From a virus: 64,000 nt of DNA. The stretch is taken from positions 32,001 to 96,000 of IMG/VR virus record IMGVR_UViG_3300030109_005647, one strand, 5' to 3'. The notes below the pieces were generated by a model. The model saw nothing but the letters and a program-made list of their open reading frames with translations. It was not told the origin of the DNA and did not search any database. A program made the position numbers and the translations under genes. Positions 1-64,000 of the stretch are shown one piece after another. The first letter of the stretch is position 1. Every line of letters starts with the position of its first letter.

Positions 1-162
1 TTTACCCCCGGTGTAAAGATTAGCATACTCGACCTCCTTGTCGCGTAGATAAGTAGCATAAGACCAAGTTTTGGTACAATTGTCTGTAATTTGTTCGCTA
101 AATGTTCCTTTTCTATAGATTAGGGAACATTTATTTTTTTCGTCGAATGTCTGGAAAAGCAT
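1..162 (-). CDS. 5' part of an unannotated ORF running off the window (hypothetical protein)
   Basis: ATG at 162 directly follows the stop of the 442-aa gene. The frame is open to position 1: MLFQTFDEKNKCSLIYRKGTFSEQITDNCTKTWSYATYLRDKEVEYANLYTGGK. Confidence 0.6.
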   Translation of the reverse strand, partial: MLFQTFDEKNKCSLIYRKGTFSEQITDNCTKTWSYATYLRDKEVEYANLYTGGK

Positions 163-1491
163 TTAGTATCCGCTGGTTGAGCCACCAGTTGTATTATCAA
201 AAAATGAAGATGGGCTGGTGCCGTTAACTTGTTGCTGGGTTAATATACCAGTATTGGTAGGTGCTGTCAAGTAGTTTTTATTTTGGGCTCTCATTTGAGC
301 TAAAAAATCAGATATCGCCACTGTGGTTTGAAATATATCTTTTGATTTTAAATTAGATAACATCCTTCTATATAATTTTATTTTATTTTTATTATTTAAT
401 TTTATGCCCTCTTCTATTAATCTTATATCCAAATATCTTTTTAAAAATTCTTTTTCAGGATATATACTAAGAAATGTGTCATAGTCTATTTGATTGTTGT
501 CTGGAAATTCATTTGGTCTAGCTCTTATTATTCTTTCTGTTTTAAACGTTGATTGTAAAAAATTGTCTTTAATACAATTTTTTTGTATTATCTTTTCTAT
601 TCTTGGTTGAAAATCAATAAAACCTACATATGACAGGTACATGTATTTTTTAAATGAAATATAACTAATATACTCAGCTTGAAAATAACTTAAGTTAAAG
701 TTTTGTACATCATTTCCTATACCGTAGGGAGCCATATATTTTTTAAGCTGTTTTGAATTCAAGTTTGCAACTATTGACCACGGTATGTGCTTGTTGACAT
801 AAAAACCATAAGACGCAGCAATTTTAATATAATCTGTAAAATAATCACTTGAAAGAAAATTATTCCATTTCGGGGCATCGCTACCATACTCACTATCATC
901 AGAAAATTCAATAATTAATCCACTAGTTCTAGAACTACAGTTGACAGATGATAAATAACCTGCTAAGGTATAAGGAAAGACAGGATTGATAAGACAATAT
1001 TGATAAAATTTGTCTGCATACTGCTTAAAGCTAGAGATAGTGTTTTTATCTTTTTTAGATAAAAACATATTAATAAAATTTAGATCGATAGTTTGATTAA
1101 AATATTGATTATATTCACCTATTAAATCTTGATAAGCTTTTTTTGGATTTTCGATATCAATTATTGTTGTCATACAAGTTCTAAAAGAGTCTCTGGCATT
1201 TAATATAAATTGAGTCATTTCATTGTAAGCATCAACAACAAAGTTAATAGCCAACAATTCTTCTTTATCTGTTAAATATTTCAAAGACGTTGGCTTTGGA
1301 TATACATATCTTTGCTTTGTATCGACTTTTCCCCACAATGGTCGACCATACCAAAAATCAATCGGTCTGGATAATCCAGGAGAAACAGGGTAAATGTTTA
1401 TGTTTCTTTGGTAATACTCTCTTTGGTTGAATAAGTAATCCGCTGGTAAATTATTTCTAGCAAAGGGTGCTATGTTTATATCTCTAGGCAT
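163..1491 (-). CDS. hypothetical protein (end of tail/baseplate module)
   Basis: 442-aa ORF preceded by the late motif CTATTTA; no family recognised. Confidence 0.75.
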   Translation of the reverse strand: MPRDINIAPFARNNLPADYLFNQREYYQRNINIYPVSPGLSRPIDFWYGRPLWGKVDTKQRYVYPKPTSLKYLTDKEELLAINFVVDAYNEMTQFILNARDSFRTCMTTIIDIENPKKAYQDLIGEYNQYFNQTIDLNFINMFLSKKDKNTISSFKQYADKFYQYCLINPVFPYTLAGYLSSVNCSSRTSGLIIEFSDDSEYGSDAPKWNNFLSSDYFTDYIKIAASYGFYVNKHIPWSIVANLNSKQLKKYMAPYGIGNDVQNFNLSYFQAEYISYISFKKYMYLSYVGFIDFQPRIEKIIQKNCIKDNFLQSTFKTERIIRARPNEFPDNNQIDYDTFLSIYPEKEFLKRYLDIRLIEEGIKLNNKNKIKLYRRMLSNLKSKDIFQTTVAISDFLAQMRAQNKNYLTAPTNTGILTQQQVNGTSPSSFFDNTTGGSTSGY

Positions 1492-1495
1492 AATA

Positions 1496-1502
1496 TAAAT
1501 AG
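1496..1502 (-). promoter_or_regulatory. late-promoter-like motif CTATTTA
   Basis: Copy of the recurrent motif, 4 nt before the ATG. Confidence 0.55.
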
Positions 1503-1529
1503 AAATATTTTAAAATATTATTCTGGTTC

Positions 1530-4502
1530 TTACGGCTCTGCGGTTGTTCCTGCAGCATACTCAGGATATTGTTTTAATAAAGCTTCTTCTTTTTGTAATT
1601 TTTCTCTTAATTTTTGCTCTGCGAGCTTTTTATTCGCACCCTGCTTTCCTACGCCGGCGGTGCCGGCTGCTATTTGTGCGCGATACAACGCAACTTTTGA
1701 AGAATATACACCAGCTTGCTCATCTTTTGCTTTAAATTCTTGTATCAATCGATTAACTTCTCGCTCTTTGGCTTTTGAATCGCCCGCAGACATTGTTTGT
1801 GCCTTAGCCCTATTAACTTGTCTTTTTGTACTGTATTGTACCCCAGTTACCTTTGTTTCGAAAAAACCTCCGGCGCTATAATAGTGATCGACGCTTTTAA
1901 CTTGATATTGTCCCTCTCCATAAAACCACCCATTTACTTTAGGATCTGTTGCTGTGTTTAATGTTGGAGTAATCACATTAAACCTCATCCCCAATTGAAA
2001 TATAGGTAATCCAACAGTTGTCATTGAAACCTCAAAGATTAGGGGTATCATTTTCTTATCATAATTAAGTTGCTCAAAAACAACTTTTTCAAGATCAGAA
2101 TCTTTTATAGCCTCCAAGCCTATTTTCTTTAGAGCACCTCTATCAACGCCGCCAAAAGTAAAAGTTGGAACAAAATCTGAATCATCTACTATACTTTCTC
2201 CATCAGACTTTCTCTTGGCATATAAAATTAACCCGTGCTTTAAATCGGCATGAGCTTTTGTATTTTTAATTATTTTAAAATTAGGACTTTCACCTGTCAA
2301 TGAAAAAGTAATATTCCCAAGCTGATAAGAGCCGTTAAAATCTGAAACGTTCAACAATCTCCCTTTGTTTATTCTCGCAACCGAAACAAGATTTATTAGT
2401 GATTGCATTATCTCAAATACTGACAATGAGTTTTTTGAAGTTCCATAAAGTTTTTTTGCGAGAATGTATTTAAGATTTTTCAAAGAAATGGGCAAGTCAT
2501 AAATGTCTCTGCTGATCGCCACTCTATCTTTACCTGCGAACAGTGTGATATCAGAAAAAATAAACCTACTTCTTTTTATTGTATTCTCAGCGACTTGTGC
2601 GGCATTAGACGGGTAAACAGTATCAACAAAAGGTGTATTTCTTCGTATGTTGCTGTTTATATTATTATATATTCTATTAAACACCAATCTAACTAAATCT
2701 CCGAACAAAATATAACGCACGGTATAAAAATTACTAAACTCTTTGACTATTTGCTCTATTGTGCCTCCTAAAACTTCTGATGTTTGAGTGGCTAACGATC
2801 TTTGTTTTTGTAGTTCATTTATTTGTTTATCTATTTCTGTAATCTGTTCGTCGACACTACCTTTTTGTTTATTTAACTGCTCGATATTTGCCGCTTTATT
2901 TCTTTCCTCGCTCGCAGAGCCTGTTTTCTTTGATTGTTGTTCTTTTATCTTACCTTGTAATAGTCTTGATTGTCGAGCTATACCCTCTTTTTTAGAGATT
3001 AGCTCCTCTATCTTATATGTGAAATTGCGAATCGCCGTGTTTTTAGCGGTTGTTTCTTGATCGGCTGTTACTGGTTTTTTTCTTGTTTTTTTTGACGCTG
3101 AGTTACCAGGATCTGACAATAAATCTTTTACTGTTCCACCGCTAGATAATATATTATTGTAGTATTCTATTATGGATTTAGCATCGATGGTTATTTCTTT
3201 TATTACACCAGATTTTTGTATTTCAGCAGAAAAGAAAGTTTCTTCTAGTGCCTTAGATATTTGGTCCATCCTCAGATTATCAAACTTAGCCTCTGCTTTT
3301 TGCTTTTCATTATCGTAATCAGCAGTTGCTTTACCAATTAATGAATTTTTTGCGGCTTCAGCAGAATCTATAAATTTTTGTTTTTGCGCTCGTAGTTGCT
3401 CTTGAAGTGCTTTTTCTTTTCTAATAATCACTGAAGCTGCACTCTTTTCGTCTTCACCCACAGATTCTGTGTTCGATGTGGTTATACGTCGCTGTACTTC
3501 CTCTCTATCAACACTTTGTTTTATTTGTTCATCAATTTCTGTTAAGAATTTTTTACCGTGTATTCCTTCTGCACTTCTAGCCTTGGCATAAGTTTCTGCC
3601 GCCTTTATAGCTATATCTCTCTGGGTTTTTGCGTCTTTAACGTTTCTTTCCAAAACAACTGCGGCTGAAGCTAAATCTAAATTCAAGATATCGAAAAGCT
3701 CTCTTGTGCCAAATAAACTTTCCTCTTGACCAAAATATTCAACATCAACAATTGTTTTTGAATTTTCTTCTAGGTTAAGATTTGTTTTTATTAAATTTAA
3801 ACTCAACGAAAAAGCTAAAGCCTCAGAATTTAAAGCATACTTTTCATTTATTTCTTTATTTGAAGTTGAGTATGATATAGTTATTTTAGTAAACCACGGA
3901 CTAACACCAGTTCTACCAGCCGCTCTAAACACCTGGGCATATGTCAAGCTTTCACCAAAAACCGCTTCTGAACCAGGTATTTTATCCGTAAATGTATTCA
4001 AGGAGTCAAATATGAGTTTCACTTTTACATAATATGTTTTACCGAATAATGGCTGTCCAGTGCCGTCCAATCTCATTTCCAACGTTTTTAACCCTACGTT
4101 GTTTGTAGTGTAATACCCTAAGCTACCCAGACCCTTTTGTATGTTGGCAGGACTAGTCAGAGGAATTGATAATTGTAATCCTGGGTCTTTAGCGTTTACC
4201 AAAAATAAATCTATTTTTGGCACCATTTGGGCGTATTCGTTTGGAGTTAATAAGTTTATAAAATTAGAGTTTTTTTCTACCTCTACTTGAATCATACTAT
4301 TAACAGTTTTTAAAAAGTCTTTACTTATTTTTGGTACATTGGGGGCACCTGGACCCGATACATTAGTTGTTGTGTCTATTGCCTTTTCTGATAAAGGAAT
4401 TTCAGAAAAGATATCCAAAAGCATCATTTGTGGATTATTTAAAACCTCTTTATCAAATGTTTTGCCGCTAGTATCGGTATTTTTTTGAATTGGATCTGTC
4501 AT
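1530..4502 (-). CDS. putative baseplate hub protein (gp27/gpD-like) with coiled-coil insertions
   Basis: Follows the LysM/gpX-like gene. C-terminal VSMTTVGLPIFQLGMRF...GQYQVKSVDHYYSAGGFFETKVTG resembles the hub-protein C-terminal barrel. Confidence 0.5.
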   Translation of the reverse strand: MTDPIQKNTDTSGKTFDKEVLNNPQMMLLDIFSEIPLSEKAIDTTTNVSGPGAPNVPKISKDFLKTVNSMIQVEVEKNSNFINLLTPNEYAQMVPKIDLFLVNAKDPGLQLSIPLTSPANIQKGLGSLGYYTTNNVGLKTLEMRLDGTGQPLFGKTYYVKVKLIFDSLNTFTDKIPGSEAVFGESLTYAQVFRAAGRTGVSPWFTKITISYSTSNKEINEKYALNSEALAFSLSLNLIKTNLNLEENSKTIVDVEYFGQEESLFGTRELFDILNLDLASAAVVLERNVKDAKTQRDIAIKAAETYAKARSAEGIHGKKFLTEIDEQIKQSVDREEVQRRITTSNTESVGEDEKSAASVIIRKEKALQEQLRAQKQKFIDSAEAAKNSLIGKATADYDNEKQKAEAKFDNLRMDQISKALEETFFSAEIQKSGVIKEITIDAKSIIEYYNNILSSGGTVKDLLSDPGNSASKKTRKKPVTADQETTAKNTAIRNFTYKIEELISKKEGIARQSRLLQGKIKEQQSKKTGSASEERNKAANIEQLNKQKGSVDEQITEIDKQINELQKQRSLATQTSEVLGGTIEQIVKEFSNFYTVRYILFGDLVRLVFNRIYNNINSNIRRNTPFVDTVYPSNAAQVAENTIKRSRFIFSDITLFAGKDRVAISRDIYDLPISLKNLKYILAKKLYGTSKNSLSVFEIMQSLINLVSVARINKGRLLNVSDFNGSYQLGNITFSLTGESPNFKIIKNTKAHADLKHGLILYAKRKSDGESIVDDSDFVPTFTFGGVDRGALKKIGLEAIKDSDLEKVVFEQLNYDKKMIPLIFEVSMTTVGLPIFQLGMRFNVITPTLNTATDPKVNGWFYGEGQYQVKSVDHYYSAGGFFETKVTGVQYSTKRQVNRAKAQTMSAGDSKAKEREVNRLIQEFKAKDEQAGVYSSKVALYRAQIAAGTAGVGKQGANKKLAEQKLREKLQKEEALLKQYPEYAAGTTAEP

Positions 4503-4509
4503 GCTTTTT

Positions 4510-4851
4510 CTAGTACCCCAAAGCAGATAATATTGATTCTAAGGGAAATGGGATTAAAATATTTTGACCTAATTCCACATCTGTTTCCAAAGGTGTTTTA
4601 TTGAAAGAGGCGATAACCCACCAGTATGTGGGATCTCCGTAATATTTATCTGCTAGTTTGAAAAACCTATCAGATGACTTCCAAGTATGTGTATCTATTT
4701 GTATCCCCAAAAAATCTCTAACTTTTAAATCTTTAAAGCTTTCAAATGAATAGTGAGTAATTGAGTTGACACCGCGATTTGTTAAAACATCTGCGTATTC
4801 TTCACTATTTGTTGTTACGATTGCATTATTTCTATATCGCGATACTGCCAT
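4510..4851 (-). CDS. LysM/tail-X-like baseplate protein
   Basis: HTWKSSDRFFKLADKYYGDPTYWWVIASFN...GQNILIP is a LysM-type motif typical of myophage gpX/gp53-like proteins; AGGAG SD. Confidence 0.8.
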   Translation of the reverse strand: MAVSRYRNNAIVTTNSEEYADVLTNRGVNSITHYSFESFKDLKVRDFLGIQIDTHTWKSSDRFFKLADKYYGDPTYWWVIASFNKTPLETDVELGQNILIPFPLESILSALGY

Positions 4852-4881
4852 TGATTAATTTCTCCTATTTTCTTAATTGTA

Positions 4882-5556
4882 TTATTCTTTTAAGCTAGCA
4901 TAATATTCTACAAATGCTTCTTGAGAGCTTTCTTCATTTAGTCCTGTTCCTAGCGCATTTGCTACATTGTATGCTGTAATTACTTCTTCTGGTTCTGGAC
5001 CAGAAGAATATATAAATTCTCCTTGCGCTGTAAAATCTTTATCGCTGACCCATCCTGGGGTTTGTTTATGTAGCACAACAAAGCCAAGATTTATTTCGTA
5101 CTGTCTCTCATAAAATATACCTTCGTCTGTTCCCATAGCGGTGATGCCGCCGGCACTTCCAGGCTTTACGTCTAAGCTATTTATATACCCTTGCACTGTC
5201 GTGTATAACTTTCCATTTAAAACGGATATTTCAAAAAATGGAGGCGCACTCAACACCTTGCTCCCCCCTTGAGAGTTTACATATTTTGGATACTGGCTTC
5301 TCATAAGATTGTTTACATTATTGTGAAGATCTACAGCCGATTCAAGCTGCTTTCCTCTCGCAACAAAAGAATAGTCTATTTCTCTTGTTACATTGGAGAA
5401 AGTTGCGATCTCGTCCATTTTTCCATACGATGCTTCAGATGCCCATTTTGGATTTAACTTCTGTTGTATAGACAAAGACGCACAACTAAACTTTGAAGAA
5501 AAGCTTCCATTTAAGTGAAGCGGCTTGATGTTTATAACTTGTATCGTACTAGTCAT
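4882..5556 (-). CDS. putative tail tube initiator / baseplate-tube junction protein
   Basis: Lies between tape measure and LysM genes. W..E..YGKMD.I.TF..V.R.I and PP...GYI.SL.V patterns resemble tube-fold initiators. Confidence 0.55.
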   Translation of the reverse strand: MTSTIQVINIKPLHLNGSFSSKFSCASLSIQQKLNPKWASEASYGKMDEIATFSNVTREIDYSFVARGKQLESAVDLHNNVNNLMRSQYPKYVNSQGGSKVLSAPPFFEISVLNGKLYTTVQGYINSLDVKPGSAGGITAMGTDEGIFYERQYEINLGFVVLHKQTPGWVSDKDFTAQGEFIYSSGPEPEEVITAYNVANALGTGLNEESSQEAFVEYYASLKE

Positions 5557-5560
5557 ATAA

Positions 5561-7951
5561 TTAACCTTTAATGCTCATGGTTTCTCTAACTTGCCCTCTA
5601 GCAAGCTCTACTGTTCTTCTATCTAGTCTTTCGTTACCAATATTAATCGTAAACTCAGTCTTTTTCTTATCATCAGATAGTATGTCTTTCATTGCGTTTA
5701 TAGATTCTGCTAGCATTATAAATGCCTCTTGGTTTATAACATTTGATCCGACCATGTTACCTCCAGCAATCATCTCTGGCTCTCTTTCACCAACAACAAT
5801 TGCTTGATTCACATTAGGATTAAATGTTCTTCCTTGCGTTATTGGACCGGCATTCTTAAATCCATAATCTACGTTTCCTTCTCCATATATAGCTTCATTT
5901 ATTTTATGACCTATAAACGCTCCGCCGGCTAAAGCAGCAGTTACACCAAGAGATCCTAACATCCCAATGCCTCCAGCGGCTGTGGTGGCGGCTGCGGTGG
6001 TGGCTGTGGTGCCGGCTGCTGCGGCTACGCCACCGCCAGCAGTCGCTTGGGCTACAGCAGCAGCTTTCGATGCAGCAACAAAGGCAGGAACCTTAGCAAT
6101 AAATGCCTTCATACCACCAAGTAGCCCCTGAGCCCCCATAGCTGCCGAAGATGCTAGAGATGCCGCACGTAGACCTTTAAATAATACAATCGCGCCTTTT
6201 ATTATTGCTAGTGATTTAAAAGCAATAACTAAACTGCCAATAACCGTAACCATACCTCCAAGAAAAAATAAAATTGGAGCTAAGAATATTTTAAGCCTAT
6301 CGAACATTCTAGCAAGCTTATTAATTGCCACTGTTAATGCTTTATTTCCCTCGATAGCTTTTTCTTGAGCAATTCTCTCTAGTTCTTGCCTTTTTGTGTT
6401 ATCTGATGCTTGTTTAGCTAAATCGCCTATACCAGCAGCTTGTCCCTCTATAGCTTTTGTTGCGTCTTCTATGTTTTTAATGTTCTTATCGTTAAATATT
6501 TTTTCTGCCACATCTACGCCTACGCCTAAAGTATTAGCGAATGCTAATCTTTCAAAACGTTTTAGGTCACTAAATGTTCTACCGCTTTGCTCCATGCCTT
6601 TTCTTAGTAACTCAATTCTCTCTTCTTCTGTTGCGTTTAACAATTCCATAGAGTTAAGAAGGGGTCCACCAAGAATAAAGTTTAATTTTCCTGCGCTTTC
6701 CATTGCACCTTCAAATGTATCAAATTTCTTACCAACGGTTAAAAGGTCGTTCATTTCTACACCAGCCCTCTTTGCCACAACAGCCAATTCCTTGAATATT
6801 TCTATGCCTCTTTTACCGCCATGAGTGGCTATAATGTCAAAGTTTTGGTTTAAATCTTCTAGCATCTTGTTTGGACCGACGCCAAGGGCTTGACCGAACT
6901 TTGTTAATTCCGTTGTTGTTCTTATTATTTGATCTGTAGTTTGTCCGCTACCTTGATTTAAATTTCTAAATGCTCCCGCAAGAGTTGTTGTGTTGACGCC
7001 AAATCTCTCTAGTGTTGCTGCTTGTCTAGTTAGCTCTGATCTTTGACCCGCTGACAAATTAGTAAAGTTTTGAAAGTTATCTGTCAACCCTCTGTAGGCT
7101 TGATTGGTTTCTGCGGCTGTAAAGTTAAGATCTAGAAACTGACCCTGTAAGTTTTCAACTTCTTGCCCAAATTTTTGTAACTGACCTGTTTCTCTTACAA
7201 ATGCTATATCTGTCTCTCTCAGGCTCGTCAGTGTGCTTTGTGCGCCATAAGAAAGCTGTTTAAAATTATCACCTAACTTTTTAGCCCCGGCTTTTAATGC
7301 GTCCATTGCTCTTTGTGCTAGTGCGACCGGTGTTAAAACTTCTTTTGCCGCCATTCCAGCCGACTCTAAAGCACCACTGAAGCCTCTACCTTCTACTAAA
7401 CTTTTTGCTATAATGTCAGTGACACTTCCAGCGGTTTCTTTTACGCCTGTTAGTTGGGTTATTTGATTTTTAAATATATCTCTACTGTCCGCATTGAAGT
7501 CTGCGGCATCAGATGTTATCTTTAATATTCTTTGAAGTTCTTCGCGCTGTTTTTTAAGATTAGCTGCGTTTGCTTGTGTTGTTCCGGTTAGTTTTAACTC
7601 ATTGTTAACTTTTTGAAGAGCCACTTTAGCACTTTCTTCTTCGCTCTTAAAACCGAGGTCACGGGCATCTCTAATTTTTTCTGCTAGCTCTACTTGTTTG
7701 TCTAGTAATTCTATTTTTTTAACTGTGGCGTCAAGCGCAGCTTGTTCAACAGCTTGTTGCTTCTCTATCTCAGTTAAGAACTCGACTTGTTTACCAAAAG
7801 TTTTATTTAAAGCGTCTTCTACCTTTTGACCTTCTATCTTTAACTTTAATATTTCTGAAAGAGTTTTTTTCTGTTCTATTAGTAGATCATTGAATTCTTC
7901 TAGATTATCTATATCGTTTTGTGTTGGGTTATTGCCGCCACCGTCAGCCAT
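5561..7951 (-). CDS. tape measure protein
   Basis: 796 aa, helical, Ala/Gly/Lys-rich with hydrophobic segments; downstream of tube and chaperone genes. Confidence 0.8.
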   Translation of the reverse strand: MADGGGNNPTQNDIDNLEEFNDLLIEQKKTLSEILKLKIEGQKVEDALNKTFGKQVEFLTEIEKQQAVEQAALDATVKKIELLDKQVELAEKIRDARDLGFKSEEESAKVALQKVNNELKLTGTTQANAANLKKQREELQRILKITSDAADFNADSRDIFKNQITQLTGVKETAGSVTDIIAKSLVEGRGFSGALESAGMAAKEVLTPVALAQRAMDALKAGAKKLGDNFKQLSYGAQSTLTSLRETDIAFVRETGQLQKFGQEVENLQGQFLDLNFTAAETNQAYRGLTDNFQNFTNLSAGQRSELTRQAATLERFGVNTTTLAGAFRNLNQGSGQTTDQIIRTTTELTKFGQALGVGPNKMLEDLNQNFDIIATHGGKRGIEIFKELAVVAKRAGVEMNDLLTVGKKFDTFEGAMESAGKLNFILGGPLLNSMELLNATEEERIELLRKGMEQSGRTFSDLKRFERLAFANTLGVGVDVAEKIFNDKNIKNIEDATKAIEGQAAGIGDLAKQASDNTKRQELERIAQEKAIEGNKALTVAINKLARMFDRLKIFLAPILFFLGGMVTVIGSLVIAFKSLAIIKGAIVLFKGLRAASLASSAAMGAQGLLGGMKAFIAKVPAFVAASKAAAVAQATAGGGVAAAAGTTATTAAATTAAGGIGMLGSLGVTAALAGGAFIGHKINEAIYGEGNVDYGFKNAGPITQGRTFNPNVNQAIVVGEREPEMIAGGNMVGSNVINQEAFIMLAESINAMKDILSDDKKKTEFTINIGNERLDRRTVELARGQVRETMSIKG

Positions 7952-7961
7952 ACTCTACTCC

Positions 7962-8285
7962 CTACTTTAGCGGCCATTTAATGCCAGTTTCTTTTTCAAA
8001 TTTTTCAACCGCTTTATCCAAACGATATCTATTGTTTAAAACACCTGGATCATTAAGACCGTGCTTTAAATAAGAATCCATATATGCTTTTTCCGAAGCT
8101 AGCGCAGCGCCGAATGCCATTACATCTGGTCTGTTCCCCCTTATTTGAAAGGCTCTCAAGCTTTGTCCTGGCTCTGCAAACATATAATAAAGCATTTGTT
8201 TTACTTTCGCACCAAAAGAAATAAGAGAGGCTTCTTCTTTTAGAAGCTTGGCATCGTTGAGATCTATAGTAATGGTTTCTTTCAT
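7962..8285 (-). CDS. hypothetical protein
   Basis: 107-aa ORF filling the gap; late motif 5 nt upstream of the ATG. Confidence 0.7.
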   Translation of the reverse strand: MKETITIDLNDAKLLKEEASLISFGAKVKQMLYYMFAEPGQSLRAFQIRGNRPDVMAFGAALASEKAYMDSYLKHGLNDPGVLNNRYRLDKAVEKFEKETGIKWPLK

Positions 8286-8290
8286 AAAAA

Positions 8291-8298
8291 TAATTAGT
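8291..8298 (-). promoter_or_regulatory. late-promoter-like motif ACTAATTA
   Basis: Copy of the recurrent motif, 5 nt before the ATG. Confidence 0.55.
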
Positions 8299-8306
8299 TT
8301 TAATAA

Positions 8307-8534
8307 TCAAAAAGTGCTACTAGGCGGCAGATAATTGGTTGGTTGCGTGGCTTCTTCTGTTTTTTCTCTCTCATCTTCTTTATGATCGATTAACAGTTGA
8401 ACATACCAGTCTCTTAAGCCAATGGGTAGGCTATACAATTCAAACAAGCTCCATCCTCCATAATATTTCATATAGAAGAAGTTCTTGTATATATTTTGCA
8501 TATACTTAGGACTTAAGCCAAAAAAATTCCGCAT
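8307..8534 (-). CDS. small tail/baseplate assembly chaperone partner (possibly a frameshift extension)
   Basis: FFYMKYYGGWSLFELYSLPIGLRDWYVQLL resembles the short chaperone ORFs found just before tape measure genes; overlaps the upstream ORF across a T7 run. Confidence 0.65.
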   Translation of the reverse strand: MRNFFGLSPKYMQNIYKNFFYMKYYGGWSLFELYSLPIGLRDWYVQLLIDHKEDEREKTEEATQPTNYLPPSSTF

Positions 8535-9345
8535 TAAGCGGAACCTCCACTACGCCCTCGTGATCACAATGCGAACACTCAAAGTGGCAGCTAAAATCGA
8601 TCCCCGGTGTCATTCTGGAATACGCGGCTCTTAAATATCGACTGTCAACCGCAGTCATTGAATCGATGTAGGACCTGATATATATTGGATCTGAATTTCC
8701 GTTAACAGATCTAATAATCTTTCTGTATAGACTAGTAATGGCGCCAAGTTTACTTTTTTTAGATTTCTTTTTGTCTTCTTGCGTGTCAAATATTAAGGCA
8801 AGTTGCAATTTTGTTTGAGTTCGGGGTATAATAAAATTTATTACTTTTTTATCATAATCCACTGACGCATCGAATTCTTCGACCTGAGACATAAAATCTT
8901 TGTTGTCAATATCTTCTAAATCAAAAGTATATTCTTGTTTTGTTCCGCAAGATGGACAATTAAAACTTGTCTCGTAATCTGCACCATAGCCGTGCTTACG
9001 ACAAGCAATCGTTAGCGCGTCCTTATCACCGACAATCATATCTCTAACTTTGACGCCCGGTGTCACTATCACTGACTGCAATAGCCGGTCAATCACGGTG
9101 CCATTTTTGATAAAAGACTGGTTTGTTAAAATATCTTCCTCTTTCGTGGTCATATGTTTAATCTCTATTGAATCTTTTTCATACAAAGGATGCCCTTCAT
9201 CATAGAATAAACCTTTGCTTGGTAGCTCAACAACCTCAACTGGGGCGATAAAATCCAGTTGATTTGTGACCTGTGGCGGCTCGTGGCTTTGAGGTACGGG
9301 TGCTTCAGGGGCACCAACACCTAAACGATCTTGATTGTTTCTCAT
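8506..9345 (-). CDS. baseplate hub / tail assembly chaperone (T4 gp26-like)
   Basis: VELPSKGLFY, MTTKEEDILT, two CxxC motifs (CPSC, CSHC) and a terminal EFFW; strong AGGAGG SD. Confidence 0.7.
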   Translation of the reverse strand: MRNNQDRLGVGAPEAPVPQSHEPPQVTNQLDFIAPVEVVELPSKGLFYDEGHPLYEKDSIEIKHMTTKEEDILTNQSFIKNGTVIDRLLQSVIVTPGVKVRDMIVGDKDALTIACRKHGYGADYETSFNCPSCGTKQEYTFDLEDIDNKDFMSQVEEFDASVDYDKKVINFIIPRTQTKLQLALIFDTQEDKKKSKKSKLGAITSLYRKIIRSVNGNSDPIYIRSYIDSMTAVDSRYLRAAYSRMTPGIDFSCHFECSHCDHEGVVEVPLNAEFFWLKS

Positions 9346-9363
9346 TTTTCCTCCTGTCGGAAA

Positions 9364-9948
9364 TTAGTTTGTTGGGTTTAATTTTTCATACTCAGCACTA
9401 ACATATTGTACACCCATTGTAACATACATTACCGAAGAATTTTCATAATTTAATTCTTCACCAAAATCTATGTTGGTTGGCTGTGCGTCTATCAAAGACC
9501 ACCTTTCAAATGATTTACCTTCAGCGTTAATATGCTCTAAAGTAATAGTCATGGTGTCTGCTTTGTGTAAGTTTTGAAATAACTTACCAAGATTAGTCAC
9601 TGTTTGATTTGGCTCATACCCTAAAGATAAAAGCCACCTGTATATATTAGAAGATGCATTGTAAACTTCGCTCTCAACATCAACCATGCGAATTTGTATA
9701 TCTTCCCACATGTAATTTTTAATGATGTTGCTCGTCTCAGAAGTAAAATTACCTAAAATTATATCGGCTTCGAATTTTAATTTTGGCTTAGTAAAACTAG
9801 AGACAAGAAACGTTGCTGGTCCTAAATCTGTTTGTGGGATGTTATTTAAGCCGGATGAGTTTAAGTTTACATACCCGAGCCACCGAAAGCTTCGTTTCGG
9901 CTCAAGTAAACTATTCCCTTCTGTGCTATTTGCTGACCAAAAAGCCAT
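9364..9948 (-). CDS. tail tube protein, second paralog (gp19-like)
   Basis: MAFW...EPKRSFRW, ERWSLIDAQPTNIDFGEELNYE; tandem with the first tube gene. Confidence 0.75.
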   Translation of the reverse strand: MAFWSANSTEGNSLLEPKRSFRWLGYVNLNSSGLNNIPQTDLGPATFLVSSFTKPKLKFEADIILGNFTSETSNIIKNYMWEDIQIRMVDVESEVYNASSNIYRWLLSLGYEPNQTVTNLGKLFQNLHKADTMTITLEHINAEGKSFERWSLIDAQPTNIDFGEELNYENSSVMYVTMGVQYVSAEYEKLNPTN

Positions 9949-9958
9949 GATGCCTCAC

Positions 9959-10519
9959 TTACTCTGGTGTGCTAACTCCAGCATTAACTCCTGGGGTTCC
10001 TAGAGACTTGAGTGTTGCATAATCATAATCAATGGTCAAAGTGTATTCTACTAGTGCGTCATCATCATAACCAACGTTCCCGAAGTCTACTTGTGTCAAG
10101 AAAGGATTCCAAAGTTTCCATTCTTCAATATCTCTGCCTTCAGCATCAATCTGTCTTAAGAAAATGGTACCCATAGCTTGATTTGCTCCAGCTTTTGAAA
10201 TTGATTGAAGCGCATTACGCTCATCATCAGGCTTAGTGTAACCAGAGTTATTTAAGATATTCATTAAAATGGCAGCAGAATCTGGAAGAACAGGGTCTAA
10301 AATGGTAACACTAATTGGTTGCCAAGTGATACGACCAGGATACTTGAATGTATGCTGAATAAATTTTACAGCACCAGTGCCATCCATTTGAAAATTAGGC
10401 TTTGTCGATGTGCGAACAAAGAAGCTCGCAATTCTATTTGCCTCACCAGCCGGTGTTATATCCATTAAAAATCTAAATCTACGTTTAGGTTCAACTCTGT
10501 TATCTGTCCAAAATGCCAT
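9959..10519 (-). CDS. gp19: tail tube protein (gp19-like)
   Basis: EPKRRFRF, KYPGRITWQPISVTILDP, EEWKLWNPFLTQVDFGNVGY; immediately after the sheath gene. Confidence 0.85.
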   Translation of the reverse strand: MAFWTDNRVEPKRRFRFLMDITPAGEANRIASFFVRTSTKPNFQMDGTGAVKFIQHTFKYPGRITWQPISVTILDPVLPDSAAILMNILNNSGYTKPDDERNALQSISKAGANQAMGTIFLRQIDAEGRDIEEWKLWNPFLTQVDFGNVGYDDDALVEYTLTIDYDYATLKSLGTPGVNAGVSTPE

Positions 10520-10542
10520 TTAATGTGTCTCCCTTATACTAA

Positions 10543-10550
10543 TAAGTAGT
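10543..10550 (-). promoter_or_regulatory. late-promoter-like motif ACTACTTA (tube)
   Basis: Intergenic copy upstream of the SD. Confidence 0.6.
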
Positions 10551-10562
10551 TTAAATATTTTT

Positions 10563-13505
10563 TTAATCCTCAAAAGAAGCACCAGAGTCAGTAATTACAA
10601 AATCGATTGCGATAAACTCAATTGACCTTGCTGGCTTCAAGAAGATTTGAGCGTACATGATATTTCTATCGATTAAGTCTGGAGTTGTCGTTGTCTCATC
10701 AAGGACCAACTTGTAATCCTCCAATCCAAGACCAGCCTTAACTGAAGCCAACAGTGGACCAACTCTACTGCGGAATCGATTCCAGGTTGATTGTACGTTC
10801 TGGTCGAATAACAGTGTTGCCGCAATTCTGGAGATTTCTCTCTTTAAGAAGATCAGCAAACGTCTTACGTTAATACGATCCAAAGCAGATGGTGTTATCT
10901 GGAGGGTCTTCTGACCGAAGATAACAATACCCTCTGCTGGGAATTGTGCGATTGGGTTAATATTCGCATCATACAGAGAATCTCTATCTTTTGAGATTAA
11001 ACGCTCGCGAACGCCAACAACCGGTATACCTGCCGCATTGTTAGCAGAAAGCCCGCCACGAGTAAATCCAGCCGGAGCAAACCAAAGTTCTTGGGTAGCT
11101 TGACCGTAGGATAGCGCACCGAGTGCTGCCACCGAAGGAGGTGCCCAAATTATTGACCCGTTAATGGTATCCTGAATTTGTACCCATGGGTAATACGTCG
11201 CACCAAAGCTGGAGTTGATTTGAAGGTTCTGTTTTTTCTGCTCGATTGTATCTGTAACAGATCCCAAGCGATTCTCAACAGAATCTGTATTTTCTGTCTC
11301 TGGGACATATCCACCTGCTAGGTCAACAAGCGCCAGTGCATCGCCTCTGTCTTCACACATGTCGATGAGACTTCTGTTGAGCGTGGCATTTGTAATACCA
11401 GGCTGTACAGCTAGATCAAATTCAACATTTTCTGGATCTCTACAAGTATCAATCGCCACTTTCAAAGAGTTGAAAGCGTAGCTATTTCTTTCATTTTTAT
11501 CAGAAAGTCCAGTATTTCTAAATGGCTCTGCCTCGGTTATATCTAGACCATCAAAGCCACCGTGTAAAACGGTCGTAAATCCTGTGCCACCTAGATCCAA
11601 AATCTCTTGGTATGTACCATCGCCACCAGTCGCCTCGCGAACGTAAACAAGACCCTCTCGATTTGTGTCGTTCTGTCTAGAGCCAGATTTATACACCAAA
11701 GTGCCAGAAAGCGCTGCAGTGCCATCAACCTGTGTTGTACACATATCATCCAAAGTAAAGATATACATGAATTCGGTTCTTGCGGCTCCAGTGGAACGAA
11801 CATCATCATTTGGAATATCTTTTGGCTTAGTTAGTGTGTAATCACCAATAGTATCAGATGGTCTTCCGTTAAGATTAAACGTCGTATCAACGCCGAAGAA
11901 TACCCTTCTAGGATTAGTTGGGCTTCCCTCTGATGCTGACACTCTTAAGCGTAGCTTGGGAAAATCAAACTTCATATCAAAGAATCCACTTCCGAAAATC
12001 AATCTCTCGTGGAACTGACCAGTTTCGCGCGTTTTGGCTGCAAAGTTACCACCACCAGTTACCATAGTGTTAGCATCGCTCGCTTTATTTTTCGCAGTAA
12101 ATGGTAGGAACTTAGGCGGTCCATAAACACCAAACGGTAATGACTCTTTGACAACTTTTCCTTCCGCAACAGAAGCATCTAGTATAACATAAATATAGTC
12201 AGAGAGGTTATTAAAATCACCATATTCTCTGTATCTTCTATCTTCGTCATCCCACTGTAAAAACTTGTTACCAATTTTTCTAGCAACAAAGTTTTCAGAT
12301 GCAGGGTTTAGGTTACAGTTATTAAACTGCTCTAAAATCTTTGGACGATTATCTGTATCATCCATCGCACGAACAAGTATGCTAAACGTTCCATAAGGGT
12401 TGGTCGTATCGGAAGATGCTCTAAGATCCGCAATAGAAACTTTTACATTTCTAGACGCCCAACGCCCAGTATTTCTAGCTCTAAGCTTGAAAAGCTTTTC
12501 CATGTTCTCTGCTTGATAAGAACCAGAGTTATCAGTTAAGTCTTGAGCGATGAAGAAACCAGTCTCTGGATCTGAAAAATCTCTTCTAAAATCACCACCA
12601 TGGGCAGTTCCACCAACAGAATAGAGCGGCAGCATAACGCCAACTTGATTACCGGTACCGGTAAACAGAGCATTAACCTCATCCTCAAATGTCTGACCTA
12701 GCCAGTATTTTCTGTAGGCTTTGTTGTCTACAGAAGTGATTTGTGTGTTTGTTAAAGTTGGATCTGTGTTAAAAACTTTACGAATAAAATTTTCAGATGA
12801 ATTTGTAAAGTTAAACTTAGTATCAACAACCACGTCATCCAAAGTGTCTTTAATTACAACTTTAAACTCTTTGTTCCCGGTGGCTCTAATAAACTTATTT
12901 GTCGCCGCTTCAGTGCTCGCACCTGCGAAGCCTGGTCCTAAGTTATTTGAACTACCAGAAAGAACAGTTCCAGAAAGAGCAACAGAACCAGTTGTTGCGT
13001 ACCATATGGCAGCTAGAGTACCAGTTGTTTCAGCAAGAGAAAAGCCTGAGCTAGCAGATTGAAAAACAAACAAGCCGTATGCACCACCATCTGTATCGGT
13101 GGATGTAAGTGAGGGCTCAACGGCTGCGCCGCCGGCTGTCTGTAATCTCCATCCTGCCTCACCGCTATTTGTGATAGCGTTAATCGACTCTTGCCCCACC
13201 AATCTAACAAATGTAATAGGTGAGTTGTTTCTTAGCCAAGCTTGTGCAGCATAGGCACCATAAGTTGGTCCAGTGTTGGCATCTTCTCTAGACACGTCAA
13301 ATGCGGTGTTTCCAGGTTCTGGCGCACCAAATACTTGAACAAACTCTTGAAATGAGTTTACTCTAGTTGGGATTAGACCGGGACCTTGTTTTGTTCTACC
13401 TATAACGACAGGTCCTACATCACCAGGGGCAGCGGCTAGCTGGGAGTTGTCAATTTCGTTGATAAATACTCCAGGTGAAATAAACTTAAAGTCTTTTGCT
13501 GGCAT
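10563..13505 (-). CDS. gp18: contractile tail sheath protein
   Basis: FISPGVFINEID N-terminus; WFAPAGFTRG, INPIAQFP, GQKTLQ, ALDRINVRRLL, KPARSIEFIAIDF. Confidence 0.95.
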   Translation of the reverse strand: MPAKDFKFISPGVFINEIDNSQLAAAPGDVGPVVIGRTKQGPGLIPTRVNSFQEFVQVFGAPEPGNTAFDVSREDANTGPTYGAYAAQAWLRNNSPITFVRLVGQESINAITNSGEAGWRLQTAGGAAVEPSLTSTDTDGGAYGLFVFQSASSGFSLAETTGTLAAIWYATTGSVALSGTVLSGSSNNLGPGFAGASTEAATNKFIRATGNKEFKVVIKDTLDDVVVDTKFNFTNSSENFIRKVFNTDPTLTNTQITSVDNKAYRKYWLGQTFEDEVNALFTGTGNQVGVMLPLYSVGGTAHGGDFRRDFSDPETGFFIAQDLTDNSGSYQAENMEKLFKLRARNTGRWASRNVKVSIADLRASSDTTNPYGTFSILVRAMDDTDNRPKILEQFNNCNLNPASENFVARKIGNKFLQWDDEDRRYREYGDFNNLSDYIYVILDASVAEGKVVKESLPFGVYGPPKFLPFTAKNKASDANTMVTGGGNFAAKTRETGQFHERLIFGSGFFDMKFDFPKLRLRVSASEGSPTNPRRVFFGVDTTFNLNGRPSDTIGDYTLTKPKDIPNDDVRSTGAARTEFMYIFTLDDMCTTQVDGTAALSGTLVYKSGSRQNDTNREGLVYVREATGGDGTYQEILDLGGTGFTTVLHGGFDGLDITEAEPFRNTGLSDKNERNSYAFNSLKVAIDTCRDPENVEFDLAVQPGITNATLNRSLIDMCEDRGDALALVDLAGGYVPETENTDSVENRLGSVTDTIEQKKQNLQINSSFGATYYPWVQIQDTINGSIIWAPPSVAALGALSYGQATQELWFAPAGFTRGGLSANNAAGIPVVGVRERLISKDRDSLYDANINPIAQFPAEGIVIFGQKTLQITPSALDRINVRRLLIFLKREISRIAATLLFDQNVQSTWNRFRSRVGPLLASVKAGLGLEDYKLVLDETTTTPDLIDRNIMYAQIFLKPARSIEFIAIDFVITDSGASFED

Positions 13506-13550
13506 GTTTGATTCTCCTTTTGCTGAAACTTAAGATAAATGTTTCTTTAT

Positions 13551-13558
13551 TAATTAGT
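13551..13558 (-). promoter_or_regulatory. late-promoter-like motif ACTAATTA (sheath)
   Basis: Intergenic copy upstream of the SD. Confidence 0.6.
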
Positions 13559-13588
13559 GAGTTAAGAGCGCAAAAACCGTTTTCTATG

Positions 13589-14491
13589 TCATTCTATATA
13601 CTTTGACTTTCCATCTCCATAATCAGGAATGTCTCCAAAAATAACTCGCTCTCGGGGTATTTTAACTTTTACAGCACTTTCTCTTTTTATTATTCTCTTT
13701 CTCTCGCCGTTTGGCTCTTCGCCTATAATGTAACCTAACACTTCAAATGATATCTTTGATAGATAGGTTCTCTCATCTACTCCTAGATTCGATACATTGT
13801 TTTGTAAACCTAAACCTTCTTGTAAAAATGTTTCATATCTATGTCCATTTTTTTCAATTACAAAATAGCTAATAGAAGAACCAAGAGTTATAAATGGAGA
13901 CATGAGATTGTTCATTTGCTGTACATATTCGGTTCTGATTGTTACTTCATAATTCATAGTCACATAAACTGGCAATGGTATGCTAAGTGTTTCATAAACA
14001 ACATTTTTGTTTTCTTCTTTAGGATAATAACTTTGTCTTCTCGGAGTTCTATTGACGCTACCTGCGAATCTTTTTCTATTGCTTGCCACTGTATAGTTGT
14101 TTGTCTTGTCTTTGACAATTTTTCTAGCTAACATTATTCTTCCAAACCTATTTGATTCCAATAAATCTCCACTTAGTCCATAATATTTGCCTTTTCTTGT
14201 TTTGCTTTTTGTCATACTAGTTCTTTCAATGCTGATAATTGGCAAATTTAAAGTCCCATCAGCATCTCTTAAATCTTGATTATTCTTGGACAAAAATGCT
14301 CGTTCGGCTGTAGCCCAAACAACTGGAACTTTTTTAGAACCTTCGTTATCTGTGGCTTTATTATTCATTTTGTCATTAACAAAATCAAAGAATGCAAAAT
14401 CTATATTTTCTAACGTAGAGGGTTCTATTTCTTCAATGCTTATGTTATCCTCTGCGTTCTCTACTCCTCTGTATTGATCGCTACTTGGCAT
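13589..14491 (-). CDS. tail sheath stabiliser / tail terminator (gp15-like)
   Basis: KVPVVWATAER, LPIISIER, P.PVYVTMNYEVTI; located between neck and sheath genes. Confidence 0.7.
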   Translation of the reverse strand: MPSSDQYRGVENAEDNISIEEIEPSTLENIDFAFFDFVNDKMNNKATDNEGSKKVPVVWATAERAFLSKNNQDLRDADGTLNLPIISIERTSMTKSKTRKGKYYGLSGDLLESNRFGRIMLARKIVKDKTNNYTVASNRKRFAGSVNRTPRRQSYYPKEENKNVVYETLSIPLPVYVTMNYEVTIRTEYVQQMNNLMSPFITLGSSISYFVIEKNGHRYETFLQEGLGLQNNVSNLGVDERTYLSKISFEVLGYIIGEEPNGERKRIIKRESAVKVKIPRERVIFGDIPDYGDGKSKYIE

Positions 14492-14969
14492 TAAATGTCC
14501 CCCTGCGTGCTTTAATACACTTTGCTTCTACTTCCATTTTATGATCTACTTGACCAAATATCTGTTTTGGTTCATTGAGTTGAACAATTTCATAAAACGT
14601 ATCACCATATTGTACGAAATCCCCCTCTCTTACAAACAAATCTTGATCCTCCGTTAGTCTTCTCTTGTGAAAATGAACCACAATAGAAGGTCTGCGATCT
14701 ATACCTAGATTGGTTGTTTGAGTTTCAAAACCCTCCCACATTACAAGAGCATAAACTCTTACTGGAGGTAAAAATGTCTTTTCCACAGCTTCGCCATACA
14801 TCGGATGAAAATTAGTGTGCTTGGTGCTAATAGGGTAATAAAATATACCCTGACCAATAACACGCTCAATAAGTTCATCATTGACTTGTTTTACAAAGTC
14901 GCGCTCCTTCTTCCCTAAGAATAGTGGCGGGGGTGGCGCATCCGGCTGGGACCATTCATTATCAGCCAT
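14481..14969 (-). CDS. neck / head-completion protein (gp14-like)
   Basis: ELIERVIGQGIFYY, HPMYGEA, REGDFVQYGDTFYEI; T4-like gp13-14-15 synteny. Confidence 0.7.
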   Translation of the reverse strand: MADNEWSQPDAPPPPLFLGKKERDFVKQVNDELIERVIGQGIFYYPISTKHTNFHPMYGEAVEKTFLPPVRVYALVMWEGFETQTTNLGIDRRPSIVVHFHKRRLTEDQDLFVREGDFVQYGDTFYEIVQLNEPKQIFGQVDHKMEVEAKCIKARRGTFNAK

Positions 14970-14972
14970 TTA

Positions 14973-16235
14973 TCATCCTACAAAAATCCGCATTGGGATC
15001 CTCTCCTGAACTTTATTTACTGCTTCTGACAACTCAGAATCACCTTGAGCTATTTTAGCATAAGTAAGTTCATCAAAAATTGTTTTTAACTCGTCTCTCA
15101 ATTTTTCTTGCTCTGATTGTCCTTGTGAAATTAGCGCAGCGCCATCTAAAGTAACACTATCGCCAGGAATTGGAATAGAGCTTATCTTTGAGCGAATATT
15201 TCCAAGTGTCTCTTTAGAGACTGCAAGCGCAAAGCGCCTTATCCATTGCTTACCAATAGAGTTAATAGATTGATAAGGTGTGTTTTCGAATGGCAACGTG
15301 TTAATATTGTTTATTCCATTTACTCCGTTGTCAGTTGTCCCGTCTTCTTTCCACGGCGTATCAGAGTCAATAAAAAACTCAACCCACATAGTTCTCGGAC
15401 TGACGTTCACAGAATTTGGAAAAATTCTTAGCTTATTGTCTTTAATTTCAAAACTGTAATGACTATTTCTCGTGTATATTGCATCTTCAAAAGCCATGGC
15501 TTGCGATTTATTTTGCCAAGTTGGAATCAACTGGAATGTGCTATCATCAGCATATTGACCATAACTAGCCAAATCTCCAACCGTATTTAAGCCTCCATAA
15601 TAACCGTAAAATCTCCACATCGCTTGTGGTGTCTTGTAATAAACCTTTGTCACGTTAATTCTTGCGTTGCCTATCAGATTGTAATATGGCGCTCCTGTGT
15701 CATTGATAGCAGATGATGAAACTATTGACTGTAGGTTATAATCCTGTTTCCCTGTTTGTGTTGTAAAAGAAGCAGAATATATGGGTGTAACCCCTCCAAG
15801 CCCTGCTTCTGTTGAGTAACCGTGACCAACTCTTCTAGTATATTCAAACTTAAACTTAGGGAATTTTAGAGCCACATCCTCAAGATCGGTTGTATCTTGT
15901 AATTGACCCTCTTCGTTAAAAGATCCGGTCTTTGCACCTAAAAGATCGCCAATTGAATTCTTAGCTTGATGGATGTTTAAAAGATAAGAGTACTCTAAAA
16001 CAGATTCTTGATAAGAGGAAAATATTTGCTCTTTTGTTAGTTCAATGTCTAAAACGTCACCGCCTAACTTATGAAAAGTATAAGCGACTTGATCTGCCGC
16101 ACCAGACAAAAAATACTGATCGGATGTATAGATCGAAAAAGGAAAAGTCGCATCAGCGGCATCGCTTGGGCTACTACCAGTGGGCAGTATGACCTTGCTC
16201 ATTTGTGAAGCTGGTGTTAGTGTGGGTTCAGACAT
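14973..16235 (-). CDS. neck protein (gp13-like)
   Basis: KLGGDVLDIELT and WIRRFALAVSKETLGNIRSK...IPGDSVTLDG...E.EKL motifs. Confidence 0.8.
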   Translation of the reverse strand: MSEPTLTPASQMSKVILPTGSSPSDAADATFPFSIYTSDQYFLSGAADQVAYTFHKLGGDVLDIELTKEQIFSSYQESVLEYSYLLNIHQAKNSIGDLLGAKTGSFNEEGQLQDTTDLEDVALKFPKFKFEYTRRVGHGYSTEAGLGGVTPIYSASFTTQTGKQDYNLQSIVSSSAINDTGAPYYNLIGNARINVTKVYYKTPQAMWRFYGYYGGLNTVGDLASYGQYADDSTFQLIPTWQNKSQAMAFEDAIYTRNSHYSFEIKDNKLRIFPNSVNVSPRTMWVEFFIDSDTPWKEDGTTDNGVNGINNINTLPFENTPYQSINSIGKQWIRRFALAVSKETLGNIRSKISSIPIPGDSVTLDGAALISQGQSEQEKLRDELKTIFDELTYAKIAQGDSELSEAVNKVQERIPMRIFVG

Positions 16236-16253
16236 TTATAGATCTCCTCCCTA

Positions 16254-16261
16254 TAAATAGT
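16254..16261 (-). promoter_or_regulatory. late-promoter-like motif ACTATTTA (neck)
   Basis: Intergenic copy upstream of the SD. Confidence 0.6.
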
Positions 16262-16271
16262 AAGAGAAGGT

Positions 16272-16556
16272 CTAAATAGCTTTGTCTGTTGTTGGTTTAG
16301 TTGTTCTTGCCCTAGTGGTTGTAGTTCTTCTTCTTCGCTTTGGTGTGGCTACCCGCTCTGGAGGCGCACTAGGCTCTTCAATTGCAGGTATTTGTGTAGG
16401 TTGAGCTTTTTCAGCGATAGGTTCTGGCACCTGCTCGGGTTTGGGAAGTGGCGCTGGTGTGGGCGAAGTCACGGCTTTTGATTTTGATTTTTTTTCAGCC
16501 GCTGTTTTTGCCGCGGCGGCTTTAAGAGCATAATATTTCTTTTTTCTTGGATTCAT
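16272..16556 (-). CDS. small basic Pro/Thr-rich protein
   Basis: 94 aa; own late motif and AAGGAGGAG SD; low complexity with Lys/Arg-rich ends. Confidence 0.7.
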   Translation of the reverse strand: MNPRKKKYYALKAAAAKTAAEKKSKSKAVTSPTPAPLPKPEQVPEPIAEKAQPTQIPAIEEPSAPPERVATPKRRRRTTTTRARTTKPTTDKAI

Positions 16557-16575
16557 CTAAACTCCTCCTTTCTTA

Positions 16576-16583
16576 TAAGTAGT
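16576..16583 (-). promoter_or_regulatory. late-promoter-like motif ACTACTTA
   Basis: Lies just downstream of the MCP terminator. Confidence 0.6.
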
Positions 16584-16593
16584 TGTTTAGATA

Positions 16594-16628
16594 ATAAAAA
16601 ACCCCGCACCTCACAAGAAGCACGGGGT
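16594..16628 (-). terminator. intrinsic terminator after the major capsid gene
   Basis: Minus strand ACCCCGTGCTTC-TTGT-GAGGTGCGGGGT followed by TTTTT. Confidence 0.85.
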
Positions 16629-16653
16629 CGATTTATCTAGACTAAGCTAAGAT

Positions 16654-18501
16654 TTAGCTGGCTGCGCCTGACTCTCCTAAGAGTCCACGACAGATAACTA
16701 GACCGTACATATCCGGACGAACCATCTTCTTCGCGTAGCGAGTCATAACACCCTTACGTGGTACAAAGTCTTCCACACCGAAGATGGTAGGAGTGACCTG
16801 TAGTGGCACGTATGGAGCGTATACATAGCCGCTCTCTAGGAAGGAACCACCCTTACGCCCAACAAGAAGTAGGTTACGTGGGAAGTAAGGATCGACGTAT
16901 ACGTCATAGCGCTTGCTTAATGTACCAACTTGTTGCGCACCGGCTGCACCAGTAGCATCATCATGGGTTACATTAGCACGGAAGCCGGCGGTAAACTCAA
17001 GGATTGCTGACACCTCTGGAGATGTAACAATGAAGTTTGCGCCGCCGCGTAGAGTCTTACGGTGAATCTGAGCGGAGATATCATTAATAGTCTCGCCAAG
17101 AGTCTCGTACCACTCTGAAACGGTACCGGTAAAGTCTGGAGCAGCAACGCCTGCACCAACCTCGGCACCAGTTACGCGGTCCACGAATAGACCTGGGCTG
17201 CGTGACCAGTAGTACTTACCAGCAGTTGCACCCTTAACAAGATCCTCAAGGATCTCACGGTCGATCTCAAGAGCAATCTGCTCGGAGAGAATCGAAGTAA
17301 GTTCGACCTCTGCATCAAGGTTGTGGTAAGCGTTTAGGTCTTGACCTAACTCTGGAGTCCACTTAGCCTTGAGCTTCTTGGTAACTGCAGTCACTGACAC
17401 GGAATCAACCTTAAGGTTAATCTCTGGGATGTCAACGCTATTCTCAAGCCCGAATGCATCGGCTCCTACGACAGAGCCAAGAGCTTGCGATGTTGTAAAG
17501 TTATCAACAATCGGGAACGTAAGACCAGCAGCAAGAATGTCTGCGGATAGCTCTACTGGGGTTGCTGTATCCGAAGCGACAACAACTAGCAAGTCAGCCG
17601 TACCACGAGCAGGTGAATTTCCTGAGCGCTTATCAGCAACAGACTGGCTGAACTGAGTTAGACGACGCAAGTGGTTTGCGGTGCCGTTGTCAAGATCGCC
17701 ACCAGTAAGAGTAACAGCTACTAAGTCATCAAAGTTGAACTCAGTACCATTAGTACCAGTAAGAGCAGATCTGGCGATAGATGCAATTGCAACATTTGTT
17801 GTACCCGAGACAATTGATGGATCGTAACGAAGGATAGAGCTAATGTGATCAGACACAGCCTGAGTAACACCGCCGGTACCTCCGTTAAAGCTATCTCCAA
17901 CATCAGCAGTGTTAGCTGGGGAACCAAACGTACCAGAGAAAAGAACTGCGATATCGCCATCAAAAAAGCAAATCTCACCATTGGCGTAAGAAGCTGTTGG
18001 TGAGGAGTAACCATTGGTTAGGTTATAAAGCTGACCGCCTCCTGTGCCGTTCTCGCCATTTAAGGTGGCACCACCTGTCAACTGCGAACCAACAACGCCG
18101 CCGCCGTAGAGTGAATCATTGGCGCCGAAACCTAAACGTGACGTGTCAGTGGGGTTAGTTCCACCGAAAGTAAAGTCTAGGAAGAAGATAAGACCAGATG
18201 GAAGCGACATTGGCTGAACGCTAACAAGGTCATTTGCAATAAGACCACCGAATACACGACGGACAATTGGGAAAGCAACAGCAGCGAAACCTTCTACGTC
18301 GCCGCCTGCCATCGATGAAGCCGCCTCTTTAAGAAGCTGCTTTGCTTGGTTTTCGAGAAGACGCGCCATATTGTTTTTCTGCGCATCTGTCTGAAGACCT
18401 TCTAGAAGTCCGGTCTGCTCCCACTTATTGAGGAGTGCCGCACCTTCCTTACGCATGTCGCGTGATACGACACCTTCTGTAAGTTTTTGTAAAATAGACA
18501 T
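16654..18501 (-). CDS. gp23: major capsid protein (T4 gp23-like) with large insertion domain
   Basis: LVSVQPMSLPSGLIFFLDF, KLKAKWTPELGQDLNAYHNLDAEVEL, GYVYAPYVPLQ, PRKGVMTRYA. Confidence 0.95.
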   Translation of the reverse strand: MSILQKLTEGVVSRDMRKEGAALLNKWEQTGLLEGLQTDAQKNNMARLLENQAKQLLKEAASSMAGGDVEGFAAVAFPIVRRVFGGLIANDLVSVQPMSLPSGLIFFLDFTFGGTNPTDTSRLGFGANDSLYGGGVVGSQLTGGATLNGENGTGGGQLYNLTNGYSSPTASYANGEICFFDGDIAVLFSGTFGSPANTADVGDSFNGGTGGVTQAVSDHISSILRYDPSIVSGTTNVAIASIARSALTGTNGTEFNFDDLVAVTLTGGDLDNGTANHLRRLTQFSQSVADKRSGNSPARGTADLLVVVASDTATPVELSADILAAGLTFPIVDNFTTSQALGSVVGADAFGLENSVDIPEINLKVDSVSVTAVTKKLKAKWTPELGQDLNAYHNLDAEVELTSILSEQIALEIDREILEDLVKGATAGKYYWSRSPGLFVDRVTGAEVGAGVAAPDFTGTVSEWYETLGETINDISAQIHRKTLRGGANFIVTSPEVSAILEFTAGFRANVTHDDATGAAGAQQVGTLSKRYDVYVDPYFPRNLLLVGRKGGSFLESGYVYAPYVPLQVTPTIFGVEDFVPRKGVMTRYAKKMVRPDMYGLVICRGLLGESGAAS

Positions 18502-18524
18502 TTTTTTAATCTCCTTTGTTTATT

Positions 18525-19748
18525 CTATTTCAATCCTGCCAAACGTTTCATCCTATCGGAGAATACGTCTGTATTGGGTTTTACCTCTTTTCGAGGAATA
18601 AACGCTGAAGAGCTACGTGTTACAACTTCGTTCAGTGATTCTTGCTTTCGGGTCTTTTTAGACTTTAAGCCCACTGCACTTTGAAGAGTTTCAAAAATTA
18701 TTTTTGCTTCTTCAACTGTAGTTGCATTTGAGATAGCTTCGACAATTTTATCTTTTTGTCGCTCATTCAAGGAGATGCTATTTAAAATGCGATTCTGATA
18801 TAACAACTTAGCATTAGTTAAGTTGCTCTCATCCAACTTTTCTTTAAGTTGGTTAATGACTGTGCCATACTTTTCTACTTTGTTTTCTAACAACTGGACT
18901 TTGTTGTTTGTTTTCTTTTGCTCTCTTAGGAGAGATTTGTTTTCTTTTTGGAGTAGTCTGGATTCTTTTTTAAGACCACGATCAGCAGCGGTGATGTCTG
19001 TGTTTTTATCACGACCAGCCTTTACGCTACGCATCCCATATTCTTTGTCTTCTTCAGTTTCCGGCTTTTTACCCTCTGCTTCCTCAAGTTCTTTTTTCTT
19101 CTCGTCCTTTTTTTCTTCTTTCTTTTTTGGTTTTTTTCTTGAGAAATAATCATCGCGCCCTGCGCTAGCAGCATCCATTGCGCTTCGGTAGTCGGGGTGG
19201 TCGCTCGTCATTCCCTCATCAAGATCAGGACCAAGCTCGGGCTCTTCCTCGGAAAGAAGTTCAGCGATAAGGTCGGCTAAGTTGGCTTCATCGATTTCGA
19301 TTTCTTCGTCAAGATCTTCTTCTTCTAGAAGGTCGTTGATATCCTCATCAAGCTCAATCTCTTCATCGAGATCTTCTTCCTCGGTAAGTGCCTCAATTTC
19401 TTCAGCAACCTCTTCACGCTCAAGCATGTCGGCTGGGTCTAACGTGCCCTCTTCCATTTCTTCTGCCATCATCTCTTCGAGTTTGTCAAGATTAATTTCC
19501 ACAATGTCATCATCCTCTGCTAGTTGCGCGGACGGAAGATCCTGTACCAAAGAAACATCACCGTCACCGGTCACTTCTAAAGCAACATCTTCATCTTCTT
19601 CTAAAGTGTCTTCCTGCTCTAAAATAGCATTAACAGCCTCTTTAATCTCAGTCTGATATTTTTCAACAACAGCTTCTTCGGCGGTTCTTTGAGCAGTTTC
19701 TTTTAGCTGCTCGGCATCAATAATAGCTTGTTCTAACATTGAGGACAT
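18525..19748 (-). CDS. prohead core scaffold protein (gp22-like)
   Basis: Very acidic middle and coiled coil; NL.NAKLLYQN and RMKRLAGL C-terminus; directly upstream of the MCP. Confidence 0.8.
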   Translation of the reverse strand: MSSMLEQAIIDAEQLKETAQRTAEEAVVEKYQTEIKEAVNAILEQEDTLEEDEDVALEVTGDGDVSLVQDLPSAQLAEDDDIVEINLDKLEEMMAEEMEEGTLDPADMLEREEVAEEIEALTEEEDLDEEIELDEDINDLLEEEDLDEEIEIDEANLADLIAELLSEEEPELGPDLDEGMTSDHPDYRSAMDAASAGRDDYFSRKKPKKKEEKKDEKKKELEEAEGKKPETEEDKEYGMRSVKAGRDKNTDITAADRGLKKESRLLQKENKSLLREQKKTNNKVQLLENKVEKYGTVINQLKEKLDESNLTNAKLLYQNRILNSISLNERQKDKIVEAISNATTVEEAKIIFETLQSAVGLKSKKTRKQESLNEVVTRSSSAFIPRKEVKPNTDVFSDRMKRLAGLK

Positions 19749-19773
19749 ACAAATCTCCTTTTATAACTAACAT

Positions 19774-19781
19774 TAATTAGT
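19774..19781 (-). promoter_or_regulatory. late-promoter-like motif ACTAATTA (scaffold-MCP)
   Basis: Intergenic copy upstream of the SD. Confidence 0.6.
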
Positions 19782-19799
19782 TATGAAAATACTAAAAAC

Positions 19800-20042
19800 C
19801 TATTTTTGTCTTTGTTCTTCGCGTAGTTGGCGCTCGCGGTTAAGTTTTTGAATAAGTCTTTTCTTTCTAAGTTTTTCTCTACGTCTTTTAATTGACGGTT
19901 TTTCATAACGTTTTTTAGATAAAACTTTTTCAATGACTCGTTCGTTTTTAACTTTTTTAGTAAAACGTCTAATCAGTTTTTCTACTGGTTCATCTCTATG
20001 TCTCGGCTTTACCTCGACGTGAATTGGTCTTTTCTTTCCCAT
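19800..20042 (-). CDS. rpsU: phage-encoded ribosomal protein bS21 homolog
   Basis: VEVK..RDEPVEKLIRRFTKKV...VIEKV..KKRYEKPSIKRRREK matches the bS21 pattern (E. coli ENEPFDVALRRFKR...EFYEKPTTERKR); GAGGT SD. Confidence 0.85.
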   Translation of the reverse strand: MGKKRPIHVEVKPRHRDEPVEKLIRRFTKKVKNERVIEKVLSKKRYEKPSIKRRREKLRKKRLIQKLNRERQLREEQRQK

Positions 20043-20050
20043 GATAACCT

Positions 20051-20473
20051 CTAAATCATTTTTGACCAGTCGCGATTAGCAACTGCCATTATACCTGCGA
20101 TATCCACACCAGCATCACTTGGTGAAACACCGCTCAATGCGCCTGCTTGACCATTGGAAGGATCTGCTGCCTCTTCTATTGGTTGTGTCCCGCTAAAAAC
20201 ATCTACACCAAAACCGGCAGCGTCTAGTAGTTTTCTTTTTTGTTCTTTCATCATTTCATACTTTTGTTCTTGTAACTCTTGACGCTGTTGTTGCATGAGT
20301 TTGTTATTCTCTTGCATTACAGGTCTTTGTTGTACAAAGGACTGCTGTTGGGGCTGAATGCCCTTTACAACCTCTGAAATGATATTAGATAGCAAGCCTT
20401 TCTCTAAGAGAACTTCTGTAATACATTCCTCTACGATAGGTTTAATAACTTTTTTTAGTTGTGATTTTTTCAT
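20051..20473 (-). CDS. hypothetical head-module protein
   Basis: Start re-called at MKKSQLKKVIKP (ATG 20473, GAGGT SD) rather than 20515. Confidence 0.7.
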   Translation of the reverse strand: MKKSQLKKVIKPIVEECITEVLLEKGLLSNIISEVVKGIQPQQQSFVQQRPVMQENNKLMQQQRQELQEQKYEMMKEQKRKLLDAAGFGVDVFSGTQPIEEAADPSNGQAGALSGVSPSDAGVDIAGIMAVANRDWSKMI

Positions 20474-20474
20474 T

Positions 20475-21419
20475 TTACCTCTTGTTTGAGTGGATTTTTT
20501 CAAAGTAAAGATCAAATGCCTCTAAAACAGCAATCGCCTCTGTAATTTGTTTATCGACACCCTCAGACAGACCTAACTTACCAAGTTCGGCTGATGCTGC
20601 TTTGCCAGCAGCCATACCTTTTTCTGTACGGGCACGACGAAGATTATAGTCTCTTTTCGATGTCCTTCCAGCGGTATAAGAATCTGATGCTATCATATCG
20701 CTATAGATCTTCTTTTGCATTCCTGCTCTAAATTTCTTATAAGCTTTAGGTTCCATGTCCACAATTTGCTTTAAAAAATTCAAAACAGCGGTTTTTGCTT
20801 GCACTGGTTTTATTATAGCGATCGCTCTCTCTACAGAGTCATTTGTTAAAAGCGATAATAATCCTCTTAAAAGCATTCTTCTTTGTGTGGGATCAACAAT
20901 TAAGTCTCTAATGTCCTTGGCTGTTTTTGTAACAGATGCTGGCTTTGCTTCTTCTGGGGCTGCTGCAGCATCTCCTTCAGTGGACTTAGTTGGAGGATCA
21001 CCTTTCGCATCTTCTGCCGCTTCGGCACTAGCTATTTGACTTGCTGCATCTTTACCTAAATCAAAGAATATTCTTGATAAATCTTTGTGATCTACTCTGC
21101 TTAATTCAGGATCTCCATCTAAGAAACGCTTAACCGTATCCTCTGCTTGTTTTTTTGTATAAGTTCCTTGATCTCTAAGGGTGACTGCCGCGGCGCCTGC
21201 TGCATCTTCAATCTTATCGGCTATCTCCATGTCTTCAATGTCTTTGTCAGTAGGACTCCAAGTTCCAAGAAGTTTTTGTAGCCACTTTTCATTTAAAGTT
21301 TGTTTCCGGCGTGATTCCCAAAGCATCTGCTCAACACTTGCGAATTGTTCTTTGCTGTTTAAAGAGTCAATTATCTGTTCTTTTATGATTTGCCTGAGTT
21401 GTCCCTTTGTAACCTTCAT
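20475..21419 (-). CDS. putative internal head protein
   Basis: N-terminal MKVTKGQLRQIIKEQI amphipathic motif; located between the protease and scaffold genes. Confidence 0.55.
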   Translation of the reverse strand: MKVTKGQLRQIIKEQIIDSLNSKEQFASVEQMLWESRRKQTLNEKWLQKLLGTWSPTDKDIEDMEIADKIEDAAGAAAVTLRDQGTYTKKQAEDTVKRFLDGDPELSRVDHKDLSRIFFDLGKDAASQIASAEAAEDAKGDPPTKSTEGDAAAAPEEAKPASVTKTAKDIRDLIVDPTQRRMLLRGLLSLLTNDSVERAIAIIKPVQAKTAVLNFLKQIVDMEPKAYKKFRAGMQKKIYSDMIASDSYTAGRTSKRDYNLRRARTEKGMAAGKAASAELGKLGLSEGVDKQITEAIAVLEAFDLYFEKIHSNKR

Positions 21420-22072
21420 TTATTCTGCCCCCTTAGTATTTCGTTTAATGTGCGATTGATTCTATCGCCTTTTGTAAAAAATTCTTTTGACTTGTTTTCA
21501 GACATCCGAAGTTTTACATCACCTTTGTGCGGTTCTAAAACATAAGCACCAGGGGATGAAGGTTCTGAAACAGCATCAAAACAAATAAGTTGTAAGTCGT
21601 CTTGCACAACTTGAATGGAGTTTCCTTGTCCATCGCGACTTTCTTTTAGTGATCCCATGGCTCTTGATGAGAAACCAAAAAGCACACCACTTTCGTAAAG
21701 ACCTCTAAGTATCTCACCAGAGGGCGTCTTAAGAACTTTAATGGTTCCCAATACACTATCACCATCCCAATACATTCTTGTAATCATATGAGAAGCGTTT
21801 TTAAGATTTATAACTGAATCGTCTGGGTGATCGCATTCACCAATAGCACGATTATCTCTAATCAACTTTTGATAATTTTCAACTTCTCTTTCTAAAACGT
21901 CACGAGGGTAGGTTCTGCCGTTGCCATTTCTAACATTACATTGTTGTAATTTAGCAGGAAAGACAAGGAATCCTTCATTTAGCATTTTCTTTTCGCCTTC
22001 GTTTAGAAGGTCGCGACAACCTCTGTCGTCACATTTAAGTTCAAAAAATTCTCGTAAAAGTTGTTTAGCCAT
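21416..22072 (-). CDS. gp21: prohead core protease (gp21-like)
   Basis: NGNGRTYPRDVL, GECDHP, ASHMI, TPSGEIL, GFSSRAMGSL, CFDAVSEPS. Confidence 0.92.
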   Translation of the reverse strand: MAKQLLREFFELKCDDRGCRDLLNEGEKKMLNEGFLVFPAKLQQCNVRNGNGRTYPRDVLEREVENYQKLIRDNRAIGECDHPDDSVINLKNASHMITRMYWDGDSVLGTIKVLKTPSGEILRGLYESGVLFGFSSRAMGSLKESRDGQGNSIQVVQDDLQLICFDAVSEPSSPGAYVLEPHKGDVKLRMSENKSKEFFTKGDRINRTLNEILRGQNK

Positions 22073-22172
22073 TATTAATCCTTGTAGCGGGCGTTACCCG
22101 CTCGCCTATCGATCCGCTGCAGCAGCGACGGACAGGTTGTAATTTCCATTTGGAAGTCCATTCGTTACGCAT
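22065..22172 (-). CDS. unannotated 35-aa Cys-Cys peptide
   Basis: AAGGAG SD then ATG: MRNEWTSKWKLQPVRRCCSGSIGERVTPATRINNG. Fills the gap and overlaps the protease start. Confidence 0.6.
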   Translation of the reverse strand: MRNEWTSKWKLQPVRRCCSGSIGERVTPATRINNG

Positions 22173-22174
22173 TT

Positions 22175-22483
22175 TTACTCCTTTTGGTTTACTTTTAAAC
22201 CAAAGTCATTAACAAGCATTGCTAATAAATAACTTGTTCCAGAGGACAAACATCCCAAAAGAAAAGCATTTATTAAACTATAGTCAAATGTAAATAGTTC
22301 TGTAAAAGGGTTTATGCTCCATAAAAAAACTCCAGCCCAAAAACCAAAGCACAGAGGGCACCTATAGAGTTTTCCATAAAATCCTGCTTTGTCCATTAGT
22401 TGTCTAAATCTTTCGAATATAGAACCATAGACGACGATCATCGTTAGACCGTAAGCACATAAAACAAAATGCAATAAATTCAT
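22175..22483 (-). CDS. small membrane protein with CxxC (DUF1360-like)
   Basis: Three hydrophobic segments; KLYRCPLCFGFWAG motif. Confidence 0.6.
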   Translation of the reverse strand: MNLLHFVLCAYGLTMIVVYGSIFERFRQLMDKAGFYGKLYRCPLCFGFWAGVFLWSINPFTELFTFDYSLINAFLLGCLSSGTSYLLAMLVNDFGLKVNQKE

Positions 22484-23050
22484 TTATTCCTCGTAGTAGT
22501 AACCGACAAGACCATAGGCAGCGGTTGAGCCTGGGTAGGTATTATTAGTGCCTTGTCTTGGTTCGTGGGGGATTTTTCCTAGTCGGGTTGTTTCGTCGTC
22601 GGGTGGATCTGTTAAAACCTTATCAAAATTATTTTCATACTCTCTATAAGCCTTAACACCAGGAGCCTCTTTGTGTAAGAATCTTGCAATTGAATAAACA
22701 GCAACATCAATAGGGCTGACATCTTTTTGTTTTTCCTCTGGTATTAGTATTGTGCCTTCCAGAGATCCAAAAACATTACCGCCTCTAACTTTGCCTGGAT
22801 CTACAACTCCATGTTTTGAGAGGTATTCAAACATTCTAGATTGTGTCGCATAGACGTGATCACCATAGCGATCTTTAGAAAGTGCAAAAATTTTATTTTT
22901 GGAGGGTGATACCAATATATCAATATCTGGATGATCGAATATCATAACATCACCAGCCATTGTTTTTCTTGCTTTTAATTTGACGACGGCATCCGGCTTA
23001 TCAATTTTTACTCGCACTGGGTTTGGCGTATTGTCTATTGAAATCTTCAT
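22484..23050 (-). CDS. hypothetical protein
   Basis: 188-aa ORF, translationally coupled in the head operon. Confidence 0.7.
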   Translation of the reverse strand: MKISIDNTPNPVRVKIDKPDAVVKLKARKTMAGDVMIFDHPDIDILVSPSKNKIFALSKDRYGDHVYATQSRMFEYLSKHGVVDPGKVRGGNVFGSLEGTILIPEEKQKDVSPIDVAVYSIARFLHKEAPGVKAYREYENNFDKVLTDPPDDETTRLGKIPHEPRQGTNNTYPGSTAAYGLVGYYYEE

Positions 23051-23862
23051 TACGATACAATCTCTTTTTCAAGTTGTTGTATTTGCAAAACCTTGTAAAG
23101 TGTGTTTTTATTAATAGGCTCTTTGTTGACATTTTCTAAAATGCTGTAAACTTTTGAGAGGTTTTCTTTTATTGTTTCGTCATCTTGTGTTTCTTCTAGG
23201 GTTTGAGCCTCCGTCACAACCTGCTTTAGTCTTCCCACCTCTTCACTTAAATAAAAGTTAAATTCCAAGCCGTTATCGGCAAAAGAAGAAATGTAGTTAG
23301 AAAGTAGTTGCTTTTGGCTCTCTAGTAGTGTAGAGTAAGAATCATTAAATCTTTTAGTAAAGGTCTTAACAACCAGCGAAGACACTTGTGGGGTTTGTGT
23401 TTCTTTTACTGGTGTGGAAGTTAGACGCTGAACAACTTGCGCCTCTAAGAGCACTTTTGTTTTTGGTCCACTTGTGCTTCCAAATATTTGTGAAAGGGTG
23501 GCGAGATACTTATAGTTTGGAACAAAGTTATTAAAAACATCTTTTGACAATTGCTTATTGATTTTTGATATAGCAACACTCTGCTCTTTGAAAAGCCGAT
23601 CTTGATTCACCATAGAGTGCTGTGTTTTAGCTTCCACGAGAATCTTTTCAGCAATTTTTTCTTGTAAGCTATTGTTTTCCATTAGAGTTTTATATAAATC
23701 TAACTCTTTACGAAGTTCCGTTCTTAGCGCAAATGCTTCTTTCATTATCTGAATGGCAGCATTTCTTTTCTCGTTGTTCTTTGCTACTGATTGCTTTACA
23801 ATCTCTCTAACGAGTGCTTCATAAATAAAAGCAGTGTTTCTTTTTTTATTGTGCCTTGCCAT
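23050..23862 (-). CDS. hypothetical head-module protein downstream of portal
   Basis: 270-aa helical protein beginning HNKKRNTAFIYEAL; coupled to the portal gene. Confidence 0.7.
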   Translation of the reverse strand: MARHNKKRNTAFIYEALVREIVKQSVAKNNEKRNAAIQIMKEAFALRTELRKELDLYKTLMENNSLQEKIAEKILVEAKTQHSMVNQDRLFKEQSVAISKINKQLSKDVFNNFVPNYKYLATLSQIFGSTSGPKTKVLLEAQVVQRLTSTPVKETQTPQVSSLVVKTFTKRFNDSYSTLLESQKQLLSNYISSFADNGLEFNFYLSEEVGRLKQVVTEAQTLEETQDDETIKENLSKVYSILENVNKEPINKNTLYKVLQIQQLEKEIVS

Positions 23863-25809
23863 TTAGTTTTGCTCCAAATCTTTAAATATCTCTTTTAATT
23901 CGTCTCTAACTTCGAAGATTTGTTTTTCTTCCTCTTCATAATTAGTTGCCTTGTTCTCAAAAATGCCTCTGCTCATAGACTTGAAAGAATCAAGACCAAG
24001 CATCGCTTTTGCATCTGATGACAAATTCATTGTTACTTGTCTTTTAGGTGCTCGCGATATTTCATGAGAGTGTTTAGCACGAAAGTGGCGCTTTCGAGCA
24101 CCATCGGGGCGTTTGTCTACATCAACTGGTGTATAAATTTTTCCTTTCGATTTGTCGTCACGTTTACCAAGGGGTTCTTCATCGCCTGCCGATGGCTCTG
24201 CGAGTAAAGCAGTTTCTTCTGCTGGGGGTTCGAGAGCCGGCTCTTCACCGCCTAAATCTTCACCACCGAGACCTTCTTCATCTCCTAAATCACCTAACTC
24301 ATCACCACCTAAGTCACCACCTCCGAGTTCACCTAGTCCACCACCAGTTGGGTCTGCAGCAGTTTCCTCGGCAACCTTTTCTAATGCGGTTGAAACCTGT
24401 CTGTCGTAGAATATTTCTCGTTGATTTCTTAAAAACTCGTCTTCCGAGACGTCAAAAATATTTTCAGCGATCCAACGTTTTGAGAAAAATCCTTCAGTTG
24501 CCTGCGCTGCAACACTAAACTTAGTGTTCCAGGTTTCAAGCTCCTGTAGCTCAGAAATCTTTGAAGGATTATTAAGTTTCAACTTAAAGTTAATTAAATC
24601 ATCACCTCGGTAGCCAAGAACGTAAAGATGGATTGTTGCTATTTTTTCTAATTCAGATATAAGCGAACGTTGCATTCTTTGAACTGTTCTTGCAAAGCGG
24701 ATATCTTTCTGTGCTAATGCGCCTTTTTCCTCTTCGCCACCTTCACCCCTAATAAGATAAGATTGTGGGATCTTAAGAGCAGAGAACATTTTATCTCGTA
24801 AATATTTTACATCATCAATATCGCCTGTAAAAGAACCACCAGGAAGTGACTCAATTGTTGTGCTAACTCCACCACGGACAGGAATAAAATAATCTTCCTC
24901 AACAGACATGGGATTGTAACGAAGGTCAACTCTGCCTGTCTCTGGGTCGACAACTTGATTTCTCTTCATGGAGGTAATAAACCTCTGCATAAAGTTTTCT
25001 ACGTCTTGTGCTGGAATGTTTCCAACATCAACTTTAAAAACCTTTCTCTCTGGTGAGCGAACGATGCGGTAAGCCATCATTGCGTCCTCAAGAAGAGTTA
25101 ACTGGCGCCATATTCTACGAGCAGGATCAAGAACTGATGTTCCATAAGGAGCGAATTTATCATTTCCTAAGATACGGAAGTGCGCCACCTGCCAGTTTTC
25201 GAAGGTTACACCAGCACTATTCCATTGATATTGCACGTAGTTTGGATTTTGTTTATCCTCGCCCTCAAGCCTTTCTATTTCACGAGAAGGAAGACCAATG
25301 ACATTCTTAACTCCAAGATGCGAATCAATGTCCATATAAAGATAGAAATCACCATACTTACACATTGTTCGTGCCCAACCAAAAAGATTAAATTCAAGAT
25401 TTAATACTTTGTAGTAAAGCGTCTCTAAAATCTGCTTTATCTCTTCGTCTTGACATTGGATTTTTAACATCCTATTATAAACATTGAATGTGGTCATTTC
25501 ATCTGCGAAAATATCGAGAGCGGAAGCCAACTCTGGTGTATACTCCATTTGATCAAAATCTGCATAACGAGCTAAACGACTTTGAGTGCTCATGTTATAA
25601 TTTGAAAAATTATCTAGAGGATTGTAGCCGGTGCGCTCAAATTTTTGACCAGCAACATCTTTAAAAGTCTGGGCGTATTTATCCAATCTTCTTCTACGAA
25701 GCTGTCTTGTGTTTTGTGTTCTATAGTTGATAATTGGACCAGAAAATAAACGAGTAAGCCTCTTGAAGAGAGGTGATTCATTATTTTTGGTATTTTTATT
25801 TTCTGCCAT
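23863..25809 (-). CDS. gp20: portal protein (gp20-like)
   Basis: PYGTSVLDPARRIWRQL.LLEDAM..YRIVRSPERKVFKVDVGNIP, EEDYFIPVRG, DIRFARTV; acidic Gly-rich tail. Confidence 0.95.
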   Translation of the reverse strand: MAENKNTKNNESPLFKRLTRLFSGPIINYRTQNTRQLRRRRLDKYAQTFKDVAGQKFERTGYNPLDNFSNYNMSTQSRLARYADFDQMEYTPELASALDIFADEMTTFNVYNRMLKIQCQDEEIKQILETLYYKVLNLEFNLFGWARTMCKYGDFYLYMDIDSHLGVKNVIGLPSREIERLEGEDKQNPNYVQYQWNSAGVTFENWQVAHFRILGNDKFAPYGTSVLDPARRIWRQLTLLEDAMMAYRIVRSPERKVFKVDVGNIPAQDVENFMQRFITSMKRNQVVDPETGRVDLRYNPMSVEEDYFIPVRGGVSTTIESLPGGSFTGDIDDVKYLRDKMFSALKIPQSYLIRGEGGEEEKGALAQKDIRFARTVQRMQRSLISELEKIATIHLYVLGYRGDDLINFKLKLNNPSKISELQELETWNTKFSVAAQATEGFFSKRWIAENIFDVSEDEFLRNQREIFYDRQVSTALEKVAEETAADPTGGGLGELGGGDLGGDELGDLGDEEGLGGEDLGGEEPALEPPAEETALLAEPSAGDEEPLGKRDDKSKGKIYTPVDVDKRPDGARKRHFRAKHSHEISRAPKRQVTMNLSSDAKAMLGLDSFKSMSRGIFENKATNYEEEEKQIFEVRDELKEIFKDLEQN

Positions 25810-25812
25810 TTT

Positions 25813-27390
25813 TTATCCCTTAAATATCCAAGAAAAATCTTTTCTTATTTTTTGCTCTTCATCAAATCTTTCTCTTAAAGAGTCTTTATATTGACCAGGG
25901 GCTCTTGTGTCCAAATTTGTTCTGGTAGTTGATATGCTATTTAAGAAAGCTTTTTTATATTCAACATCTCGTTGATTTTCTATAATAGCTGTATCTCTAA
26001 CCCAACAACCAATAGCTGCAGCCATAACCAAATCATCGTTATATCCGCGCTGGGCTTCCGGTCTTCCATTTTTCCAAATGAACGTATCTAACTCATTTGC
26101 CAAACGTTTAGAATAAATAGTCAAAACTTTGTTTCTTATGAACTCTTCGAACTTCGCAATGATTAAAGGTCTTGTTTTGAGAGACGTAGTGAAACCAGGG
26201 ACAACAGATGAATCCCCCAAAGCAGCGTGTTGTTCCACATACTGATGAGAGCCTTTTTTACTATGGTAAACATTTTTATATCCCTTTTCCAAAAGCTTTT
26301 CTAGAACACTGAAGCCTACGTTGTTGTTTTCAACGACCAACATTGCCTCCTTATATTCTACACCAGTTGTGTAAAGTATTTCAGAAAAAAGGTCTGAGGT
26401 TGGCTTGCCTTTATATTCCGCTACTATCTCCATTGTTTGTAATTTAAATACATGAAATGTGCTTGAGTCAGCGCCATCGCCGCGGGCGACATCTGCCACT
26501 AATAAATAGTTGTCGTCATCTTGTGCCTCTTCCCATATCCAAGTGTTTCTATCAAAACCAACTTTATATTTTGGTTCTGATATTCCCTCTTTTATTCTTA
26601 GGATATCGTCTCCATGTATAACAGTATCGCCAGACGTATTAAAGTTACATTCATATTCTTGCGCAATCTGGCGTCGAGACATGTTTTTGGTTTCTGTTTT
26701 AAACCACTCGTCATCTCTATCAGGATGCACAGCCCACGGTAGGTTAACCGGAAGAAATTCATTTTCTCCGCTTTCTGCGCCAACAAATGTTTCGTGAAAC
26801 CAATCTCCTACGCCATTTGGAGTTGAGATAGCAATACAACGACCACCAGTAGAAATGGTAGGATAAAGACCAGTCCACAATTCATCAAGTCCATCGATGT
26901 GTGCAGCCTCATCAATAACAAGAAGAGACAAAGCTTCTGAACGACCAGCATCACCTGACGTGGATGATGCCTTGACTTGACTGCCATTTGTAAGCTCGAT
27001 GCTATTTTTGTTATCGACGTTGAAGTCTGCTATCTTCAGCCAAGGAGGTAGATTCTTTAAAATAGTTTTTACTTTTTTTACTAAGTTTGCTGCTGTCGCT
27101 AGTTTTGTTGCAACAATAAGAACGTTCTTGTCTCTATGAAAAAGAACCAACCAGGCAACGTAAGCAGCAGTGATGGTAGATATACCTAGCTGTCGGGCTT
27201 TCAGAACAACGATAAACCTGTGGAGTGCTAGTTCATCTACTAGATCTGCCTGAAAATCATAAGTTTTGAATGGAATAAGACCTTTTCCTGGGTGCGGTAT
27301 CTTACAATATGTGTTGATAAAGTAAACGGGTTTCTTGCCCGATTTGACAACTTCTTTTACTATCTTTTCTTTTGTAAGTTTGTAAGCCAT
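25813..27390 (-). CDS. terL: terminase large subunit (gp17-like)
   Basis: LKARQLGIST Walker A, LLVIDEAAH Walker B, ISTPNG; nuclease motifs ADVARGDG.D and DDLVMA. Confidence 0.95.
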   Translation of the reverse strand: MAYKLTKEKIVKEVVKSGKKPVYFINTYCKIPHPGKGLIPFKTYDFQADLVDELALHRFIVVLKARQLGISTITAAYVAWLVLFHRDKNVLIVATKLATAANLVKKVKTILKNLPPWLKIADFNVDNKNSIELTNGSQVKASSTSGDAGRSEALSLLVIDEAAHIDGLDELWTGLYPTISTGGRCIAISTPNGVGDWFHETFVGAESGENEFLPVNLPWAVHPDRDDEWFKTETKNMSRRQIAQEYECNFNTSGDTVIHGDDILRIKEGISEPKYKVGFDRNTWIWEEAQDDDNYLLVADVARGDGADSSTFHVFKLQTMEIVAEYKGKPTSDLFSEILYTTGVEYKEAMLVVENNNVGFSVLEKLLEKGYKNVYHSKKGSHQYVEQHAALGDSSVVPGFTTSLKTRPLIIAKFEEFIRNKVLTIYSKRLANELDTFIWKNGRPEAQRGYNDDLVMAAAIGCWVRDTAIIENQRDVEYKKAFLNSISTTRTNLDTRAPGQYKDSLRERFDEEQKIRKDFSWIFKG

Positions 27391-27932
27391 TAATCATTTG
27401 GTCTGGTTACGTTTTCGGGGTTCTTGTCGGTTGATTGCTCAAGAAACTTTTTAAACTTATCCTCTAGACGATCTTCTGATGGTTCGCCAACAGGAATAAT
27501 ATCTTTCATATTGCCTATGGTATATACCTTAGAGGCTTGAATAAAAGTTCTTATTTTCGAAATGTTCTGCAGAATCATAGATGCAGGACCTTCTTCTGTG
27601 AGAGCCAATGTATCTCCAGAGAGATTCTTATATTCTCTCTTTAAAAACTTTGTAATATCGGCAAAAGTTTGCTCCAATTCTTCATCAAGCTTTGTGTTGT
27701 GAAAAGAGGCTAACGGCATCTCTGACTGATAAGAAACAATAAGCTTTGGACCGCTCATTCGAACTTTAAACCCGTCCATAACCCTTGAATCATTCAAAGC
27801 GCAACCTTTTTCACGTTTAAGACCAATTGGATCATCTTTGCCATCTGTTCGAAACCTCGAATCATGTGATCCATCATAAGCATTTGCTGCCGCTTGATTG
27901 ATTCCTTTAACAATATCATATACTGTAGCCAT
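27390..27932 (-). CDS. hypothetical protein
   Basis: Start re-called at MATVYDIV (ATG 27932, TAATG overlap, AAGGAG SD). Confidence 0.7.
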   Translation of the reverse strand: MATVYDIVKGINQAAANAYDGSHDSRFRTDGKDDPIGLKREKGCALNDSRVMDGFKVRMSGPKLIVSYQSEMPLASFHNTKLDEELEQTFADITKFLKREYKNLSGDTLALTEEGPASMILQNISKIRTFIQASKVYTIGNMKDIIPVGEPSEDRLEDKFKKFLEQSTDKNPENVTRPND

Positions 27933-28312
27933 TAATTTTGCTCCTTGTCGGGTCGCCAGCCTTCTAACCATTTTTCCTCTCTGCCTTCGACCCATTGAAT
28001 ATAACATTTATAACAACATTCAAATTTGTTCATATATAGATCATCTCTACCAGAGAAAGAGTAAGTGTCACAAACCGGGCAAACTCTTTTTATTTCTTTA
28101 TTAATTAGGTTTCTAGTGATGAAAAAGCCGTCTTCATTTATTTTGTCTTCAGCTTCTTTAGATTCTTCTGAATAAAAATGTTTTAAATCCTCTAAATATT
28201 GTTTTTCTTTTTCATCATCCCAGCCGGATTTTGGATTAGTAATGGATTCTTCTCCAAATTTCTTGGACATTGCTTTTTCTATTTTTGCAATTTGATTTAA
28301 ATCTTTTTTCAT
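27932..28312 (-). CDS. hypothetical zinc-finger protein
   Basis: CPVC...CCYKC motif; first gene after a late motif. Confidence 0.65.
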   Translation of the reverse strand: MKKDLNQIAKIEKAMSKKFGEESITNPKSGWDDEKEKQYLEDLKHFYSEESKEAEDKINEDGFFITRNLINKEIKRVCPVCDTYSFSGRDDLYMNKFECCYKCYIQWVEGREEKWLEGWRPDKEQN

Positions 28313-28352
28313 TTATAACCTTATAGAAATAAACATTATTGTAACACTATAA

Positions 28353-28360
28353 TAAGTAGT
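28353..28360 (-). promoter_or_regulatory. late-promoter-like motif ACTACTTA (terminase/portal operon)
   Basis: Lies just downstream of a terminator. Confidence 0.6.
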
Positions 28361-28365
28361 TTTTA

Positions 28366-28397
28366 ATAAAAAAGGGGAAGACCCGAAAGTCTTCCCC
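28366..28397 (-). terminator. intrinsic terminator after the 895-aa fibre gene
   Basis: GGGGAAGACT-TTCG-GGTCTTCCCC followed by TTTTTT (UUCG tetraloop). Confidence 0.9.
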
Positions 28398-28424
28398 AAG
28401 AGAACCTATACTAAAAGTAAAAGA

Positions 28425-31112
28425 TTACTTGTTCTCTAATTGCTTCTTAAGTGAAGCGATCTGTGCGGACTGCTCTTGGATAGCAGAAACAAGGATAGCG
28501 GATAGACGACCGTAATCGACACCGTAGAGACCCTCATCTGTACCGTGAACAGCTTGTGGCACAACTTGCTTAAGCTCTTGCGCCATGAAACCGAAGTCTC
28601 TGGAACCGTCCTTCTTCCAAGTGAAGTTAACAGCCTTAAGGTTGTTAACAGTCTCAAGACCGTTATCGATAGCGGTAACGTCAGTCTTAAGTCTTTCATC
28701 AGAGTAAGTTACGAAAGCTGCAGCACGAATCTTGTTCTGAGCATTAGAGCCATCAGCAACGTCAACAGCGTACTCACTAGTTGCATCACCACCAAGCTGT
28801 AGCCAAGTTACGCTTGAAGCATCAGTAAACTTGAGACGGTGATCAGCAGCAACGTACTCCATCTTCTCGCTGGCAGCGCCACCGTGGAATGTTACGTCTT
28901 TACCAGAACCATCAGCACCGAAAGCACTTGTGTCGTTGAAGTGAAGACCAGCAGAACCACCGTCGAATCTAACCACGTTAGCAGCGGATACGAACTGGAT
29001 GCTACCATCATCGTCATCACCAAAAGTTACTTTCTTGTCATCTTGCACAAGAAGACCCTCGTAGAACTCTGCCTCTTTGTGTAAGAAGATACCCTCTTGA
29101 CCATTTGTAGTATCGAATACCATGTAGTTATCCGAACCTTCTTTGATCTCTAGAGCAGCAGAGCGGTTGTCAGTTAAGCTAAGATCAATGTCTGTGCCAT
29201 CAGCAGAAATGCTATCAAGCGCAATGTTACCAACGTTAGTGATGTTACCATCGCGAACACTTAGTGAAGTAACAGTAGCAGCGCCGAAAGCAACTGTACC
29301 AGCTTGAATGCCGTATTGACCGAAATCTGCAGAGCCACTGAAGCGTAGACCGTTTGCCGTACCAGACATCTCTAAGATGTTATCAGCCGAAATGTACTTA
29401 AGGTGACTCTCGTTACCATTGCTACCAAGGTTAAGAACCTGATCATCTTCGATTGAAGCGCCCATCGCAAAGGATGCTTGCTTGCCAACCTGGATGTATT
29501 CTTGACCGTCTGTGGTAACAAACTTCATGTAAGAAGTTCCACCCTGGGTGATATCAAGCGCAGCGGCTTGGTTATCTGGAAGGTTAAGATCGATATCGGC
29601 ACCATCAGCAGAAATGCTGTCAAGAGCAATGTCACCGACGTTTGTGATATTACCATCGGAAACGCTTAGTGAAGTACCAACGAGAGCAGCGAAAGTACCT
29701 GCAGCAGCAGAGTTAGCACCGATAACAGTACCATCGATTGCACCACTGTCTACATTGATGTTAGTGATTGCTTGGTTATTTGCGTCAAGAGCAGCACCAA
29801 GTTGATCAGCGCGAAGCTCGTCAACGTAAGCAACACCGTCAAGGTAAAGATCCTTGAACTCAGCACCAGAAGCACCTAAGTCAACATCATTGTCTGTCTC
29901 TGGACGTAGAACACCGTCTTGGAGGCGAACCTCAGTTGTGCCACCAATGTTAAAGTCAAGAGCGCTATTAGCGTGATCATAAAGAACAGCAGCGTGACCA
30001 GCGGTGCTAGCACCACCACCGATTCTAAGACCACCACCATCAGCAAGAGCCGAAGAAGCGGAAAGGGCAGCAATAATTCTTCTATCAGAAACCTCAAGGT
30101 CAGTAGCTGTTGCAGTTACACTATTAATTGTGTTAACGTCAAGAACGTCAATTTGAGCGTAAGTAGCAGTCAGCGACGTAATAGTACCAACAGCTTTGTT
30201 AGCATCAAGAACGAGAGCCTTGCTAGCAGCAGCGGTACCAGCGGTAACACCGTCGAGGTAGCCAAGTTCTGTAGCATCAAGAGTTGTTGAATCAAGCGTG
30301 AAGCTTGTGTCAGCAGAAAGAGTACCGTTAACGGTAAGAGCACCGTCAGCGAGTGACATTAGGTCAGTATCAGAGTCACAACCAATGGTTGAACCATCGT
30401 CAACTGCTAATGACTTAAGTGCAGTGTCGCCATCTGCATCAACTGTGAAACCAGTCATTGTGACGGTTCCAGCGGTCATATCACCAGTCATGGTGAGGTT
30501 GCGAAGACCGCTTGCGTCCTTGTTTGAATCAAGAACAAGTGCCTTGTTAGCAGCAGCAGTACCATCGGTAATGCCGTCAAGCTTCTCAAGGTCAGTCTCG
30601 TTAAGATCAGCAGAACCAATAATAAACGAAGTGCCGGCAGTGACTGCACCAGTAGCAGTTACGTGACGGAAACCAGAAGCGTCTTTGTTAGCGTCAACAA
30701 CGACTGCTTTGCTGGCAGCAACGGTACCGTTGGTGATACCATCTAGTTTTTCCATATCTGTCTCATTGAGATCAGCGGAGCCGATGATAAACGAACCTTC
30801 TGCTGTGACGTTGCGGAAGCCGGAAGCATCCTTATTTGAGTCAACAACAACTGCTTTGTCAGCAGCAACGGTACCGTTGGTGATACCGTCAAGTTTTTCG
30901 AGGTCAGCCTCGGACATATCGGCAGAACCGATGATGAACGAACCAACAGCAGTAACGGAACCTGCTGCAGATAGACCAACATTTGTACGGACTAACTCAG
31001 AGCCTGCGGCGCCTGAGAGATAAATTGAACCGCTCGCCGCTGGTGCGGTGGCGGTGTAGCGTTGTAAGTCAATATACTTTCCATATTCACTTACTGTAGC
31101 GGGACTAGACAT
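28425..31112 (-). CDS. repeat-rich virion fibre protein with C-terminal S74 intramolecular chaperone
   Basis: YSDERLKTDV...FGFMAQEL...YGVDYGRL...IQEQ S74 motif; internal repeats; AAGGAGG SD. Confidence 0.8.
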   Translation of the reverse strand: MSSPATVSEYGKYIDLQRYTATAPAASGSIYLSGAAGSELVRTNVGLSAAGSVTAVGSFIIGSADMSEADLEKLDGITNGTVAADKAVVVDSNKDASGFRNVTAEGSFIIGSADLNETDMEKLDGITNGTVAASKAVVVDANKDASGFRHVTATGAVTAGTSFIIGSADLNETDLEKLDGITDGTAAANKALVLDSNKDASGLRNLTMTGDMTAGTVTMTGFTVDADGDTALKSLAVDDGSTIGCDSDTDLMSLADGALTVNGTLSADTSFTLDSTTLDATELGYLDGVTAGTAAASKALVLDANKAVGTITSLTATYAQIDVLDVNTINSVTATATDLEVSDRRIIAALSASSALADGGGLRIGGGASTAGHAAVLYDHANSALDFNIGGTTEVRLQDGVLRPETDNDVDLGASGAEFKDLYLDGVAYVDELRADQLGAALDANNQAITNINVDSGAIDGTVIGANSAAAGTFAALVGTSLSVSDGNITNVGDIALDSISADGADIDLNLPDNQAAALDITQGGTSYMKFVTTDGQEYIQVGKQASFAMGASIEDDQVLNLGSNGNESHLKYISADNILEMSGTANGLRFSGSADFGQYGIQAGTVAFGAATVTSLSVRDGNITNVGNIALDSISADGTDIDLSLTDNRSAALEIKEGSDNYMVFDTTNGQEGIFLHKEAEFYEGLLVQDDKKVTFGDDDDGSIQFVSAANVVRFDGGSAGLHFNDTSAFGADGSGKDVTFHGGAASEKMEYVAADHRLKFTDASSVTWLQLGGDATSEYAVDVADGSNAQNKIRAAAFVTYSDERLKTDVTAIDNGLETVNNLKAVNFTWKKDGSRDFGFMAQELKQVVPQAVHGTDEGLYGVDYGRLSAILVSAIQEQSAQIASLKKQLENK
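29095..29675 (-). repeat. two ~59-codon direct repeats inside the fibre gene
   Basis: TSLSV(S/R)DGNITNVG(D/N)IALDSISADG.DIDL.L.DN..AAL.I..G...YM.F.TT.GQE at about 29500-29675 and 29095-29270. Confidence 0.85.
30486..30944 (-). repeat. three tandem ~49-55-codon repeats inside the fibre gene
   Basis: SFIIGSAD..E.D.EKLDGIT.GT.AA.KA.V.D.NKDASG.R occurs three times; a degenerate fourth copy follows. Confidence 0.9.
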
Positions 31113-31142
31113 ATTTTAAAATCCTCCTTATAAGTCTAAATC

Positions 31143-31195
31143 TCGGGTGGGGCTTAATCACACCCGATACCGGGTGGTACGAAATCACACCCGGT
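31143..31195 (-). promoter_or_regulatory. tandem twin-hairpin leader element
   Basis: ACCGGGTG-TGATTTCGTAC-CACCCGGT, then A, then TCGGGTG-TGATTAAGCCC-CACCCGA, between the late motif and the SD. Confidence 0.65.
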
Positions 31196-31200
31196 CTAGA

Positions 31201-31207
31201 TAAGTAG
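31201..31207 (-). promoter_or_regulatory. late-promoter-like motif CTACTTA (fibre gene)
   Basis: 5 nt upstream of the twin hairpins. Confidence 0.6.
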
Positions 31208-31211
31208 AGGT

Positions 31212-32144
31212 CTAAGTCGCTTCTGTCCCTTGTTTAAGACACTTTATTTCGTCTTTTAAATTATCTATTTGATTTTGTTGAGATTTAATTCCTTCAAGGA
31301 GGATAGGTATAATACGAGTGTAGTCCATGCTCATGGCTTGAGGAGAATTTTTATCATTTTCGTTGTCCCACTCTACAATAATAGGTAGTTCTTTTCCAAC
31401 CTCTTCAGCAATAAACCCGTAATCTTTTTGATCATTTTTTTTCCACGTAAACGTGACACCGCGAAGGTTTTGTATAGTTTTTATAGGATTATCAATAACT
31501 TCTACGTCTTTTTTGAAACGCTGCGAAGAATAGGTCATATAGGCGTTTGCTTTAATTTTTCCACTGTTATCTGCTACATCTGGTAGTGTTATGCCGTGTG
31601 TTACGCCACCAATTGGTATTCCTACGCCTATTTTTTGATCTACATACACGTTAGATCCAGATAGAACAATACCATGAGCAGATCCTGATAGCTCTAAAAA
31701 ATTATCGGTTGCGTCTTTAAATCTTACGAAAGAATCATTATCGTCGCCAAAGAAAAGTTTGATATCATCTCCAAACTTCATGTTGGTTGCACCGCCACCA
31801 TTTTGAGACGGCACGATTTCAATACCACCAGCTATTTGAAGAGGTGAGGCGCCTTCCAGTGTTCCACTAATTTGAACCGTGCTGCCTGATAGCGTTAAGC
31901 CATCATTGCCATCATATTCAATAGACGCATTTGAGCTATTTCCAAAGCGTAATTTAGAATTATCTGCTAATTTTATATCAGTGTCGTCAAAAGTTAGCAC
32001 GGAAACTGCTCCGAGTTCTCCATTGTTGTTGAATTGTAATTGATTGTCTGAGCCAGCGGGTTTAGCTAAAACTGTTGTTGCAGAGTCATCTTTTACTATT
32101 TTAAGCAATCTTCTTCTGGACCACTTTCTTCTACCTCTACCCAC
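31212..32144 (-). CDS. short fibre-like protein with S74 chaperone domain
   Basis: YSSQRFKKDV...LRGVTFTWK...YGFIAEEV...MDYTRIIP.L.EGIK; basic N-terminus. Confidence 0.75.
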   Translation of the reverse strand: MGRGRRKWSRRRLLKIVKDDSATTVLAKPAGSDNQLQFNNNGELGAVSVLTFDDTDIKLADNSKLRFGNSSNASIEYDGNDGLTLSGSTVQISGTLEGASPLQIAGGIEIVPSQNGGGATNMKFGDDIKLFFGDDNDSFVRFKDATDNFLELSGSAHGIVLSGSNVYVDQKIGVGIPIGGVTHGITLPDVADNSGKIKANAYMTYSSQRFKKDVEVIDNPIKTIQNLRGVTFTWKKNDQKDYGFIAEEVGKELPIIVEWDNENDKNSPQAMSMDYTRIIPILLEGIKSQQNQIDNLKDEIKCLKQGTEAT

Positions 32145-32602
32145 TACTTATTCACTCCTGCGTCCACCGCAAAAACAACGGCTAAGGTTAAACCTATGCC
32201 GACCACTACACCACCCACTGCCCACCAAGTAGAGTAATCTTCTTTACCAGTCGCTATGTCTGATAATCTTTTTATTTCTTCATCTTTGATATCTATTAAT
32301 GTGGTGTGCTTTTCTTGTAAAGCGTCTAGACTAGCTTTTTGAGATTGTATGGTGAGATCTAGTCTTGCCTTTTGTTTACCCAACTCATATTGAAGTTTTA
32401 AATCAAATTGTTCTTCAAGGTATTTTTTATCTGAAAAAACTCTTGCTGCGGCAATATTATCCAACAGCACACCAGTGTAAGGTGCGTGTTCGCCTTTTGA
32501 CAGTCCAGTTATTTTACCTTTTGGAAGGGGATCTTCCGCTAAACAAACTGGGGTATATGCCAATGAAAAGCATAAAACTAGTGCTGTTATTTTACTCAAC
32601 AT
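32144..32602 (-). CDS. secreted coiled-coil protein with C-terminal membrane anchor (spanin-like?)
   Basis: Signal-peptide-like N-terminus, coiled coil, C-terminal WWAVGGVVVGIGLTLAVVFAV. Confidence 0.5.
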   Translation of the reverse strand: MLSKITALVLCFSLAYTPVCLAEDPLPKGKITGLSKGEHAPYTGVLLDNIAAARVFSDKKYLEEQFDLKLQYELGKQKARLDLTIQSQKASLDALQEKHTTLIDIKDEEIKRLSDIATGKEDYSTWWAVGGVVVGIGLTLAVVFAVDAGVNK

Positions 32603-32996
32603 AGTTTAGCCCATATCTTTCTGCTAAAACTTTTGCTAAATCATCAGGTCTGTCGTTATACTCTTTCACTATCTTTTTTATTTCCTGTTTTTTCTTTTTG
32701 CTTATTGCCATGTTTTTATCTTTATAGTCTTTCTCTAGCTGTAATAAGATAGTGTCATACTTTTTTAAAATGTTGTCTCTTGTCTCAATTTCTTTTCTAT
32801 GTGTGTCTTCTATCGCTTTTATCTGATCTTCATAACTTTTAGAACGAATCTCTAATACGTCTAATGCTTTTGTCTTATTTCTAAACAAAAACCATAAAAC
32901 CAGGGTGTAAATAATAACGGCTGGAACATACCAGTTGTGCTTTAACCAAGCCCAAGTTTTCTTTAAAGTTGATTTTAAAGTCAATAAAGTTAACAT
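32592..32996 (-). CDS. membrane-anchored coiled-coil protein (i-spanin-like?)
   Basis: N-terminal TM (WYVPAVIIYTLVLWFLF) then coiled coil; start re-called at the TAATG overlap at 32996. Confidence 0.5.
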   Translation of the reverse strand: MLTLLTLKSTLKKTWAWLKHNWYVPAVIIYTLVLWFLFRNKTKALDVLEIRSKSYEDQIKAIEDTHRKEIETRDNILKKYDTILLQLEKDYKDKNMAISKKKKQEIKKIVKEYNDRPDDLAKVLAERYGLNYVE

Positions 32997-33214
32997 TACT
33001 TTCCATGCTTCCATGTTGCAGCTATATCCGCGATGCCTTGGATACCAATATAAGCAAGTGAAACGGCTACCCAGTCTTCACTGGTTAGAGCACCACCTAC
33101 TAACATAAAATAAGTAGCAGTCATCCAGACCATAAGCTTTCTTGAAAGCAATCTTCCTATTGTTTTATCTAAAAAAGGTTTTACTTGTTTTGCTTGCTCT
33201 TGAATCTCTGTCAT
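32996..33214 (-). CDS. small two-TM holin-like protein
   Basis: 72 aa; SRKL followed by two hydrophobic segments; AGGAG SD. Confidence 0.5.
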   Translation of the reverse strand: MTEIQEQAKQVKPFLDKTIGRLLSRKLMVWMTATYFMLVGGALTSEDWVAVSLAYIGIQGIADIAATWKHGK

Positions 33215-33224
33215 CTTTTATCTC

Positions 33225-34517
33225 CTATGTTTCTGCTTTATATGGTTTTCCATCTGGAGTTTTTCCTCTTATATTTGCTGGTCCGGGGATTGTTACATAG
33301 TAAGGTGCTTGTCTATTTGACTCTGATCTCGGAAAAGCCCTAGTGAATAATTTATTTGCGGTGGAGTGTATTGTAAAACTCCCACCAAATTTTCTAGAAA
33401 AATCTTCCCCATTGTCATCATCTTGCCAATAGGGAATTGGTATAAATTCAAAAGCACCCATGTCGTATGCAGCACCCTGCGGTCTGCTTGTTCCATTAAA
33501 GTCGACTGTAACAGAAGCGATTGTTTTACCTGTGTCAATACAAGGAGATCCCTCTTGAAGTTGAAGCCCCTCGGGAAAACTTGATTCATTAACAAATTGC
33601 GGATCAGCTATGACCTCGCCCCTTCCATCTGTTGCTCCCGCACCGGTGTTGTCTTTTATTGGTCCATTATCCGTACCAAAGGTACCAGCGACACAATTAT
33701 TTGAATACGAAAGGTCTGCATCTATTCCTGTTAAGGCAACGTTTACACTACCACCGTTTATATTTTTGATAATTGTATTTTCAACTACGCCGGCGCGAAT
33801 GATTGTGGTGCCGCTGTTCCCGCGATCCACCAATATCGTACAATTTCTTACTATAAAGTTATGATCGTTTCCGCTGCTGTCGTCAATATAGTTATTAGAT
33901 GTTGTTGATGCAGTGTTATGAAAAATAGAATTTTTAAATAATACGTGTTGGTCGTCACCACCGTTATTAACAATTATCGTGTCTGCACATGTAGCCTTAA
34001 CTTCACAGCGATTCAATAGATTAGGTATATCAGCCGTGGCTCGTCCCGGATCATTGAAAATGTTAACATTTGTCATTTGTTGAAATGTACAATCGGTAAA
34101 TTGTATTGTCGGATTGCCATTGCTGACGGTGTTGGTTGTGCATATATCATTGCCACTTCCATTAAAGTCACGAAAAGTAATGCCTTGAAAAGCGATTACT
34201 GTACTGGCTGGTGCGTTTGCCCCATTAAAAGCTGGTCCTGTGCTAGAGGCTCGGGCGCCTGCACCTGTAAATGCGGGGGTTTGTCCTTCGGCTGCAACGA
34301 AGTTAATGCTTCTAGATGCGAAACATCTACTTTGGGTGTTGCTAAGTCCTGAAAGCGTTTCGCCTGGATTGTAAGTATTAGAGTCTAATATTCGTATTGT
34401 GCCCCCGTCTGAAGGATCCAAGCGAGCTATTCCCGCTCGTAGACTTTTTACAGGTCGGGCTTCGGCACCATCAAAGCTATCATTACCACTAGTATCTGAA
34501 ACAAATATTGTAGTCAT
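33225..34517 (-). CDS. right-handed beta-helix (pectin-lyase-like) protein
   Basis: IFVSDTSGNDSFDG...PVKSL N-terminus; FxNxxF/N repeats; DPQFV...LQEGSPCIDTG...RPQGAAYDMGAFEF C-terminal motif. Confidence 0.7.
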   Translation of the reverse strand: MTTIFVSDTSGNDSFDGAEARPVKSLRAGIARLDPSDGGTIRILDSNTYNPGETLSGLSNTQSRCFASRSINFVAAEGQTPAFTGAGARASSTGPAFNGANAPASTVIAFQGITFRDFNGSGNDICTTNTVSNGNPTIQFTDCTFQQMTNVNIFNDPGRATADIPNLLNRCEVKATCADTIIVNNGGDDQHVLFKNSIFHNTASTTSNNYIDDSSGNDHNFIVRNCTILVDRGNSGTTIIRAGVVENTIIKNINGGSVNVALTGIDADLSYSNNCVAGTFGTDNGPIKDNTGAGATDGRGEVIADPQFVNESSFPEGLQLQEGSPCIDTGKTIASVTVDFNGTSRPQGAAYDMGAFEFIPIPYWQDDDNGEDFSRKFGGSFTIHSTANKLFTRAFPRSESNRQAPYYVTIPGPANIRGKTPDGKPYKAET

Positions 34518-34525
34518 TTAGAACC

Positions 34526-37500
34526 TCAAATCATAATGTGTGCGAACCCCTCTTTTTTATCAATCGTGATTTGTTGGTCCACACAATCTTTAAGATGGTC
34601 AAGGTGAGAAATCAAAATGACCGTTTTAAAGTATGTCTTAATTAGTTCTAAAATTGAAATAAAACCATCCATATTCTCGGCATCTAACGCAGTCCCCGGC
34701 TCATCAAGAATAAAGACGTTAGACTTTGGAAGAGATGATACAGATAGAAGGGCAAGACGAATAGCCATTGCTGCTAGCGTCTTCTCTGCGCCTGAGCCCA
34801 TTTCAATAGGGCGACGATCATATTTTGGATGCTTAATAAATATATTAAGTCTTTTTTCTTCTGCCTCAAAGAAAATCTCAAAGTCTACAACGTTGGCTAA
34901 GATGCGAGACATTTCATCATTGATAATAGGCAGCTTCTTTTTGATAATGTCATAAGCAATGCCGTTAGGGTGCATACACTTCATTAGAAGGTCAAAGGCT
35001 GTCATCTCGTTTTGTAGATTATGTAGCCATTCTTTCTTTTCTTGTAGTGTCTTAACCTTTTGAGCTAGTGAGCCATTCTCTCTGTGGAGTTTTAGCAACT
35101 CGTCTTGGCAGCATTTTATATCCTTTTGTTTTGTTAATAAAGCTTTCGCTACTTTTGCCAACTCCAAAGTAAACAATTCTTTATTTTCTATAAGGTCTTT
35201 GTTTTTATTATAGTCATTAATCAAAAGGTTGAGCTTCTGAACTTCGTTCTGTGCTGTAAGTATGGAGTTCTCCCACTTACCCTTTTCAAGATCGGTTTTA
35301 AGAACAACTTTTTCAGCTTCTCTTCGCTTCTCCATTAGTTTTTTGTATTTTTCTAGATGTGAGTTTATTTTTTCTTCGTCAGTCTTATTCAGTAGACTTT
35401 CTGCTTTATGCTTTTGCTCGTTTATCGATTGAACTTGTCCCACGAGATCTACTAGGGTTTCTTTCGAAGCGTGAGCGTCTTTGATAAACTTACAAGACTT
35501 GAACTTATCTCCACAAGGAACATCGCCAAGAAGCTTTACTTTTTTCTCGTTTAGTTTTTTAAGATTCTCTGCGTTTTCTAGCTCCATTAGAAGATTGCTT
35601 ATTTTGAGAAGTTTTTCGTCTATTTCGTCTTTTTGATTTTTCACGGAGACTATATCAAAAGATTCCTCAAACTTCCCAATCTTGTCTAAAAGTTCTTTCT
35701 TTTCAGCAAGTATTATATCACACTGACTAACACTGGTGTTGTAAGTCTGGATATTCTGTTCTTGTTTAGTTTTTTTCTGTAGAACTTCGTCAATGTTAAT
35801 GACTTCTGCCGGAATAGAACTTATCTTTGTTTCAAGATCTTTTTTGTCCATTTGTAGAGACATTAACTCGCCGTTTAGTTTCTCACAGGTTTGGTTTTGC
35901 TCCTGTATGTTGTTTTCAGAAAACATCATTTGTTTTTCTATTTCATAGATTTCGCTATCATAGTCAATATCTTCTGCTTTACGGAGTGCGCCGCGAAGAT
36001 CTGTTGCCTCGTCTTTGATCAACTTATACTTTTTCTCAAAGAACTGGAGGTCTAGAAACTTTGCGAGTGCTTCTTTCCTTTTTGTAGAACCATCGTTGAT
36101 AAAACGAAGAGAGTCAATCTGCGAAGACATAGAAGTCATTAGGAAATCATCGACGTTGCCAAAATGATTTCTGATAATAGCGTCAGTTTCATTTCTAGTC
36201 GTGCCGTTGAGAATGGTTTCTTCTTCCGTTACAATATCTTTTACCTTAAATAAAATATCTGTTTTGGCTTCTACTGTTTCGTCGCCTCTAAGTTTTTTGA
36301 TATACTTTTCGCTTTTGCGTTCGATTGTATAACTTTTAGGTCCAACATCGATTGTAACTGAACCAAGAGCTTCTTCTTTGTTTTGATTGATAATGTTGAG
36401 GTTTTTACGTTCGTTCTTGCTTGTTGAGTTGAAGATAGTGTAGAGCATACTATCGACAACTGAGGACTTACCAGAAAAGTTTTTACCAAAAATGCCGATG
36501 ATACCGTTTAACTTATCAAAGTTTATAGAGTTGTCCTCGCCATAGTTAAATAAGTTATTCCACTGCATAGAGCGCAAGTTCCAGTTTATATTGCGCTGAA
36601 CGTCTTCTTTTTCCGCTAAGGCGGTATTACATTTGCGATTTAGTTCATATACCGCTTCTAACTGCTCGTCTGTCGCCTCAAAGTCTTTTAAATACTCTTT
36701 GATAAGTTTTTCTTGAACTGTGACGTCACGTAGATTGTCTTCTACATCGTCAGTTGCCAGATCTTCGACGCTGCCTCTTTGACCAGCAGAGCGGTTTAGA
36801 TAACCAATGCTTTCTGGTTTAAATCTGTGTTTGGCTGCGTCAATAGCTCGTCTCATCGTGCTAACAGGCAGACTATTTTCTGAAACAAGACGAATACGAG
36901 CACCCAAAGGGCAATCTGTATTTTTGGGCAATCGACCAGTTCTAGTTAGATTGATAGTGACGAAAGGCTTTGGATTTGGAATTACGACATGCTTCACCGT
37001 AAAGTTTTCTTTGTCTTGGATATCCCAAATAAGAAAACCTTTATCATTCGTCTCTCCGAAGTTCTGCTGAACAGTAGAACCTGGATACCGTATTTTTCCT
37101 GCGTCGTCTAGTGCTTGATTTGTTTTATGGATGTCGCCTAAAAAGGCGTAGTCGAATTCGTCAAAGATCGATATCTCGTTTTCTCCGTGCTGCATTGTCC
37201 AGCCGACATCCGTGCGGCAATTTGAAATAGACCCGTGATACAGACCAATGTTAATAACATTATAGTCGGTAGGATCTCTCCAATTATCCCTATCAAATAC
37301 GCTAAGAACGTTGAGACATATTTCTTCATTTATTTTTACCTCTCCGCTATTCTTCAACAAGAAGAGGTTTGGAAGATCCAAAGCTTCAACTATTGGAGTA
37401 ATAGCATCTTCTCGGCTACTATTTTTCAAGTTGCCGTCATGGTTTCCAAGTATTATATAGGTCGGTGCGACAGAACTTAACCCACTTAGGAATTCTGAAC

Positions 37501-37684
37501 ACATTTTTACAAACTCAGGAGAGATGTTTGTCTTGGAGTGTGCGATATCTCCACAATGAATAATATAATCTACCTTTTCTTCGCGTAAGTGCTCGTAAAG
37601 TTTAGAGAAAACCTCACGATACTCTGTGTGATATTTCAGATTTTTTATGTGCGTATCCGCGATATGGGCGATTTTATAACTCAT
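34526..37684 (-). CDS. fused SbcD(Mre11/gp47)-SbcC(Rad50/gp46) nuclease-ATPase
   Basis: Metallophosphoesterase motifs ADTH, GD, GNHD, HG, GDIH; then Walker A GKNFSGKS, coiled coil, ILDEP and LISH. Confidence 0.9.
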   Translation of the reverse strand: MSYKIAHIADTHIKNLKYHTEYREVFSKLYEHLREEKVDYIIHCGDIAHSKTNISPEFVKMCSEFLSGLSSVAPTYIILGNHDGNLKNSSREDAITPIVEALDLPNLFLLKNSGEVKINEEICLNVLSVFDRDNWRDPTDYNVINIGLYHGSISNCRTDVGWTMQHGENEISIFDEFDYAFLGDIHKTNQALDDAGKIRYPGSTVQQNFGETNDKGFLIWDIQDKENFTVKHVVIPNPKPFVTINLTRTGRLPKNTDCPLGARIRLVSENSLPVSTMRRAIDAAKHRFKPESIGYLNRSAGQRGSVEDLATDDVEDNLRDVTVQEKLIKEYLKDFEATDEQLEAVYELNRKCNTALAEKEDVQRNINWNLRSMQWNNLFNYGEDNSINFDKLNGIIGIFGKNFSGKSSVVDSMLYTIFNSTSKNERKNLNIINQNKEEALGSVTIDVGPKSYTIERKSEKYIKKLRGDETVEAKTDILFKVKDIVTEEETILNGTTRNETDAIIRNHFGNVDDFLMTSMSSQIDSLRFINDGSTKRKEALAKFLDLQFFEKKYKLIKDEATDLRGALRKAEDIDYDSEIYEIEKQMMFSENNIQEQNQTCEKLNGELMSLQMDKKDLETKISSIPAEVINIDEVLQKKTKQEQNIQTYNTSVSQCDIILAEKKELLDKIGKFEESFDIVSVKNQKDEIDEKLLKISNLLMELENAENLKKLNEKKVKLLGDVPCGDKFKSCKFIKDAHASKETLVDLVGQVQSINEQKHKAESLLNKTDEEKINSHLEKYKKLMEKRREAEKVVLKTDLEKGKWENSILTAQNEVQKLNLLINDYNKNKDLIENKELFTLELAKVAKALLTKQKDIKCCQDELLKLHRENGSLAQKVKTLQEKKEWLHNLQNEMTAFDLLMKCMHPNGIAYDIIKKKLPIINDEMSRILANVVDFEIFFEAEEKRLNIFIKHPKYDRRPIEMGSGAEKTLAAMAIRLALLSVSSLPKSNVFILDEPGTALDAENMDGFISILELIKTYFKTVILISHLDHLKDCVDQQITIDKKEGFAHIMI

Positions 37685-38600
37685 TCATGCTCCAATAAAT
37701 ATTAAAAATACTTTCTAAATTAATTTGCGATGCATCTGATTTCAACTCTTCTGCCTCTGTTTTTGTTATGGAACCGATATCATCTATTTCTGAAGTATCT
37801 AGCTTGTATACGTCTAGTCCGTATTCTAATAACAGAGATATAATTTTCATTGACTTATTTAATGCATCTTCGTCCAAGCCAATATAAACTTTTGTTTGTT
37901 TTTCTACAATCTTTTTAAATAACTTTGTCGTTTCCTTCAAGGTTGAACCAAGAATGGGAATAGAGTTTTTCATTTTGATAGAATCAAACGGACCCTCTAC
38001 AAGAGTTATCGGTTTGTTCCAATCAATCAAAAGATCATTAAAAATAATATTTTTTGACGCTGGTGGATTTTTATAAGACAGCCAATCACCGCTATAAGAC
38101 CGTGCTGTAAAATAATTACAATTACCCTCATCGTCAAAGGACGGTATTATTATACGCTTTTTATACTTACCTGTCAAGCAAAATCCTATCTTATGATATA
38201 ATATATCTTTTTGTCCTATACCTCTGGACCATAAGTAAGATATAGCTTCGTCAGCAGCAGGGGGCAAACCTTTCTTTGCTAGACACATATATTCTGGTGG
38301 GATATCCACAGGTTGCAACTTTTCTTCTGGCTGATTAAAAATCAAGTCCATTGTGGAAAAGTCGACCTCTTGATCTAGCAGAGCCCAATCATGACGGTCA
38401 TCAATTGATCCAAAGCGTTTTATGAGATAGGATATCGCGCCTTTTGTATCGCAAACCCAACATTTAAAAAAACCTTTGGTCACATTGACTGACAGTTTCT
38501 TTTTGTGGTGTTTACAAAAGGGGCAATGATGGAGTGTCTCGTCTCTTGAGTCATATCCAGATCCAAGGACTTCTTTTAGAATAGTTTTTTTATTTCTCAT
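37674..38600 (-). CDS. dnaG: DNA primase (zinc finger + TOPRIM)
   Basis: CPFC..H...CWVC zinc finger, RIIIPS, LVEGPFD, GLDEDA. Confidence 0.85.
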   Translation of the reverse strand: MRNKKTILKEVLGSGYDSRDETLHHCPFCKHHKKKLSVNVTKGFFKCWVCDTKGAISYLIKRFGSIDDRHDWALLDQEVDFSTMDLIFNQPEEKLQPVDIPPEYMCLAKKGLPPAADEAISYLWSRGIGQKDILYHKIGFCLTGKYKKRIIIPSFDDEGNCNYFTARSYSGDWLSYKNPPASKNIIFNDLLIDWNKPITLVEGPFDSIKMKNSIPILGSTLKETTKLFKKIVEKQTKVYIGLDEDALNKSMKIISLLLEYGLDVYKLDTSEIDDIGSITKTEAEELKSDASQINLESIFNIYWSMNEL

Positions 38601-39058
38601 TTAGAATGTTTGTCTGCGACTACTGAAGCTGCAAAAGAATCAGGCTTGATCTTACAAGCGAATCCAGATCCAACTGCGTAGCCTACTAGCATTTTAGCCA
38701 TAGGTGAGGTTCTATTATTACATTCTTCTGGTGAAATGTCAATATGTATTTCTACATTTGTTGTTGGGCATAATTCTGTTATCTTCATTGCCATATTTAT
38801 TGACTTCTCAGCTTCCTTAAGAATGCGGTTGTAAAATCTATCAGGGTCATTATACTTTTCTATTTTATAAAAGTAAAGACCTCCTTTTTGATTTTGGGCA
38901 CCAACAAGGACGATAGTGGTTGTAAATGTGCATTTTCCCGTTTTTACATGAGAATCTGTTCCTACAATAACCTGTCCTTTGTTTTTATTATGAGTTTTTA
39001 TTTTTTGTGTGATATCGAAAAAGTTAATGGATTTACCTGCACCGGTAGTCCAGTTCAT
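38597..39058 (-). CDS. RNase H-like YkuK-family protein
   Basis: VIVGTDSH, RILKEAEKS, EIHIDI, KIKPDSFAASVVADK. Confidence 0.75.
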   Translation of the reverse strand: MNWTTGAGKSINFFDITQKIKTHNKNKGQVIVGTDSHVKTGKCTFTTTIVLVGAQNQKGGLYFYKIEKYNDPDRFYNRILKEAEKSINMAMKITELCPTTNVEIHIDISPEECNNRTSPMAKMLVGYAVGSGFACKIKPDSFAASVVADKHSK

Positions 39059-39567
39059 TTTAGCCCTGCCTTTGCTACTACTATTGCATCAGCAATATCA
39101 AAGTATTTTGGTCTAGGATTACCTTTGTGTGTATATTCTACACTAAAGTCAGGGTAGTTGTCAAGCACCCATTGTAGGATTTGTTTTTTTGTATCTTTAC
39201 CCTTTTGAACCTTTATTTCGTTAAGTTTTCGTGCTTGCTGGGCAGTAAAGTAGGTTGGTTGATGCTTGAACGTCTCATAACATATCCACGACACTGTGCC
39301 ATTAAACTTTTGCAATGCTGCCATAGTTTTTGCTGTAGAGCCTCCAGAACCAAAAAACATAAAAGGTTTCTCTATAAATACCTTCTGGATGGGGTATTGT
39401 GCTTTTAGTTCTTGTAGTCCGTCTTTAACGTGTTGAATTTTATCAAAAAATGTTTCAAACTTATTTTTATTTCTTGTGTCCCAAACGCCAGAGCGGATTA
39501 TTTCACCTTCCCCGTCTAAGATACAAAACCCAGTTATACTGGTGCTTATATCTAATCCTAAAATCAT
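39055..39567 (-). CDS. ruvC: RuvC-like Holliday junction resolvase
   Basis: ILGLDISTSITG, VFIEKP, DIADAIVVA catalytic pattern. Confidence 0.8.
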   Translation of the reverse strand: MILGLDISTSITGFCILDGEGEIIRSGVWDTRNKNKFETFFDKIQHVKDGLQELKAQYPIQKVFIEKPFMFFGSGGSTAKTMAALQKFNGTVSWICYETFKHQPTYFTAQQARKLNEIKVQKGKDTKKQILQWVLDNYPDFSVEYTHKGNPRPKYFDIADAIVVAKAGLK

Positions 39568-39581
39568 TGTAGTTATTTCCT

Positions 39582-40787
39582 TTAAATGTCTAGTTTTAAT
39601 CTAAACGTGTAGTCTATATCTTCTTTCTTTTTAACTGGTTTCGATAGGTTTGCTATAGCAATAAGATTTTTGTTTTCGTCGTAAATGCCCACTTTACTAA
39701 TAAATGTTTGCGGTTTAAATTCTTCATTGTAGTCATGAAAAGAGGAGCTTATGGTGTTTTTTACCCCAACTGTATTATTTTGAAAATAGCCGCCTGCGCC
39801 AGAACTTGGAGATTTATCATCGTTATACTTTACATATGTTGGATTTGGAGAGAAATTTAGATCTCCCAGTGGGGCATCGCAATTCATAGTTATTGTATTT
39901 ATGTAATTTGTGCCTTGAAAGTTTAATGCAAAACTCGCAGAAGGTGTTATGTCCGCTGGAGCAAGACCGTCATTTGCACCAGCACAAAAATCTCTCCAGC
40001 TACCTCGTCTCGTGCCAATGCCAAAATCAAAGTTATCTTCAGTTAGATTCCAACTACCTGTCAATAAGATAAAACCTTCATTGTATAGAACCACACCGGC
40101 AACTTTATCAGCACCATTTGCTTGAGCAAAAGCAGTGCCACTAGTTTGTATTAGTTCACCATTACGATAAATATCCTCACAACGTGAAACCAAAGTTCCT
40201 GATATGTAAAAATCTAATTTAACAGAATTTCTACGAATCTCTGAACTATAGAAAATACTAGGTATACTTATCAAGGTAACATTTTGTGATTCCTTGTCTC
40301 CCAATGATGAAGAAAACGCATAATGATTACTTACTGGCTTGTAATAGTTTAAAGTATTTTTTAAAGCCAACAAGTGAGAACCTGTCGGATTCGTTGCCGA
40401 CTCAAACGTTTCTCTCACAATTGAAGAAGAAAGTGGATAACTACCTGTTATTATATCACCATATAGGAATTGATTAAAGGCATTATCACTAATTGTGGCA
40501 AAAGAGTTCAAAGAAGAGTCTTTTGTTATAAAAGGAAAGATCCTTGCTTTTACTCCGGCATCAGTGTCTGGGTCATATGTGTGGTCTGCGAGATTTCTAT
40601 CTACGTTTAATTCGTATAGACTAACATGCCCAACTGGTACATTAGTAACATTATTGGTATTTGCACCAATTATTTTATTTTTATTGTTATAATAGATTTC
40701 CGCATTATTAACAAAAAATACATTGTCTGGATAGGTTTTGATCCTATTCTTCAATACATCTTTTGGACCAAACTTATAATAAGACAT
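39582..40787 (-). CDS. baseplate/tail structural protein
   Basis: C-terminal FISKVGIYDENKNLIAIANLSKPVKK is shared with the next gene. Confidence 0.65.
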   Translation of the reverse strand: MSYYKFGPKDVLKNRIKTYPDNVFFVNNAEIYYNNKNKIIGANTNNVTNVPVGHVSLYELNVDRNLADHTYDPDTDAGVKARIFPFITKDSSLNSFATISDNAFNQFLYGDIITGSYPLSSSIVRETFESATNPTGSHLLALKNTLNYYKPVSNHYAFSSSLGDKESQNVTLISIPSIFYSSEIRRNSVKLDFYISGTLVSRCEDIYRNGELIQTSGTAFAQANGADKVAGVVLYNEGFILLTGSWNLTEDNFDFGIGTRRGSWRDFCAGANDGLAPADITPSASFALNFQGTNYINTITMNCDAPLGDLNFSPNPTYVKYNDDKSPSSGAGGYFQNNTVGVKNTISSSFHDYNEEFKPQTFISKVGIYDENKNLIAIANLSKPVKKKEDIDYTFRLKLDI

Positions 40788-40788
40788 T

Positions 40789-41871
40789 TTAGTAGTCTAA
40801 TCTAACCCTCAACGTTATTTCGTTTGAAGGAGTCTTCTTAAGAGGCTCTGACAATTTGGCAACAGCTAGAAGCTCATTGTCAGCAGAATAAAGACCTACA
40901 GTTGTAATATACGAAACTGGTTCGGCTTTTGGATTATCATTTTTTACTCTAATCTTGCTAGCAGTTAAGTAAGTCGGATTGGCACTGTAGTTATAATCTT
41001 GCGTGTTGGCACGACAGAAATAAATAGTTGAGTTAAGCTCTGTTGTGTTGTTGAAGTCAAGATTATCATAAGCGTAACGGAAGCCATTAGCTACTGAGTT
41101 TATAGTGGAACCAGTTAATCTGTTGTCTACAGGTCTTTGAGTTCCAGCCAACTCTGCTCCAGTCGGAGCGCGACCATCAGCAACAGTTGGATCACCAAAA
41201 GCGCCGGTAAAGTAAGATGCGGTTATAACAGCAATTCCTGCTTGGTAATAAACGTGTCCAACAACAGTTTCCGATGTTGCATTAAGCTTAAGTAAACCAT
41301 ATTCTCCCGCTGGTGAGTTGACTTTGTAGTCTGTAGCTGCGCCATAATCACCAATTGTGTTTAATTGATCGCGGACGTTAGAATTTCTTGAATCACTTGA
41401 AGTGGCATACAACTTTAATCTAAAAGAGTTTTTCTTAATTTCGTCTTTTGTAAGCAATCGACTAAAGTTTACAAAGAAGCACTCTCGCATTTTTTCTCCA
41501 CCTGCTGCGATATTACCATCCAAATCAAACTCTTGAATTGACCCAGTGGCATCATACCCATAAAGCACTTGAGCATGTTGGTTGTAGATATTGATCTTCT
41601 TAGCATTTTGTGTATTTGACGCTGCAGAAAGTGGACTTTTCGCTGAGTAGCCCGCAGATATATCAAAAATGTGATTTGCAGAGGAGCTTAGATAGGGGTA
41701 GTCAAACACAGCTTCAAACATTCCGTGGGCGAAAGTTTTAATATTAGTTTCACTACCAGCCTCTTTATATGTACCAGAAACAATGGTACCAGTAATTGGA
41801 ATTGCCTCGTGAAGAAGTGTTCTTGTGTTTGCGATATCGCTATTAACTAAAGTTTTAAATGTAGTAGCCAT
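40789..41871 (-). CDS. baseplate/tail structural protein (paralog of the downstream gene)
   Basis: C-terminal YITTVGLYSADNELLAVAKLSEPLKK. Confidence 0.65.
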   Translation of the reverse strand: MATTFKTLVNSDIANTRTLLHEAIPITGTIVSGTYKEAGSETNIKTFAHGMFEAVFDYPYLSSSANHIFDISAGYSAKSPLSAASNTQNAKKINIYNQHAQVLYGYDATGSIQEFDLDGNIAAGGEKMRECFFVNFSRLLTKDEIKKNSFRLKLYATSSDSRNSNVRDQLNTIGDYGAATDYKVNSPAGEYGLLKLNATSETVVGHVYYQAGIAVITASYFTGAFGDPTVADGRAPTGAELAGTQRPVDNRLTGSTINSVANGFRYAYDNLDFNNTTELNSTIYFCRANTQDYNYSANPTYLTASKIRVKNDNPKAEPVSYITTVGLYSADNELLAVAKLSEPLKKTPSNEITLRVRLDY

Positions 41872-41883
41872 TTATTTTTCCTT

Positions 41884-42828
41884 TTAATCCTGTATCTTGA
41901 GAATTCTAAGCGGTACATCCACCCTGTAACCCGTTGTAACCCCTGTTATTCTAACTGTTGTATCAATAAATAAGAATGTGCTGCCGCCAGAGGCAACACT
42001 AGAACCTAGAGTGTTAAATAAGAAATCAGATGAAACAACATCGGTTGCTGCTTGAAGACCTATTTTGAGTCTGTTGCCGCGTGGACCTTGAATATTGTCA
42101 TCTCTCTCCTGATCTGCAGCAGCGTCTGTATTATCCAAATTGTTCATCGATTTAATGTACTGACCAGTGTTTTGAGTTATATAATATGATGCTATTTGAT
42201 CATCATCAATAAATGATGGGTTTGCAACTGCGCCGTTACCCATAGTGTCATATACTTTTGCGAATCTAGAATCTATTTCAATTAAATATTGAGTCTCTTT
42301 TAGTTCTGGATCTAGTGTCAACGTAGGAGAAACTTGATTTGTATCTAAGCCTTGATCGATTCGAATATGGTGTGCAGTGAGTGGAGTGTTATATCCCTGC
42401 AAAAATCCATTATTTCCAAGCGATACTGCTGATGCATTGGCAGTGTCACTATCAACAACCAGAACATATGTACCAGAATGCATAAACGAAGTTGAAGTAG
42501 CTGTAGGTTTTCCATCTGCTGCTAGTTGATTTATTTTTAGCACAGGCAAATAAAGTAAATTATTGTTTGTTAAACTTATCAATTTAGATTTCATATTCGA
42601 GGTATTGTTTGTAAACGCCTCAAACACCGGTGTTTGTAATATCTCCAAATCATAATATGCTGACCCTGATGGGTGGTTTCCATTATAAGAGGAATAATCA
42701 ATCTCATCATCACCAAATGCAAATTTTGTAATCTTAAATGAACCGTCACCTCTCGCCAAACGTAGACGACCAGTATCGGTTAAAACCGCGTCTAAAATTA
42801 TATCACCTGAATTGTCTAAGAAAGCCAT
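41884..42828 (-). CDS. baseplate/tail structural protein
   Basis: MAFLDNSGDIILDAVLTDTGRLRLARG..FKITKFAFGDDEIDY; late motif and GAGGAG SD upstream. Confidence 0.65.
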   Translation of the reverse strand: MAFLDNSGDIILDAVLTDTGRLRLARGDGSFKITKFAFGDDEIDYSSYNGNHPSGSAYYDLEILQTPVFEAFTNNTSNMKSKLISLTNNNLLYLPVLKINQLAADGKPTATSTSFMHSGTYVLVVDSDTANASAVSLGNNGFLQGYNTPLTAHHIRIDQGLDTNQVSPTLTLDPELKETQYLIEIDSRFAKVYDTMGNGAVANPSFIDDDQIASYYITQNTGQYIKSMNNLDNTDAAADQERDDNIQGPRGNRLKIGLQAATDVVSSDFLFNTLGSSVASGGSTFLFIDTTVRITGVTTGYRVDVPLRILKIQD

Positions 42829-42847
42829 ACGTGTTCTCCTCTTTAAC

Positions 42848-42855
42848 TAAATAGT
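42848..42855 (-). promoter_or_regulatory. late-promoter-like motif ACTATTTA
   Basis: Intergenic copy upstream of the SD. Confidence 0.6.
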
Positions 42856-42856
42856 A

Positions 42857-45800
42857 TTATAGATCATTTATGATGTTTTTTGGTGTTTTGACTGTAAAAT
42901 TAATATCTATTTTCTTGCCTGTTTGCTTTGATGTAATTCTTAATTTATATTTTTTACCAAAAACTGTATTTCCACTTGGATCGCCTAGTTCAACCTTTGT
43001 AGAAATAAAATTGCCGGTGCCAGTGCCGGTTTCTTGATTTATCTCAAGATTGTCGTAACGCACTGTGTTTTGTAATTGGCTTGGTTGTATTAGTAAATAC
43101 TTTTCAAAATTCTTAAATGAAGAAAATTTTTCATTATTTTGTTTTTTAATCGTATCTTCTATATCATACACCTCTATTTTTGTATACGGCGCCACTCCTA
43201 TGTTTTGCACAATTTTAATTTTATATATTGAAGAAGGATTAGAAAGTTTATCATGAATGTCTCTAAATCTAAAAGTATAATAGTAATCTACATTTGGAAT
43301 AATTGTATCTTGTAGGCTGGTATTTCCTTGCTCTAAAATATAAGATGTAAGACTGACATCTGTTTGAAAATCCGAGTATGAAGCAGGGGCGTTTAAAACC
43401 CTGTATACCTCATAACTACCGATAGAGTCATCAGACTTAAAGGTTATTTTTTTACCATACTCTACATCTTGCGTTATAGAGGCTAATTTAAAAACCTCTT
43501 CATCGTTTGCAAATATAGGTTTTGGTATTTGTTGCAATTCACCTGTTGACAGCCCAAACAAAAACAATATTTTATCGTTAACATTTCTGTAAGGTATCGC
43601 ATTAACCTGTGGTGGTAACGGTGGCGAATCCTCCACACGAGTGTAATTTAACTCGTCAGTCTCAATATTGACCTCTTTCGTGTTGTAATATGGCACCCTT
43701 ACAAATTGCATGTAAGGTGCTACTTGATATCTTAATCTAAAATGTTTTTTAGACTCATCAGATGCAACATAAGGTGGCACAAAGTTAAGTAAAGTAACAG
43801 CTTTGTTTTCTTCAGGGGTGTCTTTTATCATTTTATACTCTGTCCCAACAACAACCTTGTGAGCAAAGATTTTATAAAAATAATTTTTATATGGTATTAT
43901 TTGTGTATCGTAATAAGAAGTATTTTCTTTTTCGGTTATTGGCAAAAATATGCTTTGTAGATACCGCTCAACGCCGTCAGAGTCAATCTTATACTTGGCT
44001 ATTTCATACATTAAAGTTTCTTGATGAGCTAGCTTACCAGTATTTATATCGTATGGTGATCTTAAAAGCTTTTCTTCAAGTAATAATTCTTCTAGTTGCT
44101 TGTTGTAGACTTCTATTTTCAACTTTTGTATTAGATCTGCCAGTTCGCCTTCTATGTTCATATTGTCATCAGCGTCTTTATACACAAATAGATTCTTTGA
44201 AGTGTTTGAAAATTTAAAAGCCATTGTGTCAAGAAACACATCGGAATCATATGATGGTGTTATGGGCATCAAATCAGGATTAATATTAGCCTGTGGAAGA
44301 AACTGGTCTCTAAAATAGAGCTTGAAGGTTGGAAGATTAACTCCTGAATAGATATTATAATTTGTAGTATCTACACCATTTATTAAAGCGCCATAAAACT
44401 TAGCAAATGTTTTTTGACTATCCTCTGTTACGTTGTTCTCTGAGGTTATGTTTGGAATGGTGACGGATGCTGCGTATGTGTTAACTCCATCCAATAGGTT
44501 ATTTTTTGAAAATAATTTGGCAATTGGTCCTTTAGTTTCATTTGGTATATTGATCTTGACTAGATAAGGAAAAATATTATTTTTATCTAGAGCCTGATTA
44601 AAGATGTCAATTGATTTTTCAGAAAAATATATGCCAGTTTTCATTTGTTGTATCCATCTAGGAACAGTTTGGCTTTTATCGTTTATAAGTTGCAAAGGAA
44701 AATTTTGTTTATCATTTTCCAAAAGAAGCATAAAGTTTTGTTTTGATACATCATTTACATTAGCAGCCTCATTTTTAGGAGCAAGCTGTCCCAGTGTATC
44801 ATCAGTTGGGGATATAGTTTTGGCACCGATTAAGCCATCGTCAGTGACAAAATATTTTTCTTTTACACTTTGAATTGTCTCTATTGGGGAGTCTTCTATC
44901 AAATACTTCTCATACAACTGAGAGTAGTTATCTAGATAATCATTTAAATTAGATAACGTAATGTCCTCAATATCAAAGCTTGGTAAGCCTAAAAAAGTTC
45001 TTATTGACTCTTTTTGAGTCTCTAAAAATAAAAAGTCATATATACTTGGTAAAGATTTTTCATCTACAATAAAGTTTTCTATAATTCCTATCGATACCGG
45101 TTCATACTGCGGATCATAGTAGTTATAAATTTTATCATAAGTTGGCTGCACGGCTGTCTTAACACCTAAAGATTTATTATTTATATTCTCTTTAAGATCC
45201 GTCTTAAAATCATAAGGCACGCCATATTTTGTTGCAGCATTAAATTGCACACCTTGACCATCTAAGGTTTGTAAATTATCAAAGTAAGGTTGAAATATTT
45301 TAGAATTTACTGTAGCTTCAAACGTTTCATCGTTAGCTAATCCAATAGCAGTGTTAAATAAAGGCAGAACTTGATTAAAATCAGCAGTAACATAATCTTT
45401 ACTTGTGTATACAAACTTGCTATTTGTTTTTTTTAAGTCATAATCTAAATCAAACTTCTTTTGCGCATCTACGCTTGTCGGCATAATTTTTTTAAAAAAC
45501 ACATTTAGGCTATATGTCGTGTTGTCGGGAATATTTAATCTGTATTCACCAGTAACTTTTATATTTCTATATTCTATCGTTTTATTATCAAAAACAAATA
45601 TGTTTCTTTGTCTTGGATCGTCACCAGGATCGTTACTAGATACTTTTAAATCAATGTCTAGTTTATTTATATTTGCAGAAGAGTTCTCTACAAACCCATT
45701 TTCTGTCTCAGTTCTTTCAATTGATTGTAGAGAAGATGGAAAGTCAAAAGAATCTGGTCCAAAAACTTGATATTTTACTTGATTTGGCGCTACTAATTCT

Positions 45801-45946
45801 ATTAGTGCCGATACCGCTGTGACATTTTTGAAATCCTCACCCAATACAGCATCTACATCATCTAGACTTGCTGCGGCGGTGGCTCGAATACTGTTTGGAT
45901 TATCAAAAAGATAAATATAGTTTGTGTAGTTGGCACTAGTAAACAC
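42857..45946 (-). CDS. large hypothetical virion-associated protein
   Basis: Over 1000-aa open frame with FN3-like YYYTFR segments; start re-called at GTG 45946 behind GGAGGT. Confidence 0.65.
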   Translation of the reverse strand: MFTSANYTNYIYLFDNPNSIRATAAASLDDVDAVLGEDFKNVTAVSALIELVAPNQVKYQVFGPDSFDFPSSLQSIERTETENGFVENSSANINKLDIDLKVSSNDPGDDPRQRNIFVFDNKTIEYRNIKVTGEYRLNIPDNTTYSLNVFFKKIMPTSVDAQKKFDLDYDLKKTNSKFVYTSKDYVTADFNQVLPLFNTAIGLANDETFEATVNSKIFQPYFDNLQTLDGQGVQFNAATKYGVPYDFKTDLKENINNKSLGVKTAVQPTYDKIYNYYDPQYEPVSIGIIENFIVDEKSLPSIYDFLFLETQKESIRTFLGLPSFDIEDITLSNLNDYLDNYSQLYEKYLIEDSPIETIQSVKEKYFVTDDGLIGAKTISPTDDTLGQLAPKNEAANVNDVSKQNFMLLLENDKQNFPLQLINDKSQTVPRWIQQMKTGIYFSEKSIDIFNQALDKNNIFPYLVKINIPNETKGPIAKLFSKNNLLDGVNTYAASVTIPNITSENNVTEDSQKTFAKFYGALINGVDTTNYNIYSGVNLPTFKLYFRDQFLPQANINPDLMPITPSYDSDVFLDTMAFKFSNTSKNLFVYKDADDNMNIEGELADLIQKLKIEVYNKQLEELLLEEKLLRSPYDINTGKLAHQETLMYEIAKYKIDSDGVERYLQSIFLPITEKENTSYYDTQIIPYKNYFYKIFAHKVVVGTEYKMIKDTPEENKAVTLLNFVPPYVASDESKKHFRLRYQVAPYMQFVRVPYYNTKEVNIETDELNYTRVEDSPPLPPQVNAIPYRNVNDKILFLFGLSTGELQQIPKPIFANDEEVFKLASITQDVEYGKKITFKSDDSIGSYEVYRVLNAPASYSDFQTDVSLTSYILEQGNTSLQDTIIPNVDYYYTFRFRDIHDKLSNPSSIYKIKIVQNIGVAPYTKIEVYDIEDTIKKQNNEKFSSFKNFEKYLLIQPSQLQNTVRYDNLEINQETGTGTGNFISTKVELGDPSGNTVFGKKYKLRITSKQTGKKIDINFTVKTPKNIINDL

Positions 45947-46157
45947 TACTACCACCTCCCGTAAGGTTTTGTGGCACGAGTGGAGTAATCTCATTTACAC
46001 TTAGAGATTCGGCGCTTTGAGGATCCTGAAGTTCACTTGGAAGAGGCTGGTTTTGTTGGTTTTGATCTGTCACCTGAACACCAGAAAAGGTATTAGAGGT
46101 TACGTTTTTTAAGTCTTGTAATATCATATTAAAAGAAGTGTTTACAAAATCTTCCAT
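45936..46157 (-). CDS. small hypothetical protein
   Basis: 73 aa, TAATG-coupled to the upstream gene; Gln/Pro-rich. Confidence 0.5.
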   Translation of the reverse strand: MEDFVNTSFNMILQDLKNVTSNTFSGVQVTDQNQQNQPLPSELQDPQSAESLSVNEITPLVPQNLTGGGSSVY

Positions 46158-49100
46158 TATGTCCCGCCTCCTGGTAGCAATCCAGGTAACGGACCACCTG
46201 GAGCTTGTAAATTAGATGGATCTTGAGCGATTACTTGCACTGGTCCGGTATTTAATTGTGTTTGACCTATGGCTTGTCCTGGGGTTATCACATTGTCTCC
46301 TGTGTCTGTAGACTGTTGGCTCAATATAAAGTAATTATTAACCAAAGGAAGATTTGCTTCGTTCACTAATTTCTTATTTATGTAATATGAATAGTTATAT
46401 CTTACCAACCTACAAAGTGTTTTTTTAACAGAAGAAGTTGGGTCTGACAAGCTATCTAAGAGTTCTTTGTTTACAACCTTCCACACTGGCTTGTTTACAT
46501 TTCTTCTAGTTATTGTTTTCTGCGGTCCCTGTTCATAAGGATTGGACTTATCTTTTAAGTATACGGTTTCGTTTGACTCTTCAAAACCACTTAGATACTC
46601 TACTCTAACTATGTTTTGATGCTTAAACCAGAAAAATGAAAGCAATAGAGGGTTGATCACGCCATTTCTAATATAGTTTTGATCAGTAGCGGAGTAATCT
46701 CTAAATGGTCCTATGTTATCAGTGGTAGTTGCCAAGCTTAAAACCTGTAATGGTGGCAGAGTTGGTAGACCGCCGATAGAGTGAACAAAAAAGAAAGTTA
46801 AATTGCCAAAAATTCCTGATGGGTAGGGTAGAAAATCTTCTTTAGACATGTTCAATTTGAAAGATCCTGCTTCAGAAAACAACTTTCTATTTACAAAAGA
46901 TGATATTAAAAAATTGTCGGCTGCAGTGAAAATCTGTAAATCTGGCTTTGGTAAAAAAGTATTTCCTATCAAATTTTGTATGCCGGGTGATATTAAACTC
47001 TGGATGCCCTCATTTTCAGAACTGCTCTCTTGGTTGGTATCTTCTTCTACTAGACCGTTACTATCTGATAGATTGATCTTTGTGAGATTGACAATATCAA
47101 AACCAGATTTCTTAAGAAAAGACAAGTTATCCTTCTGCAGAGATAGGTTTTGCTTTTTTTGAGCCGATCCGACCTGTTCTGGGTTGATTGAGTTTTCGAT
47201 ATTAACGTCACTCTTAAATTTTAAAATATTTGTAAAAACACGTTGAGCAATTGTTTCAACTGGTGTTGAATTATTGAAAAATGAATAATCCAAAACAGTT
47301 GTGGGAAGCATAACACAAGACTTGATAAACTTTATTGGTAAATTTAAGTATGAATAAACTGATGTTTCTGGTATAGCCGTAGATAGTCCTTTCGACGTAA
47401 ACGCCTCTTTCAAAGATTCTGATGTGGTATTTCCATCAGTAGCAGACTTTGGAATTATTTTTGAAAATAAAAATAAACAAGAGTTTTTATAATCATCAAC
47501 AAGAACCTCTGTAAAATTAAAGGTTCTTCTTCCCGAGACCCCCTCTAGTGTAAGAGTGCTGTCTTGAAAGTTTTTATCTAGATATCCGAGAAAATCATAG
47601 CCATGATCAGTAGCAATAAATTTGTTATTATCTTTACTACTAACTTGTATAATTTTAGTGCCTAAAGAAGCTTCTATGTTGCCTTGCTGTTTTAATTGAC
47701 CGTAAAATTGTGGATTTGTAGATTTTGCCGGTTTAGATCCAAAGCTGCTAAGAGTTTGTAACAACTTGGACTTTAAATCGGTCAAGAAATCCTCCAACAA
47801 AAGTAAATCAGTTAATGTCGCAGTGTATAGGTTTGATAACTTTAAAAAGTAATTAACAAAATCAATGACAGATACATCTGGAGAATAAAAGAAAGTAAAC
47901 ACACTAAAGTCTGGAGATGCAAAATAATCGTAAACATCCTTTATGACTGTGTAGCTATCTGCTAGTTCCGTAACGGGAACTTGATCGTAGGGTGATTGAT
48001 TATTTACAATTTTTTGGATAGTTAAACTTTTTAACTTCTCGGTTGTGATATCAAATCCGCTTTTTTTATCGTTAGAGGCAAAACTGACCAATCTACTGAC
48101 TGATTCAATGGCTGGAGTGAGACCAAGTACTAATTCTCTAACATAATTAATTGTTGGATCTTTATATTCAACTTCTATTCTATACTTATTCTCACTTCCA
48201 ACAAGCGCTGGAGTAAAATGTTTAAATGAAAAATATTCTAGTCCAGTCGTGCTTTCTGTTTCTGGTAAATCAAAGTTGTTTTTATTTATTACTATCTTCT
48301 CTTTGTTAGACATGTAGCCAGCTTGATTTTGATTTTTACCTTTTACATCAAAGCTTATAAAAGTTTCGTTTTGAGTTATCTGACCAAGCAGTTCATCTTT
48401 TTCATAAATTAAAAGCTTTTCTAGCGTCGTTAGCTGCATCATATTATTTAAGAACGATTTATATCCAGATTGTGTAAGTGACTGTTTTGCATTATCAAAA
48501 AGAAAAGGATAAGCGGTTAAGTTTTTTATAATTTCTAATTTATCTACAACAAATGCGCCTTGTATGTTGGCTTGTTTGTCTTGCGATAAATAGATATCAC
48601 TAATATAGGTTTTATTTTTTGTTTCGGAAAAATCTAAAATGTTTTTGCTAGCTTGAAACCTAGCCGTTAAAGAATTTAACGTTTCAAAAGATTTTGTTAT
48701 GTTTACAATATTTCTTTTAACTTTGTCTTTGACGCGATTGTCGATGTATTTCGTCATCGCAACAATTTTATAATCTAAAGAAGGGTGTGGTTCATTAGGA
48801 GTATGTTCTGCCCCGACCATAAAAGACTTTGATTCTTCGTGATAATGAACTGGACCAGCCCACACATCACCAGCTTTACCAAACTTTCCTGTAAATTGAT
48901 TAACTTTATCTGGTGGATACTGTGCTAAAGTAAATACTAAACCTTCATTTTGTAAAGACTTATCTAGAATTACTATTTCTCTAGATGGATCTGCTATAAA
49001 GACATCATTAATACTTTCGTGCTGTATAGCGGTCACAATTATGTAAGCTAAAAACTCCGTGCCTGCTGAGAAATCAAACTCTACTTCTGATATTAATTCT

Positions 49101-49570
49101 GATAATATTGTGCCATCATCTAGAGTTTCCTCTGGTAATTCTATAACATTTCCACTACTTTTAAAGTTTCCATCCCCAATAAGATTTAAAATCTTTGTTT
49201 GTATATGCGGGTTTAAGCCTGTGTTGTCGGTTGTTAGCTCTACTTTTGTAGCAGTGCTTACCAAGCTATTATAAAACTCTTTATCTGTTATCTGATGGAC
49301 ATACGTTTTTACAAATTGTGATAATTCTGAGTCTAGTAATAGTGCCAACTCTGATTGAATATTATAATTTTTTAATATTTTTGCTGATAAAACTAACCTA
49401 CTTGTTGATGAGTCGCCAGGGGTTAAAACGGTTTGAGACGAATTATCATAGTAACCAGGATTGTTGCTTTTAGACTTCACAACCTTCTGTTTATAATTTG
49501 AATCTAATGTTATCTTTTTAACATAAGTTTTTGGCAATAATTCCTGTGATAAGCTGTTTAATGATATCAT
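46157..49570 (-). CDS. large hypothetical virion-associated protein
   Basis: About 1137 aa; start re-called at the TAATG overlap at 49570; contains WAGPVHYH...MVGAEHT..PHP. Confidence 0.7.
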   Translation of the reverse strand: MISLNSLSQELLPKTYVKKITLDSNYKQKVVKSKSNNPGYYDNSSQTVLTPGDSSTSRLVLSAKILKNYNIQSELALLLDSELSQFVKTYVHQITDKEFYNSLVSTATKVELTTDNTGLNPHIQTKILNLIGDGNFKSSGNVIELPEETLDDGTILSELISEVEFDFSAGTEFLAYIIVTAIQHESINDVFIADPSREIVILDKSLQNEGLVFTLAQYPPDKVNQFTGKFGKAGDVWAGPVHYHEESKSFMVGAEHTPNEPHPSLDYKIVAMTKYIDNRVKDKVKRNIVNITKSFETLNSLTARFQASKNILDFSETKNKTYISDIYLSQDKQANIQGAFVVDKLEIIKNLTAYPFLFDNAKQSLTQSGYKSFLNNMMQLTTLEKLLIYEKDELLGQITQNETFISFDVKGKNQNQAGYMSNKEKIVINKNNFDLPETESTTGLEYFSFKHFTPALVGSENKYRIEVEYKDPTINYVRELVLGLTPAIESVSRLVSFASNDKKSGFDITTEKLKSLTIQKIVNNQSPYDQVPVTELADSYTVIKDVYDYFASPDFSVFTFFYSPDVSVIDFVNYFLKLSNLYTATLTDLLLLEDFLTDLKSKLLQTLSSFGSKPAKSTNPQFYGQLKQQGNIEASLGTKIIQVSSKDNNKFIATDHGYDFLGYLDKNFQDSTLTLEGVSGRRTFNFTEVLVDDYKNSCLFLFSKIIPKSATDGNTTSESLKEAFTSKGLSTAIPETSVYSYLNLPIKFIKSCVMLPTTVLDYSFFNNSTPVETIAQRVFTNILKFKSDVNIENSINPEQVGSAQKKQNLSLQKDNLSFLKKSGFDIVNLTKINLSDSNGLVEEDTNQESSSENEGIQSLISPGIQNLIGNTFLPKPDLQIFTAADNFLISSFVNRKLFSEAGSFKLNMSKEDFLPYPSGIFGNLTFFFVHSIGGLPTLPPLQVLSLATTTDNIGPFRDYSATDQNYIRNGVINPLLLSFFWFKHQNIVRVEYLSGFEESNETVYLKDKSNPYEQGPQKTITRRNVNKPVWKVVNKELLDSLSDPTSSVKKTLCRLVRYNYSYYINKKLVNEANLPLVNNYFILSQQSTDTGDNVITPGQAIGQTQLNTGPVQVIAQDPSNLQAPGGPLPGLLPGGGT

Positions 49571-50631
49571 TAGTCGCAAACGTCCCTTGTGTCATCTTCA
49601 TCTGCATAGACATTTTCTATCTCTACAGAGTTATTTAGATCCTCACAGTTAAATATTTTAGTATTGTATATTTGTTCTGTTTTATCGCTAGAGATAATCG
49701 GACATATAATCGATTCGTCTATTTCAGAGTCGACCAAGAAATCAAATAAATAATCAACAGTCTGAGTGTCTATTTTTTCGTCCAAGTTGTCACTAAACAA
49801 ATCCTCTTTACTTTTGTAAAAATCTATTGGTGATAATACTTCCTCTATCGAAGCTTGACCATTTTTGCCAATAGTTTCCACATCGGTTACTTCAAACATC
49901 TCAACTTCAAAGTTTTCCTTACCATAAAATATATTGGACTCTTCTAGTCTAATGATTAAAGCGTCTTTAAATGTTTTTATAGTATCACCATTATTAAAAT
50001 CTAGACCATCCAAGAAAAAAGGATCAGTAGCTTGATTAACCTGTTCTGGATATATTTTATTATATTTGTTGTTGTTTCTTACAATCTCATATTCAATGTT
50101 ACTATCTAGTTGCGGGATGTTTAAAAACTTTTCTCCCTTAGAACTGCTAATACTAGTATAATTTACTGAAGCTGATAGTGGTGCCTTTAAAAAAGCGGCA
50201 TTCCATGCTGGAGCGTATCCGGCTGACGGATCATAAACAGCCAAAGGCTGTTGTAGTACCTCTGTTTGTTCTGGTCCATCTTGTAAAATTAAATCCCCTC
50301 TTTCTACTGGCGCCTCGAATATACTATTTTCTGTTAAGAATTCAGCGCCTATAATAAGGTCATTAACAATGTTTGGATTCTTATTAAAGATTGCAATATC
50401 TCTACCAGAATAAACAGGTTGTGCTGTCATTCTAGGAGTGTTCTCTTGAATTCTAGGTTCGATTTCACTTTGAGTTTCAGTTGTTACTCCTGCGAAAGCA
50501 TTATCATAAATAATGTCGTCATCAAAAAAGGCATAATAAACAGGCTTTAACTTACCTACGGCAAGCAAATATTTACCGTAAGATGTGAGTTCTAAATTTA
50601 TTACTTGTTCTTTTGGATCTAAATAACTCAA
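49570..50631 (-). CDS. baseplate/tail structural protein (N-terminus paralogous to 41884-42828)
   Basis: MSYLDPKEQVINLELTSYGKYLLAVGKLKPVYYAFFDDDIIYD. Confidence 0.65.
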   Translation of the reverse strand: MSYLDPKEQVINLELTSYGKYLLAVGKLKPVYYAFFDDDIIYDNAFAGVTTETQSEIEPRIQENTPRMTAQPVYSGRDIAIFNKNPNIVNDLIIGAEFLTENSIFEAPVERGDLILQDGPEQTEVLQQPLAVYDPSAGYAPAWNAAFLKAPLSASVNYTSISSSKGEKFLNIPQLDSNIEYEIVRNNNKYNKIYPEQVNQATDPFFLDGLDFNNGDTIKTFKDALIIRLEESNIFYGKENFEVEMFEVTDVETIGKNGQASIEEVLSPIDFYKSKEDLFSDNLDEKIDTQTVDYLFDFLVDSEIDESIICPIISSDKTEQIYNTKIFNCEDLNNSVEIENVYADEDDTRDVCD

Positions 50632-50641
50632 TTAATAACTC

Positions 50642-53600
50642 CTATTGCCCAAAGGGATCGGAACCGCCAAGGTTGCCAAGCTGCGCTAATGACTGCCCTA
50701 CTGCTGTAGCGCTGTCCACTGTTGTCGATGGACCTCCATCTGGTGTGCTTACACCTGCTCCAGTACTACTACCAAAACCGCCTGGACCAGAAGGATCTAT
50801 GAAATCTGTAGTGCCGCCTGCGCCGACTCCAGGTAATGCCGATGCTGGTGTCTCTGGTAGTGGAGCATATTCATTCTGGTCGGCATCAGACTTAGACGGT
50901 GCGCCAAACTTTTCTTGTATTTCTTGCGTCGGAACTTTAACAGAACCATCTTGCGGGGTCATTGTAATTTCCGCATCTAATTTTACTAGCTCTACCATAC
51001 TAAAGAAATCATATGGCCAGTTATATGTGATATTTGGAAACTGCTGTTGATTTGCAAATTTAAAATCAAACTGACCGCCATCATTAATATTGGTTGTTCT
51101 CTCAAAGTAATTAGTCGCTGCTCGTTTCTTAGCCTTGAATACCATCCATTGTATATCACTAGTATACTCTCGTGATTTAGATATTTGTTCTTCGTTCCCT
51201 AATATCTTTTTGCCATTGATCAAATTCAACTTAAGAGAGTTAAATACTTCGTGTGATATTGTAACTTCATCGCTGTCATGGTAAAATGGTGATGCTCCAA
51301 TTGACACTGGGGGTAGGTTTTGCCAAATGTTAGCCAAGTCTTCTTGTGTTAGAGTGCGTGTAAATTCAAAAATATACATGGCAAATGGACCACCAGGAAT
51401 TTGTTCAATACCAAGTTTACCAGGAACATTGTTTTTGTAAGTTATAAAGTCCATGTGTGGTGGAATAACATATCTCTGCATTTTGTCTACCATATCCACA
51501 ATACTTTGATCTGCTAATGGATTTTCTGGTAGCGTCCCGTCTCCTGGCTGGTTTCCTTGTAGTATTAATTCTGCCTGATTAACAGCATCTCTGGATATTT
51601 TAAATGTAACTTTATTACCGCCTACAACTCTAAATGGAATAGCGACCACAGCTTCGCTAATTTCTTTACTTGATCCCACTTTTCCTATGCGTTGTGGTAC
51701 TTTACCGTTTGTTTTGTCGAACCCAAGAAGGTCAGCGAGTGAACCAGTGAGGCTTGTATCGTTAACACTAGATGGGTCGGCTATAGAAAGAAACGCACCA
51801 TTTGCCTCGTCAATTTCTCCATATTGGTGCCACATGCCAACTCTTCCAGTGTCACCAGTGCTGGCTATTGTTGATTGTGTTACGTTTTTAAAATTCAACA
51901 TGGGGCATTCCCATTTTGGCTCAATAATCATAACATCAATTTCATTAATATCTTTTTTAACCGTTTTTGGTTGACCGGTAATCGCATCAAAATCTGTCTC
52001 TAATATTCTTGCCTTTCCAATGTTAAAAGAAGAAGTAAAATGCTGTGCGTATTTTGTGGCGGCTTGGTCAAACGCAGAGCCTTGGGCTCCTTGAAAGCTA
52101 GCGGTTAAATTATTCATTATTTCATCTAAATCGAAATAAGTAAAATCGTCTGGATCGAGCGGTCTATAGGTTAAAGTTAATATTCCTGCGCCCGTCTTGC
52201 TGTCTAGGGTAGCATGTTTATATACAGGAGCGAAAGCTGAGAAGTCGACTGCTGTTCCTACCGGTACGCCATATGCTGATCCTTGTTCATAGTTAAAGAA
52301 TGTAGTGTTTTCATTTTTAAAGTTAGGACTATTTGAAATTCTTACCTGCATTGTATACTCTTTAAACGATTCTCCTCCTGGCTGAATTAATTTTTTAGTA
52401 TTGCTTGCAAAATCAGGATGATTTGATGGCAACGAGGTCAGTCTTGTCATCCTTCCTTGTGGTAAGAAAAAGTTAATCGATTCTGCGAAGAAATTATTTG
52501 CCGCTAAGGTATAAAGTAGTGTGCTTTGATTATCTGAAACTTTAAACGTGTATTGTGAGGTACTTTGTAATCCTTCAAACTTCTCTCCAGCATATGAAGT
52601 ACCAAAACCAGAGGCTTGGTTAGCAATTCTAGCATCATTTATATGTAAATCATACCATGTTAAACTTCCAACGTTGCCACCTATATTCCCATCAGGATCT
52701 ATAATTGCTTCAAATGGTATTCTTGTAAACGGCTGTGTTCTTTCATAGAAAGGATTAGTGCCTGTAGATGATGTCACATAAGCAACGCTTCTTCTTGTGT
52801 CATTAACAGAATTACTGGGCATTGGAAAGTCAACCGCCAAGCCTGCTTTAATAGAATTATACATTATGCCTGGTGCGTAGAAAGGTGTAAGTCCAGCGCG
52901 TGCTGAACCGCTCGTTAAGTTATTCCCCTCAAATGGTCCTAGATATGAAGCGCTAAATAAGTTTGCCAACTGCGTTGTTCTTTGAGCAGGGTAAAAACCG
53001 TCATAGGGCAAGAACTTTATCAACGATTTACAACGCATAGTAACTCTATCTATCACTGTATCATCTGTTGCGTCCTCTGTGATTTCAAAGAACTTTAATA
53101 AATCAGTAGTGTTATAAACTTTGTAAAATTCTGGATTGGTGGCATCTAAAACAGATGACCCGGTTAAATCTAAGAATGGCTTTGTTGGGTTAATCTGTGG
53201 ATTTCGTGCGTTAATATCGAAACCAGTGTTGATGTAATCTGTCATATACTCTGATATTCTAAACTCTGGTATAATAGAATAATCTTTTCCTAGTGTTCGA
53301 ATCTCATTAGCATATTCAGCATATGTTGTGTAAGAAGGATTTAGTCCTGATTGTAAGCCGGCATCCCAAGCGGTATCGTTGACGATGCCAATCGTTGAAG
53401 AACTAACCGGCAGCGTGTAAAGAGGGCTAACAAAGTGATCACCGGCAGAGTTCATAAATACTGTACAGTTATTTTGAAGCTCACCTGCGCCATCCGTACC
53501 CTCAAGATTTGCTGCGGCGCTCTTTACGTTTAGTCTCGCATCAAGTGCAAAAATACTTTGCTTTGGAATGGTGAACCCAATAGAATTAACTGCGTTTTCT

Positions 53601-56600
53601 TCTTCTCTCAACTCTTGAGAGTCATCTTTTGAAGCGTCACCTTTCCAGAATAAATTTTCAAAATTCTCGCGACCTCTAACTTTAGAAAGGTAAGTGTTTT
53701 GTTCTTTCGGGAAAACTGTTTCTCTAACAGTGTATGAAAGTAATTCATCTATCGGGTTTAACTCTGATACACCAGCAAAATCACCAGCACTGTATAGATA
53801 ATAGTTTATGACATCTAGTGTCTGCTGTTCTGATTTTTTATTTCTTTCAGCGAGTATATCACTATCTAGATCTATTCCATCGGCTCCGTGATCCGTAAAG
53901 TAGCCCAAATTATTAAGGTATGAGTGGTTTATTGTAATCCCTTTGGTTGTAAAGTCTTCTGGATTGGAAGATATTCCAAGCTTTACTGATAGCTTATGAC
54001 GTAGCTGCTTATATTTACTTGTAATTGGAGGCTCTATAACTGATGTAATACTGCCTTTAGCTCCGTCAATTACAATTGGATCTCCCTCTGAATTTGTTGC
54101 CTTTTGAGGTTTTAGATAACTTAGCCTGTTTTCACCTCGATGTGTTCTTACAATTGGATGATTGTCTTTTCTATATAGTTTCCAGTTTGAGCCGCCTACT
54201 GGACCTCCACGAGAAGATAAAATACCTTGTAGCACTCTAGAAGGTGGCGCAAATACATTAACTGAAAAATTATCAACCAACCCTCCCTTGTACACTCTTA
54301 AATCTGCTTCTGGAGGAGTACTGTCCATCTCCCCGACATTTGGAAATCCTAGTTGATTTGCGCTAGATGTCAAGGGGTTAACAATATTCGTATTAAGACC
54401 AGCAAAATCAACAGGAATAAACTCAGCGCTAGACGCTGCAGCCAACTCAAGTAAACCAAAGACCCTAATTCCACTCGAATTAACAAAACTACCAACAACA
54501 CTAGAGGTAATAAAAGTTAAATCAGTAGAGGCAAGACTTGCATTACTAAAATCTGGCTGTTCAAAACCATAAAGAGCGGAGCCAGTATAGTCATTTATCA
54601 AGCTAGCTGTGATCCATGCATATTGAACATCTGTTTGCGGTATTTGATGTGTAACAAAGAAATTATCAAATACAGTTTCGGTCGAAACAGTCCCAAAGTC
54701 ACCAGTAAACTCATTAGAATATTTTATCTGTTTCCTACCATTTCTATTGACCTTGTGAAAAGAACCAGTGCCAATGTATTTCAAATTAGCCCCAGGATCG
54801 TTTATAGAAGAAGAGCCGCCAGGATATGTTCCCCAGGATGCTCTTTCGTAATCTGCTATAGTTCTTGCGTCACTAAATAAACCAAATTGATTTGTATGAT
54901 CTGACAACAACTCTTGAAGAGGAAGTCTCACACTTAAATTTCTAAAAGGTAGCGCATTATAAACACTATATTCCGCCGCGGCGACATCTAACATTCCTTC
55001 GCACATCGTCGCAGGATCACCGGGAGCGGAGAATCGATTCACAATAATCGCTTTGTTCTTACCGGTTAAATCTCTTCTAGGCAGCGCAAAGTCAACAACA
55101 CCTGACACGTATAAAGAATCAGTCACCGTTGTCGCCAAATCGCCATCAGATTCCGCTAAATAACGATTATTCAATGAACGACCATTAGTCATTACAATTT
55201 CATAAGTTTTAGAATAGTTTCCAATGTTCGTGCTACTATCAGAGTCAATACCGGTGCCATCTGAAGACGCCGTTATTTGTTGAATATTTTTTATATTTAC
55301 AGGTCTTTTGGCATACTCTTCACGGAAGAACACAGACTTTGGATTCTCTACTGCAACATTAACTAAATCTAATGCGGTAGAAGATACTTTTAATCTCCAG
55401 CCCTCTAGTCTTTCACCTTCTCTTTGAGGTTCTTCATTGTCTGTCACAAGATTAGTCATGACATGGCGATAGGCGCGACCACCCACATATTTTTCTGTAA
55501 ATGGACCCTGCATTGGGACATCGCCAAAAGGACCGTAACTATCGTGATGTAAGTTTGTAATTGCCAACTCTGGTTTAAAGTCTGCTAAGTCTGTCATAGC
55601 AGGGTTTGCGACGACAGAAGAGCTATAAAGACTAAATGGAAACACCAAATCTCCTTTATAAACTTCGGAAAATGACTCAGCATTATCTTGAGATACCCCT
55701 ACAGAAAATTTATATTTTCTCTTACCCTTGTTTAAGATCAAATTATCATCACAAGATTTAAACGATTCAAGTTCTGATTCTGCAGGCTCTATAGAAATTA
55801 ACGCACCCTCTGTTGCGCCGGGGGCTGTTGGACGCTTCCGAAGTGAGTCCCAAAAGCCCACTTTTTTATTTTCATATGCGTTGCCGCCGCCGTGAATTTC
55901 AGGCTCTTTTATCGCATTAATTTTATAAGGTCTTGCAAATCTTCGTAAAGCATACGTGGATCCCTGGTAAGTTCCACTTGAACCTTTAAAACTTGGAGCG
56001 CTGGCATCATTTAAATTATTTACAACATTTAATATCGCTTGTCGATCTGAATCTATAATGGAATCACCACTTGTCAACGCCGATCTTTCTGCTCTTTCTT
56101 TAGCCCATAAACAATTTTCAGCTTCAGTTTCAGATAAAGGCTTGTGACCCTCTTTCCAGGGGTATAGCATCTCATTTATTCCAAATATCGAAGCCTCTGG
56201 ATCTGACTGTTTAAACTCATATGTAGGAAACTTTGATTGATATTTATTTCTCTCTAAAATATGCGATTCAATAACGTTTCTAAGAGGTCTTTCATCTAAA
56301 CCAGAAGACATTGGCGCTAACTTTTGAATCATAGAGGAAACTGCTAGATCAAACCATTTAAAATATTCAATATATTTATCAACATCCGGTGTTGTTGTTC
56401 TTTGGAAAAACAACTGCCTTAGCATTTTAAGTGCTTTGTATTCTCCACGATATCTATCAACACCTTGACCAATAAGATTATTAAAATCAACCACTGTTGA
56501 CATAAAATTTAACATATCTTCTGATATGTTTTGATAGGGGCTTTTTTCTACATATAAATCAAAAAAAGTAGGTCTGCTATCTCTTGTAAAGTAGATGTCG

Positions 56601-59600
56601 TCGTTTTGTAAAACCTTGACGGTGTTTTCACTAGCCATAGTCTCTGGTATGTTTTGCTTTGCAATGATTATGTCATCAGTTAAAACAACGTCAGTGCTAG
56701 ATGCCTTAAACTCGTGTCCAATGCCGGTGTGTTGTTTATTTGAAAGATTACTTAAAAATCCATATCTATTTATTTGTTCCACAGAGCCTGACGTAAAATC
56801 ATCTACGATGAAACTACCTGCTGTGTCTGAGCCTGTTACATTATCAAAATTCCAGTGCAGCAATAATGTTTCTTTATTTGGAACATAAACGTTATTTATA
56901 GAAGTATTAAAAAGATAAGCATTTTGCTCTGGGTTCTTAATGCTATAATTGTTTGGGTTTGAGGCGTGTAACGATAAGTCATTAATTGTTAACTTATTCT
57001 GCCATGCTCTGATAGTGTTAAATTTAACGTCAGATTGCTGTAAGACTGATCCAGTAAAGTTTGTTTTATGGGAACCGACAAATAAACGCTTTGGAGATGC
57101 CAAGAAATTGATTGCCTGCTGTTGCGTTATAGATCCTGTTAGGGTGAATTGATTCATTGTGACATCTAAAACTTTACTAATACCAGAAAATTGAACAACA
57201 TATCCGGTATTTTCAGTTGCGCCGTTTGATAAAGTTGCAGGTGAGGCACCAGTAGCGCCATCTTCAACAAAAGTCCCCTCGATATCGGTTAATGTAATTG
57301 AATTCCCTATTGGACCAGCTACGTTTGCTGTAATTGTTATATCATCTGGTGTAGAGCCGATAGCAGCAGTGATACCTTTAATTCCACTTGTTGCATTACC
57401 TGATCCGGCGCCGTATTGAATAATTGAAGTATCGCTGCTTCCATTAATTGCCGCCACAAGTCGAGTAGCAGTTGAGTTAGCCGCAATGGGCGAAGTGCCT
57501 TTTACTTGTATTTCGTTGGCAGTGCCTGCAGATGGCGTGGCAGCTTCAAGTATCCTGATAGTGATATCATTTCCGGTTCCACCTGCAGCAACTGGAACAT
57601 TAATTTTAAATCTATCGTTTTGTGCCTGACCAGCAAAACTTAATAATATATTAACACCGGATGCTTTTGAATCACTTAGTGTTCCTGATACTTGATTTGC
57701 GTTTGGATATGCCTCTGGATATAACGATACCAAAAAACTCCAATTGGTGTCACTGTAAACATCGTCATAATAAGAGGACACTAATTCTGGTAAAAAACCT
57801 CCAGCGGTTCCAGTTAGAACAAATCTTGCTTTATCAGAGTATGTATTTAATTTTTCTGATTTTACAACAAAGTTAGCGTAGTCGTTTGTGTTCCAAGTTG
57901 TATGCTGGGGGATGCTATCTTCTGCGGTATGTTGACCGAACAGCGATGCGGTTATCATAATCGGATATTGATTGGCATAACTCGCGAACCCATGTTTAAA
58001 CGTGTTAAGGTTTGATTGATCTACTCTATTTGGAAAAGTAATGTTTGCTTCGACACTAAATGGGAGACTAGCTTCTTGAGATGTTCTTGCATTGAAGTCC
58101 TTGCTAGCAGACATAAAAGTAACAGAATTGCTATTTAAGCTGCTAGAATATTGGTGAACACTTGCGTCGGCATTTGGTATAGTATTAAAATTGATTAACT
58201 TAAACTTACCAGATGCAGTCCTAAAGTTATCTTCCAAAACATAATCAACATTGTTTGAATAGATGTTTAATTTATATACTTGATCATCAATTCCAAAACA
58301 TCTTATTAGGTTTCTAAAAGATTTCTCTGTTCCTTTGGATTTGTTTATATAAGTCAAGTTGTTGTAAATGTTTTTATATATGATGTTTTTAACATCATTA
58401 AACTTTTCAGTATATTTTATATTATTATCTCTATTCTCAAAATACTCTAAACTATCAATGGCGTTAAATATCTCTGGTGTGATAAACCCTTTTGACTGTA
58501 AAATCCTATTCATAAAGGGTATTGGTTTTTGAGAACCACTAACATAATCGTTTTGCGGAAGAGAAGGCATTGATTTAGCAAAGTTTGTTGCACTATCAAA
58601 GTAACTACTTATGATTTGTGTTAAATTCCATAACGAATTAGCAATGATGCCTTCATCATCTGGATTATTAGCGTCGTGTTCTTCTAGAATCCAACCTGGT
58701 AGTGTATAGTATATTGTTGATGGATTTGTATAATCATATTGTTTACCCTCTTTTCTTCTATCAGAAAGATATGAAACAACATCAGGGTGAGATGAATATA
58801 TAATTGGATCTCTGAACTCTACTCCAGAATAAGAAGCTAGTCCTGATTCATTGATTGCGGACCCAGTGTCCCTAGAATATAAAGAAGAGTAGCCAGTCCA
58901 CGATCCATTACTAATTCGACCAGAGTAATCTAAAACTTTTGCGTCTGTGGATGCTGTAAGAGTCAACCCTTCGTTAAACTTATAGTATAAACCAAGATGA
59001 GTATTGGCATCGTCAGTATTGGTGCCTCCACCAACTTGATCAAACCATCGTGTTTGTATTTGTTTTGAAGTTCTCCAGTTTTTCCAAAATCTAAATTCAT
59101 CAACAGAGCCAGATAACTTACCCCAGCCTCTGCCCGCCTGTGGTGATCCATCGTTTGTACCCGATGGGTGTGTAGCAAGGGCGCCAATGGTACCGACTAT
59201 GGTGCCACTTACATAGTCAACAGTTGTTCCTGTTTTTATTGTATGATTGTAGCCGCCATCAACAAAAAGATCCACTGCGGTGTTTGAGCCATCATTTTTA
59301 AATCTAAATGAGTAATGGTGCCAATTATCATCAGCAACGGATGATGTGGTAAGTGAAGAACCTATATTTTCTTTTGATATGCCAGACGTACCTGACATGT
59401 AGGTTACATAAAATGGAGACAGAGTGTTTGTCGCTGCGCCATGTCCCGACATCTCAATTGTCATTCGACCATAATCTAAACTTGAAGAGATTGAACTTGT
59501 AGTGAATATATCGAATACAACCTCAGTTTGGGTAGCCGCAGGATTAAAAGCTGCTTTTTTAAGCCAAAACTCTACGGTATTTCCATCGTTTCCGCCTATC

Positions 59601-60163
59601 TTTAAGTTACACTCGCGATCTTTTGAAAGATCGTAAAGATTTGCTTTTTCTCTATAGTGTGCTTCGCCGGTGTCAGGATCAATGTAAACGTTTGTGCCAA
59701 AGCCCGCATGTGGACCTCCGTTAAACGATACAAATTCATAGGTGCCTGAGCCGGCGGCTCCGTATGAACCCCAGGTGCTATAATCAGTAGATGTATCGGT
59801 CGCTGATAGACTAGCTGTTGAAAAAACAGCGTATCCGGTGCTTCTTGGGTACCCGTTTTCAAAAAGATATAAATCTAGACCAGAGGAGGAGAGTTCCCAA
59901 AGTATTTTTTCTTTTTTAGATCCATCATAAGGATACGTCTCATAAACTCTTGTAATGGAATCATAGTAATACTTTTCTGCAGAGCCAAATTTAGCAAAAT
60001 TTTCTGGTTTTGAATAATCAACTAAAGGAATAAATCTATCGCGATCTTCAATGAATACTTTTACATAATCAGGTGATTCCACCCCACTAGCAGTAAGAGA
60101 AGATAAGTTAGTGTTCGAAATATATTTGTATTTTTGTTCTTTAAATAAATCTTTTAAGGACAT
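50642..60163 (-). CDS. giant 3173-aa virion (baseplate) protein with LamG/concanavalin-like domains
   Basis: TVEFWLK, DDNWHHYSF, LSGSVDEFRFW, LYYKFNEG...DYSGR LamG signatures; KSKGTEKSFRNLIRCFG resembles wedge (gpI/gp7-type) motifs. Confidence 0.7.
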   Translation of the reverse strand: MSLKDLFKEQKYKYISNTNLSSLTASGVESPDYVKVFIEDRDRFIPLVDYSKPENFAKFGSAEKYYYDSITRVYETYPYDGSKKEKILWELSSSGLDLYLFENGYPRSTGYAVFSTASLSATDTSTDYSTWGSYGAAGSGTYEFVSFNGGPHAGFGTNVYIDPDTGEAHYREKANLYDLSKDRECNLKIGGNDGNTVEFWLKKAAFNPAATQTEVVFDIFTTSSISSSLDYGRMTIEMSGHGAATNTLSPFYVTYMSGTSGISKENIGSSLTTSSVADDNWHHYSFRFKNDGSNTAVDLFVDGGYNHTIKTGTTVDYVSGTIVGTIGALATHPSGTNDGSPQAGRGWGKLSGSVDEFRFWKNWRTSKQIQTRWFDQVGGGTNTDDANTHLGLYYKFNEGLTLTASTDAKVLDYSGRISNGSWTGYSSLYSRDTGSAINESGLASYSGVEFRDPIIYSSHPDVVSYLSDRRKEGKQYDYTNPSTIYYTLPGWILEEHDANNPDDEGIIANSLWNLTQIISSYFDSATNFAKSMPSLPQNDYVSGSQKPIPFMNRILQSKGFITPEIFNAIDSLEYFENRDNNIKYTEKFNDVKNIIYKNIYNNLTYINKSKGTEKSFRNLIRCFGIDDQVYKLNIYSNNVDYVLEDNFRTASGKFKLINFNTIPNADASVHQYSSSLNSNSVTFMSASKDFNARTSQEASLPFSVEANITFPNRVDQSNLNTFKHGFASYANQYPIMITASLFGQHTAEDSIPQHTTWNTNDYANFVVKSEKLNTYSDKARFVLTGTAGGFLPELVSSYYDDVYSDTNWSFLVSLYPEAYPNANQVSGTLSDSKASGVNILLSFAGQAQNDRFKINVPVAAGGTGNDITIRILEAATPSAGTANEIQVKGTSPIAANSTATRLVAAINGSSDTSIIQYGAGSGNATSGIKGITAAIGSTPDDITITANVAGPIGNSITLTDIEGTFVEDGATGASPATLSNGATENTGYVVQFSGISKVLDVTMNQFTLTGSITQQQAINFLASPKRLFVGSHKTNFTGSVLQQSDVKFNTIRAWQNKLTINDLSLHASNPNNYSIKNPEQNAYLFNTSINNVYVPNKETLLLHWNFDNVTGSDTAGSFIVDDFTSGSVEQINRYGFLSNLSNKQHTGIGHEFKASSTDVVLTDDIIIAKQNIPETMASENTVKVLQNDDIYFTRDSRPTFFDLYVEKSPYQNISEDMLNFMSTVVDFNNLIGQGVDRYRGEYKALKMLRQLFFQRTTTPDVDKYIEYFKWFDLAVSSMIQKLAPMSSGLDERPLRNVIESHILERNKYQSKFPTYEFKQSDPEASIFGINEMLYPWKEGHKPLSETEAENCLWAKERAERSALTSGDSIIDSDRQAILNVVNNLNDASAPSFKGSSGTYQGSTYALRRFARPYKINAIKEPEIHGGGNAYENKKVGFWDSLRKRPTAPGATEGALISIEPAESELESFKSCDDNLILNKGKRKYKFSVGVSQDNAESFSEVYKGDLVFPFSLYSSSVVANPAMTDLADFKPELAITNLHHDSYGPFGDVPMQGPFTEKYVGGRAYRHVMTNLVTDNEEPQREGERLEGWRLKVSSTALDLVNVAVENPKSVFFREEYAKRPVNIKNIQQITASSDGTGIDSDSSTNIGNYSKTYEIVMTNGRSLNNRYLAESDGDLATTVTDSLYVSGVVDFALPRRDLTGKNKAIIVNRFSAPGDPATMCEGMLDVAAAEYSVYNALPFRNLSVRLPLQELLSDHTNQFGLFSDARTIADYERASWGTYPGGSSSINDPGANLKYIGTGSFHKVNRNGRKQIKYSNEFTGDFGTVSTETVFDNFFVTHQIPQTDVQYAWITASLINDYTGSALYGFEQPDFSNASLASTDLTFITSSVVGSFVNSSGIRVFGLLELAAASSAEFIPVDFAGLNTNIVNPLTSSANQLGFPNVGEMDSTPPEADLRVYKGGLVDNFSVNVFAPPSRVLQGILSSRGGPVGGSNWKLYRKDNHPIVRTHRGENRLSYLKPQKATNSEGDPIVIDGAKGSITSVIEPPITSKYKQLRHKLSVKLGISSNPEDFTTKGITINHSYLNNLGYFTDHGADGIDLDSDILAERNKKSEQQTLDVINYYLYSAGDFAGVSELNPIDELLSYTVRETVFPKEQNTYLSKVRGRENFENLFWKGDASKDDSQELREEENAVNSIGFTIPKQSIFALDARLNVKSAAANLEGTDGAGELQNNCTVFMNSAGDHFVSPLYTLPVSSSTIGIVNDTAWDAGLQSGLNPSYTTYAEYANEIRTLGKDYSIIPEFRISEYMTDYINTGFDINARNPQINPTKPFLDLTGSSVLDATNPEFYKVYNTTDLLKFFEITEDATDDTVIDRVTMRCKSLIKFLPYDGFYPAQRTTQLANLFSASYLGPFEGNNLTSGSARAGLTPFYAPGIMYNSIKAGLAVDFPMPSNSVNDTRRSVAYVTSSTGTNPFYERTQPFTRIPFEAIIDPDGNIGGNVGSLTWYDLHINDARIANQASGFGTSYAGEKFEGLQSTSQYTFKVSDNQSTLLYTLAANNFFAESINFFLPQGRMTRLTSLPSNHPDFASNTKKLIQPGGESFKEYTMQVRISNSPNFKNENTTFFNYEQGSAYGVPVGTAVDFSAFAPVYKHATLDSKTGAGILTLTYRPLDPDDFTYFDLDEIMNNLTASFQGAQGSAFDQAATKYAQHFTSSFNIGKARILETDFDAITGQPKTVKKDINEIDVMIIEPKWECPMLNFKNVTQSTIASTGDTGRVGMWHQYGEIDEANGAFLSIADPSSVNDTSLTGSLADLLGFDKTNGKVPQRIGKVGSSKEISEAVVAIPFRVVGGNKVTFKISRDAVNQAELILQGNQPGDGTLPENPLADQSIVDMVDKMQRYVIPPHMDFITYKNNVPGKLGIEQIPGGPFAMYIFEFTRTLTQEDLANIWQNLPPVSIGASPFYHDSDEVTISHEVFNSLKLNLINGKKILGNEEQISKSREYTSDIQWMVFKAKKRAATNYFERTTNINDGGQFDFKFANQQQFPNITYNWPYDFFSMVELVKLDAEITMTPQDGSVKVPTQEIQEKFGAPSKSDADQNEYAPLPETPASALPGVGAGGTTDFIDPSGPGGFGSSTGAGVSTPDGGPSTTVDSATAVGQSLAQLGNLGGSDPFGQ

Positions 60164-60164
60164 A

Positions 60165-61997
60165 TTATTCTACTCTAAACCTAAACCTTTCTGGTTGCTC
60201 AACGTAACTTCCATTAATTAGATAAGAAAAGCTTAATTCATAGACAGTATCGCTATCAAATAAGTTCATTTCTAAGTCAAAGTAGCTACCACTCGCATCA
60301 TAAGATAACCGAGTGTGGTTTAGCGAACCGGTCCCAAAAGGAATAACTTCTAGATTATCGCTCACGCGGGTGAAGCGATAGTAAGTATTGTCAATTATAC
60401 TTGTTTCTATTTCGTTATTCGCTACTGTATAAATAGTTGGGGACCAATCTTTTTGACGAGTATAGAGTCTAAATCTTACCTTTTCACCTTGATTATAAAC
60501 TGCACGTAAGTTGGTGACTTTAGAGACATATCTTTGGTCAAAATTATAATTTTGACTGTTAAAGGTTTGTACAGTTACCGCTGAACCGGTGTGGTACTCA
60601 ATCCCGTCTTTATTCCAAACATCAAATATTTTTGTGATGCTTGAAGAGGCGTAAGCAAATGAACATGAGTAAATACCCGTTTCGACGTGAGAGCCTGTAA
60701 TGGTTAGAGTGTCTGGTGAGTTTACGCCGCCGCCGAAAGGTAAAGAAAGTTTATTTCCAGTAGGGGCGGTGCTGCCGCTATAAATATTAACGAAAATATT
60801 TCCTGTCCCTATCGCTGGGATATCTTTAAGCTGTCCTCTGACCACGTTGTATAGATATAGATTCATTAAATTATCAGAAGCTGGAACAAGAGAGGAACTT
60901 AAGAAAAAATCTCCACGATTATCTTTTTTGCTGTCATCCCATCGGGCTTCGATAATGGGTCGTTTGTGAAAAAACTGTGATCCACGCGCAAAGAACATTT
61001 TAGTATAATAAGATTGTTCTTCAGTTTCATTGGCGGCGGTAAGACGCACACCAAAGCCATGATTACTTAAATCACCAGAAACCCAATCCTCCACGAGATG
61101 GCTTACATCAACCTCTAAGTTTTCGAAACCAGAGTCAAAAGATTGTGTGAAAGTATATTCTGCACTGTCGATATAACTGCCACCTTCAACATTGGCGCCG
61201 CCAGTAAAGTTAGCCACTGTAACACCATTGACGCTATCTGTATTATCTTTATCACCTATTGTGCCAGCAGTTGTCTGAGTAACTGTAACTTTAGTGCTAT
61301 CTGTAACTACAGCAGTAAACCCAGCATTTGTGGTCGCAGTAATTGACGCGGCAATTGCCGTTGCTATGTTCGCATTGCTCGTGGCGCCGCCATAGCCTAA
61401 TTCTACAGTGCCCCCCGCAGTGCCTCCTGGTTGTGACCCAAAGGGAGTAGTATCTTTAAACTGATACGTTGTGGCAACGCCAGCCGCATCGACCAAAATA
61501 AATGTTTCATTATTTCCTATCGATCCGTGACCAGTGACCGTAATTAGAGCGGTTGATCTTCCTGAATTCTCTGCCCACGGAACGCCACTAGAAGCAGAAA
61601 GATAGTTAGATGCATCTTCATCTGTATAATTTTCCATGTCCAGACCAAGACCTTCATTCCAAGATTGAGATATCGGCTGTACTAATAAAGCGTAATCCTT
61701 CGGCGTAGTTTGTGTATGCTCCGCGTCATACATGGTTAAGAAGAAATTAACACTACCAGATGCTGGAATTATGCCACTTGTTCTATCTGTATTTATTGCA
61801 GTTGTGTCGAATTCAATAAGAACTCGCGCTAATTCTGAGGATAGACCAGTGCTTGAACTTACTTGGGCATATATGCTAAAAACTTCAAGGATATCAGATT
61901 GACCCATATTTCCGCTGACACCACGGGTATCAAGGTTTGATTTGAAAGCGTTTGTTATGGTGTTATCTTTTGTCGCGTAGTATCTTTTTATAGCCAT
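60165..61997 (-). CDS. virion structural protein
   Basis: 610 aa, beta-rich, in the baseplate cluster; coupled to the wedge gene. Confidence 0.65.
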   Translation of the reverse strand: MAIKRYYATKDNTITNAFKSNLDTRGVSGNMGQSDILEVFSIYAQVSSSTGLSSELARVLIEFDTTAINTDRTSGIIPASGSVNFFLTMYDAEHTQTTPKDYALLVQPISQSWNEGLGLDMENYTDEDASNYLSASSGVPWAENSGRSTALITVTGHGSIGNNETFILVDAAGVATTYQFKDTTPFGSQPGGTAGGTVELGYGGATSNANIATAIAASITATTNAGFTAVVTDSTKVTVTQTTAGTIGDKDNTDSVNGVTVANFTGGANVEGGSYIDSAEYTFTQSFDSGFENLEVDVSHLVEDWVSGDLSNHGFGVRLTAANETEEQSYYTKMFFARGSQFFHKRPIIEARWDDSKKDNRGDFFLSSSLVPASDNLMNLYLYNVVRGQLKDIPAIGTGNIFVNIYSGSTAPTGNKLSLPFGGGVNSPDTLTITGSHVETGIYSCSFAYASSSITKIFDVWNKDGIEYHTGSAVTVQTFNSQNYNFDQRYVSKVTNLRAVYNQGEKVRFRLYTRQKDWSPTIYTVANNEIETSIIDNTYYRFTRVSDNLEVIPFGTGSLNHTRLSYDASGSYFDLEMNLFDSDTVYELSFSYLINGSYVEQPERFRFRVE

Positions 61998-63793
61998 TAT
62001 TGAACAGTCCCTATGATGTCTGTGTTTGGAAATTTAATTTCAAAAACTGAATCGAATGGGCAAATTATTTTTCTACCATCTCTGCTTAAATTCCCGTCAA
62101 CAGAAAAGTTTGTATCTGAATATAAAGAGCCAGTTTTTGTTTCAACCTGTACGTCAATAACATCCAACACTAAAGGTGAATTTTTCAAGACAGAGAATAT
62201 ATCTGTTATAAAAAATGATTCTCCAATTTCATATTTGCCTCTACTATTAAAGAAATTAGCAATGCTATTTTTTGAAGAGTCTAAAGCGGCAAATTTATCT
62301 ACGTCTGGGTATGCTATTATTTTGTAATTTACTTGTAAGTTTATTATTTTAGCATCCAATATATCAATTGTATCGTTAATCATTTTAAACTTAGAAATGT
62401 AAGTTCTTAAATTATTTTTAATCGTAGCGCTGCTAACCTCTAAATTTCCTAAATTATTCTGGGAGACAACATACAAATTAATATTTCTCTGGTTAAATGA
62501 GTCTGAGTCTTGATAGACGCCCACTTTCTTAATAGTGCCGAATTTTGGAGGCATGTTGTATGCGGCTGTCATCATGTCTTCTTTTGTTACTATTCTATTC
62601 TGCATAGAATAACTTCCAAAGGCTCTTTCTTTTATTTCTTCTTGAGATGGGAAAGGATTATCACCTACGAAAGCCTCTTCGTTTATCACCTCTAAGCTAT
62701 CTCTTGTGGTAGTAACAGAGTTGGCATTGAGAACAGCCTCGCTCTCAAAAGAGAAAATAGGATCATATACAACGTTAACTGTATTTTGAGCAGTGTTTGT
62801 ATCTTCAGAAGAATTAATTCTATAGATTATTGTTAATACTGTGTTACTTGGGCTTACACCAAGAGAGTCTGTTTTTATTAAAGAAGCCGGGTCAAAAGAA
62901 TCATCTATTATGTGCGTTCTGCCGTGCGTGTTTATCAAAACCTTGCTCGGGTCCAAAACCTCTTCAACGTTTTCTTCTGATCCCGCACCAAATTGTAAAA
63001 AAACTGAATTTCTTTCTTTTATAACGGTATATCGGCGTGGAACAGAAATTGGTTTCATAATACTTGCAACAGTCTGACTGTCGGACCCATTATTGTCAAC
63101 TCCAACAAATACAGTGTTCTGGCTTAGGTAGTCGACTTCAAAATATGGATTTCCATCTGAATCGATTACAGAAACAATTTCTGTAATGTTTTCTCCCGGT
63201 ACCTCAACTTGTCTATAACGAATATACGAACCTAGTACTTGCTCTGTAACAGCTAGTTCTCCTGAGATGGCTTGTCCTCTTGCGCGAATGGCGTAAGATG
63301 TTGGGACGCCAGTGTTATTATCAACCTCACCAACAACAACCTCATTTTGTTCTGTATCTTTAAAATTGACATCTTCCAAAAGAGTAAATGTTTTTCCACC
63401 ATTAGTTTTAAATTTGCTATTAGATTTTAATATTGGCGCATAATCATAATCTGGAGCACCAGTGAGATTAGCAGGAACTAAAATAAAAAATGTTAAAGTG
63501 CCGTATGAAGCGGGGGATAAATCTGCTTTATATCCCATCTGTCTAGATATTTTTAATATATTGTCGTACTCTGTTGCGGTTGTTAAAAAGCTTTCGTTTA
63601 CTTGATAATCCAAATAAAAAGAAAGAATATCGCCAACATAAGAAACAGTATCCAACATCAAAGATCCAAAAGAGTTAACAGAAAAGTCTCTAAATGTCTC
63701 TGGGTAGTATCTTCTGGCATAGTTTACCAAATCGTTCTTTATAGTGGTAAAGTCTCTACTTGTGTAGTCTATAGATGGTTTTTTTGGTGGCAT
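61997..63793 (-). CDS. baseplate wedge protein (gp6/gpJ-like)
   Basis: IDYTSRDFTTIKNDL, SYVGDILSFYLDYQVNESFL.TA, QNRIVTKED, PPKFGTI. Confidence 0.85.
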   Translation of the reverse strand: MPPKKPSIDYTSRDFTTIKNDLVNYARRYYPETFRDFSVNSFGSLMLDTVSYVGDILSFYLDYQVNESFLTTATEYDNILKISRQMGYKADLSPASYGTLTFFILVPANLTGAPDYDYAPILKSNSKFKTNGGKTFTLLEDVNFKDTEQNEVVVGEVDNNTGVPTSYAIRARGQAISGELAVTEQVLGSYIRYRQVEVPGENITEIVSVIDSDGNPYFEVDYLSQNTVFVGVDNNGSDSQTVASIMKPISVPRRYTVIKERNSVFLQFGAGSEENVEEVLDPSKVLINTHGRTHIIDDSFDPASLIKTDSLGVSPSNTVLTIIYRINSSEDTNTAQNTVNVVYDPIFSFESEAVLNANSVTTTRDSLEVINEEAFVGDNPFPSQEEIKERAFGSYSMQNRIVTKEDMMTAAYNMPPKFGTIKKVGVYQDSDSFNQRNINLYVVSQNNLGNLEVSSATIKNNLRTYISKFKMINDTIDILDAKIINLQVNYKIIAYPDVDKFAALDSSKNSIANFFNSRGKYEIGESFFITDIFSVLKNSPLVLDVIDVQVETKTGSLYSDTNFSVDGNLSRDGRKIICPFDSVFEIKFPNTDIIGTVQ

Positions 63794-63810
63794 AATCTAA
63801 ATTAATCCTT

Positions 63811-63999
63811 TTAATTCTGTATAGTTTCGACTAGTGTTACCGAATCTGTATTTTTCGTGCCTTTTATAAGATATTCAAATCTCACAGACAATAGATTTCT
63901 TTGTCCTGTTGTTGATATTTCGCGGTTAGAACCTCTATTAACCTGTAGATCAATTATTTGTATTTCTGGTAAATAGGTTGCAACTTGACTTCTTATTCT
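63811..63999 (-). CDS. 3' part of baseplate wedge protein (gp25-like), truncated by the window edge
   Basis: RIRSQVATYLPEIQIIDLQV...LSVRFEY...TIQN-stop, immediately upstream of the gp6-like gene. Confidence 0.65.
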   Translation of the reverse strand, partial: RIRSQVATYLPEIQIIDLQVNRGSNREISTTGQRNLLSVRFEYLIKGTKNTDSVTLVETIQN

Positions 64000-64000
64000 T

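Follow-up and report, generated by a model that had tools for sequence, protein, structure and literature searches.

In phage T4, the late promoter of the lysozyme gene (gene e) lies in or beside the 5' arm of a helix whose 3' arm contains the ribosome-binding site, and the long RNA is described as closed and the late RNA as open (PMC3014915). A base-paired mRNA 5' end is described as hindering RppH and RNase E (PMC3997798), and HK022 put as a ~65-nt double hairpin that acts as an antiterminator (PMC8632103). Here we describe a tail-fibre gene leader that we compare with these systems. Its hairpins are real, their stem and slot are conserved, they occur at a single genomic locus, and they are not canonical terminators. 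Our best reading, to which we assign a probability of roughly 0.5, is that they form a 5'-terminal stabilising stem-loop within a gate resembling that of T4 gene e, and that this stem-loop has been duplicated in one sub-lineage.

The twin hairpins and their setting

The window, i.e. the whole 64,000-nt stretch of DNA that was analysed, corresponds to bases 32001–96000 of a 138,595-bp (138.6-kb) IMG/VR virus record; it has a G+C content of 37%, and 131 of the 133 ORFs in our own ORF call lie on the minus strand. The source of the record is an uncultured marine phage, a distant T4-type myovirus. Encoded in the record are sheath, tube, baseplate hub and wedge, portal, a gp21-like prohead protease, the major head protein and the large terminase, the last of which shares at most 46% identity with that of any deposited phage (top match, Flavobacterium phage vB_FspM_immuto). 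The 1.2 kb around the hairpin site gave no nucleotide match to deposited phages.

The hairpin site lies inside a 99-nt spacer (31113–31211) flanked by two tail-fibre-like genes, both on the minus strand and both terminating in a Peptidase_S74 intramolecular-chaperone domain. The downstream gene (28425–31112), to which the leader belongs, encodes an 895-aa protein assigned to PHROGs tail-fibre families, with the chaperone domain at its C-terminus (Pfam PF13884, E 4.3e-16). Its ATG is at 31112–31110, and the spacer sequence supplies a Shine-Dalgarno (SD) sequence, AAGGAGG, at 31123–31129 on the minus strand (GGAGG, 31127–31123). The upstream gene (31212–32144) encodes a 310-aa fibre-like protein and ends with a TAG stop codon (31214–31212) located 4 nt 5' of a promoter-like box. 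Read on the gene strand, the 5' part of the spacer region consists of TAG, ACCT, CTACTTAT (31207–31200), CTAG and hairpin 1, and the 3' part of hairpin 2, GATTTAGACTTAT, AAGGAGG, ATTTTAAAAT and ATG. The fibre transcription unit ends at a canonical intrinsic terminator (28374–28397, minus strand) consisting of a 10-bp stem and a TTTTTT run after it.

The earlier note had described twin hairpins with perfect 7–8-bp stems and 11-nt UGAUU-N5-C loops on the minus strand (31195–31143), and this description was borne out, as was their placement. Hairpin 1 (31169–31195, minus strand), the copy common to relatives, has an 8-bp stem, ACCGGGTG/CACCCGGT, and an 11-nt loop, TGATTTCGTAC. Hairpin 2 (31143–31167, minus strand), the extra copy, has a 7-bp stem, TCGGGTG/CACCCGA, and the 11-nt loop TGATTAAGCCC. 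A single A at 31168 separates the two; each stem is perfect and contains six G:C pairs, both loops have the form UGAUU-N5-C, and hairpin 2 is 83% identical to hairpin 1 (repeat family D19). Hairpin 1 starts at the fifth base past the box, 16 nt past the upstream stop codon, and AAGGAGG begins 13 nt past hairpin 2.

Folding of the 72-nt spacer sequence gave exactly the two hairpins, at -26.0 kcal/mol (z = -3.82), a value equalled by 1 of 200 shuffled sequences. The cross-pairing between the shared arms that had been suggested is possible on paper; the minimum-free-energy and centroid structures of the spacer are both the two local hairpins, and nothing points to a switch. Perfect 7-bp stems with at least five G/C and loops of 3–14 nt occur at six places in the record, both hairpins included. 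Allowing up to two mismatches, the pattern CGGGTGTGATT-N5-CCACCCG had two matches in the window, compared with 0.00 expected from 100 shuffles, and the shorter pattern GGGTGTGATT-N5-CCACCC had two in the entire 138,595-bp record, where the two hairpins are the only copies.

Consistent with the view that the element belongs to no recognised RNA family, searches of the 64-kb window with the covariance models of Rfam 15 gave no match at gathering thresholds, and the best permissive matches near the site were far below threshold (caiA, 19.8 bits against 55.5, E 0.61; lysM-TM7, 17.2 against 61.5). A covariance model of our own, R1, found only the expected sites both across the genome (next match, E 0.13) and in 69 loci totalling 539 kb. 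A looser scan of IMG/VR with GGTGTGATT-N5-CCACC (14-base core) matched at least 118 stretches; among the 118 matches listed, four (L168, L170, L171 and L182) represent the same leader and the remaining 114 are chance matches, mainly in coding DNA. An exact 19-mer from hairpin 2 had no match in IMG/VR. A dispersed or mobile element was rejected, given that the other listed matches are due to chance and that R1 detected no further copies in the genome or in related loci. We found no description of the element in the published literature.

Several other candidates were considered and discarded. Pairing of loop 1 in a pseudoknot or over a longer range was rejected: its 7-nt complement, ACGAAAT, lies 57 nt upstream, inside the upstream gene, at about chance level, and shows no covariation with the loop variants of L195 and L196. 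A T7-type RNase III processing site is an RNA duplex of around 20 bp, or some two helical turns, and the stems here, at just 7–8 bp, do not fit such a site. A hairpin associated with the target of a diversity-generating retroelement (DGR) was likewise dismissed. Such hairpins are accompanied by a nearby template/variable repeat pair and a reverse transcriptase; no long imperfect repeats pairing the fibre gene ends with another locus were found in 27000–36000, and no reverse transcriptase was found among the ORFs scanned.

Homologous leaders and evolution of the hairpin

Relatives were collected by protein-guided scans of IMG/VR, which gave 60 and 11 loci, and by a scan of one metagenome with the conserved SD/start anchor, which gave nine more contigs; another SD/start anchor search returned only contigs that were already known. 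Once duplicates had been removed, 17 distinct leaders with the common SD/start anchor were available. Thirteen carry this hairpin family, three (L192–L194) a long bipartite hairpin and one (L015) a 10-bp GC hairpin. Hairpin 1, which scores 50.9 bits with R1, has homologues in 12 other distinct leaders, with compensatory changes.

Within the hairpin family a single copy is the rule (10 leaders) and the twin state is restricted to three, namely the window, L197 and L201, the only leaders with the 27-nt hairpin-2 unit. The sequence of L171 equals that of L201 minus exactly this 27-nt unit, indicating that the twin state reflects a tandem duplication, or its loss, in one sub-lineage. Hairpin 2 is identical in all three twin leaders and hairpin 1 is variable. 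Compared with the window, hairpin 2 shows no difference in 25 positions in either L197 or L201, whereas divergence in the ±100 nt around it amounts to 10.7% and 8.0%, respectively. Such invariance against diverged surroundings may be taken as a modest sign of constraint.

In order to assess the stem, 13 hairpin units were aligned (alignment A1), omitting L203 as a duplicate of L199 and the hairpin-2 copies of L197 and L201 as duplicates of that of the window. Standard pairs occupy 92.3% of cells. Changes on both sides were seen at three of the eight pairs; one pair is G:C in seven rows and A:U in six, and the two remaining both-sided changes are single cases, in hairpin 2 and in L196. U·G variants occur at two pairs. 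The covariation score was reached by none of 500 shuffles, and in slid controls 23–53% of cells could pair. Two features depart from the standard stem: L199/L203 have an A·C mismatch, the antisense equivalent of which would be G·U, together with a 10-nt loop, and L202 has a bulged A that was misaligned by MAFFT and is scored as unpaired cells in A1. Drawn from a small set of related sequences, the stem covariation is supportive rather than conclusive. The earlier note had named absence from homologous loci and lack of covariation among the outcomes that would count against the element; we found it in 13 of the 17 leaders, with compensatory change at three of eight pairs.

The slot occupied by the hairpin is more widely conserved than the hairpin itself. 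More distant syntenic loci (L005, L032, L025/L026 and L035) have yet other hairpins in the same slot, bringing the leaders with unrelated hairpins to nine (four of the 17 closer leaders and five more distant loci). In all 13 spacers that were folded, representing seven unrelated hairpin sequences, the hairpin starts 2–8 nt past the box, ahead of the SD sequence; z-scores ranged from -1.0 to -6.5 and were -2.0 or lower in 11 of the 13. The replacement hairpins hold 1–5 G·U pairs, and the sense-strand fold is better than the antisense fold by 4.4–9.5 kcal/mol in L192–L194, L015 and L025/L026 and by 1.6 kcal/mol in L032, the antisense fold being better by 1.1 kcal/mol in L035. The GGTG family has no overall strand preference, with L168 and L191 favouring sense and L199 and L197 favouring antisense. 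Taken together, the unrelated hairpins in one slot and the sense-favouring G·U folds suggest that the conserved feature is an RNA structure of the gene strand, of which the pairing, and not the sequence, is long-lived, and they point to a structure-based rather than a sequence-specific role. In general terms, then, the proposal of a structured cis element in the fibre-gene leader is supported.

A late-promoter-like box and a predicted Shine-Dalgarno gate

The box CTACTTAT (31200–31207, minus strand; consensus CTAYTTAT) stands out by strand bias, enrichment and conservation. CTAYTTAT occurs 26 times on the gene strand versus five times on the other strand, and, SD sequences aside, CTATTTA is the most enriched 7-mer in the 70-nt segments preceding 134 ORF starts, where 10 of its 27 copies fall (6-fold). 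The box precedes tail-tube, adaptor-like and fibre genes; for the tail-tube, adaptor-like and some further genes, its distance to the ATG is 17–26 nt. The two canonical U-tract terminators (16582 and 28359) each have the box immediately after them, and looser forms (CTAATTAAT) precede the sheath gene. Every one of the 17 leaders has retained the box, as have the five distant loci in the form CTAMTTAY. The genome also encodes a gp55-like late sigma factor (phrog_234, E 5.7e-8). From strand bias, enrichment, context and the sigma factor we infer that CTAYTTAT is probably a late promoter, and the 'late motif' of the earlier note can be accepted as such.

An ATG lies exactly 3 nt past the box at 4 of the 26 boxes, and three of these ATGs open SD-less ORFs, of 244, 442 and 405 aa; at the other spacings between 0 and 11 nt, none of the 26 boxes is followed by the start of a long ORF. 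This arrangement suggests leaderless mRNAs starting 4 nt past the box. By the same rule, the 5' end of the late fibre mRNA would fall at 31196 or 31195 on the minus strand, the base before hairpin 1 or its first base. In L015 and L192, a start at +4 would sit up to 2 nt inside the stem. Counted from the putative start, the fibre leader is ~84 nt long, compared with 14–23 nt for the other boxed genes with an SD sequence, among which it is the only leader with a hairpin.

The stretch was found in 20 public runs, which are stored as contigs and hence carry neither transcript-end nor strand information. Five runs recorded as RNA contain 0.05–0.07 of the sampled words, and X9, a run whose RNA status is guessed, contains 0.24. 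Four of the runs were aligned to the locus. Contigs of X16, the one clear RNA run, fall on 30700–30907 and 31260–31544, parts of both genes; the spacer is uncovered, and we regard this as neutral evidence. In X9 (again, RNA status guessed), a 5.4-kb contig runs across the entire region and carries one 1-nt deletion, at 31196.

A predicted anti-SD sequence, CCTC (31207–31210, minus strand), abuts the box and overlaps its first base. Partition-function folding in a 207-nt read-through context gave a probability of 0.97–0.98 for pairing of CCTC with the SD sequence, and the predicted probability that the SD sequence of the window is unpaired is 0.02 in the long RNA versus 0.49 in an RNA begun past the box. 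Across the 17 leaders, which are related and hence non-independent sequences, the corresponding value for read-through RNA is 0.13 or lower in 11 and 0.40–0.55 in the other six, and RNAs begun past the box give 0.38–0.70 in all 17. As a control, 58 SD/start sites of the genome had a median of 0.40; values of 0.13 or lower were obtained for eight of them and of 0.05 or lower for five, the fibre site included. In 15 of the 17 leaders, at least three of the five SD bases have their likeliest partners between positions -13 and +3 relative to the box start. Two anti-SD solutions are seen: eight leaders, the window among them, use CCTC abutting the box, and the alternative is CCTTC/TCTCC within the final codons of the upstream gene. 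In these models, transcripts begun past the box would be without their anti-SD partners. Primase and SbcCD-like (replication/recombination) genes lie upstream of the fibre leader on the same strand, so read-through RNA is predicted to be plausible.

These observations can be arranged in a working model, in which the element would act as RNA of the gene strand, with a stem-loop that coincides with the 5' end of the late fibre transcript or lies only a few bases from it. The gp55-like late sigma factor would use CTAYTTAT and transcription would start ~4 nt past it, such that the mRNA begins with the hairpin. The paired 5' end would hinder RppH as well as RNase E acting in its 5'-end-dependent mode; in combination with the strong terminator at 28397–28374, it could yield a long-lived monocistronic mRNA for the long fibre gene. 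In read-through RNA, CCTC before the box would pair with the fibre SD sequence, with the hairpin or hairpins nested inside the helix, and only transcripts from the late promoter would be well translated, keeping the fibre gene silent until that promoter fires. The second hairpin, as a 27-nt tandem duplicate, would add stability or redundancy and no new function.

Other readings and comparison with known systems

A hairpin that starts 16 nt past a stop codon could instead serve the genes before it, as an intercistronic 3'-end element, i.e. a leaky terminator or a barrier to 3'-to-5' exonucleases. The downstream sequence lends this some support in relatives: in L196 the hairpin is directly followed by TTTTTT and looks terminator-like, most relatives have AUUUA or AUUUUA after the hairpin, and the hairpins of the distant loci L032, L026 and L035 are followed by short T-rich runs. 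However, the clear terminators of this phage have U-tracts and sit before the box (16582 and 28359), whereas at this locus all 17 leaders and the five distant loci have the box after the stop codon and before the hairpin, and a terminator in this position would abort the fibre gene's own late transcripts. In the twin leader, hairpin 1 is followed by AUCGGG, and is thus separated from the U-rich run, and hairpin 2 by GAUUUAG. As the earlier note had stated, no T-run follows either stem, and the terminator scan calls neither hairpin; T6 is found in just one of the 13 family leaders (L196). We therefore consider a 3'-end function unlikely as the main role, but it could coexist with that of a 5' stabiliser and gate.

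The conserved loop raises another possibility. UGAUU, the final C and the GGUG/CACC top of the stem are kept in 12–13 of the 13 units, including the old paralogue hairpin 2, the 3' loop half of which is otherwise entirely different; the 5' half of the loop (UGAUU), the G at its second position and its last C are conserved even between the two paralogous hairpins. A purely structural role would not seem to demand such conservation, which counts against the 5'-stabiliser and gate explanation. It favours a reading in which a phage or host protein would recognise the bulged UGAUU-loop hairpin, with its bulge-like G-C closure, and control translation or decay of the fibre mRNA. In this case the UGAUU-N5-C hairpins would be operators for a protein not yet recognised that times late tail-fibre synthesis, with cooperative, dimer-like binding in the twin lineages. 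The invariance of hairpin 2 across three diverged contigs would fit, and the hairpin operator of T4 gene 43, described as adjoining the SD sequence (PMC3014915), offers a precedent. If so, the leader would define a phage module of translational control that is new and is superimposed on a gate like that of gene e. Nevertheless, 10 of the 13 family members have one hairpin, which speaks against the earlier proposal that a tandem site for a dimeric protein is the functional unit, as only three of the 13 leaders are twin. Moreover, in nine related leaders the slot is taken by hairpins of unrelated sequence and with different loops, the genome contains no further site, and no RegA-, RegB- or coat-like protein was found among 135 ORFs compared with PHROGs, most of them unannotated. 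The loop conservation may also reflect the shallow divergence of the contigs. On balance, we regard a protein operator of this kind as distinctly doubtful.

It is more doubtful still, and in our judgement very improbable, that the site acts at the level of DNA, whether as an inverted-repeat operator past the promoter or as a cruciform or recombination site between exchangeable fibre modules; paired DNA operator or recombination sites had been suggested in the earlier note. The stems are perfect palindromes spanning +1 to +53 of the putative promoter, the distal parts of both flanking fibre genes vary between relatives, and the box-proximal flanks occur in mosaic combinations across the leaders. 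Yet the wobbles of L168 and L191 and the G·U-rich replacement hairpins pair on the sense strand only. The record contains no recombination partner site, and no recombinase or invertase is encoded nearby. There is no other copy in the genome or in unrelated contexts; among the 118 IMG/VR matches listed, only four are related and all are the same leader.

Finally, we give hardly any credence to a put-like antiterminator, in which the nascent double hairpin would modify RNA polymerase to read through downstream terminators: the two hairpins do lie one base apart directly past a promoter-like box, but most relatives (10 of the 13 family leaders) have a single hairpin, the stems are short and simple, and the next terminator comes at the end of the fibre gene and has its own box behind it, leaving no obvious need for read-through.

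In sequence the element constitutes a new family; as a device it is a compact variant of leader elements already known from phages and bacteria, and not a new class of regulator. If the 5'-stabiliser and gate model holds, a distant, uncultured marine relative of T4 would control a structural gene with mRNA tricks known from T4 and E. coli, combining an SD-masking helix and a protective 5' stem-loop in one compact leader; its late-promoter consensus differs from that of T4, yet the promoter would be embedded in the SD-masking helix all the same. The leader also amounts to a natural experiment, with single, double and unrelated hairpins in one slot, and this variation could serve to test the influence of 5' structure on the amount of a phage receptor-binding protein that is made.

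Comparison with described systems brings out both likenesses and differences. Like T4-type intrinsic terminators and intercistronic hairpins, the element is a GC-rich stem in an intergenic spacer past a stop codon; unlike those terminators, it has no U-tract (except in L196), its loop is 11 nt long and it lies downstream of a promoter box. HK022 put, compared here by its description in PMC8632103, is likewise a double hairpin directly past a promoter, but the present element is shorter (53 nt), with simple 7–8-bp stems, and its second hairpin is dispensable in relatives. As in the T4 gene 43 operator, to judge from the account in PMC3014915, the SD sequence is closely preceded by a small hairpin whose loop is sizeable; in contrast to that operator, the hairpin here has no recognised cognate protein, and its sequence is not conserved across the wider leader family. 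With the 5' stabilisers of bacterial mRNAs (ompA/papA type) it shares a stable hairpin a few nucleotides from the putative 5' end, after which come a single-stranded A/U-rich segment and the SD sequence. Here, unlike in that type, the 5' end is a predicted one and the element is duplicated in this lineage. With T4 gene e there are differences: the putative promoter here is CTAYTTAT and the T4 consensus is TATAAATA; the inner hairpin, of which there are two in the window, would be nested in the helix and retained on the late transcript; and occlusion is predicted in just 11 of 17 relatives. The likeness would lie in the gate: here too the predicted anti-SD sequence adjoins the box, and the SD sequence is predicted to open, from 0.02 to 0.49 unpaired, when transcription begins past it.

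Leader hairpins and the tail-fibre gene

The gp21-like prohead protease gene also has GC-rich hairpins lacking a U-tract in its leader (window 22073-22174, minus strand), for example GAGCGGG-UAA-CGCCCGCU, which has an AAGGA 9 nt past its end; the 126-nt fold of this leader gave a z of only -1.13. A 7-nt complement (ACGAAAT, window 31252-31246) of the loop of hairpin 1 (AUUUCGU), in the leader of the 895-aa tail-fibre gene, lies at the end of the upstream fibre-like gene. Pairing of ACGAAAT with this loop showed no covariation with the loop variants of L195 and L196, the fibre-gene leaders of relatives, and the complementarity is probably due to chance.

Within the N-terminal third of the fibre gene itself (window 30194-30948, minus strand), tandem coding repeats of ∼147–165 nt (49–55 aa) share 62–77% identity, and the number of matches to this repeat segment varies across homologues. 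A single 3173-aa ORF occupies window positions 50642-60163, also on the minus strand.

Early-region promoters and encoded enzymes

Near-consensus sigma-70 promoters (TTGACA-N17-TATAAT-like) were detected in early-region spacers at about 4360-4400, 6310-6350 and 18100-18190 in whole-record coordinates, G000 (window -27643, -25695 and -13899). Together with strong AGGAGG Shine-Dalgarno sites, these promoters suggest that the host uses canonical sigma-70 and Shine-Dalgarno signals. A 163-nt spacer (G000 about 16440-16600; window -15560 to -15398) is broken by a run of 10 N, reflecting either a gap in the assembly or masking.

Among the genes of the early region, on record stretch L207, one (L207:6355-7269) encodes a Mom-like DNA-modification protein that matches Pfam PF25680 at E = 4.7e-12, and another (L207:4727-6304) encodes a GroEL-like chaperonin that matches phrog_5725 at E = 2.5e-136. 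A 336-aa adenylosuccinate-synthetase-like protein is encoded on the minus strand of another stretch (L211:1501-2511; G000 about 134501-135511), matching Pfam PF00709 (E = 1e-81) and PHROG 1211, annotated as '2-aminooxy adenylosuccinate synthetase'; it may be of the PurA or the PurZ (2-aminoadenine DNA) type.

A candidate late promoter

Over the whole record, the gene strand carries 26 copies of (A)CTAYTTAT and the opposite strand 5, with examples at window positions 10549, 16260, 16582, 28359, 31207 and 64242. The motif is preceded by U-tract terminators and usually lies 17–26 nt upstream of an ATG led by a Shine-Dalgarno site. We regard it as the candidate late-promoter consensus of the record. 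In three long ORFs of 442, 405 and 244 aa (window 1491; G000 8487, L207:7270-8487; and G000 134475, L211:741-1475), the start ATG stands exactly 3 nt downstream of the box. Two of them have no Shine-Dalgarno site and the third has a weak AAGGA ∼13 nt upstream; all three are possibly expressed from leaderless late mRNAs.

A PHROGs search with a 249-aa protein encoded on the minus strand (L209:9915-10664; G000 about 104915-105664) gave a match to phrog_234, annotated as 'late sigma transcription factor', at E = 5.7e-8; a Pfam search with this protein returned no match. The (A)CTAYTTAT motif of the record differs from the late-promoter consensus of T4, TATAAATA.
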